Source: Bdellovibrionales bacterium (lineage in GTDB: Bacteria > Bdellovibrionota > Bdellovibrionia > Bdellovibrionales > UBA1609). Taken from it: DNA of 64,000 nucleotides. The DNA lies in the NCBI GenBank assembly GCA_965203095.1, contig OZ241877.1, positions 1,533,518 through 1,597,517 of the forward strand, written 5' to 3'. Both the position numbers and the translations under genes were made by a program. The first letter of the stretch is position 1, and each line of letters starts with the position of its first letter. The notes below the pieces were generated by a model that did not search any database, was not told the origin of the DNA, and was given only the letters and a program-made list of their open reading frames with translations. Below are positions 1 through 64,000 of the stretch, in pieces.

Positions 1-387
1 ATTTATTTAGAGCATTCTAAGGGGCGACTGCCCACTTGGCTCTCTCCGATTCAGGTAAAAATTTTGCCTTTGACAGAAAAGGAAAAAGTTTTTTCTCTCC
101 ATATCCAAAAAAAGCTTGAACAAAAAAAAATCATTTGTAAAATAGACAATAGAAATGAACAGTTGTCTTATAAAATTCGAGAGGCTCAAACTCAACAAAT
201 CCCCTATATGTTAGTTGTCGGCCCTAAAGAAGTGCAATCCGAAAGCCTTTCCGTTCGTTTGAGAACTGGCGAGTTGTTTTCAAAATGGAATCTTGAAGAG
301 TTTGCCAATAAACTCTTTGAGGAGATCCAAAATCGGGACTCCAAAGCCTTCCTGCTCAAAAATCAGTCTAAAGGTATCTGCCATTAA
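1..387 (+). CDS. thrS: Threonyl-tRNA synthetase, C-terminal part (5' end lies outside the window)
   Basis: Frame 1 is open from base 1. The translation HSKGRLPTWLSPIQVKILPLTEK...QIPYMLVVGPKEV...LSVRLR resembles the ThrRS catalytic-end and anticodon-binding domain. infC follows, a common arrangement. Confidence 0.8.
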   Translation: MYLEHSKGRLPTWLSPIQVKILPLTEKEKVFSLHIQKKLEQKKIICKIDNRNEQLSYKIREAQTQQIPYMLVVGPKEVQSESLSVRLRTGELFSKWNLEEFANKLFEEIQNRDSKAFLLKNQSKGICH

Positions 388-1084
388 ATCCAAAAGACAT
401 TTTCGTGGCCGTTTTAAACGGGAGGAGAAACACCGCCGGAATGAAAGGGTGAAAGCTCCTGAAGTCCGCCTTATTGATGAAAATGGGCAACTTGTGGGGT
501 TAATGTCCTCTTCTTCTGCATTGCAGAAAGCACGAGAGAAGGGGCTGGATCTGGTGGAAATTCACGATAAATCACAACCTCCGATATGCAAAATTATGGA
601 TTATGGGAAGTGGAGGTTTGAGACTAAAAAAAAGGAGAAACAAAACAGAAAAAAACAAAACAAAATTTTAGTTAAGGAAATACAACTAAGACCCCGCACC
701 GATGAGGGCGATATTCGTATTAAACTGGAAAAAGCCAAAGAGTTTTTAAACCAAGGCCATAAGGTGAAAGTGAATTTAAGATTTTTTGGCCGAGAAATGG
801 CTCATAAGGAATTAGGATTCAACTTGTTAAAAAAAGTGGAGAAGCGACTTTCTGATCTGGCGATTCCGGAAATGCCAGCCAAAATGGAAAGGCGAGCCTT
901 GTTTGTCATTTTAGCCCCGCAAAGCCACTTTAGTAAAAAAAGCTCAAAAGCCTCTGCTCGTTCAGGAGCAAAGCTCAAAACTGTATCAGAATCTTCTAAC
1001 AGCCCACCCACCGCTGAGCAAAAAGCTTCTTCTTCCTCTGTTATTGTGGAAAAGCAATTCATAAAAAACATCAATAACAGGTAG
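383..1084 (+). CDS. infC: Translation initiation factor IF-3; probable ATT start overlapping the thrS stop
   Basis: EVRLIDENGQLVG...LDLVEI...PPICKIMDYGKWRFETKKKEK...KEIQLRPRTDEGDIRIKL...VNLRFFGRE is canonical IF-3. There is no in-frame ATG near the conserved N-terminus, and an in-frame ATT sits at 383. The protein has a Ser/Lys-rich C-terminal extension. Confidence 0.8.
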   Translation: MKSKRHFRGRFKREEKHRRNERVKAPEVRLIDENGQLVGLMSSSSALQKAREKGLDLVEIHDKSQPPICKIMDYGKWRFETKKKEKQNRKKQNKILVKEIQLRPRTDEGDIRIKLEKAKEFLNQGHKVKVNLRFFGREMAHKELGFNLLKKVEKRLSDLAIPEMPAKMERRALFVILAPQSHFSKKSSKASARSGAKLKTVSESSNSPPTAEQKASSSSVIVEKQFIKNINNR

Positions 1085-1217
1085 TTAGTCCTGAAAAAGC
1101 TTACTAAAAAACCTATTTTTTAAAGTTTTTTTGGGAAAAAATCTCATTATGTGATTGAGTTTAGTCCAGCATGGAATCTTTTTTGCTACACAAAAAAGGC
1201 AAAGGAGGAATTGAACT

Positions 1218-1427
1218 ATGGACAAAAATAATCCTGAAAACATCCGATCGGTCCAAAAGAAAGACCAAAAAAAGGAATTTCTCTCCGGTCAAAATGAGTG
1301 CTATCTTTGTGGCCAGCCTTTAAGCACTCATATTGAGTATTTGCCACAAACTCATTTAGTGGTAGAGAGAGCCCAGTGCCATAGCTGTATGACAGTGGTT
1401 AGGGTAAAAAATCACTCTTTGCATTAG
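1218..1427 (+). CDS. Small zinc-ribbon-like protein (CxxC ... CxxC), function unknown
   Basis: A 69-aa ORF follows the Shine-Dalgarno AAAGGAGGA 7 nt upstream. It contains two Cys pairs (CYLCG, CHSC). Confidence 0.5.
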   Translation: MDKNNPENIRSVQKKDQKKEFLSGQNECYLCGQPLSTHIEYLPQTHLVVERAQCHSCMTVVRVKNHSLH

Positions 1428-1490
1428 AAGGTTTTACTTTTTTTGGCTGGACCCTTGGCAAATTTTCTAAAAAGCTCTTCAGGCTTTTTA

Positions 1491-1514
1491 GTTCCCGCGA
1501 GAGCGGGAATCCAT
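1491..1514 (+). repeat. R1 palindromic unit (GTTCCCGCGAGAGCGGGAATCCAT)
   Basis: Inverted repeat TTCCCGC/GCGGGAA with a 4-nt loop. Its flanks resemble the composite R1/R2 copies at 12.6 and 14.8 kb. Confidence 0.7.
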
Positions 1515-1855
1515 ATCTGTTGAAAACAAGAATCCAGATTTTCTATAAAATTTGCTAAAGGAGGGGGTATTCCTTTCTCAACACGAAAAACAGGCACAAA
1601 AAGCCCGTATTTTAAGGCTAAATGGGTGGAATAATCCTGTTGTCATGAAAAAATCTTAAAAAATAAAAACTAAGTGATAGGATAAGATTAAATAATGAAA
1701 ACTTGACATTTTGTCATTTTTTTGACAAAAAACAACAAAAAAAGGCATTTACACAGTGCAACATAAAGTTTATTTGGCTTTATCCGGTTTTTTACTGCTA
1801 TTCTATTGGAGGAAAAGTATTAGTTCAGTTGTTTCCCACAGGAAAGGAGGTTTTA

Positions 1856-2155
1856 ATGTTAGATAACTTTCAGTTTAATGGCTTTGTGCCCAATCAAAGC
1901 ATAAAGAGGCAGAGCCGTTTTTTTTACAACCTTATTGAAAAGCGTGCTCCCAGTGATTCCAAAAAAACGGCGTCTTTAACTAAGAGGGGAAAGCTCTATG
2001 AGGCTCGCCTGAGGATCTCATCTGCCGGGGCCTGTTCTTTTGAGATTTTTTCCAGGGAAAATAGCATCTCAGGCTCTATGAATAGCCTTCGAAAACAGTT
2101 TTTTGACAAAATCATCAGATGGAACAAACAAAGAGATCAAAAAGTAGCTCTCTAA
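1856..2155 (+). CDS. Hypothetical protein (about 99 aa); the start is taken at the ATG after GGAAAGGAGG rather than at the ORF-track start 1703
   Basis: A strong RBS lies 5 nt upstream of ATG 1856. There is a weak, unverified resemblance to ribosome-associated RaiA/HPF-type proteins. Confidence 0.4.
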   Translation: MLDNFQFNGFVPNQSIKRQSRFFYNLIEKRAPSDSKKTASLTKRGKLYEARLRISSAGACSFEIFSRENSISGSMNSLRKQFFDKIIRWNKQRDQKVAL

Positions 2156-2263
2156 AGCCAGCTCAACCTTTTATCATAGTTTAAAAGCTCTATTACGGCT
2201 ATCTTCCCTCACTTCATCTTGAAAACTCAAACAAAATGAGTGTAAAAACTAAGGGGAGTCATA

Positions 2264-3679
2264 ATGCCCTGTAGGATAGATCTTGAATTTTTATTAAAAG
2301 CCATCCCCCATTCCTCTTGCTTGCAAAAGGCTGAAAGTATTTTTGATGGCCTCTCCACAGATTCTCGACAAGATCTTAAAGGCAAAGTGTTTTTTGCCCT
2401 TAAAGGGCCTCATTTTGATGGGCAGGATTTTTTGCAGGAGGCTATGGATAAAGGGGCTATAGCCTTTGTTGTGAGTGATAAAAACAAAGTCAGTAAATTT
2501 TTAAAAAATAAAAGGCTGACTGTTATCCATGTCCCGGACACTTTAAAGGCACTTCAAAAATTAGCCTATTTATGGAATCAGCGGATGAAAACAAAAGTTG
2601 TGGCCATCACTGGGAGCAATGGCAAAACCACCACTCGGTATTTTGCTCAAACTTTATTCCTCAGTGAAAAGCCTTTTTTTAGCCCAAAAAGCCATAATAA
2701 TTTTGTAGGCGTCCCTCTCTCTCTTTTGCAAGTGAATCGTGAAGGGGCTTTCCTCATTCAAGAGATAGGGACCAACTCTCCTGGGGAGGTGGCTTTTCTC
2801 ACTTCGCTTTGCCGGCCAGTGATTTCTACTGTGACAATGGTTGGGCCTTCTCACTTAGAGGGCTTAGGCTCAGAAGAGGCTGTAGCAAGGGAAAAACAAC
2901 AAGTTTATTCCCACAGTGCTTCTTCAGCCCTTTGGATTTTTAACAGAGACAATTTTTGGACTGAAAACATGTTTCAAAAATCCTCTCGCTCGCAAAAATT
3001 GGTTTTGACTTTTTCTTCTATAAAACAAAATACTGATGTTTGTTTAAATTTTGTTGAAGAAAAAGCCATGTCCTCTTTAATCCAAGGGCGGATAGGCTCA
3101 GTTAAGGGGCAAAGTTTAGTTTTATTTTCCGGAAGTCCTCATTTAGAAAATCTTATGTGTGCCTGCTGTTTGGCCTTAGGGGCTGGAATTGACCCTAAAA
3201 CTATATGGAATCAAATTTCTCAATGCCGTTTACCTCCGGGGAGGCAGGAGTTATTGCATATTAAAGACAAAAATATTTCTATCTTTTTTGACGGTTATAA
3301 TGCCAATCCCTCCAGCATGAATTTTTTTCTTGATTTTATTGGAAGATTTTCAACCCCTCAGCAAAGGTTGTTAGCCCTTGGGGACATGAAAGAATTGGGC
3401 CCGGCCTCTTCCCACTTTCATAAGCAGTTGGCCACTCACTCGGCACTTTTAGAATCTCGCTTTATAATTTTTATGGGTCAGCATGGCCTTTTGTTGGAGG
3501 AGGAGCTAAAAAAACAGGGTTTTAAAGGGAGTTTTATTTGTTCTGACATATACAATTCAAAAATACTTTCTGTTTTAAGGGAAGAATTAAAACCGGGGGA
3601 TTTTTTAGCTGTTAAAGCTTCACGAAGTTTCCGGCTGGAAAGGTTAGTGCGTGATTTGACCGGAAAAAAAATTTTTTAA
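2264..3679 (+). CDS. murF: UDP-N-acetylmuramoyl-tripeptide--D-alanyl-D-alanine ligase
   Basis: Mur ligase P-loop ITGSNGKTTT, the C-terminal motif DGYNANPSSM, and a 471-aa length are typical of MurF. Confidence 0.85.
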   Translation: MPCRIDLEFLLKAIPHSSCLQKAESIFDGLSTDSRQDLKGKVFFALKGPHFDGQDFLQEAMDKGAIAFVVSDKNKVSKFLKNKRLTVIHVPDTLKALQKLAYLWNQRMKTKVVAITGSNGKTTTRYFAQTLFLSEKPFFSPKSHNNFVGVPLSLLQVNREGAFLIQEIGTNSPGEVAFLTSLCRPVISTVTMVGPSHLEGLGSEEAVAREKQQVYSHSASSALWIFNRDNFWTENMFQKSSRSQKLVLTFSSIKQNTDVCLNFVEEKAMSSLIQGRIGSVKGQSLVLFSGSPHLENLMCACCLALGAGIDPKTIWNQISQCRLPPGRQELLHIKDKNISIFFDGYNANPSSMNFFLDFIGRFSTPQQRLLALGDMKELGPASSHFHKQLATHSALLESRFIIFMGQHGLLLEEELKKQGFKGSFICSDIYNSKILSVLREELKPGDFLAVKASRSFRLERLVRDLTGKKIF

Positions 3680-3786
3680 AAAAAGTGGACAAGCTCTTTA
3701 CTAATAAATATAATGGCTTTATTAAAATTTTTAACTTAAAGAGGGTATAAATCATGGGAGTGTTTTATATTTTTTTAAAAAAGGCT

Positions 3787-4194
3787 ATGGGTAAAAGGGG
3801 CTTGAGCCTGATTGAAATGCTTGTAGTGGTAGGCATTTTGGCTTTTGTTATGTCTGTTGTGGCACGCTCTGTCTCTCAAAGGAAGAAAAAAAGCCAAGTC
3901 AGCCAAACTAAAATTTTAATTGGGGTGATTGAGCAGGCTATGGAGGAGTTTAATTATGATTGTGGGTATTACCCGGAGTCTTTGCAAGATCTGGTATCCT
4001 CACCGGGGGATTGTGAAGAGTGGGGGCCTCAGCCCTACTTAAAAAACGGGAAAATTCCAAAAGATCCTTGGGGTAAGGATTTTATTTATGAGTATGATGA
4101 AAGCAGTGGGAGCTTTGCCATTGTGAGTTGGGGGGCTGACAGGAAACCCGGTGGCAGTGGGCAATTCAATAAAGACATTTCCTCTTTAGATTGA
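3787..4194 (+). CDS. gspG: Type II secretion/type IV pilin-like major pseudopilin (GspG family)
   Basis: Prepilin leader and N-terminal helix KRGLSLIEMLVVVGILAF, with the C-terminal GspG-like motifs PKDPWGKDFIY and SWGADRKPGG. The ORF track starts at 3754, but ATG 3787 gives a typical short leader. Confidence 0.75.
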   Translation: MGKRGLSLIEMLVVVGILAFVMSVVARSVSQRKKKSQVSQTKILIGVIEQAMEEFNYDCGYYPESLQDLVSSPGDCEEWGPQPYLKNGKIPKDPWGKDFIYEYDESSGSFAIVSWGADRKPGGSGQFNKDISSLD

Positions 4195-4313
4195 TGCCAG
4201 ATTGTTGATATTTTTTAGAGCTTTTTATTTTTGCCTTTCTCTTAAGTTTTAAGGAAGGTTCTGCCCGGTGCAATAGAGGGCGTTTATGTTAGAGAAACAG
4301 CCTCAATAAAAAT

Positions 4314-4898
4314 ATGATTTTTGCAAAATGGGCTTTTCCCTTTAGCAAAACACAGTCAAAAGCTTTTTCACTTATAGAGCTATTACTGGTTTTATTTATT
4401 TTGGTTTTTGTGTTTGCCTTTGTTTCCAAAAGATTTTTCCGTAAGGAGGAAAAAGTCAGAACCGCTTTTGATAAACTGGCTCGCCTTAATCGCCGGTTGG
4501 TTTTGCAATCTCAGATGAATAATCAAACTTATCGTTGGGTTATTGATCTCAAAAGTGATGGGCCGGAACAATATTGGGTGGAAAAACAACAGATAAAATC
4601 TCCACAGGCAACTGAAGATGAGGAAAAGCCCTCTTCAGGTTTTGTTGTGGATCGTAGGTTTTTCCCTGAGCCGGAGATCATTACTCCTCTTTTAGATATT
4701 TCTCGTGTGGAAAGCACTTTATTAGAGGAGGCTCAAACTGAAGGGCAGGTTTACATTTATTATTATCCTAAGGGTTTAGCTCAAGAGACGGCTCTTCATT
4801 TTTATCGCCCGGACAATCAAGCTGTTTGGACTTTACATTTAAATCCGGCAACCAAAAGCCTTGAGCTATTTAAAGGTGAAAAAAATATTTCTCAATAA
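4314..4898 (+). CDS. Minor pseudopilin-like protein (GspH-like) with a prepilin-type N-terminal helix
   Basis: SKAFSLIELLLVLFILVFVFAFV is a prepilin-type cleavage/methylation segment. The gene lies next to the gspG-like gene. Confidence 0.55.
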   Translation: MIFAKWAFPFSKTQSKAFSLIELLLVLFILVFVFAFVSKRFFRKEEKVRTAFDKLARLNRRLVLQSQMNNQTYRWVIDLKSDGPEQYWVEKQQIKSPQATEDEEKPSSGFVVDRRFFPEPEIITPLLDISRVESTLLEEAQTEGQVYIYYYPKGLAQETALHFYRPDNQAVWTLHLNPATKSLELFKGEKNISQ

Positions 4899-4911
4899 AA
4901 ATAAAAATTGC

Positions 4912-4951
4912 ACGGATTTTGTTTGAAAATGCCTGCTTTCTGGACTCTGCT
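4912..4951 (+). repeat. R3 repeat copy 1 (TTTGAAAATGCCTGCTTTCTGGACTCTGCTTTGACCAGGA)
   Basis: Near-identical to 10605-10645 and, in inverted orientation, to 53177-53217. Confidence 0.75.
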
Positions 4952-5039
4952 TTGACCAGGATTTTCAACTATTATCAATATAAGCCATTTTCTTACTTGA
5001 AAAAACTTGGACAATACCTGAAAATAAAAAATACATTTT

Positions 5040-7328
5040 ATGAATAAAAAAGATCTAACAGAACGAGATATTTGCACAAAATATATTACTCCTGCTATAG
5101 AACAGGCGGGTTGGGATAAAATTTTTCAAATAAGGGAAGAGCTTTACTTTACGGACGGAAGGATCCAAGTCCAGGGGCAAAAAAGCAAGAGGTTGAAGGG
5201 CAGGAAGGCAGACTATATTCTTTATAAAAATGACAAGCAAATTGCAGTTATTGAGGCTAAAGATAACAATCACTCTATATCTTCAGGTATACAACAGGCT
5301 TTAGAGTATGCGGATATTTTAGACATTCCCTTTGCTTTTTCCTCAAACGGCGATGGTTTTTTATTCCATGATAAAACATCCGGTAGAGAAACAGAGTTGC
5401 AACTACAAGACTTCCCCTCCCCCGGAAAACTTTGGTCCATTTATAAAAAACATAAAAACCTCAATGAGGAGCAGGAAAAAATCATTTTAGAGCCTTACCA
5501 CAGTGGGGCTGAGGTAAAAGAGCCAAGATATTACCAAAGAATAGCCATTAACAGGGTGGTTGAGGCTATTTCTAAAGGTCAAAACAGACTTCTTTTAGTT
5601 ATGGCCACGGGAACAGGAAAAACCTACACAGCTTTTCAAATCATGTGGAAACTTTGGAAAGCCAAAAAGAAAAAACGAATTTTATTTTTAGCAGACAGAA
5701 ACATTTTAGTTGACCAAAGCCGAAACAATGACTTTGCCCCTTTTAGACATGTAATGACAAAAATCAAAGGGAGAGTGGCGGATCCCGCTTACGAAGTTTT
5801 TTTATCTTTGTATCAGGCCATTACTGGGGAAGAAGAGAGTAAGAAAATTTTTAAAAAATTCTCTAAGGATTTTTTTGATTTGATTGTGATTGATGAATGC
5901 CACAGAGGAAGTGCTAAAGAGGACTCCTCTTGGCGGGAAATTTTAGAGTATTTTAACTCTGCAACTCAAATCGGTTTGACAGCTACTCCAAGAGAGACCA
6001 AATATACTTCCAACATTCGTTATTTTGGTGATCCTGTTTATACTTATTCTTTAAAGCAGGGTATAGAAGACGGCTTTTTAGCTCCCTACAAGGTAATAAG
6101 AATTGACATAGATAAAGACATTTATGGCTGGAGGCCGAAAAAGGGCCAGATGGACAAATACGGCCAGCTTATTGAAGACAGAGAATTTAAACAAAAAGAT
6201 ATGGACAAAAGCCTTGTTCTTGAAAAAAGAACAGAGCTTGTAGCTGAGAAAGTGACTGAGTTTTTAGAGCAAACAGACCTTTTTCAAAAAACAATTGTTT
6301 TTTGTGATGACATAGATCATGCAGAAAGAATGAGGTTGGAGCTTATCCATCAAAACTCTCAAGAAGTTAAAAAAAACAATAAATACATTATGAAAATAAC
6401 AGGTGATGATAAGATAGGAAAAGACGAGCTTGAAAATTTTATCAACCCCGAAAAAAGATATCCTGTAATCGTCACAAGCTCAAAACTGCTTACAACAGGA
6501 GTAGATGCAAGAACATGCAAGTTGATTGTTTTGGACAAAACCATCAACTCCATGTCTGAGTTTAAGCAAATTATAGGGAGAGGGACTCGTGTGGAAGAGG
6601 ATTTTGGTAAAATGTTTTTTACAATTATGGACTTCAAGGGAGCTACAAGGCTTTTTAATGATCCTGATTTTGACGGTGAGCCGGTGGAATTTTACGAGTC
6701 AAGACCAGGGAAGCCTATCGTTCCTTCAGGGAATGAAGATAAGCCAGCAGAAAACCCGGATGATTTTGAACCAAGAAAAAAATATTATGTTAAAAACCAG
6801 CCTGTTGAAATTATAGGTGAGGAGATAAGATATATCGGAGCTAAGGGCCAACTTATCACTGAGTCTTTTATAGATTACACCAAAAAAATTGTTTGCAAAA
6901 AATATCCCACTTTAAATAAATTCATTACTCATTGGAAGGAGTCAAACAATAAAAAAAAGCTTATAGATGAATTACAGGAAGAGGGTTTATTGACAATCCC
7001 TCTTAAAGAAAAGATCAATCAAAATATAGATGTTTTTGATTTAATAAATTATTTTGTTTTTGGGAAAGAGTTTTTAACAAAAGAGCAGAGGATAGAAAAA
7101 GCTAAAAACTCTTCTGCCTTCTCCCTTTTAGAGATGGATTGCCGGAAAATAATAAGTGAGCTTTTAAAAAAATATTCTCATAATGGAGTGGATAGCTTAG
7201 AGAATTTGGAAATTCTAAAAACTCCCTCTATGGGCAAATTTGGAACTGCTATGGAAATACTTAATAAATTTAACGGAACAGAAAAATACATAGAGACCAT
7301 AAGACAAATACTTAATGAGCTTTATTAA
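5040..7328 (+). CDS. hsdR: Type I restriction enzyme, R (endonuclease/translocase) subunit
   Basis: N-terminal PD-(D/E)xK signature (ADYILY...AVIEAKD). SF2 helicase motifs MATGTGKT and VIDECHRGS are present. hsdM and hsdS follow. Confidence 0.9.
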   Translation: MNKKDLTERDICTKYITPAIEQAGWDKIFQIREELYFTDGRIQVQGQKSKRLKGRKADYILYKNDKQIAVIEAKDNNHSISSGIQQALEYADILDIPFAFSSNGDGFLFHDKTSGRETELQLQDFPSPGKLWSIYKKHKNLNEEQEKIILEPYHSGAEVKEPRYYQRIAINRVVEAISKGQNRLLLVMATGTGKTYTAFQIMWKLWKAKKKKRILFLADRNILVDQSRNNDFAPFRHVMTKIKGRVADPAYEVFLSLYQAITGEEESKKIFKKFSKDFFDLIVIDECHRGSAKEDSSWREILEYFNSATQIGLTATPRETKYTSNIRYFGDPVYTYSLKQGIEDGFLAPYKVIRIDIDKDIYGWRPKKGQMDKYGQLIEDREFKQKDMDKSLVLEKRTELVAEKVTEFLEQTDLFQKTIVFCDDIDHAERMRLELIHQNSQEVKKNNKYIMKITGDDKIGKDELENFINPEKRYPVIVTSSKLLTTGVDARTCKLIVLDKTINSMSEFKQIIGRGTRVEEDFGKMFFTIMDFKGATRLFNDPDFDGEPVEFYESRPGKPIVPSGNEDKPAENPDDFEPRKKYYVKNQPVEIIGEEIRYIGAKGQLITESFIDYTKKIVCKKYPTLNKFITHWKESNNKKKLIDELQEEGLLTIPLKEKINQNIDVFDLINYFVFGKEFLTKEQRIEKAKNSSAFSLLEMDCRKIISELLKKYSHNGVDSLENLEILKTPSMGKFGTAMEILNKFNGTEKYIETIRQILNELY

Positions 7329-7353
7329 ACTAAGTAATAAACAGAGTAAAAAT

Positions 7354-8793
7354 ATGTCACTACAAAACCTTGTAAAATCCATACAAAACATTATGAGAAA
7401 AGATGCAGGAGTTAATGGGGACGCTCAAAGGATTGAGCAGTTGGGTTGGATTTTTTTCTTAAAGATATTTAGTGATAAAGAGATTGAAAGCCAAACTCTA
7501 AAAAAAAACTATCGTCCCTCTATTCCAAAAAAATACTTATGGCAAAGTTGGGCCAGCAATCCTGAAGGCCGGACAGGAGATGAGTTATTGAGTTTTATCA
7601 ATAATGATTTGTTTCCGCGGTTAAAAAACATGTCTTTGAATATTCAGACAAATCCAAAAGGGCTTATCATTAAGGAGGTTTTTCAGGATTCAAATAATTA
7701 TATGAAAAACGGCACACTTTTAAGGCAAGTCATTAACAAAGTGAATGGAATTGATTTTAATAAAAAAGAGGATTTGCATATTTTTGGGGATATTTACGAA
7801 AATTTTTTAAAGGACTTACAAGGTGCTGGGAATGCGGGAGAATTTTACACACCAAGACCAGTCACTCAATTTATGACAGAAATGATTAGCCCTCAGTTAG
7901 GGGAAAAAGTTTTAGATCCTGCTTGCGGGACAGGAGGTTTTTTATCCTGTGCCACCCAATATATCAGAAAACATTATGTGGAGACAGTGAGAGACAGAAA
8001 AACACTTCAAAAACAAATTCATGGAGTTGAGAAAAAGCCTCTTCCTCATCTTCTTTGTATGACCAATATGCTTTTGCATGAGATTGAAATTCCAACACAG
8101 ATTATCAGGGGGAATAAACTGGCAAAAAGGGTTACAGAATATAAAGTTAAGGACAGGGTGGATGTTATTTTAACAAATCCTCCTTTTGGCGGAAGTGAAG
8201 AGGAGGGGATTAAGGCTAATTTTCCAAAACCTTTTCAAACCAGCGAGACAGCGGATTTGTTTCTTGTATTGATTATAAATTTGCTAAAAGAAGGAGGCCG
8301 AGCGGGTGTTGTTTTGCCTAATGGTTGTTTATCTCAAGCAGGAGTCACGGCAAGAATTAGGCAAGAGCTTTTAGAGACTTGCAATCTTCATACAATAGTG
8401 AGACTGCCTCAGGGGGTTTTTAGCCCTTACTCTTCTATCCATACCAATCTTTTGTTTTTTAATAAAGGTCCTATCACAAAAAAAATATGGTATTATGAAT
8501 TGCCTTTGCCTCAAGGTTTAAAATCATACAACAAAGGGAATCCCATTCAGCATAAAGAGTTTGAGCCAGTTAAAGAGTGGTTTAAATACAGAAAAGCCAA
8601 CAAACATGCTTGGCAGGTTTCCATAGAGGAAATAAAGAAAAACGGTTATATTCTGGATATTAAAAACCCTATTATGGATAAAGAGGAATATGCCGACCCC
8701 GCAGTTCTTGAAAAAGAATATTTGCTTTTAAAAAAGAAAAACAAAAAACTGCTGAATGAAATAAAACAAAAAATAGAAAAAGCCTTACTTTGA
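7354..8793 (+). CDS. hsdM: Type I R-M N6-adenine DNA methyltransferase subunit
   Basis: AdoMet motif DPACGTGGFL and catalytic motif NPPFGG. The start is taken at ATG 7354 (MSLQNLVKSIQ...) rather than 7315, which overlaps hsdR. Confidence 0.9.
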   Translation: MSLQNLVKSIQNIMRKDAGVNGDAQRIEQLGWIFFLKIFSDKEIESQTLKKNYRPSIPKKYLWQSWASNPEGRTGDELLSFINNDLFPRLKNMSLNIQTNPKGLIIKEVFQDSNNYMKNGTLLRQVINKVNGIDFNKKEDLHIFGDIYENFLKDLQGAGNAGEFYTPRPVTQFMTEMISPQLGEKVLDPACGTGGFLSCATQYIRKHYVETVRDRKTLQKQIHGVEKKPLPHLLCMTNMLLHEIEIPTQIIRGNKLAKRVTEYKVKDRVDVILTNPPFGGSEEEGIKANFPKPFQTSETADLFLVLIINLLKEGGRAGVVLPNGCLSQAGVTARIRQELLETCNLHTIVRLPQGVFSPYSSIHTNLLFFNKGPITKKIWYYELPLPQGLKSYNKGNPIQHKEFEPVKEWFKYRKANKHAWQVSIEEIKKNGYILDIKNPIMDKEEYADPAVLEKEYLLLKKKNKKLLNEIKQKIEKALL

Positions 8794-8870
8794 ACTAAAA
8801 AACGGCTAAAAAACTTTATTTTTTCCATTTTTAAGACAAAAAATCCTGTTTTTTTCTATTTTTACAAAAA

Positions 8871-8900
8871 AACCCAATGGACTTTGTTGGGTTTTTATAT
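8871..8900 (+). terminator. Candidate intrinsic terminator between hsdM and hsdS
   Basis: AACCCAA-(9 nt)-TTGGGTT hairpin followed by a T-rich tract (TTTTATATT). Confidence 0.4.
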
Positions 8901-9022
8901 TAAAATCATCTTATGGATAAAATCAGCATTAAAAAACTGCAACAATATGCAAAAAAACAGCATATTAACATTACTCCTTATATTTTGGCACTTACAACAT
9001 GAATAAACAGGCTTGAAAAATA

Positions 9023-16855: not shown

Positions 16856-17603
16856 GAAGAATATTGAATCCAACCAAAAATATACTCCCCCTGAGTATAA
16901 AAAAAAGGCTTTTCACTGCCCACATTGTGAAGTGTATGCGAATCAGAATTGGAAAAATATTGTTTCAGAGGACCGAGAGTATGTGTATATGAATATGGAT
17001 GATTGGTTATTGAGAACAGCCAGAAGATACAATCTAAATACAATGAATGAGTCGATTTTACAAAAAATTATAAAGGTATATAGTTCGCTTTTTATTGGAG
17101 GAATTGAACTTGCCCTTTGTGCTCGCTGTAAAAAATATTCTATATGGGTAGATGGGCAAATGGTTTATCCCAATATGCTCACAGCTCCTTTACCTATTGA
17201 GGAGATGCCGGAATCTGTAAAAAAGCTTTATAATGAGGCCAGAGAAATTTCTGGCAAGTCACCAAGGGGAGCTTGTGCCTTGTTAAGGCTGGCAGTTCAG
17301 CAACTTGTTAAAGAGTTAGGCGAAGATGAAAATAATTTAAGTAAAGCCATTGGCAATTTAGTCCAAAAAGGTTTACCAAAGAGAATACAAGAAGCTTTGG
17401 ATTCTGTTAGAGTTATTGGCAACAATGCTGTTCATCCCGGCAAGATAAATATAGAAGATAAACCAGAGATAACAGATACTCTTTTTATGCTTATCAATTT
17501 TATTTCAGAAAAAATGTTTAAAGATGAGCAAAAAGTTGAGAAAATTTTTAGCTCTTTGCCTAAAAATTCTAAAAAAGCAACAGAACAAAGAGATCAAAAA
17601 TGA
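16836..17603 (+). CDS. Zn-ribbon + DUF4145-like domain protein
   Basis: RBS AAGGAGGAAAATAAAA is followed directly by the ATG. The cysteine pairs CPHC...CARC form the ribbon. The C-terminus AREISGKSPRGACALLRLAVQQL...LDSVRVIGNNAVHPG resembles DUF4145, a family often embedded in Type I R-M loci. Confidence 0.65.
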   Translation: MSDQKNKKNIESNQKYTPPEYKKKAFHCPHCEVYANQNWKNIVSEDREYVYMNMDDWLLRTARRYNLNTMNESILQKIIKVYSSLFIGGIELALCARCKKYSIWVDGQMVYPNMLTAPLPIEEMPESVKKLYNEAREISGKSPRGACALLRLAVQQLVKELGEDENNLSKAIGNLVQKGLPKRIQEALDSVRVIGNNAVHPGKINIEDKPEITDTLFMLINFISEKMFKDEQKVEKIFSSLPKNSKKATEQRDQK

Positions 17604-17734
17604 ATCCAAAAAATCAGTTATTTAAAAAACAAAAAATCACTATTGAAGGTTTTTTTAAGACTATGCTAAATAAACTAATGACCGGAAAAATCCGAGTCCA
17701 TAAACTGGGTATGAATACAAAACCTATGGAATAA
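17600..17734 (+). pseudogene. Relic of an hsdS 3' end (44-codon ORF)
   Basis: It translates to ...ITIEGFFKTMLNKLMTGKIRVHKLGMNTKPME*. L(L/M)TGKIRV is a characteristic conserved-region motif of Type I S subunits. Confidence 0.5.
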
Positions 17735-17740
17735 TAAAAA

Positions 17741-19564
17741 ATGGAACAAGCTATACTTAAAGAATTATATAATATTTTAGATCAATACAAGAAGCCGAGT
17801 TTCTTAATAGAAAGAAAAATCCATAGATGCATAGAAAGCTTTATCAAAGAAAAATTTAAAGACAGTAAATTATCGGCAAATTCTCCATTAAACTATGAAA
17901 CAAGAGCTTTTGCTTTTGGGGAAAGGGATAATTGCCCGGAGGAATGGGGAAATGTATCATATAGCCCGCTCATAGGGAATATAGATCCTATTACAAAAAA
18001 ATATCAAACATCTTATCCAGGCATAAGTCAAATTACTCCTGAAGTATTAAATTATTGGGAAGAACGATCTTCTGAAGTAAGCAATCCTATTTTACAATGT
18101 CGTTATGCCGGGCTTGTATGGGATTTTTCGCCAAAAATAAGAGGTAAAAAAGCAGATATATTTATAGCTTATAAGTTTATTGATTCCATAATCAAAATGG
18201 CTGAGCTTGGAGGAGATAGGTTTTTAAAATATAAACTGGAAAGGGCTTTAAGGCTTGCTGTTTCCATCAACAACAGGGACAGAATTTCATCTCTAAAAGA
18301 CACTATTATAAACTATGAGGACACTCACTCTGAAGATAATAAGTCAGGAACATGGGGTTATTCTTTTGACTTATTGATCGGTGATAAAGATTTATATAAA
18401 AAAATTGAATTAAAAAAAGAGCAAGAAAATAAAATCATAAAAAATCTTGAAAAAAGGCTGACATTGCTTTCTGACAAAGATTCGGATGTTTTTAGCCCGT
18501 ATAATGTTGAACATATTATTTCAAAACTGGTTCCTTATTATAATAATAGAAATGATAAGAAAAATATGAAAAGGGTTTTATTGATATATCGGGATTCTTT
18601 TTTATCTATTCTTGAAAAAGGAATTGGAATACCAGGAAGCGTTTGGCTGGAAAAAGTCAGAAAAATTTTATTTCAATATGGTTTATCTCAAGAGGCAAAA
18701 GATATAGAAGAAAATCTAAGAAAAGCCCAAAAAGAAGATTTAAAACTTCTTAAAAAACATAAAATTCCTATTAACATCCCAGGAGAAAAAGTTGATGATT
18801 ATATTAAAGGGCTTGATGAGCAAACCCTCTTTGAAGCATTGAATACAATAGCTATATCTTTTATCCCTGACAAAGATCAAAGTAAAGAGATAGTTCATGA
18901 AATTGCTCAGAAACATCCTCTCCAATTTATAATATCATCAAGCAATATTATGGATCATACTGGGAGAAAAGTTGCTGAAGTTGGACCTTTACAAGAGGAT
19001 TTAGACGGTCGCATTATTTATCAAATGAAACAATCACTTCTATTAACTTGTTATATGATTGAATTGGGCTTAAATCACCTTGAGAAGACAAAACTTCTTA
19101 ATGCGGACACACTTGCAAAGCATTTATTTGAGTCGCCATTTTTTTTAAAAGAGCAGTATCAAATAATAAAAGAAGGTTTGATTGCTTATTTCAATAAGAA
19201 TTATATTGCAAGTTGCTCTGTGCTGATTCCTCAAGTTGAATCCGTCATTAGAGAAATTATGGTTGTTGCTGGAGGGGTGATATATCAACCCTCAAGATCA
19301 TCAAATGAAAAAGGATTAAATTTAAGACCTTTAGGTTCTTTGTTGAGAGATGAGGTATTTATTAACATTTTTGAAGAATTTAATAAAAATATTCCTATTT
19401 ATTTTCAGATTCTTTTAATTGATCCAATAGGTTTTAATTTTAGAAACAATATTTGTCATGGTCATTTTCCTGCTGATCATTTTAATAAAACCGTTGCAAA
19501 TTATATTATTCACATATTATTGATTTTGTCCATATTCAAAAAAAGCGAAGAGAAAAAAGCTTAA
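17741..19564 (+). CDS. Large helical protein (607 aa) with a C-terminal Rx4H (HEPN-like, DUF4209-like) motif
   Basis: The C-terminus is LLIDPIGFNFRNNICHGHF. The size and motif resemble DUF4209 proteins; this is not verified by a search. Confidence 0.5.
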   Translation: MEQAILKELYNILDQYKKPSFLIERKIHRCIESFIKEKFKDSKLSANSPLNYETRAFAFGERDNCPEEWGNVSYSPLIGNIDPITKKYQTSYPGISQITPEVLNYWEERSSEVSNPILQCRYAGLVWDFSPKIRGKKADIFIAYKFIDSIIKMAELGGDRFLKYKLERALRLAVSINNRDRISSLKDTIINYEDTHSEDNKSGTWGYSFDLLIGDKDLYKKIELKKEQENKIIKNLEKRLTLLSDKDSDVFSPYNVEHIISKLVPYYNNRNDKKNMKRVLLIYRDSFLSILEKGIGIPGSVWLEKVRKILFQYGLSQEAKDIEENLRKAQKEDLKLLKKHKIPINIPGEKVDDYIKGLDEQTLFEALNTIAISFIPDKDQSKEIVHEIAQKHPLQFIISSSNIMDHTGRKVAEVGPLQEDLDGRIIYQMKQSLLLTCYMIELGLNHLEKTKLLNADTLAKHLFESPFFLKEQYQIIKEGLIAYFNKNYIASCSVLIPQVESVIREIMVVAGGVIYQPSRSSNEKGLNLRPLGSLLRDEVFINIFEEFNKNIPIYFQILLIDPIGFNFRNNICHGHFPADHFNKTVANYIIHILLILSIFKKSEEKKA

Positions 19565-19637
19565 GGATAATTTTTGTTTGTGAATTAATAAGTTTGTTTG
19601 GGTTTTTATCTTTTTGTTAAAGAAGGAGGTTTAGGGA

Positions 19638-20489
19638 ATGAATGATTTTAGGAAAAGTGATTTTGATAAAATTATGGAATTATATAAAAGCTGGCGAGAT
19701 TGTGAACCTTTGCCGGAGGAAAACCATAGGGCTTTATGGCAATGGATCCGTATGCGGTTTAATCATCTGTCCAATAAGTTTGAGGGCAATACTCTCACTT
19801 ATAGCGAAACTCAACTGCTTTTAATTCATGGGCGGGCTTCCGGTGATCATGAACTGAGGGAATATGAAGAGATGAAAGCTCATGACCTGGCCTTTGAGTA
19901 TATTCGCAAATTGGCTAAAGAGGCCAGGCTTATTGGTGAAGGGGATATTAGAGACCTCAATAAAATTTGCCTTAAAGAAACTTTTTATAAAGTGACTAAA
20001 ACTCCAACTGGTGAGCTGAGTAGAAAAAAAATCATTCCGGGAAAATATAAAACTCAGCCCAACCATGTTTTAACAAAAACAGGGCAGATTTTTCAGTTTG
20101 CCTTGCCGGAGGAAACTCCTGCTCTTATGGCAGATTTGTCTATAAGGATTCAAAACTGGTTAAAGCAAAGCACAGAGGACAAACATAAAAATCTTGTCTC
20201 TTTTTTAGCAGATCTTCATAAAAGGTTTATCCTTATTCATCCTTTTGATGATGGCAATGGGCGGGTGGTTCGTCTTCTTCTGAATTATATCCTTATCCGC
20301 TTAGATTTTTTGCCTATGGTTTTAGACAATCGGGAGGAATATATTAAGTCCATTCAGTTTGCAGATACTGGCGATATAAGTAAGCTTGAAAAATTATTTG
20401 CTGACAATATAAGCCTTATGCTTGAAAGAGGCATTTATGCGAAAAACAACAAGCTGGATTTGTCTACATTCCCATTTTCAAAGGATTGA
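19638..20489 (+). CDS. Fic family protein (AMPylase-type)
   Basis: The canonical Fic motif HPFDDGNGRVVRLL is present. RBS AAGGAGG lies upstream. Confidence 0.85.
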   Translation: MNDFRKSDFDKIMELYKSWRDCEPLPEENHRALWQWIRMRFNHLSNKFEGNTLTYSETQLLLIHGRASGDHELREYEEMKAHDLAFEYIRKLAKEARLIGEGDIRDLNKICLKETFYKVTKTPTGELSRKKIIPGKYKTQPNHVLTKTGQIFQFALPEETPALMADLSIRIQNWLKQSTEDKHKNLVSFLADLHKRFILIHPFDDGNGRVVRLLLNYILIRLDFLPMVLDNREEYIKSIQFADTGDISKLEKLFADNISLMLERGIYAKNNKLDLSTFPFSKD

Positions 20490-20652
20490 GGTTTGCCGAG
20501 GGCAAGCCAAAAGCTTTGAGGGATCAAAAAACTTATCTAATAACAAATGGATAAGCCCAGGGCTTTAATTTTGTTAAGGTGAGATTTTTTTGGATTTTGG
20601 TTTGCATGAAAAGGGCGGGGAGTATATAAAGAGGAAAAATGCAGGAGGCACT

Positions 20653-21781
20653 ATGCCTTTGGAATCAGAATTTATGGAGATAAAAGAGAGCTTGCTGAGG
20701 CTCAACCAAAAAGCGGGAGAGCTGAGGAGGTGTCTTTGACTTAGACGGTCAACAGGAAAAGCTATTGAGCATTAACAAGCAAATAGAAAAGCCTCATATT
20801 TGGAAAGATTTAGAAAAAGCCCGTTCTCTTCAAAAGGAAAAATCTCATATTGAAAAAAGCTTAAGGGAATGGAAGCAGTTAGAAACCCGCTTGCAAGATA
20901 GCACCTTACTTTGTCAGTTAGCTAAAGATGAAAAAGATGAAAAAGCTTTTGCTCAAGTTAAAGAGGATGTAAAAACCATTTCCCTTAGTTTGAAGGAAAA
21001 GGAGATCCAAAGCCTGTTAAGTGAAGAAAGCGATATCAATGATTCTTATCTCTCTATTCACGCGGGAGCTGGAGGGACAGAGGCCGCAGATTGGGCACAA
21101 ATTCTTTATAGAATGTATCTTCGCTGGGCGGAAAAGCAAAACTTCCAGCAAGAGCTTCTATCTTTGCATGAGGGGGAAGAGGCGGGCCTCAAATCGGTTT
21201 CTTTTTTAGTGAAAGGTTTTTATAGTTATGGCCTACTGAAGGGGGAATCCGGCGTGCACCGTTTAGTCCGCATTTCTCCTTTTGACTCCAATGCCAGAAG
21301 GCACACCAGCTTTGCCTCTGTTTTTGCCTGGCCATCGGTGGATCAAAAAATAGATCTAAAAATTAAACTCGATGACTTAAAAATAGATACTTATCGCTCC
21401 AGAGGGGCAGGAGGGCAACATGTCAACACCACAGATTCTGCTGTTCGGATAAAACATCTTCCCACAGGCATAACTGTTCAATGCCAAAACCAAAGAAGCC
21501 AGCATGCCAACAAAGACAAAGCTATGAAAATGCTCTCCTCCGCCCTTTACAAAAAAGAGTTGGAAAGGCAGAAGAGAGAAAAAGGCCAGAGGGAATCTTC
21601 TAAAAAAGCTAATGAATGGGGCAGTCAGATTCGATCTTATGTTTTGCATCCCTATCAGATGGTGAAGGATCACAGAACAGGCTTAGAGTTGGCCCGCCCT
21701 CAAGAAGTTTTAGATGGCCATATTCAGCCTTTTATAGAGTCTTTTTTGCAGTATTCTCTTCCCGACAGGGCGAGGGGCTAA
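20653..21781 (+). CDS. prfB: Peptide chain release factor 2, expressed via a programmed +1 frameshift
   Basis: Frame 0 (ATG 20653) ends at the in-frame TGA at 20737-20739 within CTT TGA C. The +1 frame continues as DLDGQQEKL... into the 338-aa ORF, which carries SPF and GGQHVNTTDSAVR. Confidence 0.9.
20725..20740 (+). promoter_or_regulatory. RF2 autoregulatory +1 frameshift site
   Basis: AGGAGG TGT CTT TGA C: an internal SD-like element lies 3 nt upstream of the slippery CTT-TGA-C, as in E. coli prfB. Confidence 0.85.
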
Positions 21782-21791
21782 GGGGTTTTTA

Positions 21792-22985
21792 ATGAGTTTT
21801 TACTGGCTTTGGTTGAAGAGGGTTTTGTTTTCCCGCAAAACGGTCTTTCAATTTCATTTTTTATTTAGTTTATTGGCTTTAATCTTGTCCATAGCCTCTC
21901 TCACTGTGGCCATTATGGCTGTAAATAGTTTTTCTTCTGGTTTGGAAAAAACCCTCATCGATAAACAAGGCCATCTTCGTCTTCAAACTCAGACTCCTGT
22001 CTCAAGTGGAAAACTTCAGCAAGATCTATTGCCTTACCAAGATTTTTTAGTTCATCAAGCTCTGCTTTTGTCTTTTGAGGCTTTAATTTTGAAAGATGGC
22101 CAATTTAAAGGTGTTTTTTTTGAGGCCATTCAAGATGACAAACTAAGGCAAAGTTCTTTTTTAAAAAATAGAATAGTGAAAGGAGATTTAAAATCTGCAA
22201 AGCCTTTTATAATTGTAGGCTTAAGTTTAGCTGAAGAGCTGGATCTATCTCCCGGAGATAAGGCCACAGTGATTGTTCCTCAGCCAGAGGAGGGCCGATT
22301 TTCCCGCCGGCCCGCTCATTTTAAAGTGGGGGCTTTAGTGGATTTTGGCCAATACTCATTCAATTCCTCTTTGGCTATTATGCCACTATCTTTTACAAAG
22401 ATTTTTGGGCAAGACTATGTCTCCGGTGCGGGCTTATGGCTTAAAAAAAAGGCTCAGGTCTCTTTTTTAAAGCAAAAAATGGAAGATGAAATGGAGGATA
22501 TTTATAGCATCAGCTCATGGAAAGATATGGACAGAGCTTTTTTTGAGGTGATCGAGTCCGATAAGAAGATTATTTTTCTTGTCTTACTGATTTTAATTAT
22601 CTCTTCGGGGTTTAATATCTCCAGCTCTCTTTTTATTCAGGTTTTTAAAAAAACAAAAGAGATCAGTATTTTAAAAGCTATGGGGGCTAAAAAAGGCTTA
22701 GTGAGAAATCTTTTTCTTTTACAGGGATTGTTTTTGGCCCTTGTAGGCTCAGTTATCGGCGTTTTGATTGGTCTTTTATTATGTCGTTTTTTAATTTTTG
22801 CTCAAAATCAATGGCATTTTATTCCTGTTAGTGTGTATAAAGTTAATGAGTTGGCTTGGGCTACTGACCCATCTGATCTTTTACTGATTTTTGTTGCCAG
22901 CTGGATTATTGTGATTTTATCTTCTCTTCTACCAGCTAAAAGGGCTTATCAGATGAATGTTCAAGCTGGCCTCGCAAATGATTGA
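21792..22985 (+). CDS. Lipoprotein-release / MacB-type ABC transporter permease (FtsX-like)
   Basis: An N-terminal TM helix, a large periplasmic loop and a C-terminal FtsX-type 3-TM bundle. A LolD-like ATPase follows. Confidence 0.7.
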   Translation: MSFYWLWLKRVLFSRKTVFQFHFLFSLLALILSIASLTVAIMAVNSFSSGLEKTLIDKQGHLRLQTQTPVSSGKLQQDLLPYQDFLVHQALLLSFEALILKDGQFKGVFFEAIQDDKLRQSSFLKNRIVKGDLKSAKPFIIVGLSLAEELDLSPGDKATVIVPQPEEGRFSRRPAHFKVGALVDFGQYSFNSSLAIMPLSFTKIFGQDYVSGAGLWLKKKAQVSFLKQKMEDEMEDIYSISSWKDMDRAFFEVIESDKKIIFLVLLILIISSGFNISSSLFIQVFKKTKEISILKAMGAKKGLVRNLFLLQGLFLALVGSVIGVLIGLLLCRFLIFAQNQWHFIPVSVYKVNELAWATDPSDLLLIFVASWIIVILSSLLPAKRAYQMNVQAGLAND

Positions 22986-22997
22986 TGAAGGGTGACA

Positions 22998-23675
22998 ATG
23001 AGCGAAGATCTGGTTTATGAAATAAAAAACCTGTCAAAAACTTATCAAACAGGTTCTCAAACCCTGCATATTTTACGGGGTTTGAACCTCAATATTCAAA
23101 GAGGTTCTGCTTTTTGTGTGACAGGGCCTTCTGGTTCTGGCAAAAGCACCCTTTTAAATATTATGGGGGCTTTGGATCGCCCCACATCCGGAAAAATTTT
23201 GTATTACAAAAGGGAGCTTAGCCAATGGACAGATGAGCAGTTGGCTTTTTTCCGGAGGGACAAAGTGGGATTTGTGTTTCAATTCCACCACTTATTGAAG
23301 GAGTTTACCGTTTTGGAAAACATTGCCCTTCCCGGCCTTATCGCTAAACAGCCCAAAAAGACTTGTCAGGAAAGAGCTGGTTTTTTAGCTGAAAGCCTGG
23401 GCCTAAAAGAGAGGTTATCCCATTATCCCTCACAACTCAGTGGGGGAGAGCGAGGGAGAACAGCCGTTGCACGAGCCTTAATGAATGAGCCAGAGATCAT
23501 TTTAGCCGATGAGCCTGTGGGCAATTTAGACAAAAAAAACAGCTCAATTATTAGAGATCTGTTTTTCGAATTGCATGAAAAATTCCAGCTCACTTTAATT
23601 GCTGTAAGCCATTCCTCTGTTTTTGCCTCTGCCTTTCCCAAAGTGGGGAGGCTGGAAGACGGGAAAATTACATAA
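22998..23675 (+). CDS. lolD: Lipoprotein-release ABC transporter ATP-binding protein
   Basis: Walker A GPSGSGKST, signature LSGGERGR and Walker B ILADEP. Confidence 0.75.
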   Translation: MSEDLVYEIKNLSKTYQTGSQTLHILRGLNLNIQRGSAFCVTGPSGSGKSTLLNIMGALDRPTSGKILYYKRELSQWTDEQLAFFRRDKVGFVFQFHHLLKEFTVLENIALPGLIAKQPKKTCQERAGFLAESLGLKERLSHYPSQLSGGERGRTAVARALMNEPEIILADEPVGNLDKKNSSIIRDLFFELHEKFQLTLIAVSHSSVFASAFPKVGRLEDGKIT

Positions 23676-23714
23676 AATTTCACTTAGGCCAATAAAATCC
23701 AAAAAGCTTGAAAA

Positions 23715-26489
23715 GTGAGACAAAATGAGTATAAGACTGGCGGTTTGCGGGAAACAGCGGAGGCCCTTTTGACGAAAAATAAAAAATCCACCTTAAGCCT
23801 TACATTTAATAGAGTGGGCTTGGTTCTTTTTTCGGCCCTTATGTGGCCTTCTTTGTCATATTCTTCAAAAGTTTATCGTATTTCCATCCAAGGGAATAAA
23901 ATTATAGAAAAAGGCTTGATTCAATCTCATATCCGCTTAAAGGAGGCTCACTCTTACAATTCTGCTGTGATTCAAAAAGATGTCCGCCGGCTTTTTGCTT
24001 TGGGTTTTTTTGATGATATTGAAGTTCATCGTTTTTACAGTAAAAAAGGCTGGAAAGTGCTTTATCGTGTGAAAGAGTCTGTTCCTGTCTCCGTTGTGGA
24101 GTTTGAGGGGAATGACAGCCTAAAAACAGAAGACTTAAAAGAGCTTTTGCTTATTGAGGAAAACAGTTTTTTAAATTTTGACCGTTTAAAAAAAACAATC
24201 TCAGCCATAAAGGAGAAGTATAGGGAAAAAGGTTATTACTTGGCAGAGGTATCTTACAAAACAAAAAAACAACCTGAAGATAAAAATCCCCGATTAATCA
24301 TTAGCATAAAGGAAAACACAAAACTTCTTATCAGGGAAATTCATTTTATTGGGAATCGGAACATTTCTTCTGAAAAACTAAAATCTATTTTGTTAACTAA
24401 GGAAAAAGATATTTTAAGTTTTTTAAGCTCTTCTGGGATCTTTCAACCCCGGCATATAGAAAGGGATTTGCGGTTTATTGAATATTATTATCGTGATAAG
24501 GGCTATTTGAATGCTCGTGCTCATCCCCCGGAGATCACTATCACTCCAGATCAAAAATTTTTACAAATTTATTTTCCTGTTTCTGAAGGGGCCCGGTTTA
24601 AAGTGGGTCAAGTTGTTTTTCGTGGAGATGAAGTGGTTTTAGCTGATCAGGTAAAGGATCTTTTTGAAAGCCAAGAAGATGAATATTTTTCCCTTAGCCA
24701 CTTGCAAAAAGACATTCAGACAGTTTCCCTTTTATATAAAAATAAGGGTTATGCTTTAGCTGAAGTGCATCCCCAGTTTTTTCCCGATCCTACAGAGGAG
24801 AATAAAGTCCACATTTTGTTTAAAGTAAAAAAAGGTTCTATTTACAAATTAGGAAGAGTTCACTTGTTGGGGAATAAAAACGCGAGGGATAAAGTGATTT
24901 TGCGTCGTCTTCGCCTTCAAGAGGGCCAAATTTACAATGAGAGCCGGAAAGAGCTGAGTCGCCAGCTGATTCAACAGTTAGGCTATTTTGAGAATGTGGA
25001 GATCCAGCCCCGTCCTTCGCAAGAGAACGAAGATGAATTGGATCTCATCGTTCGTGTTAAAGAGAGGGAAAATACTGGAGAGGCCCATTTTGCTGGAGGT
25101 TATAGGGGGGAGACTCGTTTGTTTATCCAAGGAGGACTTAAAAAACAAAACTTTTTAGGTTTGGATCAGAGTATAGCTGGCAATGTTATTTTTAATAAAT
25201 ATCAGGAGTTTTTTAATTTTAACTATCAAAGCCCTTATTTTTTGGATACCAACTGGAATTTTGCCTTTGATATTTTTAACATGAGCCACAGTGTATGGAA
25301 TCAATCTCGCTCCGGCACCTTCCCTTTTTTCGGCTCTTCACAGGATTATTTTTCTTATTTTCAGCTGAACACCGGCTTTTCTATATCCTTAGGTCGTCAT
25401 CTAACGGATTTTTCCACCTTGTTTTTAAAATACAGCTTGCAAAATCAAATCCTTAGAGACCGGCCCATTTATTTTTTAAGAAATCTTCCGGTGCTGTCCT
25501 CTGTATTTAGTTTTTTGTTTGGTGACAAGGATACGGGGCAAACAAGCACTGTCTTTAGTGATATTTACAATTTGGATTCAGCCAGTGGTTTAAACAGCTC
25601 TTTGTCCCTTATATGGGAGTATGACGGGAGAGATGATCGCTACTATGCCTCTAAGGGGATCTTCTCCCGCCTGTCAGCTAACTGGTCGGGTTTGGGTGGG
25701 GATTTTAATTACACTAAACTACAGTTAAATTTTCGTCATTATTACTCTCCTTTTTGGAAGTTAGTTATAAAAAACCGTTGGCTTTTAGGATGGGTGTTCT
25801 CTAACGACAATCGCCCCCCTCCTTTTACAGAGCTTTTTTTAATGGGAGGCTCTTATGATTTAAGAGGTTTTCCCATAAACTCTCAAGGCCCGCGAAAACG
25901 ATCTCAAAAGGCTTTTGAATATGCCGAATCACAAGAACAATTTATAGAGGCCAGCCAAAAACTTTTGCAAAATATTGAAAACCAAAAAGAAGAGTCTCAA
26001 AAGGCTCAAGTTATCCGAGTTTTTTTGCAAAATAATAAAGACCGGTCCCAGGCCGTCCAAAAAATTCAAGAAGAGATATCTTCTAAAGATCAAAAAATCG
26101 ATTCGCAAACCATAAAAGATCTTCAAGAACATTTACAGGAGGTTGTAGACTCTGCCAACTTGCCAGAGGCTCAGTTATTAAATAATAAAGAGCTTTTTGC
26201 CCAAAGGCCCTACGGAGGCCAGCAGATGTTGTTATATAGTTTAGAGCTTGAGTTTCCCATTTTAGAAAGAGCTGAGCTGAGAGGGGCTTTTTTTGTGGAT
26301 ATAGGGGAGGCTAATGATCGCTTAAGCTTTAATTTGGATGAGCAGTTGAGGATGAATGCTGGGGCTGGCATCCGTTGGAAATCTCCTTTTGGGCCTTTGA
26401 GTTTGGATTGGGCTTTCCCTTACCGCCCTCGGAAGGAATGGGGTGAAAGTGACTGGGAGTTTCAGTTCAATATGGGGGCAGAGCTTTAA
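23715..26489 (+). CDS. bamA: Outer-membrane protein assembly factor BamA (Omp85), with a long hydrophilic insertion
   Basis: Repeated POTRA-like modules (F.GN......L), a C-terminal barrel with the L6 motif DLRGF, and the ending WEFQFNMGAEL. A skp-like gene lies downstream. Confidence 0.85.
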   Translation: MRQNEYKTGGLRETAEALLTKNKKSTLSLTFNRVGLVLFSALMWPSLSYSSKVYRISIQGNKIIEKGLIQSHIRLKEAHSYNSAVIQKDVRRLFALGFFDDIEVHRFYSKKGWKVLYRVKESVPVSVVEFEGNDSLKTEDLKELLLIEENSFLNFDRLKKTISAIKEKYREKGYYLAEVSYKTKKQPEDKNPRLIISIKENTKLLIREIHFIGNRNISSEKLKSILLTKEKDILSFLSSSGIFQPRHIERDLRFIEYYYRDKGYLNARAHPPEITITPDQKFLQIYFPVSEGARFKVGQVVFRGDEVVLADQVKDLFESQEDEYFSLSHLQKDIQTVSLLYKNKGYALAEVHPQFFPDPTEENKVHILFKVKKGSIYKLGRVHLLGNKNARDKVILRRLRLQEGQIYNESRKELSRQLIQQLGYFENVEIQPRPSQENEDELDLIVRVKERENTGEAHFAGGYRGETRLFIQGGLKKQNFLGLDQSIAGNVIFNKYQEFFNFNYQSPYFLDTNWNFAFDIFNMSHSVWNQSRSGTFPFFGSSQDYFSYFQLNTGFSISLGRHLTDFSTLFLKYSLQNQILRDRPIYFLRNLPVLSSVFSFLFGDKDTGQTSTVFSDIYNLDSASGLNSSLSLIWEYDGRDDRYYASKGIFSRLSANWSGLGGDFNYTKLQLNFRHYYSPFWKLVIKNRWLLGWVFSNDNRPPPFTELFLMGGSYDLRGFPINSQGPRKRSQKAFEYAESQEQFIEASQKLLQNIENQKEESQKAQVIRVFLQNNKDRSQAVQKIQEEISSKDQKIDSQTIKDLQEHLQEVVDSANLPEAQLLNNKELFAQRPYGGQQMLLYSLELEFPILERAELRGAFFVDIGEANDRLSFNLDEQLRMNAGAGIRWKSPFGPLSLDWAFPYRPRKEWGESDWEFQFNMGAEL

Positions 26490-26545
26490 TTTCAGACTCC
26501 ATAAAGTAGACTTTCTGGTTCCCACAAACCAAGTTATTCCTGTAA

Positions 26546-27625
26546 ATGTTCAGTATTTCGCTGACAGAATCATTTTTCAATTTCCCGCCGAACCTTGCCA
26601 GAAATCCCTCCAGCTTTCTGGCTCCCGTGAAAACGGAAATCCACCGTCGTTCCCGCGAAAGCGGGAATCCACCGTCGTTCCCGCGAAAGCGGGAATCCAC
26701 CGTCGTTCCCGCGAAAACGGGAATCCACCGTCGTTCCTGCAAAAGCGGGAATCCACCGTCGTTCCTGCAAAAGCGGGAATCCATAAATTACTTCTGGACT
26801 GGGGGGTATTTATCCTATTCTGGTTGGGGTTTTCTTGGAGGGATTACCTTTGTCCGGGAGGATCAGGTGGATCGAGGGGTTTTAAGCCATGAGTTGGCTC
26901 ATCTTTTAGGCCAGCGGAAGGATTTTTATGATCAAGAGGGAAAGCAACAGCAAAAGTGCCGTAGGTTTTCCGGGGATGAGTTGATCCCTTGTGCAGGTTA
27001 TAAAATTCCAAGGGCTTTAGATTCCTGGGTTGAAAATGGGCAAAGGCATTGGAATTTTGTCCAAGATAGATACAGTATTATGGACAACAAAAATGAACCT
27101 GATATTGAAGAGAATATTTTAGAAGAATTATGGATAGATCGGGAGAGCCATCAGAGGGTATTTTCACCTTACGCCAAAGTCAGTTCTGTTTTTGATCATC
27201 TTCAAAACAAAATCCATTTATCTGAAAAGAAGATTAAACCAAAGAAATTATTAGTTTCTGGTTTTTACGATAAGAAGAGGAATCGGTTTTTATCTCCTCA
27301 GTTAAGGGTTTTAGAGACGGACGGGGTCACTCCTTCTTTATCTAAGGACTGGGATGTAAAGGAAGTGCCTTTAGTTTCATTTCATGTAAAAAACAGGGAG
27401 GGATCTCCTTTGCAGACGATTCGTCGTCCTGCTTTTGATGTGGAGTCTCGATTTCTTTATGAGGGGGGAAAGAGTAGAGAATGTGGTTCCAAGTCTTTTG
27501 GTTTATCGATGGTTTCAGCTATTTTTAATTTATCGGAGTTGAGGACAAGTCCAAAGGATATTAAACTTTCTGTTTTTGGCCCGGAGGGGGAGGAAATTTT
27601 TTCCTCCTTATTACCTGAGGATTGA
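26546..27625 (+). CDS. HExxH zinc-metalloprotease-like protein. The N-terminal 80 or so codons are encoded by the repeat array, so the start is uncertain and the gene may be disrupted.
   Basis: SHELAHLLG (HExxH) lies about 30 codons after the array. ATG 26546 reads in-frame through all six units. Confidence 0.45.
   Translation: MFSISLTESFFNFPPNLARNPSSFLAPVKTEIHRRSRESGNPPSFPRKRESTVVPAKTGIHRRSCKSGNPPSFLQKRESINYFWTGGYLSYSGWGFLGGITFVREDQVDRGVLSHELAHLLGQRKDFYDQEGKQQQKCRRFSGDELIPCAGYKIPRALDSWVENGQRHWNFVQDRYSIMDNKNEPDIEENILEELWIDRESHQRVFSPYAKVSSVFDHLQNKIHLSEKKIKPKKLLVSGFYDKKRNRFLSPQLRVLETDGVTPSLSKDWDVKEVPLVSFHVKNREGSPLQTIRRPAFDVESRFLYEGGKSRECGSKSFGLSMVSAIFNLSELRTSPKDIKLSVFGPEGEEIFSSLLPED
26621..26784 (+). 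repeat. Spacer-less tandem array of 6 x 28-bp R1-derived units
   Basis: The unit is GTTCCCGCGAAAGCGGGAATCCACCGTC. Unit starts are 26621, 26649, 26677, 26705, 26733 and 26761, and the last unit is truncated. Confidence 0.9.
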
Positions 27626-27658
27626 CAAAATTCCATAAAAATTATAGGTTTTAACATT

Positions 27659-28258
27659 ATGAAGTTATTTTTTGTTTTCTATTTATTGTTTTTGTCTTCA
27701 AATGCTACGGCTTGGACGGGGTATTGGGAGAGAGCCACTCGTGGTCCTCTTCGTCAGATTGTGTTTTATGGTTATTACTATGCTGAAGATGAAAAGGAGT
27801 TCGAGAAGTCGGAGGAGTATTACCGTAGAAGAGGCTACTTAGAAGAAGGAGAATCTTTTAAGGAAAGCTCACTTTATGGAGGAGAAGGAAAAGAGCGCTA
27901 TGGGGGGGGGGGTAGATATTATTGTCACAAAGAGACAGATCCTGAGGATGAGGGCTATACGGTGATTTTTAATCCTAATTTAAGGGCAAGACTTTATGAT
28001 GAGGAATGGAACCTTTTAACAGAGGATTATTTGAGGAGTTTTCAGCCGGAAACGGATATTCCATTTAAGTGGAGAGTTAGATCTTATGTTCCCTACCATC
28101 CGGAGGCTTATTATTTAAGGGTTGTAAGGCTTGTTGAAGACAAGGAGGTTGCTGTTCTTTTAGAGAAAAGAGTTGGCAATTTAGAGCGATTGAAAAGTAG
28201 AGGTAGTAGCTACTGGTATGATAAATATTTAGGTTGTTATCGTATCTACCACATCTAA
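27659..28258 (+). CDS. Secreted Tyr/Glu/Gly-rich protein containing a G11 tract
   Basis: Signal-peptide-like N-terminus MKLFFVFYLLFLSSNATA. I recognise no family. Confidence 0.6.
   Translation: MKLFFVFYLLFLSSNATAWTGYWERATRGPLRQIVFYGYYYAEDEKEFEKSEEYYRRRGYLEEGESFKESSLYGGEGKERYGGGGRYYCHKETDPEDEGYTVIFNPNLRARLYDEEWNLLTEDYLRSFQPETDIPFKWRVRSYVPYHPEAYYLRVVRLVEDKEVAVLLEKRVGNLERLKSRGSSYWYDKYLGCYRIYHI
27902..27912 (+). repeat. Homopolymeric G11 tract within a coding sequence
   Basis: TAT GGG GGG GGG GGT encodes YGGGG. It is the longest G/C run I saw in the window. Confidence 0.9.
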
Positions 28259-28506
28259 CTCTCCTTTTTACTCCTAAAAAATTGTAGGTTTTAACATTAT
28301 GAAGTTAGCCATAATCCTTCCTAAACGACTCCAACACCTCTGACTTTTTAACAAACTTTGTCCGAAAGAGAGGTTTTTTCAAATATAAAAGCAGAGAAAT
28401 GGATTTTTTTCTTGTTTTCTGCTTTTTTTTGGGATAAAAACTATTTTGTTTGAAAACTTTAAGAATATTCAAACAGGAATATTATAAATAAAAAGGAGGC
28501 TCTATT

Positions 28507-29004
28507 ATGAAATGGTTTTTTATAGGAACTGTTATATTTTTCTCTTTTCAATCTTTAGCTAAAACAGGCTATGTCAATTTAATGTCGGCTTTTGAAAATA
28601 CCCATCAAGGGCGTAGGGTGAAAAACCGGATAGAAAAATCAGCAGAAAAAGCGAAAGAGGAGTTTAAAGCGATAGAGCGTAAAATTCAAAAGGAAGAGGC
28701 AAAGTTAAAAAAAGAGGCCCCACTTTTGTCGGAATCGGCCCGATCGCAAAAAATTCAGCAACTTCAGCAAAAAATTTTAGACTTTCAAAAATCAGCTAAA
28801 GATAAAGATTTAGAATTGCAAAATCTCCAAAATCAGTTGATGAATCCAGTGATTGACAGGCTAAAAACAGTGATTGGGGAAGTGGCTCGAAAGGAATCTT
28901 ACCTTGTGATTGAAAATATAGGTAACGATATTTTATGGGTGTCGCCACAGCTGGACCTGACAAAAAAAGTTTGGACTGCTTTCAATAAAAAATATAAAAA
29001 GTAG
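28507..29004 (+). CDS. skp: Periplasmic chaperone Skp (OmpH family)
   Basis: A signal peptide, a 165-aa coiled-coil-rich sequence, and a position downstream of bamA. Confidence 0.7.
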   Translation: MKWFFIGTVIFFSFQSLAKTGYVNLMSAFENTHQGRRVKNRIEKSAEKAKEEFKAIERKIQKEEAKLKKEAPLLSESARSQKIQQLQQKILDFQKSAKDKDLELQNLQNQLMNPVIDRLKTVIGEVARKESYLVIENIGNDILWVSPQLDLTKKVWTAFNKKYKK

Positions 29005-29034
29005 ATCCCTCTCCTGATCTCTTTATAAGATCTA

Positions 29035-29964
29035 TTGAAAACACAAATTATAGATTTTGATCAGTCCTCTTTGTCTCCTAAGGGATCTGTTTTGAGCTTA
29101 GGTGGCTTTGACGGGATCCATTTGGGCCATCAGGCTTTAATTGAGAGGCTATTGGCTGAGGCCAAAAAAAGGAAGGCCCCCTCCTGCCTGTGTCTGTTTG
29201 ACCCATTGCCTTTTCAATTCCTCAGCGGGAAAAGGCCATTTAAAAGGCTTTTTACTATAGAGGAGACTCAAGAATTTTTAGAGCCTTTTGGTATTGATTT
29301 TTTTTGTATAATCCCTTTCACTCGCTCCTTTTCAAAACTCCGTCCGGAAGAGTTTATTCAATCCTTTATTGTCCGGCATTTTGACCCTCTTTTATTAGTG
29401 GTGGGCTATGACTTTTCCTTTGCACATCAAAGAGAGGGGAATTTCTCTGTTTTACAAAAATTAGCCCTCCGGTGGGGTTTTTCTACAAAAAGAATAGAGC
29501 CTTGCTTGTTAAAAAAACAACCGATCTCCAGTTCTCGCATCCGGCAATGCCTGTCTTTAGCTCAGATGAATGAGCTGAAGGTCCTTTTGGGTCGGCCTTT
29601 TTCTATTAAGGGCATTGTGGAGCGAGGGGCCGGACGGGGGAGGAAGATAGGCTTTCCCACAGCCAACCTTAAATTGAACCAAAAGGAACTTCCCCCCATG
29701 GGAGTTTATGGAGGAAGGGCACAAATTGCTGGCTCATGGTATAAGTCAGCTATTAATATTGGCCAATGCCCCACTTTTGCCTCTAAAAAGGGGGGAGGGG
29801 CAGTGGTTGTGGAGGTTCATCTTATCCCTTCACCTTTGTTTAGCCTCTATAATCGGCCTATCCGAGTGGAATTGGATTTTTTTATCCGGCCGGAAAGGGC
29901 CTTCCCTAACACTGAAGAGTTAAAAACAGCCATAAAAGAGGATATTCAAAGGCTGTTTTTATAA
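29035..29964 (+). CDS. ribF: Bifunctional riboflavin kinase / FAD synthetase
   Basis: GGFDGIHLGHQALI (FAD synthetase motif), GFPTANL and the kinase domain. The start codon is TTG. Confidence 0.85.
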   Translation: MKTQIIDFDQSSLSPKGSVLSLGGFDGIHLGHQALIERLLAEAKKRKAPSCLCLFDPLPFQFLSGKRPFKRLFTIEETQEFLEPFGIDFFCIIPFTRSFSKLRPEEFIQSFIVRHFDPLLLVVGYDFSFAHQREGNFSVLQKLALRWGFSTKRIEPCLLKKQPISSSRIRQCLSLAQMNELKVLLGRPFSIKGIVERGAGRGRKIGFPTANLKLNQKELPPMGVYGGRAQIAGSWYKSAINIGQCPTFASKKGGGAVVVEVHLIPSPLFSLYNRPIRVELDFFIRPERAFPNTEELKTAIKEDIQRLFL

Positions 29965-29978
29965 AAAATTTAAGATTT

Positions 29979-31781
29979 TTGAGAGAAATAGCCGATAATT
30001 TTAATATGAGATCATCTCAAGCGACTAAAAAAGTGGTTCGGCCTAAAAAGTCGATAAAAAGTTCAGCCTTAATCCGCCGGAAGGGGCCTTCTGATCTGGT
30101 GCATACTCAATCCATGAGCCAGCAGTTTATTGAGAGTCTAAAAAATAAAAGTGTTAATCAGTCAGAAATGATGCAGGCTCTTTTAGAAAAAGGCCATATC
30201 ACAGAGGAGGAGCTGGCCAATATTTTTAGCCGGGAGCTGGGTTTAGAGGTGATCAACAATTTAAATGAATATAAAATTTCAAAGGAAGTGTTGGATCTGA
30301 TTCCACAAAAAATCTGTGAAAGAAACCTCATTCTCCCTTTAGTCAAAATTGACAAGACATTAGTGGTTGTTTTTTCTGATCCATCAGATATGAACTTGAG
30401 GGACAATCTTTTCCTCATCACAGGGCATAAAATACAGCCGGTGGTGGCCACAAGAACAGCTGTCAAAAAGGCTTTCAGCAAGTATTTTGATAACCAAGTA
30501 GTTATGGACAACTTGGTTTATGATATGTCTTTTGAATTGGCTGGTTTTGAGGAAGAACTGGCCATTGACTTAAACAAAGAAAATGAAAATAAAGAAAAAG
30601 ACCCTGTAGTGAGTTTTGTGAATTTGATGTTTTCAGACGCCATCCGCTTAAAATCCTCTGACATTCATATTGAGACTTATGAAAAGGATTTTCGTATCCG
30701 CTACCGTATTGATGGCATTCTTCAAGAAAAGCACAATTTATCTAAAGATATGTCAAGTGTGGTGATTTCCCGAATTAAAGTGATGAGCGGTATGGACATT
30801 AGCGAAAAGAGAAAGCCCCAAGACGCTCGTTTAAAAATCCTTCTCAACGGTATGGAGCTGAATATGCGGGTGAACTCCACACCCACTGTCAATGGGGAAA
30901 AGGTAGTTTTACGAATTTTAGATAACTCCTCTCTTCAAGAGGATATGTCCAAATTAGGTATGGAAAAGTTTCAAATGGAGGCTTTTATGGAGGCATTGTT
31001 TGCCCCTCAAGGTTTGATTTTAATGACAGGCCCCACTGGCTCAGGAAAAACCACAACCATTTATTCCGGTCTGATGAAATTAAATACTCCTCAAAGAAAT
31101 ATATCCACGGCAGAGGACCCTGTGGAATTTCGGATCTATGGTATCAATCAGGTGCAGATGAATCCTAAGGCGGGTTTAAATTTTTCAAGTGCCCTGAGAG
31201 CTTTTTTGCGACAAGATCCTGATGTAATACTTGTAGGGGAAATTCGAGATCTGGAAACAGCGGAAATTGCCTTCAAGGCTTCAGCCACAGGTCACTTGGT
31301 TTTAAGCACAGTGCATACCAACGACACGGCCTCCACTGTGACCCGACTGCTTTCCATGGGAGTTCCCTCTTACAGTGTGGCGGATAACACTTCTCTGATA
31401 GTTTCTCAAAGGCTTCTCCGGCAGTTGTGTGATCAGTGTCGCACACCGGACAACAGTGAGGCTTCTTTGAACAGCCTGTTGCAACTTGGGGTTTCTAAAA
31501 AAGATATAGATTCTTATGAAGGCAAGATCTTTAAAGAAAACCCTAAAGGTTGTGATTATTGCAACAATTTGGGCTATAAAGGCCGTGTTGCAGTTTATGA
31601 AATGATGAGTGTGACAAAAACAATTAAAAACGGTATTTTTGAAAAGCTAAGCCCTATTCAATTAAAAAAAATGGCTATAGAAAAAGACGGCTTGATCAGT
31701 TTGAGACACAGTGCCCTTCTCAAAGTGAAAGAGGGAAGGACTTCTTTAAGAGAAGTGATCCGGGGCACAGTATTTGATTAA
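29979..31781 (+). CDS. pilB: Type IV pilus assembly ATPase (GspE/PilB family)
   Basis: Walker A GPTGSGKTTT, Asp/His boxes and the tetracysteine CDQC...CDYC. The exact start is uncertain. Confidence 0.85.
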   Translation: MREIADNFNMRSSQATKKVVRPKKSIKSSALIRRKGPSDLVHTQSMSQQFIESLKNKSVNQSEMMQALLEKGHITEEELANIFSRELGLEVINNLNEYKISKEVLDLIPQKICERNLILPLVKIDKTLVVVFSDPSDMNLRDNLFLITGHKIQPVVATRTAVKKAFSKYFDNQVVMDNLVYDMSFELAGFEEELAIDLNKENENKEKDPVVSFVNLMFSDAIRLKSSDIHIETYEKDFRIRYRIDGILQEKHNLSKDMSSVVISRIKVMSGMDISEKRKPQDARLKILLNGMELNMRVNSTPTVNGEKVVLRILDNSSLQEDMSKLGMEKFQMEAFMEALFAPQGLILMTGPTGSGKTTTIYSGLMKLNTPQRNISTAEDPVEFRIYGINQVQMNPKAGLNFSSALRAFLRQDPDVILVGEIRDLETAEIAFKASATGHLVLSTVHTNDTASTVTRLLSMGVPSYSVADNTSLIVSQRLLRQLCDQCRTPDNSEASLNSLLQLGVSKKDIDSYEGKIFKENPKGCDYCNNLGYKGRVAVYEMMSVTKTIKNGIFEKLSPIQLKKMAIEKDGLISLRHSALLKVKEGRTSLREVIRGTVFD

Positions 31782-31796
31782 GTAAGGAGTGTAAGT

Positions 31797-32867
31797 ATGA
31801 TTTCCATGTTAGAAGTTTTACAGTTGGCTTACAGTAAAAAAGCTTCAGATATTCATATTACAACGGGCAGTCCTCCCATTTTGCGTGTGCACGGGCAGTT
31901 GTTTAAACTGGATTCTCAGCCATTGGACTCTGAGCAGACAAAAACAATGTGTTATTCCTTAATCTCTAATGAGCAAAAAGCTCGTTTAGAAAATGAAAAG
32001 AATCTGGATTTTAGCTTTTTTGTTAAAAACATGACTCGTTTCCGGGGCACTTTGTTTTTTCAAAGATCAGCTGTTGTGGGAACTTTTCGTGTTTTGAATG
32101 CCATGCCCCCAGCAGTGGGGAATTTGGGCCTCCCCCCAGCAGTGGAAAACACCATTCGCTACCCTAACGGCTTAGTTTTGATTACAGGCCCTACTGGTGC
32201 GGGAAAAAGCACTACTTTAGCCGCCATCATCAACGCCATCAATGAAACCCGGCGAGGGCATATTTTAACTCTTGAAGATCCCATAGAGATACTTCATTCT
32301 CATAAAAATTGTATTGTCAACCAAAGGGAAATTGGGGTGGATTGTCACTCTTTTGCTGATGGGATGAAAAGTGCTTTAAGACTGGATCCCGATATATGTC
32401 TTGTGGGAGAGATGCGGGACTTGGAGACAATAGAAATGAGTCTTAAGTTAGCGGAGACAGGCCATCTGGTTTTTTCTACCCTTCATACCAATTCAGCGGC
32501 TAAAACTGTGGATCGGATTATTGGTTCTTTTCCAGCTGTAGATCGCTCTGTAATATGCACTCAGTTGAGCACTGTGCTTCAAGCGGTAATATCCCAAAAA
32601 TTAGTGCGTTCAAAAACCGGAGGCAGAAAGGTGGCTGTAGAGATTATGTTTACTAATGCCGCAATTAGAAATCTTATCCGTGAAGAAAAGATTTTTCAAA
32701 TTTACAGCGTAATACAAACCAACTATAGTGAGGGTATGACTACGATGAATAATAGCTTGCTTAGGCTGGTTAAAAACGGTGAAATAGATCCTAAAGAAGC
32801 TTTCCGGGTGAGTTCTGAAAAAGAGGAGCTTTATCAACTATTAAAGAAACAAAAAATTGCCGTTTAA
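31797..32867 (+). CDS. pilT: Twitching-motility (retraction) ATPase PilT
   Basis: GPTGAGKSTT, and GHLVFSTLHTNSAAKTVDRII, which is typical of PilT. Confidence 0.85.
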   Translation: MISMLEVLQLAYSKKASDIHITTGSPPILRVHGQLFKLDSQPLDSEQTKTMCYSLISNEQKARLENEKNLDFSFFVKNMTRFRGTLFFQRSAVVGTFRVLNAMPPAVGNLGLPPAVENTIRYPNGLVLITGPTGAGKSTTLAAIINAINETRRGHILTLEDPIEILHSHKNCIVNQREIGVDCHSFADGMKSALRLDPDICLVGEMRDLETIEMSLKLAETGHLVFSTLHTNSAAKTVDRIIGSFPAVDRSVICTQLSTVLQAVISQKLVRSKTGGRKVAVEIMFTNAAIRNLIREEKIFQIYSVIQTNYSEGMTTMNNSLLRLVKNGEIDPKEAFRVSSEKEELYQLLKKQKIAV

Positions 32868-32891
32868 CTTTAAATAAATAAGGAGTTCGCT

Positions 32892-34085
32892 ATGCCTGTT
32901 TTTATATACAATGTTAAGAAAGGTGACAAGCTGATCAAAGGCGAGATCAAAGCACAAAATTTGCAAATCGCTGAAATGAAGCTCAAAGCCAGAAAAATTG
33001 ACTTTGTTTATATTAAGGAAAAACCCATTATTCCTTTTTTTGCTGGTGGTGGGAAAATCAAAAGATCTGTGGTGCTTTTTTTCACCCGTCAGCTCTCTTT
33101 TCTCTTAAGTGCAGGTGTGTCTTTAATTCAAGCTTTGGAAATGTGTATTTCTACAAGTGATAATAAAAACTTTCAATATGTTTTGCAGTCCATGTTAAGG
33201 CAGTTGGAGGGAGGTAAAAGTTTTTCCCGCAGTCTCCGCTCCCGGCCGGACATATTTGACGGCTTTTATGTCAATATGGTGGTTTGTGCTGAAGAGACCG
33301 GCCTCTTAGATCAAGTTTTAAAAGATCTGGCCAATTATATGGAAAAAGCAGAGGCCATTCGTTCCCGGGTGAAATCCGCTATGATGTATCCCGTGATTGT
33401 TTTAGTTATTTCTTTTACCATCATTATAGGCATTATACTGTTTGTGGTCCCTCAATTTGAGGCTCTTTATACGGATGCGGGAGGACTTCCGGCCCTCACT
33501 CAAGCCTTTGTCAACTTAAGTCATTTACTGAGGAGTAGTCCTATTATTTTATTGATATTTCTTGTTGGGATCCCTACAGCTATGTTTCAATATTCTAAAA
33601 CCGAAGGAGGAAAAAAGCAGTTGAGAGCTTTAGTTAAAATGCTCCCTTTATTTGGAAAAATACAATATCAATCCGCTATGGTTCGGTTTTTCCGGTCTTT
33701 TCACTCCCTTTTAAAATCAGGTGTGAACTTTTTAGATGCTTTGGATGTGGCTTACAATATAGCGGGGCATGAGGACATTCAAAGGGGCATTTCTGTATCT
33801 AAGGATTTTGTCACAAAGGGAAAAAGCTTTTCCAAAGGTTTGGAGACCAGCAAAGTTTTCCCCCCTTTGGTTTATCACATGGCCAAAATTGGTGAGGAGA
33901 GTGGGAAGATAGAGCAAACTTTTGAAAAACTGACGGACTATTATGAAGAGCACTTGAACAATCTGATTGCGGGTTTAATCAAAATGATTGAACCTTTAAT
34001 GATTGTAATATTGGGAGGCATTATCGGTATTATGGTTTTGGCACTTTATCTTCCTGTGTTCAATATGGGATCGGTTGTGGGTTAG
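32892..34085 (+). CDS. pilC: Type IV pilus platform protein PilC (GspF family)
   Basis: Duplicated GspF domains with three TM segments, adjacent to pilB/pilT. Confidence 0.85.
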   Translation: MPVFIYNVKKGDKLIKGEIKAQNLQIAEMKLKARKIDFVYIKEKPIIPFFAGGGKIKRSVVLFFTRQLSFLLSAGVSLIQALEMCISTSDNKNFQYVLQSMLRQLEGGKSFSRSLRSRPDIFDGFYVNMVVCAEETGLLDQVLKDLANYMEKAEAIRSRVKSAMMYPVIVLVISFTIIIGIILFVVPQFEALYTDAGGLPALTQAFVNLSHLLRSSPIILLIFLVGIPTAMFQYSKTEGGKKQLRALVKMLPLFGKIQYQSAMVRFFRSFHSLLKSGVNFLDALDVAYNIAGHEDIQRGISVSKDFVTKGKSFSKGLETSKVFPPLVYHMAKIGEESGKIEQTFEKLTDYYEEHLNNLIAGLIKMIEPLMIVILGGIIGIMVLALYLPVFNMGSVVG

Positions 34086-34092
34086 ATTCATT

Positions 34093-35385
34093 ATGGTCTT
34101 TTCTGCTATTTGGCCTTACAGTTATTTGTCTTTTTATCTTGCCAGAGCCTTTACCCATCTGCTTATTTTATTTAGCTTAATAGCTCATCAGCTTTTATCC
34201 TATCCTTTTGTGGACCCTTTACTCTCTGTTGGAGTTTACAGCTTGTGTGGCCTTATTTTGTTTTTTGATGGCCTGTTTTTGTTTTTTTATAAAGAGGAAC
34301 AGCAAAAAGATCTTTTACTGCTTCTTCTTTTAGCAGAGGCTATTTTTTTGTCTGCTCTTATGGCTGTTTTAGGTTTTGTAGGGCTGTTTTTTATTTTGCC
34401 TTTGGTTTTTATCCAATCTCTTCCCTTGTTTTTGTCCGGAAAAACTTTTTCGGCCATATCATTTTTGCTTTATTTGGCCATTTTTTTGCCCTTGTCTCTT
34501 TTTTTAGGAGATGTCCAATCTTTAAATGATCGATGGTTCTCCTCAATTTATATTGGTTTGACTTTGTTTTTTATTTTTGGCTTTGGTTATTTGTTGAACT
34601 TTTTTTTACAGTTCACCAAAAAGGCTCAGCCTGCCGAAGGGCCAAAGGATACACTTGGGGGCATGGCCCTTTCCTCCGGCCTATCTTTGGCTTTGGTTAG
34701 AAAGCTAAAGCCGGTGGTCAACTCCCTACTCAAGTATTTTCCGGAAAATGTTAAGGCTAATGCCCCCTCACATTCTGTTCCGTCTCAAATTTTTCCTCCA
34801 CAAAAGGGTCGGCAGGAGTTAAACAATATGCGAAAATTCCTATTGGATTTTATTGAATACGCTGAGCCAGAGACAGAATCTCTTTTAGAAGACAAGGTGG
34901 ATTTAAACAGGCTTTTACAAGGGCTTTTAGATGAGTTGAACTCTCACCCCCATCGGCCGGAAAATTTAAAGCAAAAAATAAACTGCCCAGTGGATTTTAA
35001 AGTTAAAGGCTCTTCAGAACATTTAAAAAAAGGCTTTAAACATATTATTGTCAACTCTTTTGAAGCTTTAAAAAATCAGAATCAAGCCCATATTCATATC
35101 CGAGGCTATTGGACAAAAGATGGGGCGGTTGTGGAGTTTTTAGATAATGGCCATGGTATTGAACCAGAGGATATAAAAAAGCTTTTTGATCCTCTTTTTA
35201 GTAAAAGATTTGGTTTGAGGGGCTTGGGCCTGGCTTACACTCAAAAGATCCTTAAGGCCCATAAGGCGAGTTTGCATATTGAGAATTTGAAGAAAGGCTT
35301 AAAAGTTTCTGTCAAATTTCCTTTAATTTCTGGTTTTTATCCCACTCCTGCTGGTAAATCTCGAAAAAAAGTCACAGCGGCCTAA
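34093..35385 (+). CDS. Polytopic membrane histidine-kinase-like protein (HATPase_c present, H-box apparently degenerate)
   Basis: About 6 TM helices. The N box VNSFEALKN, the G1 box DNGHGI and the G2 box GLRGLGLA are present. The expected H-box region reads LALVRKLKPVVNSL and contains no His. Confidence 0.6.
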   Translation: MVFSAIWPYSYLSFYLARAFTHLLILFSLIAHQLLSYPFVDPLLSVGVYSLCGLILFFDGLFLFFYKEEQQKDLLLLLLLAEAIFLSALMAVLGFVGLFFILPLVFIQSLPLFLSGKTFSAISFLLYLAIFLPLSLFLGDVQSLNDRWFSSIYIGLTLFFIFGFGYLLNFFLQFTKKAQPAEGPKDTLGGMALSSGLSLALVRKLKPVVNSLLKYFPENVKANAPSHSVPSQIFPPQKGRQELNNMRKFLLDFIEYAEPETESLLEDKVDLNRLLQGLLDELNSHPHRPENLKQKINCPVDFKVKGSSEHLKKGFKHIIVNSFEALKNQNQAHIHIRGYWTKDGAVVEFLDNGHGIEPEDIKKLFDPLFSKRFGLRGLGLAYTQKILKAHKASLHIENLKKGLKVSVKFPLISGFYPTPAGKSRKKVTAA

Positions 35386-35391
35386 TGAAGG

Positions 35392-35715
35392 TTAAACTCC
35401 AAAGGAGACACCGCAACCGCAAGTGTCTTTGGCATTGGGGTTGGAAAAAATAAAACCCTTCCCGTTAAGCCCGCCTTCATAGTCTAAAGTCATGCCCATA
35501 ATGTAAAGGAGGCTTTTCCCTTCTATTACTATGGGGACGCCACCCGACTTAAAAAATTTATCCATTGGTGTTTTTTTGTCGTCAAAATCCAATTTGTAGG
35601 AAAAACCGGAACAGCCCCCCTCTTTTATAGATATCCTTAAGGCTTTTTCCGGTGCCTTTTCCTTTTTTTTGAGGTAATTGATATGCTCTATAGCTTGGCT
35701 TGAAATTTTTATCAT
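35392..35715 (-). CDS. erpA: Iron-sulfur cluster insertion protein (HesB/IscA/ErpA family)
   Basis: 107 aa, with GGCSGFSY and a C-terminal CGCGVSF. Confidence 0.85.
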   Translation of the reverse strand: MIKISSQAIEHINYLKKKEKAPEKALRISIKEGGCSGFSYKLDFDDKKTPMDKFFKSGGVPIVIEGKSLLYIMGMTLDYEGGLNGKGFIFSNPNAKDTCGCGVSFGV

Positions 35716-35755
35716 AAGTTCATTTTAGCTTGTTTTTTTAAAAAATCAAGTTTTT

Positions 35756-36631
35756 TTACCAACCTTTTTTAGCAGGGGAAAAAAGGGCTATTTGAGGGCC
35801 TATGTGAACTTCAAGCTCCCCCCCCGGCATGCGGACAAAAACAGTTTTGAGTTTTTTGAGAGCTTTCCTTTTGTGGAGATAGACAAAAGCCACGGACAAA
35901 GCCCCTGTGCCACAGGCCATAGTGAAATCCTCAACCCCTCTCTCATAAGTGATGGCTTTTAACTGCCCTTGTTTTTCCACTTGAAAAAAAGAAACATTCA
36001 TCCCCTGAGAACTCTTAGGATGTTGAAAACGAAGTTTTTGTGCCAGAGTTTTAAGTGTTTTTTTATCGAAGACAAGCTCCCCCTTTGTGGAGCATTCTAT
36101 TACCCCATGAGGAGCACCAGGGGAGATCAAACTGAAAGTGATTTTTTGCCCTTGGAACTCATGTTGAAAGTCCCCCAGCACAAGAGGAATATTTTTGAGC
36201 CTTATCCCATAGTGCCCTTGTTGGTTTTTTATGGGTTGAACAATCTCTTTTCCCATCTGAAAAGTGTTTAAGGATAGGCCCAACTCAAAGGAATAGTTGG
36301 AAATGCAACAAGTGGCATTCCCGCACATTTCTGCCGAAGATCCGTCTTTGTTGTAAAAATCACAAATCCAAGAAAAAACTTTTTTTGTTGTGGGGCGAAT
36401 CACAACAAGACCATCAGTTAGAAAAAGATCTTTTTTAGAAAGCAGAGTTTTTAAAAACTTTTTTTTAAATGAAAGGTTTTTTTGGGACAAACTCAAAAAA
36501 TCCTTAAAACTTTTGTTTGTTTTAAAAGTATGATTTGACCAAGCCGAGGGGGGGCTGTTCCCAAACCATCTTTTGTCCACTAACAAAAAGCGATTGCCAG
36601 CTGAAGATATTTTTAAAATATGATTATTCAT
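35756..36631 (-). CDS. dapF: Diaminopimelate epimerase
   Basis: Both catalytic Cys motifs are present: MCGNATCC and ACGTGA. Confidence 0.8.
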   Translation of the reverse strand: MNNHILKISSAGNRFLLVDKRWFGNSPPSAWSNHTFKTNKSFKDFLSLSQKNLSFKKKFLKTLLSKKDLFLTDGLVVIRPTTKKVFSWICDFYNKDGSSAEMCGNATCCISNYSFELGLSLNTFQMGKEIVQPIKNQQGHYGIRLKNIPLVLGDFQHEFQGQKITFSLISPGAPHGVIECSTKGELVFDKKTLKTLAQKLRFQHPKSSQGMNVSFFQVEKQGQLKAITYERGVEDFTMACGTGALSVAFVYLHKRKALKKLKTVFVRMPGGELEVHIGPQIALFSPAKKGW

Positions 36632-36659
36632 AACTTTCCCTTTTTAATAGATCATCCAA

Positions 36660-36740
36660 AGTTTTTTGCCCAAAGTCCGTCCCATTTCGGTATTACAATA
36701 CCTTGGACCATCACCGGACAAACTTTGGGCAAAAGCCATT
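36660..36740 (+). repeat. R2-family hairpin, variant copy D
   Basis: TTTTGCCCAAAGTCCG ... CATTTCGGTATTACAATACCTTGGACCATCAC ... CGGACAAACTTTGGGCAAAA. Confidence 0.65.
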
Positions 36741-36858
36741 GAAAAGCCTGTCCGTAATAAAAGCAAAGGGCAATAATCCATACCCCAACCCTGGACTTCT
36801 TTATGTAATGATTCATAGGCCCTTTTTTAAAGTTGAGAAATTTCATTAAAATTCCGGC

Positions 36859-37701
36859 TCAGTTTTTGAACAGATCTCTTAGTTTTTCCCCTAAAATGTT
36901 CACACAAAAAATCAAAATCAAAATGCCAATGCCTGGGAAGCTGGCGAGCCACCAAGCACTTTCTAAGTGAGACCGGCCATCGGCAATCATCACCCCCCAC
37001 TCGGCTAAGGGGGGTTTAGCCCCTAAGCCCAAAAAACTTAAAGCCGCCACACTTAAAATCCCTTCACTAAAAATCAAAAGGGATTGTGCCATAATTTCCC
37101 CAATACTGTTAGGCAAAATATGGCGAAAAAACAGTTGAAAAGGATGAGAACCAAAAAGCCTTCCGGCCTCCACATATTTTTTGTTTTGCCCCCTTAAAAC
37201 CAAACTTCTAATAAGGCGAATCATTGAGGGCAGGCACATAATGCCCGCGGCGATACAGGCGTTTAAAAGCCCCGGACCAAAAATCGCTACAGCCACAATA
37301 GCTAAAAGAAGGCCGGGAAAAGACATTAAAATATCCACAGCCCCCACTACCCAAGGGTCCAGCCGAGGATAAAGGCCGGAAAGTGTGCCCAAAAGAAGTC
37401 CAAATACAAGAGCAAAACTCAAGACCAGCCCTCCGGCCAGGAAAGAGATTTTTCCTCCAAAAATCAAACGAGATAGAAAATCACGACCCAAATCATCAGT
37501 TCCTAAAGGAAACTGAGCTTGAGCACCTTCCATCCAAAAAGGGGGCAGATTTAAAAACTCCTCATAAACCTGTTCCGGGGGGTGAGTTAAAAACAAAGGG
37601 GCAAACAAGGAGCCAAATAACAAAACCAATAGGAGGCTTAGGCAAAACAAGGCTGTTTTGTCCCTTTTTATGAGTTGAAGTATTTTGATAGCCGTTTTCA
37701 T
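36859..37701 (-). CDS. Peptide ABC transporter permease (DppC/OppC type)
   Basis: BPD_transp_1 fold with an EAA-like loop. The gene is paired with the upstream permease. Confidence 0.8.
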   Translation of the reverse strand: MKTAIKILQLIKRDKTALFCLSLLLVLLFGSLFAPLFLTHPPEQVYEEFLNLPPFWMEGAQAQFPLGTDDLGRDFLSRLIFGGKISFLAGGLVLSFALVFGLLLGTLSGLYPRLDPWVVGAVDILMSFPGLLLAIVAVAIFGPGLLNACIAAGIMCLPSMIRLIRSLVLRGQNKKYVEAGRLFGSHPFQLFFRHILPNSIGEIMAQSLLIFSEGILSVAALSFLGLGAKPPLAEWGVMIADGRSHLESAWWLASFPGIGILILIFCVNILGEKLRDLFKN

Positions 37702-37712
37702 AAGTCTCTTTA

Positions 37713-38750
37713 TTAGATTTTTAAAACCCCCTCTCTTAAAAATCCCGATCGGATTTGTGGGTCCGCTTTAGCGTAAGCTATATCCACACAAATATTGATT
37801 CCTACAATAATAAAAGCCATAAGAAGAGAACCGCTGGTAATTACCGGGTAATCTCTGGCAAATAGCCCTTGGACAAACCATTGCCCAATCCCTGGCCAGG
37901 CGAAAATGCTTTCGGTTAAAATCGCCCCAGTAAGTAAAGAGCCAGCCAACCAGCCGATAATAGTGATAATGGGGATCAGGGCATTAGAGAACACATGGCG
38001 AAAAAACACCGTGTAAAGGCTCAAGCCTTTGGCCTTAGCTGTCCGAATAAAGTCTTTTCCTAAAACATCCCCGGCACTGACTCTTGTAATGCGGACAATA
38101 AAAGCCAGAGGAATAGTGCCCAAAGTGAGACCGGGGAGGATAAGATGCCTCAAACTGCTTAAAAAAACTTTAATAGGTTCTTCAGAAAACCAGGCATCTA
38201 TAAGATAAAAGCCTGTAATGGAGTTTATATCGTATAAGGGGCTTAAGCGACCGGAAACAGGAGTCCATCCCAAGGTCACAGAAAACAAAAGAATAAGCAT
38301 AAGTGCCCACCAAAAAATAGACATGGAAAAGCCAAAAAGTGAAAAACCAATGATCAGTTTGTCAAAAAAACGATTGCGGGTTAAAGCGGAAAACAAGCCC
38401 AAAGGAATACCTAAAAGGCTGGCCCATAGTATTGCTATAAGCGAAAGCTCCACTGTAGCCGGAAAGTAGGAAAAAAACTCTTTAAGCACCGGCTCAGTTG
38501 TGACGATGGAGTGCCCTAAATCCCCCCGGCTCAAAGATTTCAAGAATAATAAGTATTGTAAATAAAGGGGTTTATCTAAACCTAATGATCGATTCAGCTC
38601 TTCGACAGCAGTTTTATCTGCCCCTCTTTCGCCTAAAAGCTGTTGGACGGGGTCGCCCGGGATCAGCCTTAGGGCAAAAAATGAAATGAGGCTGACACCA
38701 ATCAATGTTGGCAAAGCCTGAATGCATCTTCGTCCAATAAAAAAAATCAT
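37713..38750 (-). CDS. Peptide ABC transporter permease (DppB/OppB type)
   Basis: The typical N-terminus RRCIQALPTLIGVSLISFFALRLIPGDP and six TM segments. Confidence 0.8.
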   Translation of the reverse strand: MIFFIGRRCIQALPTLIGVSLISFFALRLIPGDPVQQLLGERGADKTAVEELNRSLGLDKPLYLQYLLFLKSLSRGDLGHSIVTTEPVLKEFFSYFPATVELSLIAILWASLLGIPLGLFSALTRNRFFDKLIIGFSLFGFSMSIFWWALMLILLFSVTLGWTPVSGRLSPLYDINSITGFYLIDAWFSEEPIKVFLSSLRHLILPGLTLGTIPLAFIVRITRVSAGDVLGKDFIRTAKAKGLSLYTVFFRHVFSNALIPIITIIGWLAGSLLTGAILTESIFAWPGIGQWFVQGLFARDYPVITSGSLLMAFIIVGINICVDIAYAKADPQIRSGFLREGVLKI

Positions 38751-38886
38751 GCTCTTAAATCATAATGAGAGAGTGAGTTTTTAAAGTTTTCCCGCTTTAA
38801 ATTCTATTTGTCAATAGCGGAAGTGAGGGTTATGAGCTTTGAATGGGCTATTGGGGAGGCTTTGCTAAAAGATCTTCTAAACTTTT

Positions 38887-38913
38887 TCGCTCTCGTCTTG
38901 AGCGGGAATGGCT
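38887..38913 (+). repeat. Degenerate R1 unit
   Basis: CGCTCTCGTCTTGAGCGGGAATGGC, compared with CATTCCCGCCTTGAGCGGGAATCCA. Confidence 0.4.
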
Positions 38914-39083
38914 TGGGTTATAATTTCAGGGATAGTTATTTTTTCTTCCATGAGTTGAGGGGCTGACTTTGTAATTTAAGAAAAAAGGTGATACACTTTT
39001 TTGATATTGGTTTGATTTGAGGTTTCAGGTTCAAATAGAGGGGAAAAGCATATTTTTCAAACAAAACCAGTATAACTTTTAAA

Positions 39084-41135
39084 ATGCAGTTTAAAGACAA
39101 AATCAGAAATATTGGGATTATGGCCCATATTGACGCGGGGAAAACCACCTTGAGCGAAAGGATCTTGTTTTACACTGGCCTTAGCCGGAAAATGGGTGAA
39201 GTGCATGAGGGCACAACTGTAATGGATTGGATGGAGCAAGAGCAGGAAAGAGGTATTACCATTAGCTCTGCGGCCACTGCTTGTTTTTGGGAAGATGTTT
39301 ATATCAATCTGATCGACACTCCTGGCCATGTGGATTTCACTATTGAAGTGGAGCGATCTTTAAGGGTTTTGGATGGGGCGGTGGCAGTTTTTGATTCGGC
39401 TCACGGTGTGGAGCCTCAATCGGAAACCGTGTGGAGGCAGGCAGATAACTATAATGTCCCTCGGATTTGTTTTTTAAATAAAATGGATCGGGTGGGGGCG
39501 GATTTTTCATTTAGTTTAAAGGACATTAGTAAAAAACTCAGCATGATTCCAGTAGCTGTTCAATGGCCTGTTTACATAAAGGAGGAGTTTAAAGGGGTTT
39601 TGGATTTAGTTCAACAAAAAATGTTGCTTTGGGATCAAGATGAGATGGGCGAAAAATTTTCTACTCAGGATATTCCTCCGGAGCGGATGGATACAGCTCT
39701 CCAGCAGAGGGAACTTTTAATTAGCCAGTTGGCTGAGGGAGATCCTGCACTTATGGAAAAATATCTTCGGAATGAGGATTTATCTGTGAGGGATATCCGC
39801 ACCTCCCTTAGAAGTCAAACTTTGAGCCGGCGAATCACCCCTGTATTATGTGGTTCTGCTTTTAAAAATAAGGCGGTTCAACCTCTTTTATCCGCCATTC
39901 AGTATTATTTGCCTTCCCCCTTAGATATTCCTCCGGCAATAGCCAGAGACTTTAAAGGCCGGACAAAACTTTGTGAGGCTAAGGACGAAGAGCCTTTATC
40001 AGCACTGGTTTTTAAAATTGCTTTTGATGCTTTTGCTGGGGCTTTAACTTATATCCGAGTGTATTCTGGTGTCTTAAAAACAGGTCAGACTGTTTATAAT
40101 TCAAGGCAAAAAAAGATAGAGAGAATCCATAAAATTTTAAAAATGCATTCCAATTCCAAAAGGGAACTGTCGGAGTTGCGGGCAGGGGATATATGTGCTG
40201 TGCCAGGCCTTAAATGGACACAAACAGGGGATAGCCTCTGTTTTAAAGAGCAGAATTTATCTTTAGAAAGGCTGACTTTTCCTGAGCCGGTTTTGTCCGT
40301 TGCGATAGAGCCGAAATCGGCACAAGATCAAGCAAAAATTGAGGAAGCCTTAATTAAGTTAAAAAGGGAGGATCCCTCTTGCCAGACAAAAAAAGATCCT
40401 GAAACAGGGCAAATCCTTTTAATGGGCATGGGGGAGCTTCACATTGAGATTTTATTGGACCGGTTGTTAAAGGATTATAAACTATCGGCCCGTGTGGGTA
40501 AGCCTCAGGTTTCTTTTAGGGAGACTCCTAAGGCCTCTTGGCAAGGATCTGGAGTTTTTGATCAGGAGATACAAAACCGCCGTCATTTTGCTAAAATATC
40601 TATAAAGATAGAGCCTTTAGAGCAGGGAAAAGGCTTTATTTTAGACAAAGGCCCTTTAAGCCTCTCTTCTCCCGAAATTCTCTCCGCCATTGAAGAGGGT
40701 TTCCAGCAGGGGCTTTCCTCCGGTCCCCTTATGGCCTATCCTATGAGGGATTTAAAGCTTTCTCTATTAAGTTTAGAGTATAAGGAGGAGGACATAAGCC
40801 TTTTGGCCATTCGCTCTTGCTGTTATCAGACTTTTTACAAAGGAATCAGGGAAGTGGGAAGTGAGCTTTTAGAGCCGGTTTTCCGCTTAAAATTGACCAG
40901 TCCAGAGGAGTTTGCGGGGGCCATTGTGAATGACTTGAATGCTCGCCGGGGTCAGGTGGAGGCTATGGAAAAACAAGAAAATTTAAAAATAATTTCTGCC
41001 ATTGTGCCTTTGACAGAGCTTTTTGGCTATGCGACAAAGATGAGATCTTTAAGTCAGGGTCGGGCCAGTTTGTCTATGGAAATGCAAGGCTATAGCCTTT
41101 TGCCAGACAAGGAAAAGCAAAAACTTCTCATTTAG
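39084..41135 (+). CDS. fusA: Elongation factor G (stand-alone copy, not in a str operon)
   Basis: G1 [10 protein letters not shown]3 DTPGHVDF, G4 NKMD, and domains II-V throughout. Confidence 0.85.
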
Positions 41136-41198
41136 CCCTTTGTGAAAAAGCCCACATGATAAGGGGTTTGACAAATTTGCAAAAATGTCAATAAAAAT

Positions 41199-41228
41199 TT
41201 GACAAAAGCTATTGGCTGGTTTTAGAAT
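41199..41228 (+). promoter_or_regulatory. Candidate sigma70-type promoter upstream of zapA
   Basis: TTGACA (41199-41204), an 18-nt spacer, then TAGAAT (41223-41228). Confidence 0.35.
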
Positions 41229-41253
41229 GTTGGCATTAAGGAGTTTGGAGGCT

Positions 41254-41577
41254 ATGCAGAGCCTGATAGAGATTATGAACACTTATCATGTTAAATTTCA
41301 ATCTCAGTCATTTAAGTTAATGACCCAGCATGATCAAAGGGACTTTCAGATATTGAAGTCAGAGGTGGAAAGCAAATTAGATGAGGTTCAAAGCTCTCAC
41401 AAACAGATTTCTATTGAAAAGGCCTTGTTTTTAACCTGTCTTCTATTGGCGGAAGATAAATTTCTTCTCAAAAAGGCCTTGGATAAAAATATCAACAGTT
41501 TGGAATCTCAAGCTCGCAGTATCTTAAACGATCTCGAATCCTCCTCTAAAGGCAAAAGGCTCTCATTTGAATCTTAA
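41254..41577 (+). CDS. zapA: Cell-division protein ZapA-like
   Basis: It is small, with a VKF..QSFKL beta start followed by a coiled coil. A 5-formyl-THF cyclo-ligase gene follows directly, as in the E. coli zapA-ssrS-ygfA neighbourhood. Confidence 0.55.
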   Translation: MQSLIEIMNTYHVKFQSQSFKLMTQHDQRDFQILKSEVESKLDEVQSSHKQISIEKALFLTCLLLAEDKFLLKKALDKNINSLESQARSILNDLESSSKGKRLSFES

Positions 41578-41632
41578 AGTTTTTTAAGACTTAAGCTTTT
41601 GCTTTGCTCCTCAATAAAAAGGGGTTTTTGTT

Positions 41633-42328
41633 GTGTCGAGGAGCTTTAGTCATCGGAATGTTTTTCCTTCTTATTCCACTGCCCGTTCTTTAAAAAGTTC
41701 TTCTCTTCGGTCTTTTTATAAAAAAGAGATCGATTGTTTGCCTCTTTCGGTCAAAAAGCAAAAGCAGGAACAAATTGTGGCCTTCCTTCGCCAACTGCTT
41801 TTTTTTAAAAAAATCAAATTCATGGCTTTTTATAAAGCTATGAAGGACGAGCCTGATCTTTCCTCTTTTTACAAGCTTTGTAAAGGCAAAGCCTGTTTTC
41901 CAGTGTTGAGGGAAGATGGCCTGTTAGATTTTTACAAAAGCCAAGGGCCTTGGCACTCCTCTCCTTGGGCTTTTATTCAGCCTGTTCCCATAAAGAGAAA
42001 TCAAATCCCTACAGATCAAATCTCTGTTTTTTTTATCCCTGGTCGAGTTTTTGATCGAAGAGGGGGGCGACTCGGCCGGGGCCGAGGCTGTTATGACAAA
42101 AGCCTTGCGGGGTTGAGAAAAGTCCAATCAAAGGCTCATCTTCCCTCAGTTTTGTTTGTGGGAATAGCCTTTTTTGAGCAGGTTCAAAACGAGCCTTTAA
42201 ATTTGTTTAAACATGATATTTTAATGGATATTTTAGTGACTGATCGATTTGTCCTCCAGCCTTTTCACAATCGGCAAAAGGACCGGTCAAGCCTAATGAA
42301 CAGGAAACATCTCACACATGATAAATAA
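41633..42328 (+). CDS. 5-formyltetrahydrofolate cyclo-ligase
   Basis: The family motif GGRLGRGRGCYDK, with MAFYKAMKDEPDL upstream. Confidence 0.8.
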   Translation: MSRSFSHRNVFPSYSTARSLKSSSLRSFYKKEIDCLPLSVKKQKQEQIVAFLRQLLFFKKIKFMAFYKAMKDEPDLSSFYKLCKGKACFPVLREDGLLDFYKSQGPWHSSPWAFIQPVPIKRNQIPTDQISVFFIPGRVFDRRGGRLGRGRGCYDKSLAGLRKVQSKAHLPSVLFVGIAFFEQVQNEPLNLFKHDILMDILVTDRFVLQPFHNRQKDRSSLMNRKHLTHDK

Positions 42329-42340
42329 GGAGGATCTACT

Positions 42341-43924
42341 ATGAACAGCATTTTTATAGAGGCTTTAGCCCTGTTTATATCCGGTCTCTTTTTTGGATCG
42401 GTTATTTTTCTGATTTATTCTAAATGGACATCTCGAAAAAGGGAACGCAACTTAAAAAGGGAAGCGGATCTGATTTTGAATCGGGCCAAGTCCCAAGCGG
42501 GAAAGGTGGAAAGAGCTATTAGGCAAAACGCCAAAGATTGGGAGGAAAAGGAAACAAAAAGAGTGGAGCGGGAAATCAAACAGTCAAAAGAAAAGCTCAA
42601 AACTCAGGAATATCAGTTGAGGAAACGGCGAGATCAAATGGAATCAGAGTTTCAAATAAAAGCCGATCAGTTGAAAAGATCCCAAGCCCATCTTCAAAGG
42701 GAAAAGGAGCTTATGGAGATAGAGCAAAAGCAAATCCAAAATCTTAAGGAAAGAGTTCAGCAAGAGAAAGAAGAGTCTGACCGCTCTGTGGAAAGGTTGG
42801 CCACTATGACAAAAGAAGAGGCAAAAAACTATCTTAAAAAAACTTTTGAGGCTGAAGTCCGAAGGGATATTAGTCAAAAGCTTGTAAAAATGGAAGAAGA
42901 GATGACTAAAGATCATGAAAGAAAGGCCAAACTGCTTTTGGCCCAAGCTATGGCTCGTTATTCTGCAGAAGTGACAGCAGAAAGAACTGTGGAGACTTTG
43001 CCCATTGTAGGTTCTTTCACCAAAGGGAAAATTATTGGGCGTGAGGGGCGAAACATTCGATCCTTAGAGGCCACTTGTGGTGTGGATTTGCTTATTGGAG
43101 AGGGCCAGGAGATCGTCACAATCTCTTGCTTTGATCCGGTCCGCCGGGCCATTGCCAGAAAAGCCATCGAAAAGCTTATGGAAGAAGGCCGTGTTCACCC
43201 GGCTTTTATTGAAGAGGTTGTAGATAAGATCCGAAAGGAGATATTTTCTGAAATGATGGAGGAGGGCAAAAAACTTTGTTTTGATATGGGAATACACGAT
43301 ATTAGCCCGGAGATCATTAAAATTTTAGGTCAACTTAAGTATCGGTTTATTGAGGGGCAAAACCTTTTAAAATACTCTGAGGAAATGGCCTATATTGCCT
43401 CTTTACTTGCAGGAGAGTTAGCTTTAGATAAAAAAACCGCTTGCCGGGCGGGCCTTTTAAGTGCAGTGGGCTTAGGGGTGCCTCATTTTATGGAGGGAAG
43501 CTACTCTTTTGTAGGGGCACAATTTTGCCGGAAACAGGGTGAAGAAGAGGAGATATGCCAGGCTATTCTCTGTCATGACGGCAAAAAGCCAGCTCATAGC
43601 CTTTTAGATCATGTTTTACAATGTGCTTACAATTTATCTCGTTCCCGATCTGGAGCTAAGCGGTCTCTTTTAGATAGCTACATTCATCGTTTAAAAGAGT
43701 TGGAGTCTTTGGCCAATAGTTTTGACGGGGTGAAAAGGAGTTTTGCCATTCAGGCCGGTAAGGAGATTCGCGTTCTTGTAGACACATTTAAAGTGGTGGA
43801 TGATGATCAGATGTCCATGCTGAGTTGGGACATTGCAGAAAAAATAAAACGGGAATTAAAAATGAGTGGAGAAGTGAAGGTGAGCTTGATTCGTGAATAT
43901 CGGATTGTAGAGCATGCTCGTTGA
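42341..43924 (+). CDS. rny: Ribonuclease Y
   Basis: N-terminal TM anchor, a coiled coil, the KH motif KGKIIGREGRNIRSLE, and an HD domain. Confidence 0.9.
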   Translation: MNSIFIEALALFISGLFFGSVIFLIYSKWTSRKRERNLKREADLILNRAKSQAGKVERAIRQNAKDWEEKETKRVEREIKQSKEKLKTQEYQLRKRRDQMESEFQIKADQLKRSQAHLQREKELMEIEQKQIQNLKERVQQEKEESDRSVERLATMTKEEAKNYLKKTFEAEVRRDISQKLVKMEEEMTKDHERKAKLLLAQAMARYSAEVTAERTVETLPIVGSFTKGKIIGREGRNIRSLEATCGVDLLIGEGQEIVTISCFDPVRRAIARKAIEKLMEEGRVHPAFIEEVVDKIRKEIFSEMMEEGKKLCFDMGIHDISPEIIKILGQLKYRFIEGQNLLKYSEEMAYIASLLAGELALDKKTACRAGLLSAVGLGVPHFMEGSYSFVGAQFCRKQGEEEEICQAILCHDGKKPAHSLLDHVLQCAYNLSRSRSGAKRSLLDSYIHRLKELESLANSFDGVKRSFAIQAGKEIRVLVDTFKVVDDDQMSMLSWDIAEKIKRELKMSGEVKVSLIREYRIVEHAR

Positions 43925-44653
43925 TTGGCTGTAAAAAACCGGGAGAGCTGGCCTGTGAAAGCCTCTTTTATTTTGATATTTTTAATTTTATTTTTTGCTT
44001 TAAGCCTTATTGTTTTTGGACAGAGGGGCAAAGCTTTTCCCGGGGACAGAGCACCTTTTTATTTTGCTCCTCCGGAAGTGATACGGTATTTTTCTTTTGG
44101 TTTTTCTGAAATTTATGCAGACATTTTATGGATGCGATTGATTCAAGATATTGATTTTTGCAGTTCTGAAAAGGGTATCCCCATTTATGACGGAAAAACA
44201 AAATACCAGTGCGACAAAGGTTGGTCTTTTAAAATGACCTCAGCCATTATTGAGTTGGCCCCTCGGTTTTTACGCCCTTATGAGATTTCAGGTTCTATAA
44301 TGAGTGTTGTCATGGGAGATCAAAAAGGGGCTAAAGCCATTTATGATAAAGCGGTTCAACAATTCCCTGACAACTGGAAAATCCATTTTAGTGCCGGATC
44401 TCATTATCTTTTAGAACTTGGGGAAGAGGAGAAGGCTGTCCCGCTTTTGATCCGTTCAGCTGATTTGGGCGGGCCTTATTGGCTTTATGGTTTAGCGGCC
44501 AAAGTTTATGGGGAAATGGGGAAGTTGCTTTTGGCCAGGGAAGTTCTCATATCGGCTATGGAGAAAGATATTAAAGGGACATATAAAAAAACTATGGAGT
44601 TGAGGTTAGAAGAAGTAGAGCAAAAAATAGAAAAACTGAGAAACACCCGTTAG
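43925..44653 (+). CDS. Membrane-anchored TPR-like hypothetical protein
   Basis: One N-terminal TM helix and helical-repeat-like sequence. The TTG start is uncertain. Confidence 0.45.
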   Translation: MAVKNRESWPVKASFILIFLILFFALSLIVFGQRGKAFPGDRAPFYFAPPEVIRYFSFGFSEIYADILWMRLIQDIDFCSSEKGIPIYDGKTKYQCDKGWSFKMTSAIIELAPRFLRPYEISGSIMSVVMGDQKGAKAIYDKAVQQFPDNWKIHFSAGSHYLLELGEEEKAVPLLIRSADLGGPYWLYGLAAKVYGEMGKLLLAREVLISAMEKDIKGTYKKTMELRLEEVEQKIEKLRNTR

Positions 44654-44666
44654 CCTGTTGGAGTCC

Positions 44667-46271
44667 ATGTCTAGAAGTTCAGTTCCTGTTTTTTTGAAAT
44701 TTGTTTTGGCATTGGGTTTATTTTTACCTGGTTTAAGTGACTCTGAGAAACCTTCTACCAGTCCAGAAAGTCATATTCAAAGAAGGCTGGGGGAGAGAAA
44801 AGAAAAGCAAGAGGAAAAACAAAGGATAAACCAACATTGGCCGGACTACTCCGCCTGTCAAGATATGGATGAGCAACCGATCCCTTTAGAAGAGAGACTT
44901 ATTTTTAAAACAGAGGCGGGTTTTTGTGAGGATTGCCAGATTAGGGGCCAATCCACATCTAATCCACAAGCCCCTTTTGAGGAGGTAGTGGCACAAAGCC
45001 AAAAAAATTTGCGGGCTGATTTTGAGAAAAAATTAAAAAACCGGGCTGTAGGCTTAATTGAAAGCAAGATCTTTCAAATTCAGGCTCTTCGTGCCTGCCT
45101 TACAGAAGATAAAAACTGGTTGTCTCAAAAAATGAGTGGTCTTTCGTCCCATAGTTTTTCCCGACCACTTTGGTCCAAGATAAAAAACAGGGATTCCTCT
45201 TTTTTAGAGTCTGCCTGCAAAAAAAGAAAAGAAAAACTTTTAAAGAAAATCCAAAACAGCTGGTCAGATATGCGTGTTAGTTTGGCCCTTTCAAATCCCT
45301 CTACACAAGTTCCAATGAATTATGCACTGAATAGGATGTCGCAGGATTCATTTTCTGTGGAAAAAAGTGCCAGCGACACATTTTTTGAACATTTTATAAA
45401 TGAAGAGATTTATTTAGATGAAAGCCCTGCTCATCCTATATCTGGTTTCAGTTCTATGCCTCAGTTAAACAAGGAGGAAAAGAACCGGGCACGCAATCTT
45501 TACTTTAAAGCTTTAACTGAGCCTTCTTTAGAAAGCCATAGCCCCTCTGAGTTTAAAAGCCGGATCCTCAACAGCTTTAAAAGCCCCTCAAGTGCTAAAG
45601 CCTCTGTCAAAAAACAGTTGAGTAAAGGAGATATGGCTCTCTTATTGGAGGCCGTTGGAAAGCTAAAGGAGGATAGTGAGCAGAGATATTTTCAAATTAC
45701 CAGTGAAATGCCGGTTTTAACCTATCTTGAAAACGACCATCCCACAGCAGAGGATCTGGATCAGGCTTATGGAAAAATGCAAGAGAATTTGGAGGATTTT
45801 TTAAAAGAGCTGGATGATATGCCTCTTTTGCTTTCCTTTAGACCTTTGGTGGAGGAGTTGTTGAAAGAAAATCCACAATACTGCTTAGTGGCAGAGCGTG
45901 CTCGTATTCAGATGGAAAAAAATGAGAACCTGAAAGATAACCTGCTTTTAGGATCCATGTTTATCGCTATGGCACCTTGTTTTATGGCTGGGCCGATCTC
46001 TATTGCTGTTTGCCTGACGGCAGAGTTGGGACTTGGCTTTTTAGATGTGCATTATGCCTCAGTGGCAAAAGATCACTCCTTAGGCCGAGCTTTAGCGGGA
46101 AAGCAGTTTGAAAAAATCTCTGAACTGAAGAGCCGGGACAAAGAGTTGGAGTTAAGCCAGATATTTCTTCCTTTGATATTTTTAGAGGTGGGAGTTGTTT
46201 CAAGAGCCGTCAAACAGTCACGAAAAAAGCTTAGAGGTTCTACTTCTAAAAAAAGGCCGAAAGGTCATTAA
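44667..46271 (+). CDS. Hypothetical exported protein with a C-terminal hydrophobic anchor
   Basis: Signal-like N-terminus MSRSSVPVFLKFVLALGLFLPG and two hydrophobic segments near the C-terminus. Confidence 0.5.
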   Translation: MSRSSVPVFLKFVLALGLFLPGLSDSEKPSTSPESHIQRRLGERKEKQEEKQRINQHWPDYSACQDMDEQPIPLEERLIFKTEAGFCEDCQIRGQSTSNPQAPFEEVVAQSQKNLRADFEKKLKNRAVGLIESKIFQIQALRACLTEDKNWLSQKMSGLSSHSFSRPLWSKIKNRDSSFLESACKKRKEKLLKKIQNSWSDMRVSLALSNPSTQVPMNYALNRMSQDSFSVEKSASDTFFEHFINEEIYLDESPAHPISGFSSMPQLNKEEKNRARNLYFKALTEPSLESHSPSEFKSRILNSFKSPSSAKASVKKQLSKGDMALLLEAVGKLKEDSEQRYFQITSEMPVLTYLENDHPTAEDLDQAYGKMQENLEDFLKELDDMPLLLSFRPLVEELLKENPQYCLVAERARIQMEKNENLKDNLLLGSMFIAMAPCFMAGPISIAVCLTAELGLGFLDVHYASVAKDHSLGRALAGKQFEKISELKSRDKELELSQIFLPLIFLEVGVVSRAVKQSRKKLRGSTSKKRPKGH

Positions 46272-46350
46272 TTCGTGGCCCGTGAAAAAGCCTTGTCCAA
46301 ATCCGGAGTATCTTTGGGCAATGTTCGCTCTCATTCAGGACGGAATATCT
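46270..46350 (+). repeat. R2-family partial copy E
   Basis: The left TIR-like sequence ATTCGTGGCCCGTGAAAAAGCC is followed by TTGTCCAAA...TCTTTGGGCAA and a truncated core CATTCAGGACGGAATA. Confidence 0.5.
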
Positions 46351-46415
46351 CAAATCCAAATAAATTTATGGACTTTTTATTCCCCTTGGCTATAATAAAG
46401 CTTTAGGAGGACAAA

Positions 46416-47090
46416 ATGAGTTTATCTGATAGACAAAAAATAGACGAGATTTGGAGCATACTGAAAGAGACAGCTCGGAGTCAAAAAGAGTTTAATCAGC
46501 AGATGAAGGAGCGTCAGAGGGAGACGGATCGGCGGATGAAACTACAAAAAGAAGAGGCGGATCGGCAAGAAAAGAAGCGTCAAAAAGAGTTTAATCAGCA
46601 AGTGAAGGAAAGGCGAGAAGAGTTTGATCGGCATAAAAAAGAAACGGATCGTCGGATAAGAAAGTTAGATAATCTTTTCACTTCTCAATGGGGTCGCCTT
46701 ATGGAAAGCCTTGTGGAAGGGGATTTGATTAAAATTTTAGGGGAAAGAGGCATTAAGGTAGAAAACACTTATACCAACCTTAAAAAAGAGTATGGGGAAG
46801 ATCAATACGAATATGACATTATCGCGGCCAATGGGGAGGAAGTAGTGGTGGTTGAGGTTAAAACCACTTTGAGGGTCAAATATGTCAAGGCTTTTTTAGA
46901 GGATGTGCAAAAATTCACTACTCGGCGAAAGGTTTATAAGGGTTTGACGATTTATGGTGCCGTGGCTTTTTTGAGGTCAGAGGAGGCGGCCAGCCGGTAT
47001 GCTCAATCTCAAGGTCTATTTGTGATACGGGCGACGGGGTCCAGTGCCAGCATAATCAACAAAGCCACTTTTAAACCCAAGCTTTTTTAA
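46416..47090 (+). CDS. Coiled-coil + PD-(D/E)xK nuclease-fold protein
   Basis: An N-terminal duplicated basic coiled coil (QKEFNQQ.KER..E.DR). The C-terminus YEYDIIAANGEEVVVVEVKTTL fits D...E.K restriction-endonuclease-like motifs. Confidence 0.5.
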   Translation: MSLSDRQKIDEIWSILKETARSQKEFNQQMKERQRETDRRMKLQKEEADRQEKKRQKEFNQQVKERREEFDRHKKETDRRIRKLDNLFTSQWGRLMESLVEGDLIKILGERGIKVENTYTNLKKEYGEDQYEYDIIAANGEEVVVVEVKTTLRVKYVKAFLEDVQKFTTRRKVYKGLTIYGAVAFLRSEEAASRYAQSQGLFVIRATGSSASIINKATFKPKLF

Positions 47091-47207
47091 TTCAAAAGGG
47101 GACTTTTTTATCTTCGTCCCCACAAAAACTTTGGTTTAAAATTAAGCCTTGACAGTTTGGTTCTATGTGGGTAGCTTGTGTCTGTTTTTTTTAAAAGGAG
47201 AGTTTTT

Positions 47208-47933
47208 GTGTTTGCTATTGTTCGTGTAGGCAGTCAGCAGTTTAAAGTCCAAGCTGGAGACTATATCCGCACTCCTTTTCAAAATCATTTGGAAAAAGAG
47301 GAGATAGATCTACCTGTTGTGGCTTTCCGTTCTGAAAAGGCTTTTTTATTTGATTCTGCCGGTTTAAAAGGTGCTCAGGCAAGGGCTATGGTGGTTCGTC
47401 AGTTTTTGGGCAAAAAGGTCCTTGTTTTTAAGAAAAAAAGACGCAAGGGCTATCGCCGGACAAGAGGGCACAGGCAAAAAATCACTGAGTTAAAAATTAT
47501 AAAATTGTGCTCTCCAGAGGGGCAGATCTCTCAAGTTGAGAGCACTTCTAAAACCTCTGTTAAGAAGGCGAAAGCTGAGGGAGCTTCTAAAAAAGCATCT
47601 GTTAAGAAGGTGCAGGCTGAGGGAGCTTCTAAGAAAGCATCTGTTAAGAAGGTGCAGGCTGAGGGAGCTTCTAAAAAAGCATCTGTTAAGAAGGTGCAGG
47701 CTGAGGGAGCTTCTAAGAAAGCATCTGTTAAGAAGGTGCAGGCTGAGGGAGCTTCTAAGAAAGCATCTGTTAAGAAGGTGCAGGCTGAGGGAGCTTCTAA
47801 AAAAGCTCCTGTTAAGAAGGTGCAGGCTGAGGGAGCTTCTAAAAAAGCTCCTGTTAAGAAGGCGAAAGCTCAAAAAAAGTCAGCAGGTAAAACGGCAAAA
47901 ACTTCGTCTAACAAAACCAATAAAAAGCTTTAA
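47208..47933 (+). CDS. rplU: Ribosomal protein L21 with a Lys/Ala-rich repeat tail of about 140 aa
   Basis: A GTG start follows AAAGGAG. VFAIVRVGSQQFKVQAGDYI is the canonical L21 N-terminus. rpmA follows. Confidence 0.85.
   Translation: MFAIVRVGSQQFKVQAGDYIRTPFQNHLEKEEIDLPVVAFRSEKAFLFDSAGLKGAQARAMVVRQFLGKKVLVFKKKRRKGYRRTRGHRQKITELKIIKLCSPEGQISQVESTSKTSVKKAKAEGASKKASVKKVQAEGASKKASVKKVQAEGASKKASVKKVQAEGASKKASVKKVQAEGASKKASVKKVQAEGASKKAPVKKVQAEGASKKAPVKKAKAQKKSAGKTAKTSSNKTNKKL
47556..47875 (+). repeat. 42-bp x about 8 in-frame tandem repeat (SVKKVQAEGASKKA)
   Basis: Unit starts are 47556, 47598, 47640, 47682, 47724, 47766, 47808 and 47850. The central units differ only at AAA/AAG. Confidence 0.9.
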
Positions 47934-47974
47934 AAGGCGAAAAAACTATATCATTGAACAGGAGGAGATAAGCT

Positions 47975-48238
47975 ATGGCGTCAAAAAAAGCTTCAGGAAG
48001 TAGTAGGAATGGAAGAGATAGTCAAAGCCAGAGGTTGGGCCTTAAGCTTTTTGGAGGGCAAAAGGCAAGGCCTGGTGCCATTATTGTTCGTCAAAGGGGT
48101 TCTGTATTTCTTCCGGGAAAAAATGTGAGTGCAGGTCGCGACTTCAGTCTGTTTGCCCGTATTGAAGGGCATGTGAAGTTTGAAAGACTGAACCGGAAAA
48201 AAATTAAAGTCAGTGTTTATGCCCGTTCGCCATCCTGA
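47975..48238 (+). CDS. rpmA: Ribosomal protein L27
   Basis: [28 protein letters not shown]...IIVRQRG is canonical L27. Confidence 0.9.
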
Positions 48239-48257
48239 GTTGGTTTTTTAAAGTTCT

Positions 48258-49265
48258 ATGTTTCATTATAGGGATCGCTTGTCCTTAGAGCTTTCCAGCG
48301 GAGATGGCGGAGATGGACTTTTAAGTTTTTTTCGATCTACAAAATCACCCCGTGGAGGGCCGGACGGCGGAGATGGCGGAAATGGCGGAGCTTTAATTTT
48401 TGCTGTTTCCTCAAAAGTCAGCAGTTTAGATCATTTAAGAAAAAAGACAAAATACAGTGCAGAGACCGGGAACCCCGGAGGAAAACAGCTAAAAAAAGGC
48501 CGAAAGGGAAAAGATCTGGTTTTAAATTTGCCCATAGGGACGCTCATTCGAAATGACAAAGGGCAGATTCTTAAAGATTTCATAAAAGCTCAAAAAGAGA
48601 TTTTTTTAAAAGGAGGTTCCGGGGGGCATGGCAATGCTTTTTTTAAAACCAGCTCTTGTCAAGCTCCTGGGATAACTCAAAAGGGACAAAAAGGCCAAAG
48701 CCAGAAAGTGATTTTAGAGTATAAACCTTTGATTTATATAGCCATTGTGGGAAAAACCAACGCGGGAAAAAGCTCTTTTTTTAACCTTGCCACCAGCTCT
48801 CAATCCAAAGAGGCCCCTTACCCTTACACCACTCTTGTTCCGCATATTGGGCAAATAAAAAATGCTCGCGAAAAGCCCCTAATCATCATGGACATCCCCG
48901 GAATAGAAAAGGGAGCGAGTCAAAGTGAGATAAAAGGTTTATCTTTTTTAAGAACTGTCCAAAGGGCTGAAATTTTATTGCAGTTTATCGATGGTTCATT
49001 CCAACCCTTAAAAGATAAAGAAGAGATGGAAATGGAGTTTAAGGCTTTTGATAAAAGTCAAACTGATAACTATTTCAAGCCTTTGAGCCGGAAAAAAATA
49101 TTTTTTATTTTATCTAAAACCGATCAATTAAAAAGCTCTAAATTAAAAAAACTCATGAGGCTAATCTCTCTTGAAAAAGATCAAAAAATTTTTCCCTTGT
49201 CTAACAAAAGCAAATTAGGCTTAAAAGCTATTTTACAAGCAATAAGAAAAGAGGTAAAACCATGA
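48258..49265 (+). CDS. obg: GTPase Obg/CgtA
   Basis: The Gly-rich Obg fold (GDGGDG...GGPDGGDGGNGG) and the G domain GKTNAGKSS. The gene sits in the rplU-rpmA-obg order. Confidence 0.85.
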   Translation: MFHYRDRLSLELSSGDGGDGLLSFFRSTKSPRGGPDGGDGGNGGALIFAVSSKVSSLDHLRKKTKYSAETGNPGGKQLKKGRKGKDLVLNLPIGTLIRNDKGQILKDFIKAQKEIFLKGGSGGHGNAFFKTSSCQAPGITQKGQKGQSQKVILEYKPLIYIAIVGKTNAGKSSFFNLATSSQSKEAPYPYTTLVPHIGQIKNAREKPLIIMDIPGIEKGASQSEIKGLSFLRTVQRAEILLQFIDGSFQPLKDKEEMEMEFKAFDKSQTDNYFKPLSRKKIFFILSKTDQLKSSKLKKLMRLISLEKDQKIFPLSNKSKLGLKAILQAIRKEVKP

Positions 49266-49326
49266 CAAGTATCCAAACCAACATAAAACCAGTTTTAGGG
49301 AGGTTTTTTAAGATGATGGTGATGAT

Positions 49327-49998
49327 TTGAGAAAAAAGATTTTAAAAATAAGAACTGGTATTATGGGTGGAAGTTTTAGCCCCTTCCACATGGCCCATTT
49401 AAACAGTCTTCTCACTGTGAGAAAACAACTCAGCCTGCAAAACATTGTTTTGGTTCCTTCCTTCCGGACCCCTCTTAAAGATGAGAAAGAGGAAATTAGC
49501 CCTCTTCACCGTGAAAGTATGCTCAAGAGGCTTTTAAGGGAATATCCCTTTATGTCAGTCGATAACCAGGAAATTTTGAGAGCGGGCCTCAGCTACACCT
49601 ATAAAACCATATCTCAACTTTTTAAAGAAAGACCTAAAGAAGAGCTATTTTTTATTATGGGTTTGGATCCATTTTATATTTTTGACCGGTGGAAAAATTT
49701 TAAAGAAATTTTACAAAAAACTCATTTGGTTGTCACCAGCCGTCCTGGGTTTTCCTTTCCTCAAAAAGCAAAAGATTTTCCTAATGGCCTGATCCCTCTC
49801 ATTAAAAAAAGATGGCAGAACCGATGGACTTTAAAAGAGACTACAAAAAAAATTTATTTTTGCCATTTAAAAGATATGGATATATCTTCGTCTGACATCA
49901 AACAACAACTGAAAGAGGGGAGAAGTATGAGCCACTTTTTGCCTCAAGCAGTGGATGAATACATTAAGGAAAATCAGATTTTGTCCGGTCCCTCGTGA
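49327..49998 (+). CDS. nadD: Nicotinate-nucleotide adenylyltransferase
   Basis: GGSFSPFHMAHL (the (T/H)xGH motif) and a C-terminal ISSSDIK (ISST-like). Confidence 0.8.
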   Translation: MRKKILKIRTGIMGGSFSPFHMAHLNSLLTVRKQLSLQNIVLVPSFRTPLKDEKEEISPLHRESMLKRLLREYPFMSVDNQEILRAGLSYTYKTISQLFKERPKEELFFIMGLDPFYIFDRWKNFKEILQKTHLVVTSRPGFSFPQKAKDFPNGLIPLIKKRWQNRWTLKETTKKIYFCHLKDMDISSSDIKQQLKEGRSMSHFLPQAVDEYIKENQILSGPS

Positions 49999-50693
49999 AA
50001 AAGTCTACATTTAATAGATCACATAACAACTTGTTAGGGACAAAACAGCTTGAACTCTCACCGTCAGTAAAAGCAGTGGCTTTAAAAGCCAAAAAAGCCC
50101 TCAGTGCTTTAGGAAGAGAAAATGCTTATATCCATGTCATGCCTTTTTCAACTAAAACAGAAGGGGAGAGAAAAAGGCTGAGGCAAAGGCTTGTCCGAGA
50201 AATAAAAAATTCTTTGGATTTTAAAAACATTAAAAAGAAGTTTGACTGGGACCTGTTTGACTGGGGTCCGCTTTTAAAACCCGGCTCTAAAGCTCAAAGC
50301 CTTTTTGCCACCATATCCATATCCCATTGCGAAGGCTTTGGGGCCTTTGTGTTTGTTTTTGAAAAAAATCTCTCTATAGGTTGGGATCTGGAAAAAAAGA
50401 ATCGAATTACAGAAAAAATAGTGGGACGTATTTCTTCAGAAAAGGAACTTAAATCTTCTCCTTCCCCCCCTCTACTTTGGACAGCAAAAGAGGCGGTTTT
50501 TAAATGTTTTTCAAATAGTCAGAGCTTTCTCCTTTTAAGCGATGGATTGATCTCTCATTGGATAAAGGATAAGGAGTTTTATTTTTTTAAAGGTCGTTCT
50601 AAAAAAACAGACAAAGAGGCTCTCGGAGTCGCCTGCTTTATTAATAACTTGGTTTTAGCCTATGCGGAAAGTTCTCCTTTGTTTAAATCTTAA
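49995..50693 (+). CDS. 4'-phosphopantetheinyl transferase (Sfp-type)
   Basis: ISISHCEG, GWDLE and WTAKEAVFK fit the PPTase motifs. Confidence 0.6.
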   Translation: MKKSTFNRSHNNLLGTKQLELSPSVKAVALKAKKALSALGRENAYIHVMPFSTKTEGERKRLRQRLVREIKNSLDFKNIKKKFDWDLFDWGPLLKPGSKAQSLFATISISHCEGFGAFVFVFEKNLSIGWDLEKKNRITEKIVGRISSEKELKSSPSPPLLWTAKEAVFKCFSNSQSFLLLSDGLISHWIKDKEFYFFKGRSKKTDKEALGVACFINNLVLAYAESSPLFKS

Positions 50694-50780
50694 GACTATC
50701 GCCTAAATTCTCAAATGGATTATGGGCTAAAAGCCCCTTCACAGTTATGACTTTGAGTGCTCTGATTGAGAAAAGTTTTT

Positions 50781-52355
50781 TTATTTAGAAAGGGAGAGCT
50801 TATGAAATCGCTCTGAGCCGAAAGGTTTTATTTGATAACCTTTGAGCTTTGTGGACATGGCCGCGTATCTGTGAGCTTGAGCTAAGGGGATAAAAGGGAG
50901 TTCTTGAATAAAAAGAACCTGAGCCTTTTTATAAAGTGCTACTGCCTTTTTCCTATTGGATTGGGCTATAGCTTTTTGAACTAAAAGATCATATTTTTTA
51001 TTGCACCATCGGGCTAAGTTAGCCCCACTAACAATAGAATCGCAACTCAAAAGGATCTGCAAAAAATTGCTGGGGTCGGGAATATCTGCCGACCAGCCCA
51101 TCTGAATCATGTCATGCTCTCCTTTAGAGCTTTTAGCAATGTAAGTGGCCCAGTCGTAAGTCATTAGCTCTGCTGTAATTCCCACTTTTTTTAAATCGGC
51201 TTGCATAAGCTCACCCATTTTTTTCCCGTTGGGATTGTAAGGCCGTGATATAGGAAGGGTCCAAAGTTTAATGGATAAGCCCTTCTCAAAACCAGCTTCT
51301 TTTAAAAGGCTTTTGGCTTTTTCCGGATTGTATTCCGGAAGTTTGATTTCATGGTTATGCCCCCATAAAGTGGAGGGCACAGGGCTTTCTAAAGTGTTTG
51401 CCATACCTTTGTAAATGGCTGTGATATAAAAAGGACGATGGAGTGCATGGGCTATGGCTTGCCGGACTTTTTTATTATTAAAAGGGGCTTTAGAGTTATT
51501 CATGGCCAAATAGGCTAAATTGTAAGACTTCCCCTCAAGGACACGAATGTTTTTATGCTTTTTCATAAGAGGAATATCTGTTGGTTGTGGTTTAGCTGAA
51601 AAATGGCATTCTTCCCTTTTTAATTTTTGAAAGCGAACACTGGGGTCAGGTGTAATAGAGAAAACAATCTTCTTTAACTGGGCCGGACCTAAATAATAGT
51701 TATCATTTCTTTTATAGCGGATGAGATTCCCCTTAATGTATTTTTCCAAAATAAAAGGGCCTGTTCCCACCGGTTCAAAATCTATTTTTCCCGCCTGATT
51801 TTTTTTTAAGAGAAAATCGCCATACTCCTTAGAAAGGATAACGGCAAACTCCATAGCCATTAGATAGGGGAATGTATTGAGAGGTTTTTTTAAAGTAAAC
51901 CGCACTGTGTGATCATTTATTTTTGTTATTTTAGAAATTTGATTTTGTAAATCTAAAGAATAAAAAAATTTGTAACTGGCACTATTCACATTGTGGAATG
52001 GATGAGATTTGTTTTTTTGCCTTTGAAAGGAGAATAATACATCCTCTGCGTTCAAAGGGCGGGAAGGCTTAAAGCCTTTTGTTGGGTAAAAAAGCACATC
52101 TTTTCTTAAATGGAAAGTCCAGGTTTTTTTATCCTTAGAGAGGGTCCATTTTTCAGCCAGGCCAGGGAGGAGTTTATCACCCTTCGGGCTAAACTCTATC
52201 AGACGGCTATAAAGTAAATTACTGGCGTCAAAAGCGGCACCACTGATGGATAACTGTGGGTTGAAGTAATCCGGCGAGGCTTCAGAGCAATAGATCAAGG
52301 TGCTTGCTAAAGAGGGCAAATTCCAAAAAAATAAAATAAAGAGGATTATTTTCAC
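50781..52355 (-). CDS. Peptide/nickel ABC transporter substrate-binding protein (family 5)
   Basis: A signal peptide and a 524-aa length, with a sequence typical of DppA/OppA-like SBPs. Confidence 0.8.
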   Translation of the reverse strand: MKIILFILFFWNLPSLASTLIYCSEASPDYFNPQLSISGAAFDASNLLYSRLIEFSPKGDKLLPGLAEKWTLSKDKKTWTFHLRKDVLFYPTKGFKPSRPLNAEDVLFSFQRQKNKSHPFHNVNSASYKFFYSLDLQNQISKITKINDHTVRFTLKKPLNTFPYLMAMEFAVILSKEYGDFLLKKNQAGKIDFEPVGTGPFILEKYIKGNLIRYKRNDNYYLGPAQLKKIVFSITPDPSVRFQKLKREECHFSAKPQPTDIPLMKKHKNIRVLEGKSYNLAYLAMNNSKAPFNNKKVRQAIAHALHRPFYITAIYKGMANTLESPVPSTLWGHNHEIKLPEYNPEKAKSLLKEAGFEKGLSIKLWTLPISRPYNPNGKKMGELMQADLKKVGITAELMTYDWATYIAKSSKGEHDMIQMGWSADIPDPSNFLQILLSCDSIVSGANLARWCNKKYDLLVQKAIAQSNRKKAVALYKKAQVLFIQELPFIPLAQAHRYAAMSTKLKGYQIKPFGSERFHKLSLSK

Positions 52356-52444
52356 GATAAAACTTTTATCTCAATTTATTTGCTATTTCAAGCTATCTTA
52401 TAAAAAAACTGATGATTTTTCATAAACTCCAATAAGCTCTGTTT

Positions 52445-53146
52445 TTATAGGCTTTCTTTAAGATGAGCCGACCAATCCACTGGCTCTATTCCCTTAGATT
52501 TTAAAAACTGATTAGATTTTGAAAAATGCCGGCAAGAAAAAAAACCCCTGTCAGCTGAAAAAGGAGAAGGATGAGAGGCTTTTAAAACACAGTGTTTTGA
52601 AACATCTACAATAGCTCCTTTTTCTCCAGCAAATCGACCCCAAAGGAGGAAAACCAAATTTTCTCTCTCAGAGTTCAAGAGCTGGATGATTTTGTCAGTA
52701 AAAAGCTCCCAACCTTTGCCCTTGTGGGAACCAGCCCTTCCTGCCTCTACCGTGAGGGAGTTGTTTAAAAGCAAAACCCCTTGCCGGCACCAACTGGCCA
52801 AAAAACCATGTTCAGCTATGGGAATGCCTAAATCCTGTTTAAGCTCTTTATAAATATTTTCAAGAGAAGGGGGAATGGGGCGACCTTTTTGAACAGAAAA
52901 ACAAAGCCCGTGAGCTTGCCCCGGGCCATGATAAGGATCTTGCCCTAAGATCACCACTTTGACTTTTTCAAAAGGAGTCAGTTGTAAGGCTAAAAAATAC
53001 TCACTGCCTTTAGGGTATATTGTTTTCCCATGCTTTTTTTCCTCAAGTAAAAAAGTTTTGAGATTTTTCATGTAGTCTTTTTGAAATTCCGGCAAAAGCC
53101 GATCTCTCCATGAAGGGTCTAACTGAATTTGTGTTTGAGTTTCCAT
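52445..53146 (-). CDS. ung: Uracil-DNA glycosylase (family 1)
   Basis: The motifs GQDPYHGPGQAHGLCFSV and HPSPFSA. Confidence 0.9.
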   Translation of the reverse strand: METQTQIQLDPSWRDRLLPEFQKDYMKNLKTFLLEEKKHGKTIYPKGSEYFLALQLTPFEKVKVVILGQDPYHGPGQAHGLCFSVQKGRPIPPSLENIYKELKQDLGIPIAEHGFLASWCRQGVLLLNNSLTVEAGRAGSHKGKGWELFTDKIIQLLNSERENLVFLLWGRFAGEKGAIVDVSKHCVLKASHPSPFSADRGFFSCRHFSKSNQFLKSKGIEPVDWSAHLKESL

Positions 53147-53176
53147 AATGATTTTAATTACTGGTTTTGTTTGAAT

Positions 53177-53229
53177 TTTCCGGTCAAAACAGAGTCCAGA
53201 AGGCAGGAATTTTCAAAAAAATCAGTATA
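53177..53229 (-). repeat. R3 repeat copy 3 (inverted), immediately upstream of ung
   Basis: Its reverse complement reads TATACTGATTTTTTTGAAAATTCCTGCCTTCTGGACTCTGTTTTGACCGGAAA. Confidence 0.75.
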
Positions 53230-53340
53230 AGTAGATTATTATAAGTAAAAGCTTTTGGAGCAAGTTTTTTTTTGGATTTTTTCTTATGTTATTTGTGAAA
53301 GGGCCGTTTTTTAAAGCTGTGAGCTTTTAAGTGACTAATT

Positions 53341-53497
53341 TAGTTGTCCGTGAAAAACCTTTGTTTTTTAACTTTTTTTGTCCAAAGGACCATTCCATTT
53401 CGGGACGGCAATACCTTGGACCCTCATGGAATGGCCTTTGGACAAAAGCAGGAAAAAGAGGACGAGGCTTTTTGTCCAGCTTTTTCACGGACGACTA
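53341..53497 (+). mobile_element. R2 element copy A: TIR-bounded, MITE-like, with a 21-bp hairpin and a 29-nt loop
   Basis: TIRs are TAGTTGTCCGTGAAAAA / TTTTTCACGGACGACTA. Stem arms are at 53376-53397 and 53427-53447, and the loop is at 53398-53426. Confidence 0.7.
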
Positions 53498-53522
53498 TTT
53501 AGATACCCATGAACCTAATATT

Positions 53523-54128
53523 TCAGCCTATCAGTCTCTTTTTTAAAGAGACAAAAGGGCTATTTTTAACATAAAACCTTAAAAACCAAAAAGAGGAATC
53601 TTTATGTTGAGGGAGGCCCACCCGGCAATCTGTTTCTACATTTCTCTCTTTTTCACCTTTAGAAATATAAAGTTCTCCTTTTTGAAACAGGATTTTTGCG
53701 TTTAAAGATTTTGTGATATTGAAGGCTTGGCAAAGCTTTCCCGGTCCGGAACAGAGCTTTTCGATCTTTTCTTGTTGACGGTTGTTTTGCATTTTTAAAA
53801 GCCCCTTTAGAGGTTGAACCGCACGAATCAAAACGGCTTCTGGTTCTTCTGCCTTAGCGGTGACCACATTAAAGCAGTGATACATTCCATAAGTGAAATA
53901 AATGTAGCTGTAGCCACCGGGAAGATACATGGTTTTGGTTCGCTTTGTTCGTAAGCCTTTAAAGCTGTGGCAGGAGGGATCTTTTATTCCCAGGTAAGCC
54001 TCTGTCTCTACAATTCGTCCAACAAGTTTTTGCCCTCCATGCAGATTTCTCAGCAGGAAACAGCCCAAAAGATCTTCCGCCACCCGGACAGTGTCCCTCA
54101 TAAAAAAACTTTGTTTTAAGGGGTGCAT
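53523..54128 (-). CDS. DNA-3-methyladenine glycosylase (Mpg/AAG family)
   Basis: VAEDLLGCFL...GRIVETEAYLG..DPSCHSF...RT..M...GG.SYIYF.YGMYHCFNVV. Confidence 0.85.
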   Translation of the reverse strand: MHPLKQSFFMRDTVRVAEDLLGCFLLRNLHGGQKLVGRIVETEAYLGIKDPSCHSFKGLRTKRTKTMYLPGGYSYIYFTYGMYHCFNVVTAKAEEPEAVLIRAVQPLKGLLKMQNNRQQEKIEKLCSGPGKLCQAFNITKSLNAKILFQKGELYISKGEKERNVETDCRVGLPQHKDSSFWFLRFYVKNSPFVSLKKRLIG

Positions 54129-54274
54129 ATTTTTAATAAAATTTTGCCTTTTTCTCTTTTAAAAAACAAGTCAAAAGGAAAGAGAACATTGGTATTTTTC
54201 CAATAAAAGCTTGACATATTCTAAATAAAAAGGACTCATAATAAAAAATTGTGAGTTTTCAGATAGTTTTGTAT

Positions 54275-54411
54275 TAGTGGCCTGTGAAAAACCTCTGTCC
54301 TTTGTCGCATAAGCAAAAGCCAGCGGTGAGGGTCCAAGGTATTGCCGTCCTGAACAAGCTGGACTTTTACTTATGCGATCTATTAAATGTAGACTTTTTC
54401 ACTGACGACTA
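54275..54411 (-). mobile_element. R2 element copy C (core inverted relative to copy A)
   Basis: TIRs are TAGTGGCCTGTGAAAAA / TTTTTCACTGACGACTA. The core TGAGGGTCCAAGGTATTGCCGTCC is at 54327-54350. The stem is CGCATAAG...CCAGC / GCTGG...CTTATGCG. Confidence 0.7.
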
Positions 54412-54520
54412 TTTATAATGTGTGGCGGGGCTTTTAGGATGTGTTAAAATGAATTGCTCTTCCCTTGTTTTTTGAAAATTTCAAATGGAGATATTTTTGT
54501 AAAATTGGATTTTGCCGTTT

Positions 54521-55882
54521 ATGAAAAATGCTTATTGGCTGATTTTATTTTTTAGTTTTCCCGCTTTCTCTAAGGTGTTCATCAATATTGGTGCTCCTGC
54601 CCGAGTCCAAAAAAACCTTATTGCCATTTCTCCTTTTGTTTTAAAGAATCTCAGTTCTGATCAGGATAAGTTGGGGGAGGAGGGGGAACGGATGTCTTCT
54701 CAATTTCGTCAAAACTTAGAATTTTCTGCTTACTTTAATATTTTATCTCCTAAAGCCTTTATAGAGAACCCCGCTTTAAAGGAGCCGGTCCCTTATCCTA
54801 AAAACTCTAAAGGTTTTCGTTGGCAAAATTGGAAGCTTACCGGAACGGATTTTCTCTTTTTTGCCAACTATTCCATCAATGGGGATAGGCTTTCGCTATC
54901 CGCTTTTTTTTATAATGTTCATTCACAAAAAAAAGTTTTTAAAAAGGATTACCATGGGCTTTTGAGCCAATCTCATCAAATAGTGGATCGTTTGTCTAAT
55001 GACATTATTTATAGCCTGAGTGGGAAAAAGGGCATATTTGAGACAAAAATTTTAAGTGTTCGAAGTTTGAGTGGATCTAAAAAAGAGCTTTTTGTTATGG
55101 ATTGGAACGGGCAAAATAAAAAAAGGCTGACTTACCATCGCTCTATTGTTTTGTCTCCCGCTTGGTCGCCTAATGGAAGAAAAGTGGCTTATAGTGCTTT
55201 TGTTTATAACAAAAAACTCAGGAAGAGGGTGGCAGGGCTTTTTCTTTATGATTTTAAAAGAAATAAAATTCAGTTGTTATCTGCTAAGGAGGGATCGAGT
55301 TTGGGATCTGATTTTTTCCCCAACGGGCGACAAATGTTAGTGACTTCAAGTTCTGGCCGAGGACTGCTGGATATTTTTGTTTTGAATTTGAAATCTTTAT
55401 CCTTCCAACCTTTAACACATGGTCCACCAGGGGTTATCAATGTAGAGCCTCGTATTCACCCTCGGACAAGGGAAATTGTTTTTTCCTCTGACAGAGGAGG
55501 GAAAACCATGATTTATCTTATGAATCACCAAGGGAAAAAGCTCAGGCAAATCACTTTTGCCGGGCATTATAACTCCACTCCCGATTGGCAGGCAGAAAAA
55601 GGCAGTGTGATTTTCTCTGGTTTGTCTAAAGGGCGAATGGATCTTTTTCGAATCTCTTCTAAAGGAAAATTAAAGCGACTCACCAGGTTAAAAAAAAGAA
55701 ATGGGGGCTGGGCCAACTCTGAATCTCCAAGCATTTCACCAGATGGTCGTTTTGTTGTTTTTAGTAGTGATGTTTCAGGAACTTATCAACTTTATGTAAT
55801 GAGCTTAAATGATCTCTCTATTGAAAGAATCACCTTTGATCGCTATCATTACAAATCTCCTAAATGGTCACCTTATCTTTAA
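54521..55882 (+). CDS. tolB: TolB-like periplasmic beta-propeller protein
   Basis: A signal peptide, an N-terminal TolB-like domain, and repeated WSP(N/D)G propeller blades. Confidence 0.7.
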   Translation: MKNAYWLILFFSFPAFSKVFINIGAPARVQKNLIAISPFVLKNLSSDQDKLGEEGERMSSQFRQNLEFSAYFNILSPKAFIENPALKEPVPYPKNSKGFRWQNWKLTGTDFLFFANYSINGDRLSLSAFFYNVHSQKKVFKKDYHGLLSQSHQIVDRLSNDIIYSLSGKKGIFETKILSVRSLSGSKKELFVMDWNGQNKKRLTYHRSIVLSPAWSPNGRKVAYSAFVYNKKLRKRVAGLFLYDFKRNKIQLLSAKEGSSLGSDFFPNGRQMLVTSSSGRGLLDIFVLNLKSLSFQPLTHGPPGVINVEPRIHPRTREIVFSSDRGGKTMIYLMNHQGKKLRQITFAGHYNSTPDWQAEKGSVIFSGLSKGRMDLFRISSKGKLKRLTRLKKRNGGWANSESPSISPDGRFVVFSSDVSGTYQLYVMSLNDLSIERITFDRYHYKSPKWSPYL

Positions 55883-55919
55883 TCTATTTTAGTTCAAGAG
55901 TATTTTAGTTCCCTGTGGG

Positions 55920-57152
55920 TCAGACTTTTTCAGGATCGATCAAATAGGATTTAAAAAAAGGTGAAAAAAGTTTTTGGAAAAGTTTTTTTTGGCCAAAAAT
56001 CACGAACAAGGATGCACTAATAATAGAAATCAAAATAATGTAAAAAATCAGGTTTTGAATAAACTCTCCATGGGGATAGCCTTTTTGCAAAGGCAAAGTG
56101 GCCAGCACAGCACAGGCTAAGCCCCTTGGCCCCATGCCTGTAGCCACAAGAGCATCAAAGTAAGGGTATTTTTTTGCCGAAAAAACCAATCGGACAGCCA
56201 CATAGCGAGTGAGTAGCATAAGAACAGTCAACAAAACCGCGAGGACAAGAATGTTGGTAGAGGAAAACTGAAAGAGCATTCCCAAGTAGAGAAAGAAAAA
56301 AGTCCGTAGTAAAAATGAGATTTCTTTTAAAAGTGACATTTCGTTTTCTGTAACAGGTTTTAGATTAAACAAACCACTCAAATAATTTGGTAAAAGGTTT
56401 AAGTTGGCTAAGGCAAAACCAAAAGCCAAAATGCCTATCGGCCCGTTAAGATCAAATAGCTCGATACAGCCAAAGGTGAGAAGTGACCATGCCTCTGTGG
56501 AAAAAGGCATATCAAATAATTTTAAAAGTGTTTTTCTAAAAAAAGACCAAAGAAGGGCAGATCCCAAGCCTAAGCCGATAGAAATAAAAGGTGTAGCTCC
56601 AAAACTTAAAATAAAGGCAGAGGCATTATAATTTTTGCTGAGGACACTTTCTAAAACCGCTAAAAAAGCCACAATGGCCAAAACATCAGTGAAAGCGGAT
56701 TCTAAAGATAAAAGTGTTTTTGTATTCTCTTTGAGATTTAAAGGTTTGACCATAGGGAAGACTATAGCCGAAGAGGTGCTTCCAATACCTAAGCCAATCA
56801 GCAAAGCTGTGGGGAAACTAAAAAAAGGGGTCATGAAGGCACAAGTTAGCCCAGCAATCAGCACAAAAGAGAGAAGGGAGAGTGAAAGTGCCGGCAAACT
56901 GGATTTTAAAAGAGATCGAGCATTAAGGTGCAAGCCTCCTTCGTAAAGAATAATAATTAAGGTGACTGTGGCCAAAACCACACCCACCTGGCCTATATGT
57001 TGTTGGGTGATGACATTTAAGCCGGAGGGGCCAATGGCAAAACCGGCAATAATTAAAATCAAGAGATCAGGGATTTTTGTTTTTACAAAAACCCATTGCA
57101 AAAAATGACCTATAAAAAAAAGACCAGCTAAGCCAAGGATGGCTTTTTCCAT
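55920..57152 (-). CDS. Monovalent cation:proton antiporter (Na+/H+ exchanger family)
   Basis: 410 aa with 11-12 TM helices and a typical CPA-type N-terminus. Confidence 0.7.
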   Translation of the reverse strand: MEKAILGLAGLFFIGHFLQWVFVKTKIPDLLILIIAGFAIGPSGLNVITQQHIGQVGVVLATVTLIIILYEGGLHLNARSLLKSSLPALSLSLLSFVLIAGLTCAFMTPFFSFPTALLIGLGIGSTSSAIVFPMVKPLNLKENTKTLLSLESAFTDVLAIVAFLAVLESVLSKNYNASAFILSFGATPFISIGLGLGSALLWSFFRKTLLKLFDMPFSTEAWSLLTFGCIELFDLNGPIGILAFGFALANLNLLPNYLSGLFNLKPVTENEMSLLKEISFLLRTFFFLYLGMLFQFSSTNILVLAVLLTVLMLLTRYVAVRLVFSAKKYPYFDALVATGMGPRGLACAVLATLPLQKGYPHGEFIQNLIFYIILISIISASLFVIFGQKKLFQKLFSPFFKSYLIDPEKV

Positions 57153-57199
57153 AAAAACCCTTTTTGTTGGTTTCTATTTATTGATAAATATTTTTAAGT

Positions 57200-59533
57200 T
57201 TATTCATCTTGAACAGGGTCGATAGACATTCTATCCACATCTCTTAACTCCTCTTTGTAATTAGGACAACGGCGATCCGTAATCTTAAACGGAGTGTGTT
57301 CCTTAAGCTTGCTTAAATCCAAACCTCTGGCCTCCCAATCCACCTCCGGCAAATCCTTCCTACACTCAACAAGCTTCCTCTTACAAACCACCTCCCTCAC
57401 CAAATACTCATGTAATGTCAATATATTCGCCTTTGGCTGAATGTTCATAGGAATACAATCCCTCAACCTCAAAGGTGGAGGAAAAGGAAACTCCTTACCA
57501 CCGGTCACATCCTCATAAGTCCGATCCACAAACCTCCAAACATCATCACGACGCTCCACTGCCTTCTCCTTCGCCGCAGAAATCGCACTCTTAAAATCCT
57601 CAATCCTATCAGGAGCCTCATCTATCCACCTGTTAAACTTCTCCGATATATTCTCATTCGCTATTCTTCTCCTCCGCTCCTTCGCTTGCCTCTCAAGCCT
57701 CCGAGCCGTAGCCCCCTTAACCAAAGGATTCACACTCCTCGTCCCTTGAGCCCAACCACCTAAAGGATCAAACCTCTTAGCCCTTTGCTCTCGAGCATAC
57801 TCCTTAATATTCTTAATATCCTCCGGATGATAAATCTTAAGTTGCTCCTCTGTTAAAACCCCTTCTTCCAACAACAAAGCAATCTCCTCATCATGCTCTT
57901 TACTATTAGAACCCTCAACAGTATTCTCCTGAACAACAGGACCAGAAGGCAAAGCACCTGAAGCAGAAACTGAACTCGGATATCTGTTATTAGAATTATC
58001 CGTTCCTGAAGAAGTATCCTCTCCTCCTGAAGAACCTGGAGTAGTAGAAGTAGGAAGATTATTGGCCTGAGTAAAAGAACCTCCCCCTAAGGCCGAACAA
58101 GATTGCTGGAATATACCACCCACCTTAGCTAACCTCATAGACTCTGAAGTTTTTAAATCATTATAGGGTTTATCACAAGCCGACAAAAAAGGACTTTTTG
58201 ACGATGACAAAGCCTCTGATGATAGGGCCAAGCTAATATCCTTCCTATCAGACAAAGGCCAAACTTGTGCCACTGCCTTACTGAACTCAAGCCTCAGTTT
58301 TTTTAAAGGTTGTTCACATTGGGAGCTACTTTGTTGATAAGCTCTCCCAGAGCTACTTACAAGCTCTCCTTCGTGCATAGCCATAGCCTCCACACTATGA
58401 AGGGCAAAACAAGAAAGAAAATCTCTTTTAAAATCTTCTAACTCGGACAAACAGTTTTCAGCACATTTATCGGTAGAATCCTTGCATATATCATTTAACT
58501 GAGACAAAATACCAGACTTTGACCTTTGAAATGCAGGGCTATTTGCTTGGCACATATTACCACTGCCAGCAGTGTTTCCCGCAGTATTGTTTCCAGCAGA
58601 TAAAAAAGGTTGGACTTGGGAATTGTATTTACTCATCACTTCCTCATTGGAAAAATACTCACAACCCGCCCCAGCACAACAACTCTCCACCTCTTTTGTT
58701 TGAGATAGGCAGGTTTTAAATAAAGAGTTTTCTGAGTTAAGATTTATTTTAGATGATAGAGTAGCAATACAAGATCCTTGAGGGTCCCGGCAGGATTGTT
58801 CTGCTTTTTTATACAAATCATCTAAAGATTCAAAAAAGGATGTGAATTTTTCTTGCTGTTCAAAACAGCCGGCTTGTTTTAACTCGGACAATTTGGAACC
58901 GAAGTCACGAAGTGAGGCTTGGCCTGGATAACGGCTTGTTCTTCCATGCCCATAAAAGGCTCCCTGGGCTTTTTCGACACATTCAGCATAAAATTTATCC
59001 CATTCTGAAAAAGGTGGCCATAAATTTTGAAGAGCTGATGGAGCTGTCATATCTGCTCGCACTTCAGAAACAGATTTAAACCTTTGGATAGAGGGACTCA
59101 TTGCCAACTGATAAATATTGTTGAAACTATCAAAAATAGTTCCAGCACAGCTGTTTCTGGAATTGCGGATGCTTCGCTCCGATGTTTTTTGGTTCTCCAC
59201 AGATCTTGCCTTATTGTAATTCAACATAGCTGTTCTAAAAGAATTGTAATCATTTGAACAGGCTTTTTGAAAGGCCACACTTGCTGGAAGCTGACCATTA
59301 AAATAATAACTGGATCGCCCCGCTTGAGGATGGGCAATTTGACCAAAATGTTGGCTCAACTCATCATCCACAAAACTTTGGTATTGATTGCTTATATTAT
59401 GACTACTTGTTGCGGGAACTTGCTCAGTGTCTTCACCAGATTTAAGGGCATTACTGGCCCAAAAAGAAAGGCCCCCAATCCCCATCAAAATAAGGGGTAA
59501 TAAAAATATGGTTTTTTTTATATTGAGTTTCAT
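57200..59533 (-). CDS. Large secreted Cys/Ser/Gln-rich protein with a compositionally distinct C-terminal region
   Basis: The start is taken at the ATG after AGGGAGGAAAAC (MKLNIKKTIFLLPLILMGIGG, signal-like). I recognise no domain. Confidence 0.6.
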   Translation of the reverse strand: MKLNIKKTIFLLPLILMGIGGLSFWASNALKSGEDTEQVPATSSHNISNQYQSFVDDELSQHFGQIAHPQAGRSSYYFNGQLPASVAFQKACSNDYNSFRTAMLNYNKARSVENQKTSERSIRNSRNSCAGTIFDSFNNIYQLAMSPSIQRFKSVSEVRADMTAPSALQNLWPPFSEWDKFYAECVEKAQGAFYGHGRTSRYPGQASLRDFGSKLSELKQAGCFEQQEKFTSFFESLDDLYKKAEQSCRDPQGSCIATLSSKINLNSENSLFKTCLSQTKEVESCCAGAGCEYFSNEEVMSKYNSQVQPFLSAGNNTAGNTAGSGNMCQANSPAFQRSKSGILSQLNDICKDSTDKCAENCLSELEDFKRDFLSCFALHSVEAMAMHEGELVSSSGRAYQQSSSQCEQPLKKLRLEFSKAVAQVWPLSDRKDISLALSSEALSSSKSPFLSACDKPYNDLKTSESMRLAKVGGIFQQSCSALGGGSFTQANNLPTSTTPGSSGGEDTSSGTDNSNNRYPSSVSASGALPSGPVVQENTVEGSNSKEHDEEIALLLEEGVLTEEQLKIYHPEDIKNIKEYAREQRAKRFDPLGGWAQGTRSVNPLVKGATARRLERQAKERRRRIANENISEKFNRWIDEAPDRIEDFKSAISAAKEKAVERRDDVWRFVDRTYEDVTGGKEFPFPPPLRLRDCIPMNIQPKANILTLHEYLVREVVCKRKLVECRKDLPEVDWEARGLDLSKLKEHTPFKITDRRCPNYKEELRDVDRMSIDPVQDE

Positions 59534-59689
59534 GTTTTCCTCCCTGTTTTTATGTCTTGAAGTCATTTTCAACCACCTCTTTGAGATTTACTTAAGACTT
59601 AAACCGCCTTACATCCTAACAACTTACCAAAAAAAATCAAAGCTTTTTTTAAGTTTTTTTAAAAAAAAATCAAATCTGACAGGAGACTT

Positions 59690-59832
59690 TTCCCGTAGAC
59701 TTTGCTAAAAAGCATTATTTTTTGGTTTCTTTGCCCAAAGACCACAGCATTTCGGGACGGCAATACCTTGGACCCTCATGCTGTGGCTTTGGGCAAAAGA
59801 AGTTTAGAGGCTGTTTTTTCACAAACAAGTAT
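59690..59832 (+). mobile_element. R2 element copy B
   Basis: The hairpin is at 59729-59798. The loop (59750-59778) is identical to that of copy A. The right end TTTTTTCACAAACAAGTA is TIR-like, and the left end is degenerate. Confidence 0.65.
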
Positions 59833-59910
59833 TTAATTAAAAAACTGTTCAATCTTTAAACAGTTTTTTTAAAAAAACAGGTTTTGTTTAAAGGTTCAGC
59901 AAGTTAAAAC

Positions 59911-59939
59911 TTGACTTTTAGCTTGTTTTTAGTTATAAA
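59911..59939 (+). promoter_or_regulatory. Candidate sigma70 promoter of paralogue 1
   Basis: TTGACT, a 17-nt spacer, then TATAAA. The sequence is duplicated at 60988-61016. Confidence 0.5.
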
Positions 59940-59974
59940 TGTTTCATATTGAGGCATAAAAATAAGGAGGATTT

Positions 59975-60934
59975 ATGTTTTTAAAGCTCTTAACCTTGAT
60001 GATGATGGTTTTTACTTTAAATGCTTATGCAAACCCAGCCTGTCGGGAATGGGAGGAAGAATATCATTATTCTCCAGATTATCTCCCGGATGTTATGGGT
60101 TATGCCCGTTGCCTTATCTTTAACGGGGATAAAGAAAAGGCTTTGGCTTTTATCCAACAGCTTGACAGACAAGGTTATATTCCTGGGGTTTTTTATATGG
60201 CCAAATACATTCAGCACCAATGGAATTATGGAACAAGGGATTATGATCGTTTAGATGAAATTATAATGGCTTATCTCCGGGTAATCTCTTTAATTGAAGG
60301 GGCTTATGACTATCCCCAATTTAATGGCCAAAATTTTGATGGTGCTCTGCTCTGGTATGAGCAAACAGACAGTATGGAGCTGAACTCCCATTATCAGGTT
60401 CCTATGACTTACTTTCATAAATTTACACAAGGAGCTATCGGCATTTATAATTTATATTTAATGCAATCTCCTAATTATAGTGGAGAGAGGGATTTAAACA
60501 CTTACCCCACTTACAATTTATATACTGAGGACAGTTTGGAAAAAACCATTGAGCATGCCAACCGTTGCCTTTCCCTACCGATGAAAGATTATTTTATAGA
60601 GGAGGTCTATAGGTTTTATCAATCGGCTTGTCAGGTATTAAAAGATTCTGCCCAAGCCCTTCTGCCATTAGAGGGGGAAAGGCTGTCCCTTTTAAACAAA
60701 AGATCTTGCAGGAGTGCTTTGCCGAATTGTCAAGAGTATAATGACTTGGCTGATAGGGAAATGATTCCAATTATTGATAAAGTTTTTGATGAGTTAGATG
60801 TAATATTTGATGAGTTAAATCTATTTTTAGAAAAGAAGGGTGCTTGCTTAGAGGCAGAACTTGAAAGAAGACAAAGGCTATTTGATGAGAAGGGAATAAT
60901 CCTAACTGATGAATTTACTTGTGATATATCATAG
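59975..60934 (+). CDS. Secreted helical-repeat (Sel1/TPR-like?) protein, tandem paralogue 1
   Basis: RBS AAGGAGG. The signal peptide is MFLKLLTLMMMVFTLNAYA. The gene is near-identical to 61052-62023 over about the first 250 codons. Confidence 0.7.
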   Translation: MFLKLLTLMMMVFTLNAYANPACREWEEEYHYSPDYLPDVMGYARCLIFNGDKEKALAFIQQLDRQGYIPGVFYMAKYIQHQWNYGTRDYDRLDEIIMAYLRVISLIEGAYDYPQFNGQNFDGALLWYEQTDSMELNSHYQVPMTYFHKFTQGAIGIYNLYLMQSPNYSGERDLNTYPTYNLYTEDSLEKTIEHANRCLSLPMKDYFIEEVYRFYQSACQVLKDSAQALLPLEGERLSLLNKRSCRSALPNCQEYNDLADREMIPIIDKVFDELDVIFDELNLFLEKKGACLEAELERRQRLFDEKGIILTDEFTCDIS

Positions 60935-60987
60935 AAATTCGTTTTTTTAAAAAATAAGTTTTGTTTAAAGGTTCAGTAGGCTAAAAC

Positions 60988-61016
60988 TTGACTTTTAGCT
61001 TGTTTTTAGTTATAAA
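60988..61016 (+). promoter_or_regulatory. Candidate sigma70 promoter of paralogue 2
   Basis: TTGACT, a 17-nt spacer, then TATAAA. Confidence 0.5.
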
Positions 61017-61051
61017 TGTTTCATATTGAGGCATAAAAATAAGGAGGATTT

Positions 61052-62023
61052 ATGTTTTTAAAGCTCTTAACCTTGATGATGATGGTTTTTACTTTAAATG
61101 CTTATGCAAACCCAGCCTGTCGGGAATGGGAGGAAGAATATCATTATTCTCCAGATTATCTCCCGGATGTTATGGGTTATGCCCGTTGCCTTATCTTTAA
61201 CGGGGATAAAGAAAAGGCTTTGGCTTTTATCCAACAGCTTGACAGACAAGGTTATATTCCTGGGGTTTTTTATATGGCCAAATACATTCATAACGAATGG
61301 AATTATGGAACAAGGGATTATGATCGTTTAGATGAAATTATAATGGCTTATCTCCGGGTAATATCTTTAATTGAAGGGACTTTTGACTACCCCCGATTTA
61401 ATGGCCAAAATTTTGATGGTGCTCTGCTCTGGTATGAGCAAACAGACAGTATGGAGCTGAACTCCCATTATCAGGTTCCTATGACTTACTTTCATAAATT
61501 TACACAAGGAGCTATCGGCATTTATAATTTATATTTAATGCAATCTCCTAATTATAGTGGAGAGAGGGATTTAAACACTTACCCCACTTACAATTTATAT
61601 ACTGAGGACAGTTTGGAAAAAACCATTGAGCATGCCAACCGTTGCCTTTCCCTACCGATGAAAGATTATTTTATAGAGGAAGCCTACCGGTTTTATCAAT
61701 CAGCCTGTCAGGTGTTAAAAGATTCCGCCCAAGCCCTTTTGCCATTAGAGGGGGAAAGGTTATCTCTTTTGAACAAAAGATCTTGCAGGGATACTTTGCC
61801 GAATTGTCAAGAGTATGATGAATTGGTTAAAGAGAAAATGTTTCCGATTATTGGAGAAACTCATGATGAGTTGGATATAATATTTGACGATCTGAATCGC
61901 TTTTTTGAAGAGAAGGATGCCCGTGATGCAGAGATAAGCAGAAAATTTCAGGAAGAACTGGACGCTGTCACTTCAGATGAGGAACACCTTGAACTTTTAC
62001 GAAAATATAACCTGATTGATTAA
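61052..62023 (+). CDS. Secreted helical-repeat protein, tandem paralogue 2 (divergent C-terminus)
   Basis: The 5' region and first 250 or so codons match paralogue 1. The last 70-75 codons are diverged. Confidence 0.7.
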   Translation: MFLKLLTLMMMVFTLNAYANPACREWEEEYHYSPDYLPDVMGYARCLIFNGDKEKALAFIQQLDRQGYIPGVFYMAKYIHNEWNYGTRDYDRLDEIIMAYLRVISLIEGTFDYPRFNGQNFDGALLWYEQTDSMELNSHYQVPMTYFHKFTQGAIGIYNLYLMQSPNYSGERDLNTYPTYNLYTEDSLEKTIEHANRCLSLPMKDYFIEEAYRFYQSACQVLKDSAQALLPLEGERLSLLNKRSCRDTLPNCQEYDELVKEKMFPIIGETHDELDIIFDDLNRFFEEKDARDAEISRKFQEELDAVTSDEEHLELLRKYNLID

Positions 62024-62063
62024 ATTATTTTGATATTGAGAAACTTGGCTTTCCTGCCTCAAC

Positions 62064-62131
62064 TTTTTTTAAAAAATTAAGTTTTGTTTAAAGGTTCAGT
62101 AGGCTAAAACTTGACTTTTAGCCTGTTTTTA
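62064..62131 (+). repeat. Third, truncated copy of the paralogue upstream region (orphan promoter fragment)
   Basis: TTTTTTTAAAAAATTAAGTTTTGTTTAAAGGTTCAGTAGGCTAAAACTTGACTTTTAGCCTGTTTTTA matches 60942-61009 and breaks off at the -10 position. Confidence 0.75.
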
Positions 62132-62274
62132 TAGTGTTTCCAGTAAGAACAGGAGTTTGGAGGCTTGCTTTTCCTGTCATACAAGCCAGCTGAAGTTGGA
62201 ACCATGAATCTTTTTTAAAATGGCCATATCTAAAAAATTGACTTTTTTTAAGTTTTTTGTCATTTTTTCCCTGT

Positions 62275-63462
62275 ATGGAAATAAAATTTTTAAGGGATTT
62301 TGATTTTAAAGACAAAAATGTTTTTATGAGAGTGGATTTTAATGTCCCTTTAGAAAAAGGACAAATCATTGACTCCCATCGCATTGAAAAAAGCTGGCCC
62401 AGCATTCAGTTTATTTTAGAAAGAGGTGGGCGGTTGTTATTGGCCTCTCATTTGGCTCGCCCCGGAGGTCAAAAAGTTCCTCATCTTTCTTTAAAACCTG
62501 TGGCTCAGCTATTGAGTGAGAAAAAAAATCTGGAAGTTTTATTTGTGGAAGAACCGGAAAGCTCTGCCCCTCGGAGGCTTTTTCCCAGTTTAAAAAGTCA
62601 TCAGGTGCTTTTGCTGGAAAATTTGAGATTTCACCCCGGTGAGGAAAGCTCTGACCCTCTTTTTGCAAAGCAACTGGCCAGTTATACGGACATTTATATC
62701 AATGAGGCCTTTAGTCTCTCTCATAGGGAAAATACCAGTGTCACCCTCTTGCCCGCCCGGTTATCTCACAAGGGAATGGGGATAATGTTTGAAAGGGAAA
62801 TTCAGCATTTGGATCCCATCCGAAGGGGCCAGGCAAAAAAGCCTTTTTTGGTCATATCTGGAGGAAGCAAGTTGAAAGATAAAATCCCCTTGTTAGAGAC
62901 TTTAGTGGATTCAGCAGATGAATTTCTTATTGGAGGCTTAATGGCTTACACTTTTTTAAAGGCTTTAAAGCAACCCGTAGGTTCCACTTTTGTAGAAAAG
63001 AACTGCTTTTGTCAGGTTATTGATTTTATGGATCGAGTAAAGGGTAGGGGAAAGAGTTTTTTTCTTCCAATAGATCATGTTGTGGAATATAAAGGCCAGG
63101 TGAAAACTTTAAATGATTTTAAAGCCAGGCCAGAGGCTGTGGGTCGGGATATAGGGCCTGAAACCTTAAAGCTTTTTCAAAAAAGAATCCAAAGGGCAGG
63201 CTCTATTTTTTGGAATGGGCCTTTGGGCCTTTTTGAAAAAAAAGAGTTTCGAAAAGGCACTCAGTCTCTCCTTCAGTCAGTTGCAAATCACTCCTCAGCT
63301 TATCGCTTAGTGGGGGGTGGCCATTCGGCTCTATTTGCAAGGGATTTTGAGTCGGAATTGGATCATATTTCCACAGGTGGCGGGGCCAGCCTTTCTTATT
63401 TGCAGGGGAAAAGTTTACCCGGGATAAAAAGCTTGCTCCCTGAATCAATAAGAGGCCAATAA
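62275..63462 (+). CDS. pgk: Phosphoglycerate kinase
   Basis: The N-terminus is MEIKFLRDFDFKDKNVFMRVDFNVPL. The C-terminus STGGGASLSYLQGKSLPG is canonical. Confidence 0.9.
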   Translation: MEIKFLRDFDFKDKNVFMRVDFNVPLEKGQIIDSHRIEKSWPSIQFILERGGRLLLASHLARPGGQKVPHLSLKPVAQLLSEKKNLEVLFVEEPESSAPRRLFPSLKSHQVLLLENLRFHPGEESSDPLFAKQLASYTDIYINEAFSLSHRENTSVTLLPARLSHKGMGIMFEREIQHLDPIRRGQAKKPFLVISGGSKLKDKIPLLETLVDSADEFLIGGLMAYTFLKALKQPVGSTFVEKNCFCQVIDFMDRVKGRGKSFFLPIDHVVEYKGQVKTLNDFKARPEAVGRDIGPETLKLFQKRIQRAGSIFWNGPLGLFEKKEFRKGTQSLLQSVANHSSAYRLVGGGHSALFARDFESELDHISTGGGASLSYLQGKSLPGIKSLLPESIRGQ

Positions 63463-63467
63463 ATAAA

Positions 63468-64000
63468 ATGATTGTTGCCGCAAATTGGAAAATGAGTATG
63501 GGGTTTAAAAAGGCTCTGGAGTTTTTGTCTCGTTTTAGCCAACTCACAAAGGGCCAAGCGAGGGAAGGTTTTATTTTTTTCCCCCCTATCTGTTTGTCTG
63601 CTCTATTTCAAAAAAGGAATTTTTATTGGGGTGGGCAAAATATTCACTATCAAAAACAAGGGGCTTGGACAGGGGAGACCTCAGCTCAAACTTTAAAGGA
63701 AATGGGAGCTTGTTTTTGCCTTCTTGGGCACAGTGAGCGTCGCCAAGCTTTTAGGGAGTCCCATAGTGATTTGGAAAAAAAGTTTCTCCTTTTACAGGAG
63801 CTGGCTTTAATTCCAGTTTTATGTGTTGGCGAAGATCTAAAAAATCGAAAAAACAAAGAAAAGGTTTTAAAAAAACAGCTTTCCATAATCAAAAACTTTA
63901 TGAAAAACAAAAAAGCTTTTCCCACTGGCCCCAGCCTGGCTTTTAAAGCTCTCTCTTTAATTGTGGCTTATGAGCCGGTTTGGGCGATAGGCTCTAACAA
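63468..64000 (+). CDS. tpiA: Triosephosphate isomerase (3' end lies outside the window)
   Basis: MIVAANWKM..., GHSERR, and AYEPVWAIGS at the window edge. This ORF is absent from the ORF track because it has no stop within the window. Confidence 0.85.
   Translation, partial: MIVAANWKMSMGFKKALEFLSRFSQLTKGQAREGFIFFPPICLSALFQKRNFYWGGQNIHYQKQGAWTGETSAQTLKEMGACFCLLGHSERRQAFRESHSDLEKKFLLLQELALIPVLCVGEDLKNRKNKEKVLKKQLSIIKNFMKNKKAFPTGPSLAFKALSLIVAYEPVWAIGSN

Follow-up and report, generated by a model that had tools for sequence, protein, structure and literature searches.

Short palindromic REPs of the CGTC-1 type provide the closest described counterpart of the locus reported here. As defined in text passages of the survey by Di Nocera, De Gregorio and Rocco (2013, PMC3733652), a CGTC-1 element has an unpaired 5' CGTC (with TGTC or CCTC as variants), an 8-bp stem with complementary A-T residues in its first two positions, a 4-nt loop and an unpaired 3' CCA tail. 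The same passages equate CGTC-1 with dRS3 of Neisseria and with RPE-6 of Rickettsia (R. conorii), and describe these REPs as scattered in large numbers through a genome, chiefly outside genes and close to gene 3' ends. They also call head-to-tail dimers of the CGTC families "negligible", head-to-head dimers being the main organisation. The dRS3 palindrome itself is ATTCCCN8GGGAAT (PMC1797815). Tandem REP loci are known from another class of elements, the SMAG repeats of S. maltophilia, where they behave as VNTRs (PMC2613905).

We analysed a stretch of 64,000 nucleotides (hereafter the window) from a Bdellovibrionales bacterium, in which hairpins of this kind are reiterated head to tail between bamA and skp. 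The array unit is, on the strength of its sequence, a complete REP of the CGTC-1 type, in one class with Neisseria dRS3 and Rickettsia RPE-6. Although real, the feature is ordinary, a tandemly amplified REP being a known kind of repeat. Very probably, the locus as a whole represents a non-coding, VNTR-like head-to-tail amplification of one CGTC-1 REP, situated at the edge of an insertion, crossed by an accidental ORF and endowed with a presumed effect on RNA or DNA.

Hairpin units of the array and their dispersed copies

The tandem array was located by TRF at 26623-26783 (period 28, 5.8 copies, 94% matches, no indels, score 266), and is the strongest short-period tandem array within the 64-kb window, a coding 42-bp repeat excepted. 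Once a degenerate first unit is included, six hairpins occupy positions 26617-26784. The TRF array and the unit alignment thus confirm the six tandem 28-bp hairpin units of the preliminary description, whose numbering begins at 26649; the array does not, as had been said, directly follow bamA, since it starts 128 nt past the bamA stop codon (26489), with 127 nt intervening. The first unit, U1 (26617-26644, + strand), reads TCTG GCTCCCGT GAAA ACGGAAAT CCA C, scores 35.3 bits against our REP covariance model and folds at -6.7 kcal/mol; according to the unit alignment, its stem-top variant CGTG...ACG is also present in copies from two other loci (L004 and L005). The five well-preserved units U2-U6 (26645-26784, + strand), delimited from TRF, folds and alignment, measure 28 nt and score 42-48 bits each. 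Their layout is a CGTC tag, a GTTCCCGC/GCGGGAAT stem, a GAAA or AAAA loop, a CCA tail and one further nucleotide. U2 (26645-26672) and U3 (26673-26700) are identical in sequence, U4 (26701-26728) carries a single change by which it loses the loop-closing pair, and U5 (26729-26756) and U6 (26757-26784) share TTCCTGCAAAAGCGGGAA. The proposal that the array arose by local unit-by-unit duplication fits this pattern well, adjacent units being identical in pairs and the edge unit the most diverged.

Folded as RNA, each unit is predicted to form an 8-pair stem (seven Watson-Crick pairs and a closing G-U) with a 4-nt loop, at energies of -13.9 to -9.5 kcal/mol for U2-U6. With a folding z-score of -5.6 against shuffles for the whole tract, these per-unit folds agree with the earlier claim of six stable hairpins 3' of bamA. 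The hairpins all have the same orientation, and neighbours are 8 nt apart (CCA C CGTC), which leaves 1 nt between successive REPs. A separate predicted hairpin, GCCAGAAA...TTTCTGGC (26597-26622, + strand), lies just 5' of the array, overlaps the first bases of U1 and appears in both the MFE and the centroid structures; no T-run follows it. A scan for terminators and promoters detected no intrinsic terminator, either within the array or beyond it, and no promoter-like site on the + strand between bamA and skp. An Rfam scan of positions 25500-28500, with E values up to 1, returned no relevant family.

The unit is not confined to the array. With up to 3 mismatches allowed, its 21-nt core has 9 occurrences in the window (0 in 100 shuffles), and the covariance model recovered 12 hairpins, six of them dispersed single copies. 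All six lie within the first 16 kb of the window, five being intergenic and one inside hsdS. The latter (9551-9578, + strand, 45.8 bits) reads AGTC ATTCCCGC GAAA GCGGGAAT CCA and is a stop-free insertion of 27 nt in frame with the gene. Intergenic copies are found at 1487-1514 (+ strand, 39.9 bits) and 12669-12696 (- strand, 38.9 bits). Two others, at 14446-14474 (+ strand, 27.6 bits, loop CTTGA) and 15975-16003 (+ strand, 25.9 bits), both fall between a stop codon and the ribosome-binding site of the next gene and have 5-nt loops, as in CGTC-2; they were left out when the covariance model was built. The copy at 14823-14850 (- strand, 40.4 bits) has a changed stem, ATTTTCGC/GCGGAAAT, that still pairs, as do the variant stems of U1 and of the copy at position 6755 of L004. 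In related Bdellovibrionales MAGs the model gave 13 matches with E <0.05, in four loci. The dRS3/CGTC-1 hairpin is present, then, in Bdellovibrionales-type bacteria and, by extrapolation from the copies in the first 16 kb of the window, it may be abundant genome-wide.

The details of these copies bear on the class assignment. The tag is CGTC in U2-U6 and AGTC or TGTC in dispersed and related copies, and is lost in U1 and in the copies at 1487 and 12669. The CCA tail is found in all six units and in the copies at 9551, 1487, 12669, 14446, 14823 and 15975. The stem and loop of CGTC-1 are those of the copy at 9551 (ATTCCCGC GAAA GCGGGAAT), the array stem (GTTCCCGC...GCGGGAAT) having G-T/G-U as its first pair. 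Likewise, the 20-bp inverted repeat of dRS3, ATTCCCNNNNNNNNGGGAAT, is exact in the copies at 9551, 14446 and 15975, and the array units differ from it at the first base (G). A blastn search with the array matched N. gonorrhoeae and Azospirillum records.

An inserted block between bamA and skp

Upstream of the array, bamA (23715-26489, + strand, 924 aa) encodes five Pfam POTRA domains and an Omp85 domain, and its homologs are named BamA in Bdellovibrionales MAGs. Downstream, skp (28507-29004, + strand; Pfam OmpH) lies 2,017 nt away from it. In three relatives (L091, L092 and L093) the gene order is lolD-bamA-skp-ribF-T2SSE with bamA-skp gaps of 68-103 nt, and in 3 of 4 related genomes bamA and skp are adjacent, with neither the array nor the metalloprotease gene. 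By this comparison of gene order, the array, the gene fragment that follows it and a partner gene are an insertion of about 1.9 kb between bamA and skp, and the array occupies the left edge of the inserted block, which carries an orphan, 5'-truncated HExxH module with its partner. The right-hand limit of the insertion is approximate, as the DNA upstream of skp bears only a weak, AT-rich resemblance to the bamA-skp spacers of the relatives.

By similarity, the fragment (26798-27625, + strand) is a copy, truncated at its 5' end, of the part of a large gene that encodes a C-terminal HExxH module. Over its final 275 residues it shares 83% identity with the C-terminal end (residues 544-819) of an 819-aa paralog from the same genome, P0127 (BLASTP, E 4e-164), and this similarity begins at 26798, 14 nt past the end of the array. 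Similarity to a 1171-aa protein of L004 (residues 903-1166; tblastn 40%, E 5e-58) begins at 26825. The family resemblance thus starts only beyond the array, so that the downstream gene is indeed incomplete there, as had been suspected. The further suggestion that the array interrupts an otherwise intact metalloprotease gene found no support: besides this late start of the similarity, the upstream frame is unrelated and the gap to bamA is 127 nt. As only these 127 nt separate bamA from the array, nothing is present of the missing 540-900 or so N-terminal residues. Neither the upstream frame-1 ORF nor the interval 26490-26620 has similarity to P0127 or to the 1171-aa protein, and part of this interval is an unrelated repeat (see below); a coding remnant of the metalloprotease at this place was therefore rejected. 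The HExxH motif, SHELAHLLGQRKDFY, is kept in 5 of 6 aligned sequences and is lacking from P0006, which is more truncated. No Pfam or NCBIfam family was hit by the fragment, its long paralog, the partner gene or the 1171-aa homolog, and an AlphaFold2 model of the fragment, built on a 6-sequence alignment, was unusable (mean pLDDT 49.6, below 50 around the HExxH motif).

The partner gene (27659-28258, + strand, 199 aa), whose product begins with a signal-peptide-like segment, accompanies the HExxH module: homologs of about 210-230 aa follow the HExxH gene in L001, L002 and L004, where three stand in tandem. A 31-nt duplicate of its upstream region and first codons (28277-28307, + strand; blastn, 97% identity to 27637-27667) resembles the truncated beginning of a second partner gene and marks the right end of the inserted cassette.

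Between bamA and the array lies a second non-coding dispersed repeat, the 37-nt X repeat ATTCCTGTAAATGTTCAGTATTTCGCTGACAGAATCA (26536-26572, + strand), with one copy only in the window. It encodes the stretch VIPVNVQYFADRII, which had made a frame upstream of the array look coding in the preliminary description. Copies of X in related genomes adjoin REP hairpins, in DNA devoid of long ORFs: two copies, 87-90% identical, at positions 6549 and 6773 of L007 flank a REP at 6649, and core copies at 15162-15191 (- strand) of L005 and 20562-20591 of L006 abut REP-like hairpins.

The position of the array invites comparison with the NIME/dRS3 arrays of Neisseria, which flank silent cassettes and in or near which recombination end points are found (PMC1797815). 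One might speculate that the array is likewise a recombination junction, the site at which the HExxH/partner cassette recombined between bamA and skp, and that it could promote further exchange with the long paralog. The array, ending 14 nt before the P0127 similarity, falls precisely on the left-hand breakpoint of the insertion; X accompanies REPs both here and in the relatives, a mosaic like that of dRS3/RS arrays; and the dispersed REPs cluster in a variable-looking region with a type I R-M system and a Schlafen-like gene. We nevertheless regard this explanation as unlikely. Two other truncated cassettes of the HExxH family have no covariance-model REP near their junctions (the one in L002 is flanked by a duplicated prmC 3' end, and that in L007 has its fragment fused to a gpmA-like start), no REP stands at the right end of the present insertion, and no recombinase gene was identified nearby. 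Moreover, coincidence with a single junction can come about if REPs simply settle in new intergenic DNA.

Growth of the array and its possible effects

Amplification of a single REP would require only that the element and one adjoining base were duplicated repeatedly, most likely by replication slippage or by unequal recombination between neighbours. This origin is suggested by the identical pairs of neighbouring units together with the decayed unit at the edge. The C-CGTC linker is visible at neither flank of the array, U1 being too degenerate to judge.

Arrays of the same architecture are not rare elsewhere. With a pattern requiring at least 3 head-to-tail units, we found at least 82 metagenome contigs with arrays of such hairpins (3-16 units), in contigs with a GC content from 0.37 to 0.71. 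Their periods range from 25 to 39 nt, multiples of 3 not being favoured, and most of them follow the end of a gene (9 between convergent, 11 between co-directional and 1 between divergent ORFs). Compact head-to-tail CGTC-1 arrays are hence widespread in metagenomes, although the passages of the survey cited above (PMC3733652) treat even head-to-tail dimers as negligible. Among 31 clean-ended arrays, which mostly start with (C)CGTC and end with CCA(G), the linker is explained by the flanks in 14 and absent from both flanks in 17. Slippage may thus not be the whole story, as the flanks do not account for the linker in those 17 of 31 arrays.

Elements of the IS200/IS605 type insert 3' of a target tetranucleotide. 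A RAYT-like HUH tyrosine transposase that cuts 3' of CGTC could similarly add a hairpin-tail-linker-CGTC unit, and repeated insertion 3' of the tag would yield arrays with CGTC at their start and CCA at their end, such as most of the clean-ended metagenome arrays, as well as linkers missing from both flanks. In a REP/RAYT system the genome that carries the REPs also encodes the REP-associated tyrosine (HUH/Y1) transposase, usually in a gene flanked by REPs. A motif scan of all the DNA analysed gave a candidate in two loci only: a 399-aa ORF bearing HUH and Y..NP motifs, located in the unrelated metagenome locus L009 at 300 nt from an array of 12 units, and found again in L070. It is, however, weakly RAYT-like, its match to NF047646 (31 bits, E 1.6e-7) being far under the curated cut-off of 80 bits and that to Y1_Tnp having an E value of 0.07; and the motif scan found no HUH...Y..NP ORF or RAYT gene in the window or in the Bdellovibrionales loci. 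In addition, duplication of a REP with its flank fully explains 14 of the 31 arrays, as in the SMAG loci (PMC2613905), and decay of the older edge units could also mask an identity between flank and linker. We consider growth by such self-insertion improbable for the array described here. To our knowledge, no RAYT activity that builds tandem arrays has been published. The more general idea, that spacer-less CGTC-1 arrays are built by RAYTs rather than by slippage, and would then be traces of transposase activity, in this case at the junction of a fresh cassette beside an essential gene, seems to us quite improbable; if true, it would add a mode of REP propagation distinct from the REPIN (inverted-doublet) model.

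Whichever way the amplified REP came to be reiterated, the hairpin cluster would be expected to act on RNA or DNA. On a bamA read-through transcript, six GC-rich hairpins without a U-tract would, from what is known of REPs, form a 3' barrier to exonucleases, and would cause processing or partial pausing instead of true termination. At the DNA level, the hairpins would lend themselves to recombination or to the action of a REP-associated HUH transposase, and their copy number would be expected to vary between strains. Arrays of this type may be handy as VNTR markers, and are possible mRNA 3' barriers beside essential genes such as bamA. They leave the understanding of REPs unchanged, and the value of the present array lies mainly in a correction of annotation.

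The long reading frame, and comparison with known systems

That correction concerns an ORF at 26546-27625 (+ strand, 359 aa), on which the mechanical call and the public annotation (P0001) coincide. As first noted, the frame runs from an ATG at 26546 through the whole array into the ORF carrying SHELAHLLG. The first 84 codons of P0001 consist of the X repeat and the REP array and match nothing in the HExxH-module family; BLASTP found no match for residues 1-84 in P0127, and the protein cluster of P0001 has one member. The array is open in 5 of 6 frames, namely the two forward frames already reported and three reverse frames instead of two, the sixth being shut by one TGA in the degenerate U1 only. 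All six frames of the consensus REP unit are free of stop codons, and the openness of the array is thus automatic and uninformative. The ATG at 26546 is the codon directly after a TAA and is not preceded by a Shine-Dalgarno sequence, unlike the start of skp, which AAGGAGG precedes. A GTG at 26867, with GGAGG 5 nt upstream, is a possible independent start of the HExxH fragment, and matches the residue at which P0002, a 253-aa call, begins on the paralog sequence. On these features of the frame, the array is non-coding and its in-frame fusion to the HExxH ORF is a by-product of gene calling; the long ORF is an accident, the REP unit being free of stops and the first ATG past the TAA happening to share the frame of the fragment.

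It is accordingly hard to sustain the alternative drawn in the preliminary description and implied by P0001, namely translation of the array, by which the HExxH fragment would acquire a new N-terminus encoded by repeats. The frame is open from ATG 26546 into the module and gene callers do predict P0001, and the single 27-nt REP in frame within hsdS indicates that REP-encoded peptide insertions are tolerable, as with the Rickettsia RPEs mentioned in passages of PMC3733652. Yet a period of 28 nt is not divisible by 3, so that translation cycles through the frames of a unit that is open in all of them; ATG 26546, unlike GTG 26867 and the skp start, has no Shine-Dalgarno sequence; no homolog has such an N-terminus; and the fragment lacks at least two thirds of its parent protein as well as a signal peptide. 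We judge translation of the array highly unlikely. The public 359-aa "protein" is better described as an orphan gene fragment whose N-terminal quarter is non-coding repeat. REPs read as protein can be recognised by the signatures SGNPPSFPRKRES and VVPAKAGIH or, on the opposite strand, RFRGNDGGF and IPAFAGTT.

A degenerate or spacer-less CRISPR, or an assembly artefact, is scarcely credible even though a 28-nt hairpin unit is within the size of CRISPR repeats and tandem repeats are prone to mis-assembly, given hairpins 8 nt apart without spacers, single dispersed copies of the same hairpin, a Pfam scan of the whole window in which the best 25 of 71 families are housekeeping, R-M and transport, ordered differences between units that are unlike the collapse or expansion of identical ones, and the same architecture in 82 independent contigs. 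A CRISPR array proper is ruled out, as there are no spacers and the period is 28 for a 27-nt element: the likeness is that of a 28-nt repeat with a hairpin, and the difference lies in the missing spacers and in a repeat that is also dispersed singly.

Set against the Rickettsia RPEs, as cited in passages of PMC3733652, the REP at 9551-9578 is a parallel, being 27 nt long, stop-free and in frame in hsdS, and the array too lies inside a called ORF. The array part of that ORF, unlike the RPEs, has no homologs, and its period of 28 means that it cannot be a conserved peptide insertion. With NIME (PMC1797815) the locus has in common the type of 20-bp palindrome and clustered intergenic arrays near silent, 5'-truncated gene cassettes; the X repeat, interleaved with hairpins in the relatives (L005-L007) and placed upstream of the array here, makes a looser mosaic. 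In NIME, RS spacers of 19-214 bp separate the dRS3 copies, whereas the hairpins of the array are 8 nt apart and in one orientation; no phage or IS110-type recombinase was seen.

The closest resemblance is to CGTC-1 as described in passages of PMC3733652, in the CGTC tag, the 8-bp stem, the 4-nt loop, the CCA tail, a length of about 27 nt, a dispersed occurrence in either orientation, apparently for the most part just downstream of genes, and the tag variants (TGTC/AGTC). The array stem differs in beginning with G (G-T/G-U, in place of A-T), the array in consisting of six head-to-tail units with a 1-nt gap where mainly head-to-head dimers were published, and the host in being Bdellovibrionales-type, which those text passages do not include. 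The head-to-tail organisation is instead that of the tandem REPs and VNTRs of S. maltophilia (SMAG, PMC2613905) and P. fluorescens SBW25 (PMC3116915), in which a monomeric REP is reiterated with adjoining bases. SMAG units are GTAG-tagged and span 50-103 bp (the REP with at least 26 bp of flank), while the unit of the array is a near-bare REP of 28 bp.

A compact array of CGTC-1-type palindromes

The array reported 3' of bamA (23715-26489) in the preliminary description is a real and statistically solid feature, recovered by TRF without indels at 26623..26783 (period 28, 5.8 copies, 94% matches, score 266). With ≤3 mismatches allowed, the window contains 9 occurrences of the 21-nt core TTCCCGCGAAAGCGGGAATCC, as against 0 in 100 shuffles. 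The array does lie 3' of bamA, though not directly after it as first described, since it starts 128 nt past the stop codon. In register it consists of six units in which neighbours are alike in pairs: a degenerate first unit (U1, 26617-26644), two mutually identical units (U2, 26645-26672; U3, 26673-26700), one with a single change at the top of the stem (U4, 26701-26728), and two both carrying TTCCTGCAAAAGCGGGAA (U5, 26729-26756; U6, 26757-26784). The stable hairpins were also borne out: every unit forms 8 pairs around a 4-nt loop (-13.9 to -9.5 kcal/mol for U2-U6), and the tract in its entirety is much more stably folded than shuffled sequence (z = -5.6).

Each unit amounts to one entire short palindrome (27 nt) with a 1-nt joint, composed of CGTC, GTTCCCGC, GAAA, GCGGGAAT, CCA and one base. 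These are the same defining features as those of CGTC-1 REPs, which Di Nocera et al. (PMC3733652) describe as having an unpaired CGTC tag (TGTC or CCTC also), a 4-nt loop on an 8-bp stem whose first pairs are A-T, and a tail of CCA, and which they equate with Neisseria dRS3 and Rickettsia RPE-6. Neisseria dRS3 is ATTCCCNNNNNNNNGGGAAT (PMC1797815). A blastn search of a plasmid collection including some chromosomes matched the array to Neisseria gonorrhoeae and Azospirillum records. Judged by its sequence, the array is thus of an ordinary kind, a REP of CGTC-1/dRS3 type that has been amplified in tandem, much like a VNTR.

Dispersed copies and companion repeats

A covariance model built from the array units and previously seen copies identified 12 REP hairpins in the window, half of them single copies outside the array, at 1487(+), 9551(+), 12669(-), 14446(+), 14823(-) and 15975(+). 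The 14446 and 15975 copies, which have a 5-nt loop, were recovered though absent from the model-building set. Stem variants still pair, as in ATTTTCGC/GCGGAAAT at 14823, and pairing is kept in a CGTG...CACG variant common to U1 and a related genome (L004). The model also found 13 copies (E <0.05) in loci of related 'Bdellovibrionales bacterium' MAGs, and none in the loci of the closest bamA relatives (L090-L093) or, apart from the array, in the housekeeping part of the window (17000-64000). All six dispersed copies fall within the first 16 kb (1-16500), which, with its type I R-M system and its Schlafen/AlbA_2-HATPase_c_4-HTH gene (12827-14440), resembles a variable or defence region. A 33-bp tandem repeat (14167-14260, 2.8 copies, 91% identical) lies in the 3' portion of that Schlafen-like gene.

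Five of the single copies are intergenic. Two of these (14446-14474 and 15975-16003; ATTCCCGC CTTGA GCGGGAAT) are located exactly between the stop codon of one gene and the Shine-Dalgarno sequence of the co-oriented gene that follows, where the hairpins could influence mRNA processing or translational coupling. The sixth copy, the 27-nt AGTCATTCCCGCGAAAGCGGGAATCCA (9551-9578), lies in frame in the first target-recognition domain of hsdS (9023-10582, Pfam Methylase_S), within the hsdR-hsdM-hsdS operon (5040-10582). It inserts the peptide SHSRESGNP and leaves the ORF unbroken, which recalls the Rickettsia palindromic elements found within coding genes.

A second dispersed repeat, X (26536-26572), covers part of the stretch 5' of the array and has no Rfam match. 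The X copies found always adjoin REP-type hairpins: copies 87-90% identical lie on either side of a REP in L007 (6549-6604 and 6773-6828), and the core TGTAAATGTTCAnTAnTTCGCTGACAnAAT adjoins REP-like hairpins in L005 (15162-15191(-)) and L006 (20562-20591). Such X and REP mosaics resemble the dRS3/RS arrays of Neisseria.

Elsewhere in the window, a 42-bp coding repeat (47556-47862, 7.3 copies, 96% identical) in ORF 47178-47933 encodes the Lys/Ala-rich C-terminal tail, (SVKKVQAEGASKKA)n, of a small basic protein; just 3' of it comes an ORF that matches ribosomal protein L27. BamA itself (924 aa) has a charged, Q/E/K-rich stretch of ~100 aa (residues ~740-840) near its C-terminal barrel. Query coverage is only ~76% for many of its homologs and 95% for others, which suggests a lineage-variable insertion.

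An inserted gene fragment between bamA and skp

As described, the frame of ATG 26546 stays open across the array and on into the SHELAHLLG ORF; its product is the publicly annotated P0001 (contig of 1,780,579 bp). The consensus unit has no TAA, TAG or TGA in any phase of either strand, and five of the six array frames are open, the sixth being shut solely by a TGA in the degenerate U1; the two open forward frames described earlier thus stand, but all three reverse frames, rather than two, are open. ATG 26546 is the codon right after a TAA and lacks a purine-rich Shine-Dalgarno sequence; the skp start is preceded by AAGGAGG. With a unit that is stop-free in all frames and such a start codon, the suggested repeat-encoded N-terminus is not supported, and the annotated N-terminus of this orphan gene fragment is an artefact. 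GTG 26867 has GGAGG 5 nt upstream and coincides with the first residue of a 253-aa call on the paralog sequence (P0002), but the GGAGG also falls within codons of a conserved REDQ motif and so is no proof of initiation there.

Few homologs of the post-array ORF were found. One of them, encoded in a related MAG (L004), is full-length at 1171 aa and starts with a hydrophobic segment resembling a signal peptide, and the window ORF (26825-27619) aligns only to its residues 903-1166 (40% identity, E 5e-58). The window's own genome encodes an 819-aa paralog (P0127), whose residues 544-819 are 83% identical to ORF residues 85-359; residues 1-84 do not match it. Homology therefore begins at ~26798, 14 nt past the array. 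The frame-1 ORF 5' of the array is similar to neither long protein and overlaps X, so its coding look reflects a repeat and not a gene remnant. The array has thus not disrupted a metalloprotease gene, as had been proposed; rather, the HExxH gene is an orphan copy of a C-terminal module and is truncated at its 5' end.

Of the four closest bamA relatives that were compared (BamA 60-66% identical), three have the order lolD-like ABC gene, bamA, skp, ribF, T2SSE, with bamA-skp gaps of 68-103 nt in which the covariance model found no REP. The window has the same flanking genes and an interval of 2,017 nt. It opens with 127 nt that include X and another, separate hairpin; the REP array and the HExxH fragment come next, followed by a partner gene of 199 aa, a second 31-nt copy of the region where that gene starts (28277-28307, 97% identical to 27637-27667) and AT-rich DNA weakly resembling the ancestral spacer. 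The partner (~200 aa) has an N-terminal signal-peptide-like segment, and L001, L002 and L004 each have homologs of it 3' of their HExxH gene (three in tandem in L004). The block is thus a piece of a locus of this kind, cut out and placed 3' of bamA.

The module and its partner (window 26798-28307; L004 7295-13140; L002 5526-7650; L007 ~10001-10393) behave like an orphan cassette, with 5'-truncated copies at unrelated sites: here the copy follows bamA, in L002 it is bracketed by a duplicated prmC 3' end, and in L007 (P0006) it is joined to a gpmA-like N-terminus. They resemble polymorphic-toxin/immunity orphan modules, and neither was assigned to a family in Pfam or NCBIfam. The array sits at the left junction of the block, as would suit an insertion mediated by REPs, but we consider this unlikely because the covariance model found no REP at the junctions of the truncated L002 and L007 copies.

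Array growth, possible roles and known REP arrays

The array probably grew through slippage or through unequal exchange among its units, in the manner of the SMAG loci of Stenotrophomonas maltophilia. Roles hypothesised for REPs are mRNA stabilisation, termination and supercoiling (PMC3733652). The array has no U-tract and is therefore not a classic terminator; as RNA, on transcripts that read through from bamA, it may block 3' exonucleases or serve as a site of processing, and as DNA it may be a recombination or transposase substrate. A motif scan of the 64 kb found no ORF resembling a REP-associated tyrosine transposase (RAYT). On metagenome contig L009, a 399-aa ORF (3158-4357(-)) with HUH (NHLHIV) and YVDLNPI motifs, also present in L070, has a head-to-tail REP array of 12 units (2455-2858) at a distance of 300 nt; its RAYT-like similarity is weak (NF047646, 31 bits, under the cut-off of 80).

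One metagenome scan for three or more consecutive head-to-tail units with this stem, tag GTC and tail CC yielded at least 82 contigs, with arrays of up to 16 units. Their GC content spans 0.37 to 0.71, so many lineages carry such arrays. Periods range from 25 to 39 nt without favouring multiples of three, and the short linker differs from array to array. When slippage was compared with CGTC-site insertion at the array ends, the flanks explained the linker in 14 cases and not in 17. Arrays with both flanks long enough lie mostly 3' of gene ends, in either orientation (9 convergent, 11 co-directional, 1 divergent).

Tandem REP reiteration is an already described phenomenon, known from the SMAG loci (PMC2613905) and from P. 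fluorescens SBW25 (PMC3116915). The reference survey calls head-to-tail dimers 'negligible' in CGTC families (PMC3733652); the compact array form is therefore under-described, though not new in kind.

Follow-up and report, generated by a model that had tools for sequence, protein, structure and literature searches.

R2, a mosaic hairpin repeat with a conserved loop on variable paired stems in a small-genome Bdellovibrionales-like bacterium

In a 64-kb stretch of DNA (hereafter the window) from a small-genome (1.78 Mb) Bdellovibrionales-like bacterium, we found a small, non-coding, multi-copy repeat, R2, whose intact hairpins present a conserved loop on stems that differ in sequence and remain paired. 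R2 is real and is not a described family; its broad class is that of the small intergenic palindromic repeats (MITE, NIME, REP, ERIC). We observed its architecture, its conservation pattern, its modularity, its confinement to one lineage and its positions at rearrangement junctions. Our preferred reading, held tentatively and with slightly less than even confidence, is that R2 may be a mosaic repeat, non-autonomous and specific to this lineage, with a hairpin module that is read as a folded single strand by way of its loop. Four intact copies underlie this unusual and testable pattern.

The window is chromosomal DNA of about 38% GC and contains housekeeping genes for IF3, Mur ligase, RF, BamA, EF-G, Obg, L21 and PGK. 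The nearest relatives of the protein encoded by its methylpurine-DNA glycosylase gene (53523-54128, minus strand; below, the glycosylase gene) show 49-70% identity and come from uncultured Bdellovibrionales, Bdellovibrionaceae or Oligoflexia genomes of 1.5-2.5 Mb. R2 was analysed in this window and in ~20-kb samples from relatives (designated L004 to L096). Other repeats were also noted in the window. The L21 gene (47508-47912) contains a 42-nt tandem repeat in seven copies, which gives a repetitive C-terminal extension, and L21 is 251 aa long in the window versus 188 aa in L084. Two paralogous ~320-aa genes with no family match lie at 59865-62131. A 67-nt segment with a near-consensus promoter (TTGACT-17-TATAAA) occurs three times, upstream of each of these paralogues and at 62065, ~190 nt upstream of pgk; the first two of these repeats extend to 300 nt with 98% identity.

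We identified eight copies of R2 in the 64 kb, of which A, B, C and D have intact hairpins and E, F, G and H are broken or chimeric (Table 1). The element is 137-157 bp long and has no ORF of its own. The first-pass annotation had reported a dispersed family of at least five to seven copies; the dispersed family is real, and copy H had been overlooked. As that annotation had suggested, we built a covariance model from the copies, using the four intact hairpins. Scanned over the window with filters off, the model gave four matches at 76-92 bits, which were A, B, C and D only, and the next match was copy G at 14.8 bits. R2 also presents a hazard for gene callers, as repeat sequence makes up all or part of ORF 53331-53546 and of the opening 24 codons of ORF 49995-50693. 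The left end of G opens with TAG, confirming the annotated overlap with the stop codon of an 81-aa ORF (14492-14737).

Table 1. Coordinates of the R2 copies, their parts and the inverted segment between copies A and C (window positions)
Feature	Position	Strand	Description
Copy A, complete	53341-53497	+	covariance model 90.9 bits
Copy A ends	left 53341-53357, right 53481-53497		
Copy A hairpin	53376-53447		13 bp, bulged A, 8 bp; loop 53398-53426
Copy B	59729-59831	+	covariance model 91.9 bits
Copy B hairpin	59729-59798		loop 59750-59778, identical to A loop
Copy B right end, decayed	59815-59831		3 mismatches to search pattern, 4/17 to consensus
Copy C, complete	54275-54411	-	covariance model 75.6 bits
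Copy C hairpin	54306-54377		type-2 stems (CGCATAAG...); bulge and loop (54327-54355) on minus strand
Copy D	36663-36734	+	type-1 hairpin without end repeats; covariance model 84.7 bits
Copy D loop	36685-36713		23/29 match
Copy E	46273-46345	+	left end with 2 mismatches, decayed loop 18/29, no hairpin
Copy F	12620-12701	-	type-2 half, decayed loop 21/29, fused to dRS3-like hairpin (12670-12701)
Copy G	14735-14870	-	end repeats both sides; type-1 arm, decayed loop 20/29, dRS3-like hairpin
Copy H	49980-50066	+	type-2, stem partly deleted, loop 18/29; end CGTGAAAAAG
Inverted glycosylase segment	53498-54274	-	exactly between A and C; inverted versus seven relatives

We assessed the conservation of the loop among the copies. 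The 24-nt loop sequence GGACGGCAATACCTTGGACCCTCA occurs exactly three times, at 53403-53426 and 59755-59778 on the plus strand and at 54327-54350 on the minus strand, and exact matches in 100 shuffles numbered zero. These exact matches bear out the earlier report that the loop is identical in A and B and agrees with C at 24/24 positions in reverse complement. A and B have 33 identical bases in common (53396-53428 and 59748-59780). Over 29 loop positions, A and B match at 29/29 and C at 27/29. The loop had also been described as invariant, which does not hold for the whole family: D retains 23/29 and the broken copies E, F, G and H only 18-21/29 (62-72% identity). In B, the 29-nt loop and its adjoining bases are unchanged, versus a right end that is off the consensus at 4/17 positions; by rough arithmetic, the chance of 29 unchanged bases at 24% divergence is ~3e-4. 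Between A and C, the stems and linkers are unalignable and the loop matches at 24/24. Because the loops of the broken copies have drifted, the loop appears to be held constant only in copies with an intact hairpin stem to present it. Alternatively, the intact copies are younger products of several source lines, all with the same loop. This differential conservation of the loop and its surroundings is a stronger argument than pair counts. The loop of D carries a five-base block change that yields a perfect GGTATTACAATACC palindrome, which is a signature of template switching in DNA.

Two types of stem support the loop. Type 1 (A, B and D) has the outer stem TTTTGYCCAAAG, and type 2 (C; F and H retain remnants) has CGCATAAGYAAAAG; the two have little in common beyond AAARG-N-CCA / TGG-CYTTT around the bulge. 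Both types nonetheless have a common geometry: the outer stem is 12-14 bp long, the inner stems are 8, 8, 5 and 4 bp, and the loop is 29-33 nt. The bulge lies on the 5' arm of the strand carrying GGACGGCAATACC and is an A in copies A and B and a T in C, and D has a 2x2 internal loop at this position. An A/C mismatch that had been proposed in the stem of copy A is actually a single bulged A, and the C pairs with a G. Compared with shuffles, the folding z values were -8.0 for A, -4.7 for B, -4.9 for C and -4.4 for D.

In the model alignment, which covers four sequences and two stem types, 89.9% of cells are paired and 11/20 pairs change on both sides, a result that was reached by 0/500 shuffles; pairing drops to 26-53% when the partners are slid. 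The first-pass annotation had counted at least four compensatory double changes between A and B, and we confirmed four, one in the outer stem (T-A to C-G) and three in the inner stem (TTC/GAA to CAG/CTG). One whole G-C pair has also been deleted between these copies. Because any two palindromes in register score as compensatory, the double-change count alone is no proof of RNA selection; it shows arm complementarity. Template switching between the palindrome arms is a DNA-level alternative for the compensatory changes. Of the original argument, that compensatory change points to selection on a folded RNA or single-stranded DNA, the complementarity of the arms stands, and the count by itself does not carry the step to selection. 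The frozen loop and the complementary arms do indicate, as had been claimed, that simple decay of one MITE is insufficient.

We then considered the ends of the element. The end repeat TAGTNGTCCGTGAAAAA, searched with up to three mismatches, gave nine matches in the window versus 0.73 expected. The ends are ~17 nt long and inverted, with the consensus TAATTAGTCGYCCGTGAAAAAG and TA at start and finish. Pairs of ends bound A, C and G; E has one end only, at 46273, D has none, and B, D and F are the copies in which ends are missing or have decayed, the left end of B being unrecognisable. The description of R2 as bounded by terminal inverted repeats is correct for three of the eight copies (A, C and G) and not for the remaining ones. 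A, C and G are flanked by TA...TA, but this TA is part of the inverted repeat, and the intergenic DNA of relatives does not align; the end TA may simply belong to the inverted repeat and not be a target duplication. When the ends of C were compared with those of A, left-to-left identity was 20/24 versus 16/24 for the opposite pairing, which weakly suggests that both copies have their ends in the same orientation. The C hairpin, bulge included, appears to be reversed within this frame. The core of C had been called inverted: its loop and bulge are indeed on the minus strand, and the part of the claim that depends on the frame is weakly supported by this difference in identity.

Relatives carry the end motif alone or with other cargo (L007 at 4343, 9108 and 10603; L085 at 9943 and 11830; L096 at 17269). 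Since D has the hairpin without ends and these relatives have ends without the R2 hairpin, the end repeat and the hairpin behave as separable modules. The end motif is also older and more widespread than the R2 hairpin, because it is found in three relatives while the R2 loop and hairpin are absent there. We asked whether the end repeat 5' of the glycosylase gene is orthologous between the window and L085, and the alignment gave no support. L085 also contains a 2.1-kb insertion sequence (11856-13945) with a 586-aa DDE_Tnp_1 transposase and perfect 20-nt ends GTCCCGACTTTGACACTTAA, inserted immediately beside a solo R2-type end repeat; this transposase was ruled out as the source of the R2 ends by its own 20-nt ends.

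R2 copies mark rearrangement junctions, namely the inversion of the glycosylase gene and a break between nadD and rsfS. The gene order in seven relatives is uracil-DNA glycosylase (minus), glycosylase gene (plus) and tolB-like gene (plus), and in the window (53147-54511) it is uracil-DNA glycosylase (minus), A, glycosylase gene (minus), C and tolB-like gene (plus). A and C flank the only gene whose orientation differs from the seven relatives, and the inversion is lineage-specific. Crossover inside the loops of A and C was rejected as its cause, since this would leave non-complementary arms, yet both hairpins are well paired. The inversion fits recombination, or a transposase acting, at the facing ends, and it also fits A, the gene and C having moved together as a composite. 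Copy H lies at a gene-fusion breakpoint: nadD of the window ends at residue 223, equivalent to residue 222 of the 347-residue NadD-RsfS fusion of L084, and the end repeat of H contains the TGA that stops nadD together with the GTG of the ORF that follows (window 49327-50693). The ORF after nadD is only weakly similar to phosphopantetheinyl transferase. R2 supplies stop and start codons to its neighbours, which matters for annotating such genomes from metagenomes.

Copies F and G combine R2 with another repeat. In both, a dRS3-like hairpin replaces the 3' arm, with a common junction GAACAAGTTTTTMTGGATT, and A, B, C and D have no dRS3-like units. The GC-rich hairpin ATTCCCGCGAAAGCGGGAAT at 9555 fits the Neisseria dRS3 consensus ATTCCCNNNNNNNNGGGAAT. 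Units of this kind were found in the window at 1491, 9555, 12670-12701, 14819-14855, 14449, 15978 and 16784, and a 28-nt tandem array of the hairpin, the only array, lies at 26595-26811, just 3' of bamA, with no R2 unit inside.

Similar dRS3-like units occur in the relatives L008 and L010, and L010 has a long, NIME-array-like series of GGAATGAC-type short repeats between dRS3-like hairpins (18100-18530). A low-GC (26-34%) defence-type island was observed at window 5040-20489. Its genes include type I restriction-modification genes (hsdR, hsdM and an hsdS with an internal duplication), Schlafen/AlbA_2, a HepT-like/nucleotidyltransferase pair, DUF4145, DUF4209 and Fic, and its intergenic spaces contain several dRS3-like hairpins as well as copies F and G. 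The C-terminal part of the Schlafen/AlbA_2 gene contains three 33-nt tandem repeats (14167-14265; peptide KFRSIFGVNA).

We searched for R2 outside the window. The loop pattern had no match in 185,579 reference genomes or in viral contigs, and its only three matches in JGI metagenomes were chance ones, all in unrelated high-GC contigs; the end pattern gave only eight chance coding matches in viral contigs. Over ~430 kb (428 kb) from clade relatives, the covariance model found no match apart from four weak sub-threshold ones of 13-20 bits, which lie in a hairpin-rich L096 spacer holding the X/Z hairpins described below. BLAST of copy A against plasmids and phages returned nothing meaningful. For the whole window, Rfam gave 0 families at the gathering threshold and only chance miRNA-like hairpins at E up to 10, the best sub-threshold match being a miRNA hairpin model at 23 bits versus a threshold of 59. 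Literature searches on the end sequence and on Bdellovibrionota MITEs found nothing relevant.

Pfam and NCBIfam scans detected no transposase domain among the window's 56 longest non-nested ORFs, so the earlier statement that R2 has no transposase holds for the window; by Pfam, the window ORFs contained no Y1-transposase-like domain and no integrase domain. A role as an intrinsic terminator was ruled out, as the Ts lie 5' of the hairpin and the As 3'. Promoter-like sites were not enriched at R2; a single good one (TAGACT-18-TATAAT) spans the right end of C and flanking DNA. Copy orientation showed no significant bias, with counts of 4 to 2 when compared with transcription and 5 to 3 when compared with the GC-skew strand.

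Relatives carry a second, undescribed hairpin family, X/Z, at L085 9540-9921 and 19753-19885, L096 12310-12630, L004 2901-2980 and L010 18599-18683. X/Z is multi-copy and intergenic, with a structured apex of ~60 nt, GAGTTCGGNTTTGA-[covarying helix]-GCAAAACGCATGTCYGAR, that is conserved across four genomes, on basal stems of 24-31 bp that are unrelated between genomes yet paired. Beyond its training set, the X/Z apex model scored 69 bits in L004 and 59 bits in L010; it found nothing in the window, and X/Z had no Rfam match. One X/Z copy adjoins an R2-type end repeat (L085 9943-9959). X/Z and R2 belong to the same clade and both have a conserved apex with a variable paired stem, but the sequence and size of the apex differ. 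The comparison gave no support for the R2 loop and the X/Z apex being homologous: only TTCGG and GGCAA are common to them, and neither covariance model detects the other family. From these sequence comparisons, a conserved apex on a free but paired stem is a recurring theme of the clade that extends beyond the four R2 sequences.

R2 consists of a frame of ~17-nt inverted ends, short linkers and a ~72-nt hairpin module. Its behaviour as DNA is that of other small repeats: it has multiplied, decays, fuses with other repeats and sits at rearrangement junctions. In the preferred reading, the ~21-bp bulged stem would be free to change in sequence while pairing holds, and the fixed 29-nt loop would most simply be contacted by a sequence-specific partner, taken here to be the unseen machinery that copies or moves the hairpin module. 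Where a copy lies between co-directional genes, the same hairpin would form in their transcripts too. Here we infer the mobility of R2, the identity of the partner and whether single-stranded DNA or RNA is the polymer that folds.

Because B keeps a perfect hairpin and loop with decayed ends and D has a hairpin with no ends, conservation operates either in place or only on the hairpin, and a host-level RNA role accounts for this no less well than mobility does. It is possible, although unlikely, that R2 is a host-selected structured RNA, acting in the transcripts of its neighbours to signal processing, stability or translation or to provide a protein-binding platform, with the UGAGGGUCCAAGGUAUUGCCGUCC strand as the functional one and the DNA repeat as its vehicle. 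A and D lie between co-directional genes and have UGAGGGUCCAAGG... on the sense strand in both cases, and B and C sit in divergent spacers that are compatible with this strand being sense if they lie in 5' UTRs. Four non-Watson-Crick positions of D are G-U pairs on the minus strand and mismatches on the other (-36.0 versus -27.8 kcal/mol); this UGAGGGUCCAAGGUAUUGCCGUCC strand is sense to the genes flanking D, and only there is the inner stem fully paired. However, the sole wobble pair of C lies on the opposite strand from this G-U-favoured reading of D, and orientation over all copies is only 4 to 2 relative to transcription. Together, the strand evidence gives weak hints of a strand-specific fold and a slight lean to RNA for the fold in place. 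A 29-nt loop would make extrusion from duplex DNA unlikely, and the X/Z family of the relatives, with its covarying inner helix and a G-U pair in 4/5 sequences, is also in keeping with an RNA. Set against this are neighbours that are functionally unrelated (uracil-DNA glycosylase, dapF, the tolB-like gene and one unknown gene), the fact that half of the R2 copies are wrecks, a hairpin without a terminator tail, the lack of enrichment for promoter-like sites and the absence of R2 from every relative examined.

HUH-type sites have a conserved loop, a covarying stem and strand asymmetry. By analogy, the conserved loop, covarying bulged stem and strand asymmetry of R2 could reflect a single-stranded DNA recognition hairpin for an HUH-type enzyme (as at REP/RAYT and IS200/IS605 ends) or a rolling-circle origin, and the existence of the D hairpin without end repeats would agree with this. 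We consider it improbable, as R2 has no GTAG-type motif, the window ORFs have no Y1-transposase-like domain and the loop is far larger than those of known REP or IS608 hairpins; moreover, by GC skew the lagging-strand template would be the plus strand, yet the wobbles of D speak for the minus strand. Little probability is likewise given to an origin without selection on the fold, either with the intact copies as recent products of two or three sources, template switching or arm-to-arm conversion, intrinsic to DNA palindromes, maintaining the complementarity of their arms, or with the loop as a duplex-DNA protein site between inverted repeats, like the IHF-binding BIME/RIP of E. coli. The palindrome created by the block change in D would suit the former, as would a hairpin repeat of L085 that also has an arm-to-arm double change and the correlation of loop decay with overall decay, which simple age predicts. 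For the latter, the invariant core of the four copies contains CAA-N4-TTG, by our own reading a partial match to the IHF consensus. Yet arm homogenisation cannot hold loops identical between otherwise diverged copies: A and B differ at 0/33 central bases while the right end of B is off at 4/17, the loops of A and C agree at 24/24 on unalignable stems, and the bulge is on the same arm in A, B and C.

Taken more broadly, it is distinctly unlikely, but worth stating, that R2 and X/Z form an undescribed class of elements of small-genome Bdellovibrionota, in which long bulged hairpins would propagate or function as single strands, the apex being the site of a dedicated protein and the stem being free to covary. 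If this class reading is true, the loop and not the termini would be conserved, the reverse of classical MITE/REP logic. If the loop is a recognition site on a variable stem, R2 would be a small natural model for the reading of a hairpin apex by a protein, could reveal how small repeats spread when their termini are not conserved, and would contribute a repeat class from small-genome predators or symbionts of a little-known lineage. Were R2 merely a decaying repeat, it would still be an unannotated family that gene callers mistranslate.

We compared R2 with known systems. With bacterial MITEs, such as the Neisseria Correia elements (CREE), R2 shares a length of ~140-160 bp, a lack of coding capacity, inverted ends with TA at both start and finish, and many intergenic copies; in both, the whole element folds as a long hairpin, truncated variants exist, and a stop codon or a portion of a promoter can come from one of the ends. 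MITEs have conserved ends and a drifting interior, whereas the interior loop is the best conserved part of R2; unlike MITEs, R2 has two unrelated stem types, a hairpin that also occurs without ends and no cognate transposase in the window. NIMEs consist of RS units flanked by dRS3 ATTCCCNNNNNNNNGGGAAT and are reported as Neisseria-specific (PMC1797815). R2 resembles them as a mosaic, modular intergenic repeat tied to recombination or rearrangement, with copies F and G fused to dRS3-like units, but R2 is mostly single and not in long dRS3-RS arrays, has another inverted repeat as its flank and belongs to an unrelated organism.

R2 was also tested against integron attC sites, which have conserved R''/R' cores (RYYYAAC ... 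GTTRRRY) at the base of the stem, a variable centre and an integrase nearby; in R2 the centre is conserved and the stem bases differ by type (TTTTGYCC versus CGCATAAG), and the test was negative. REP and REPIN sequences, which RAYT transposases mobilise, are, like R2, short intergenic hairpins in which double changes keep pairing, which are thought to fold as single strands and which persist in place. In REPINs the arms (REP units) are conserved and the spacer varies, whereas R2 shows the reverse, with arms that have no GTAG motif and no RAYT in the window. The ERIC/IRU elements of enterobacteria are imperfect palindromes of ~127 bp in transcribed intergenic regions, with a conservation ascribed to RNA structure, and are similar to R2 in these respects; the whole palindrome of ERIC is conserved across genera, whereas in R2 only the loop is, within one lineage. 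R2 is set apart from all four by its conserved loop, as MITE, NIME, REP and ERIC conserve their ends or arms.
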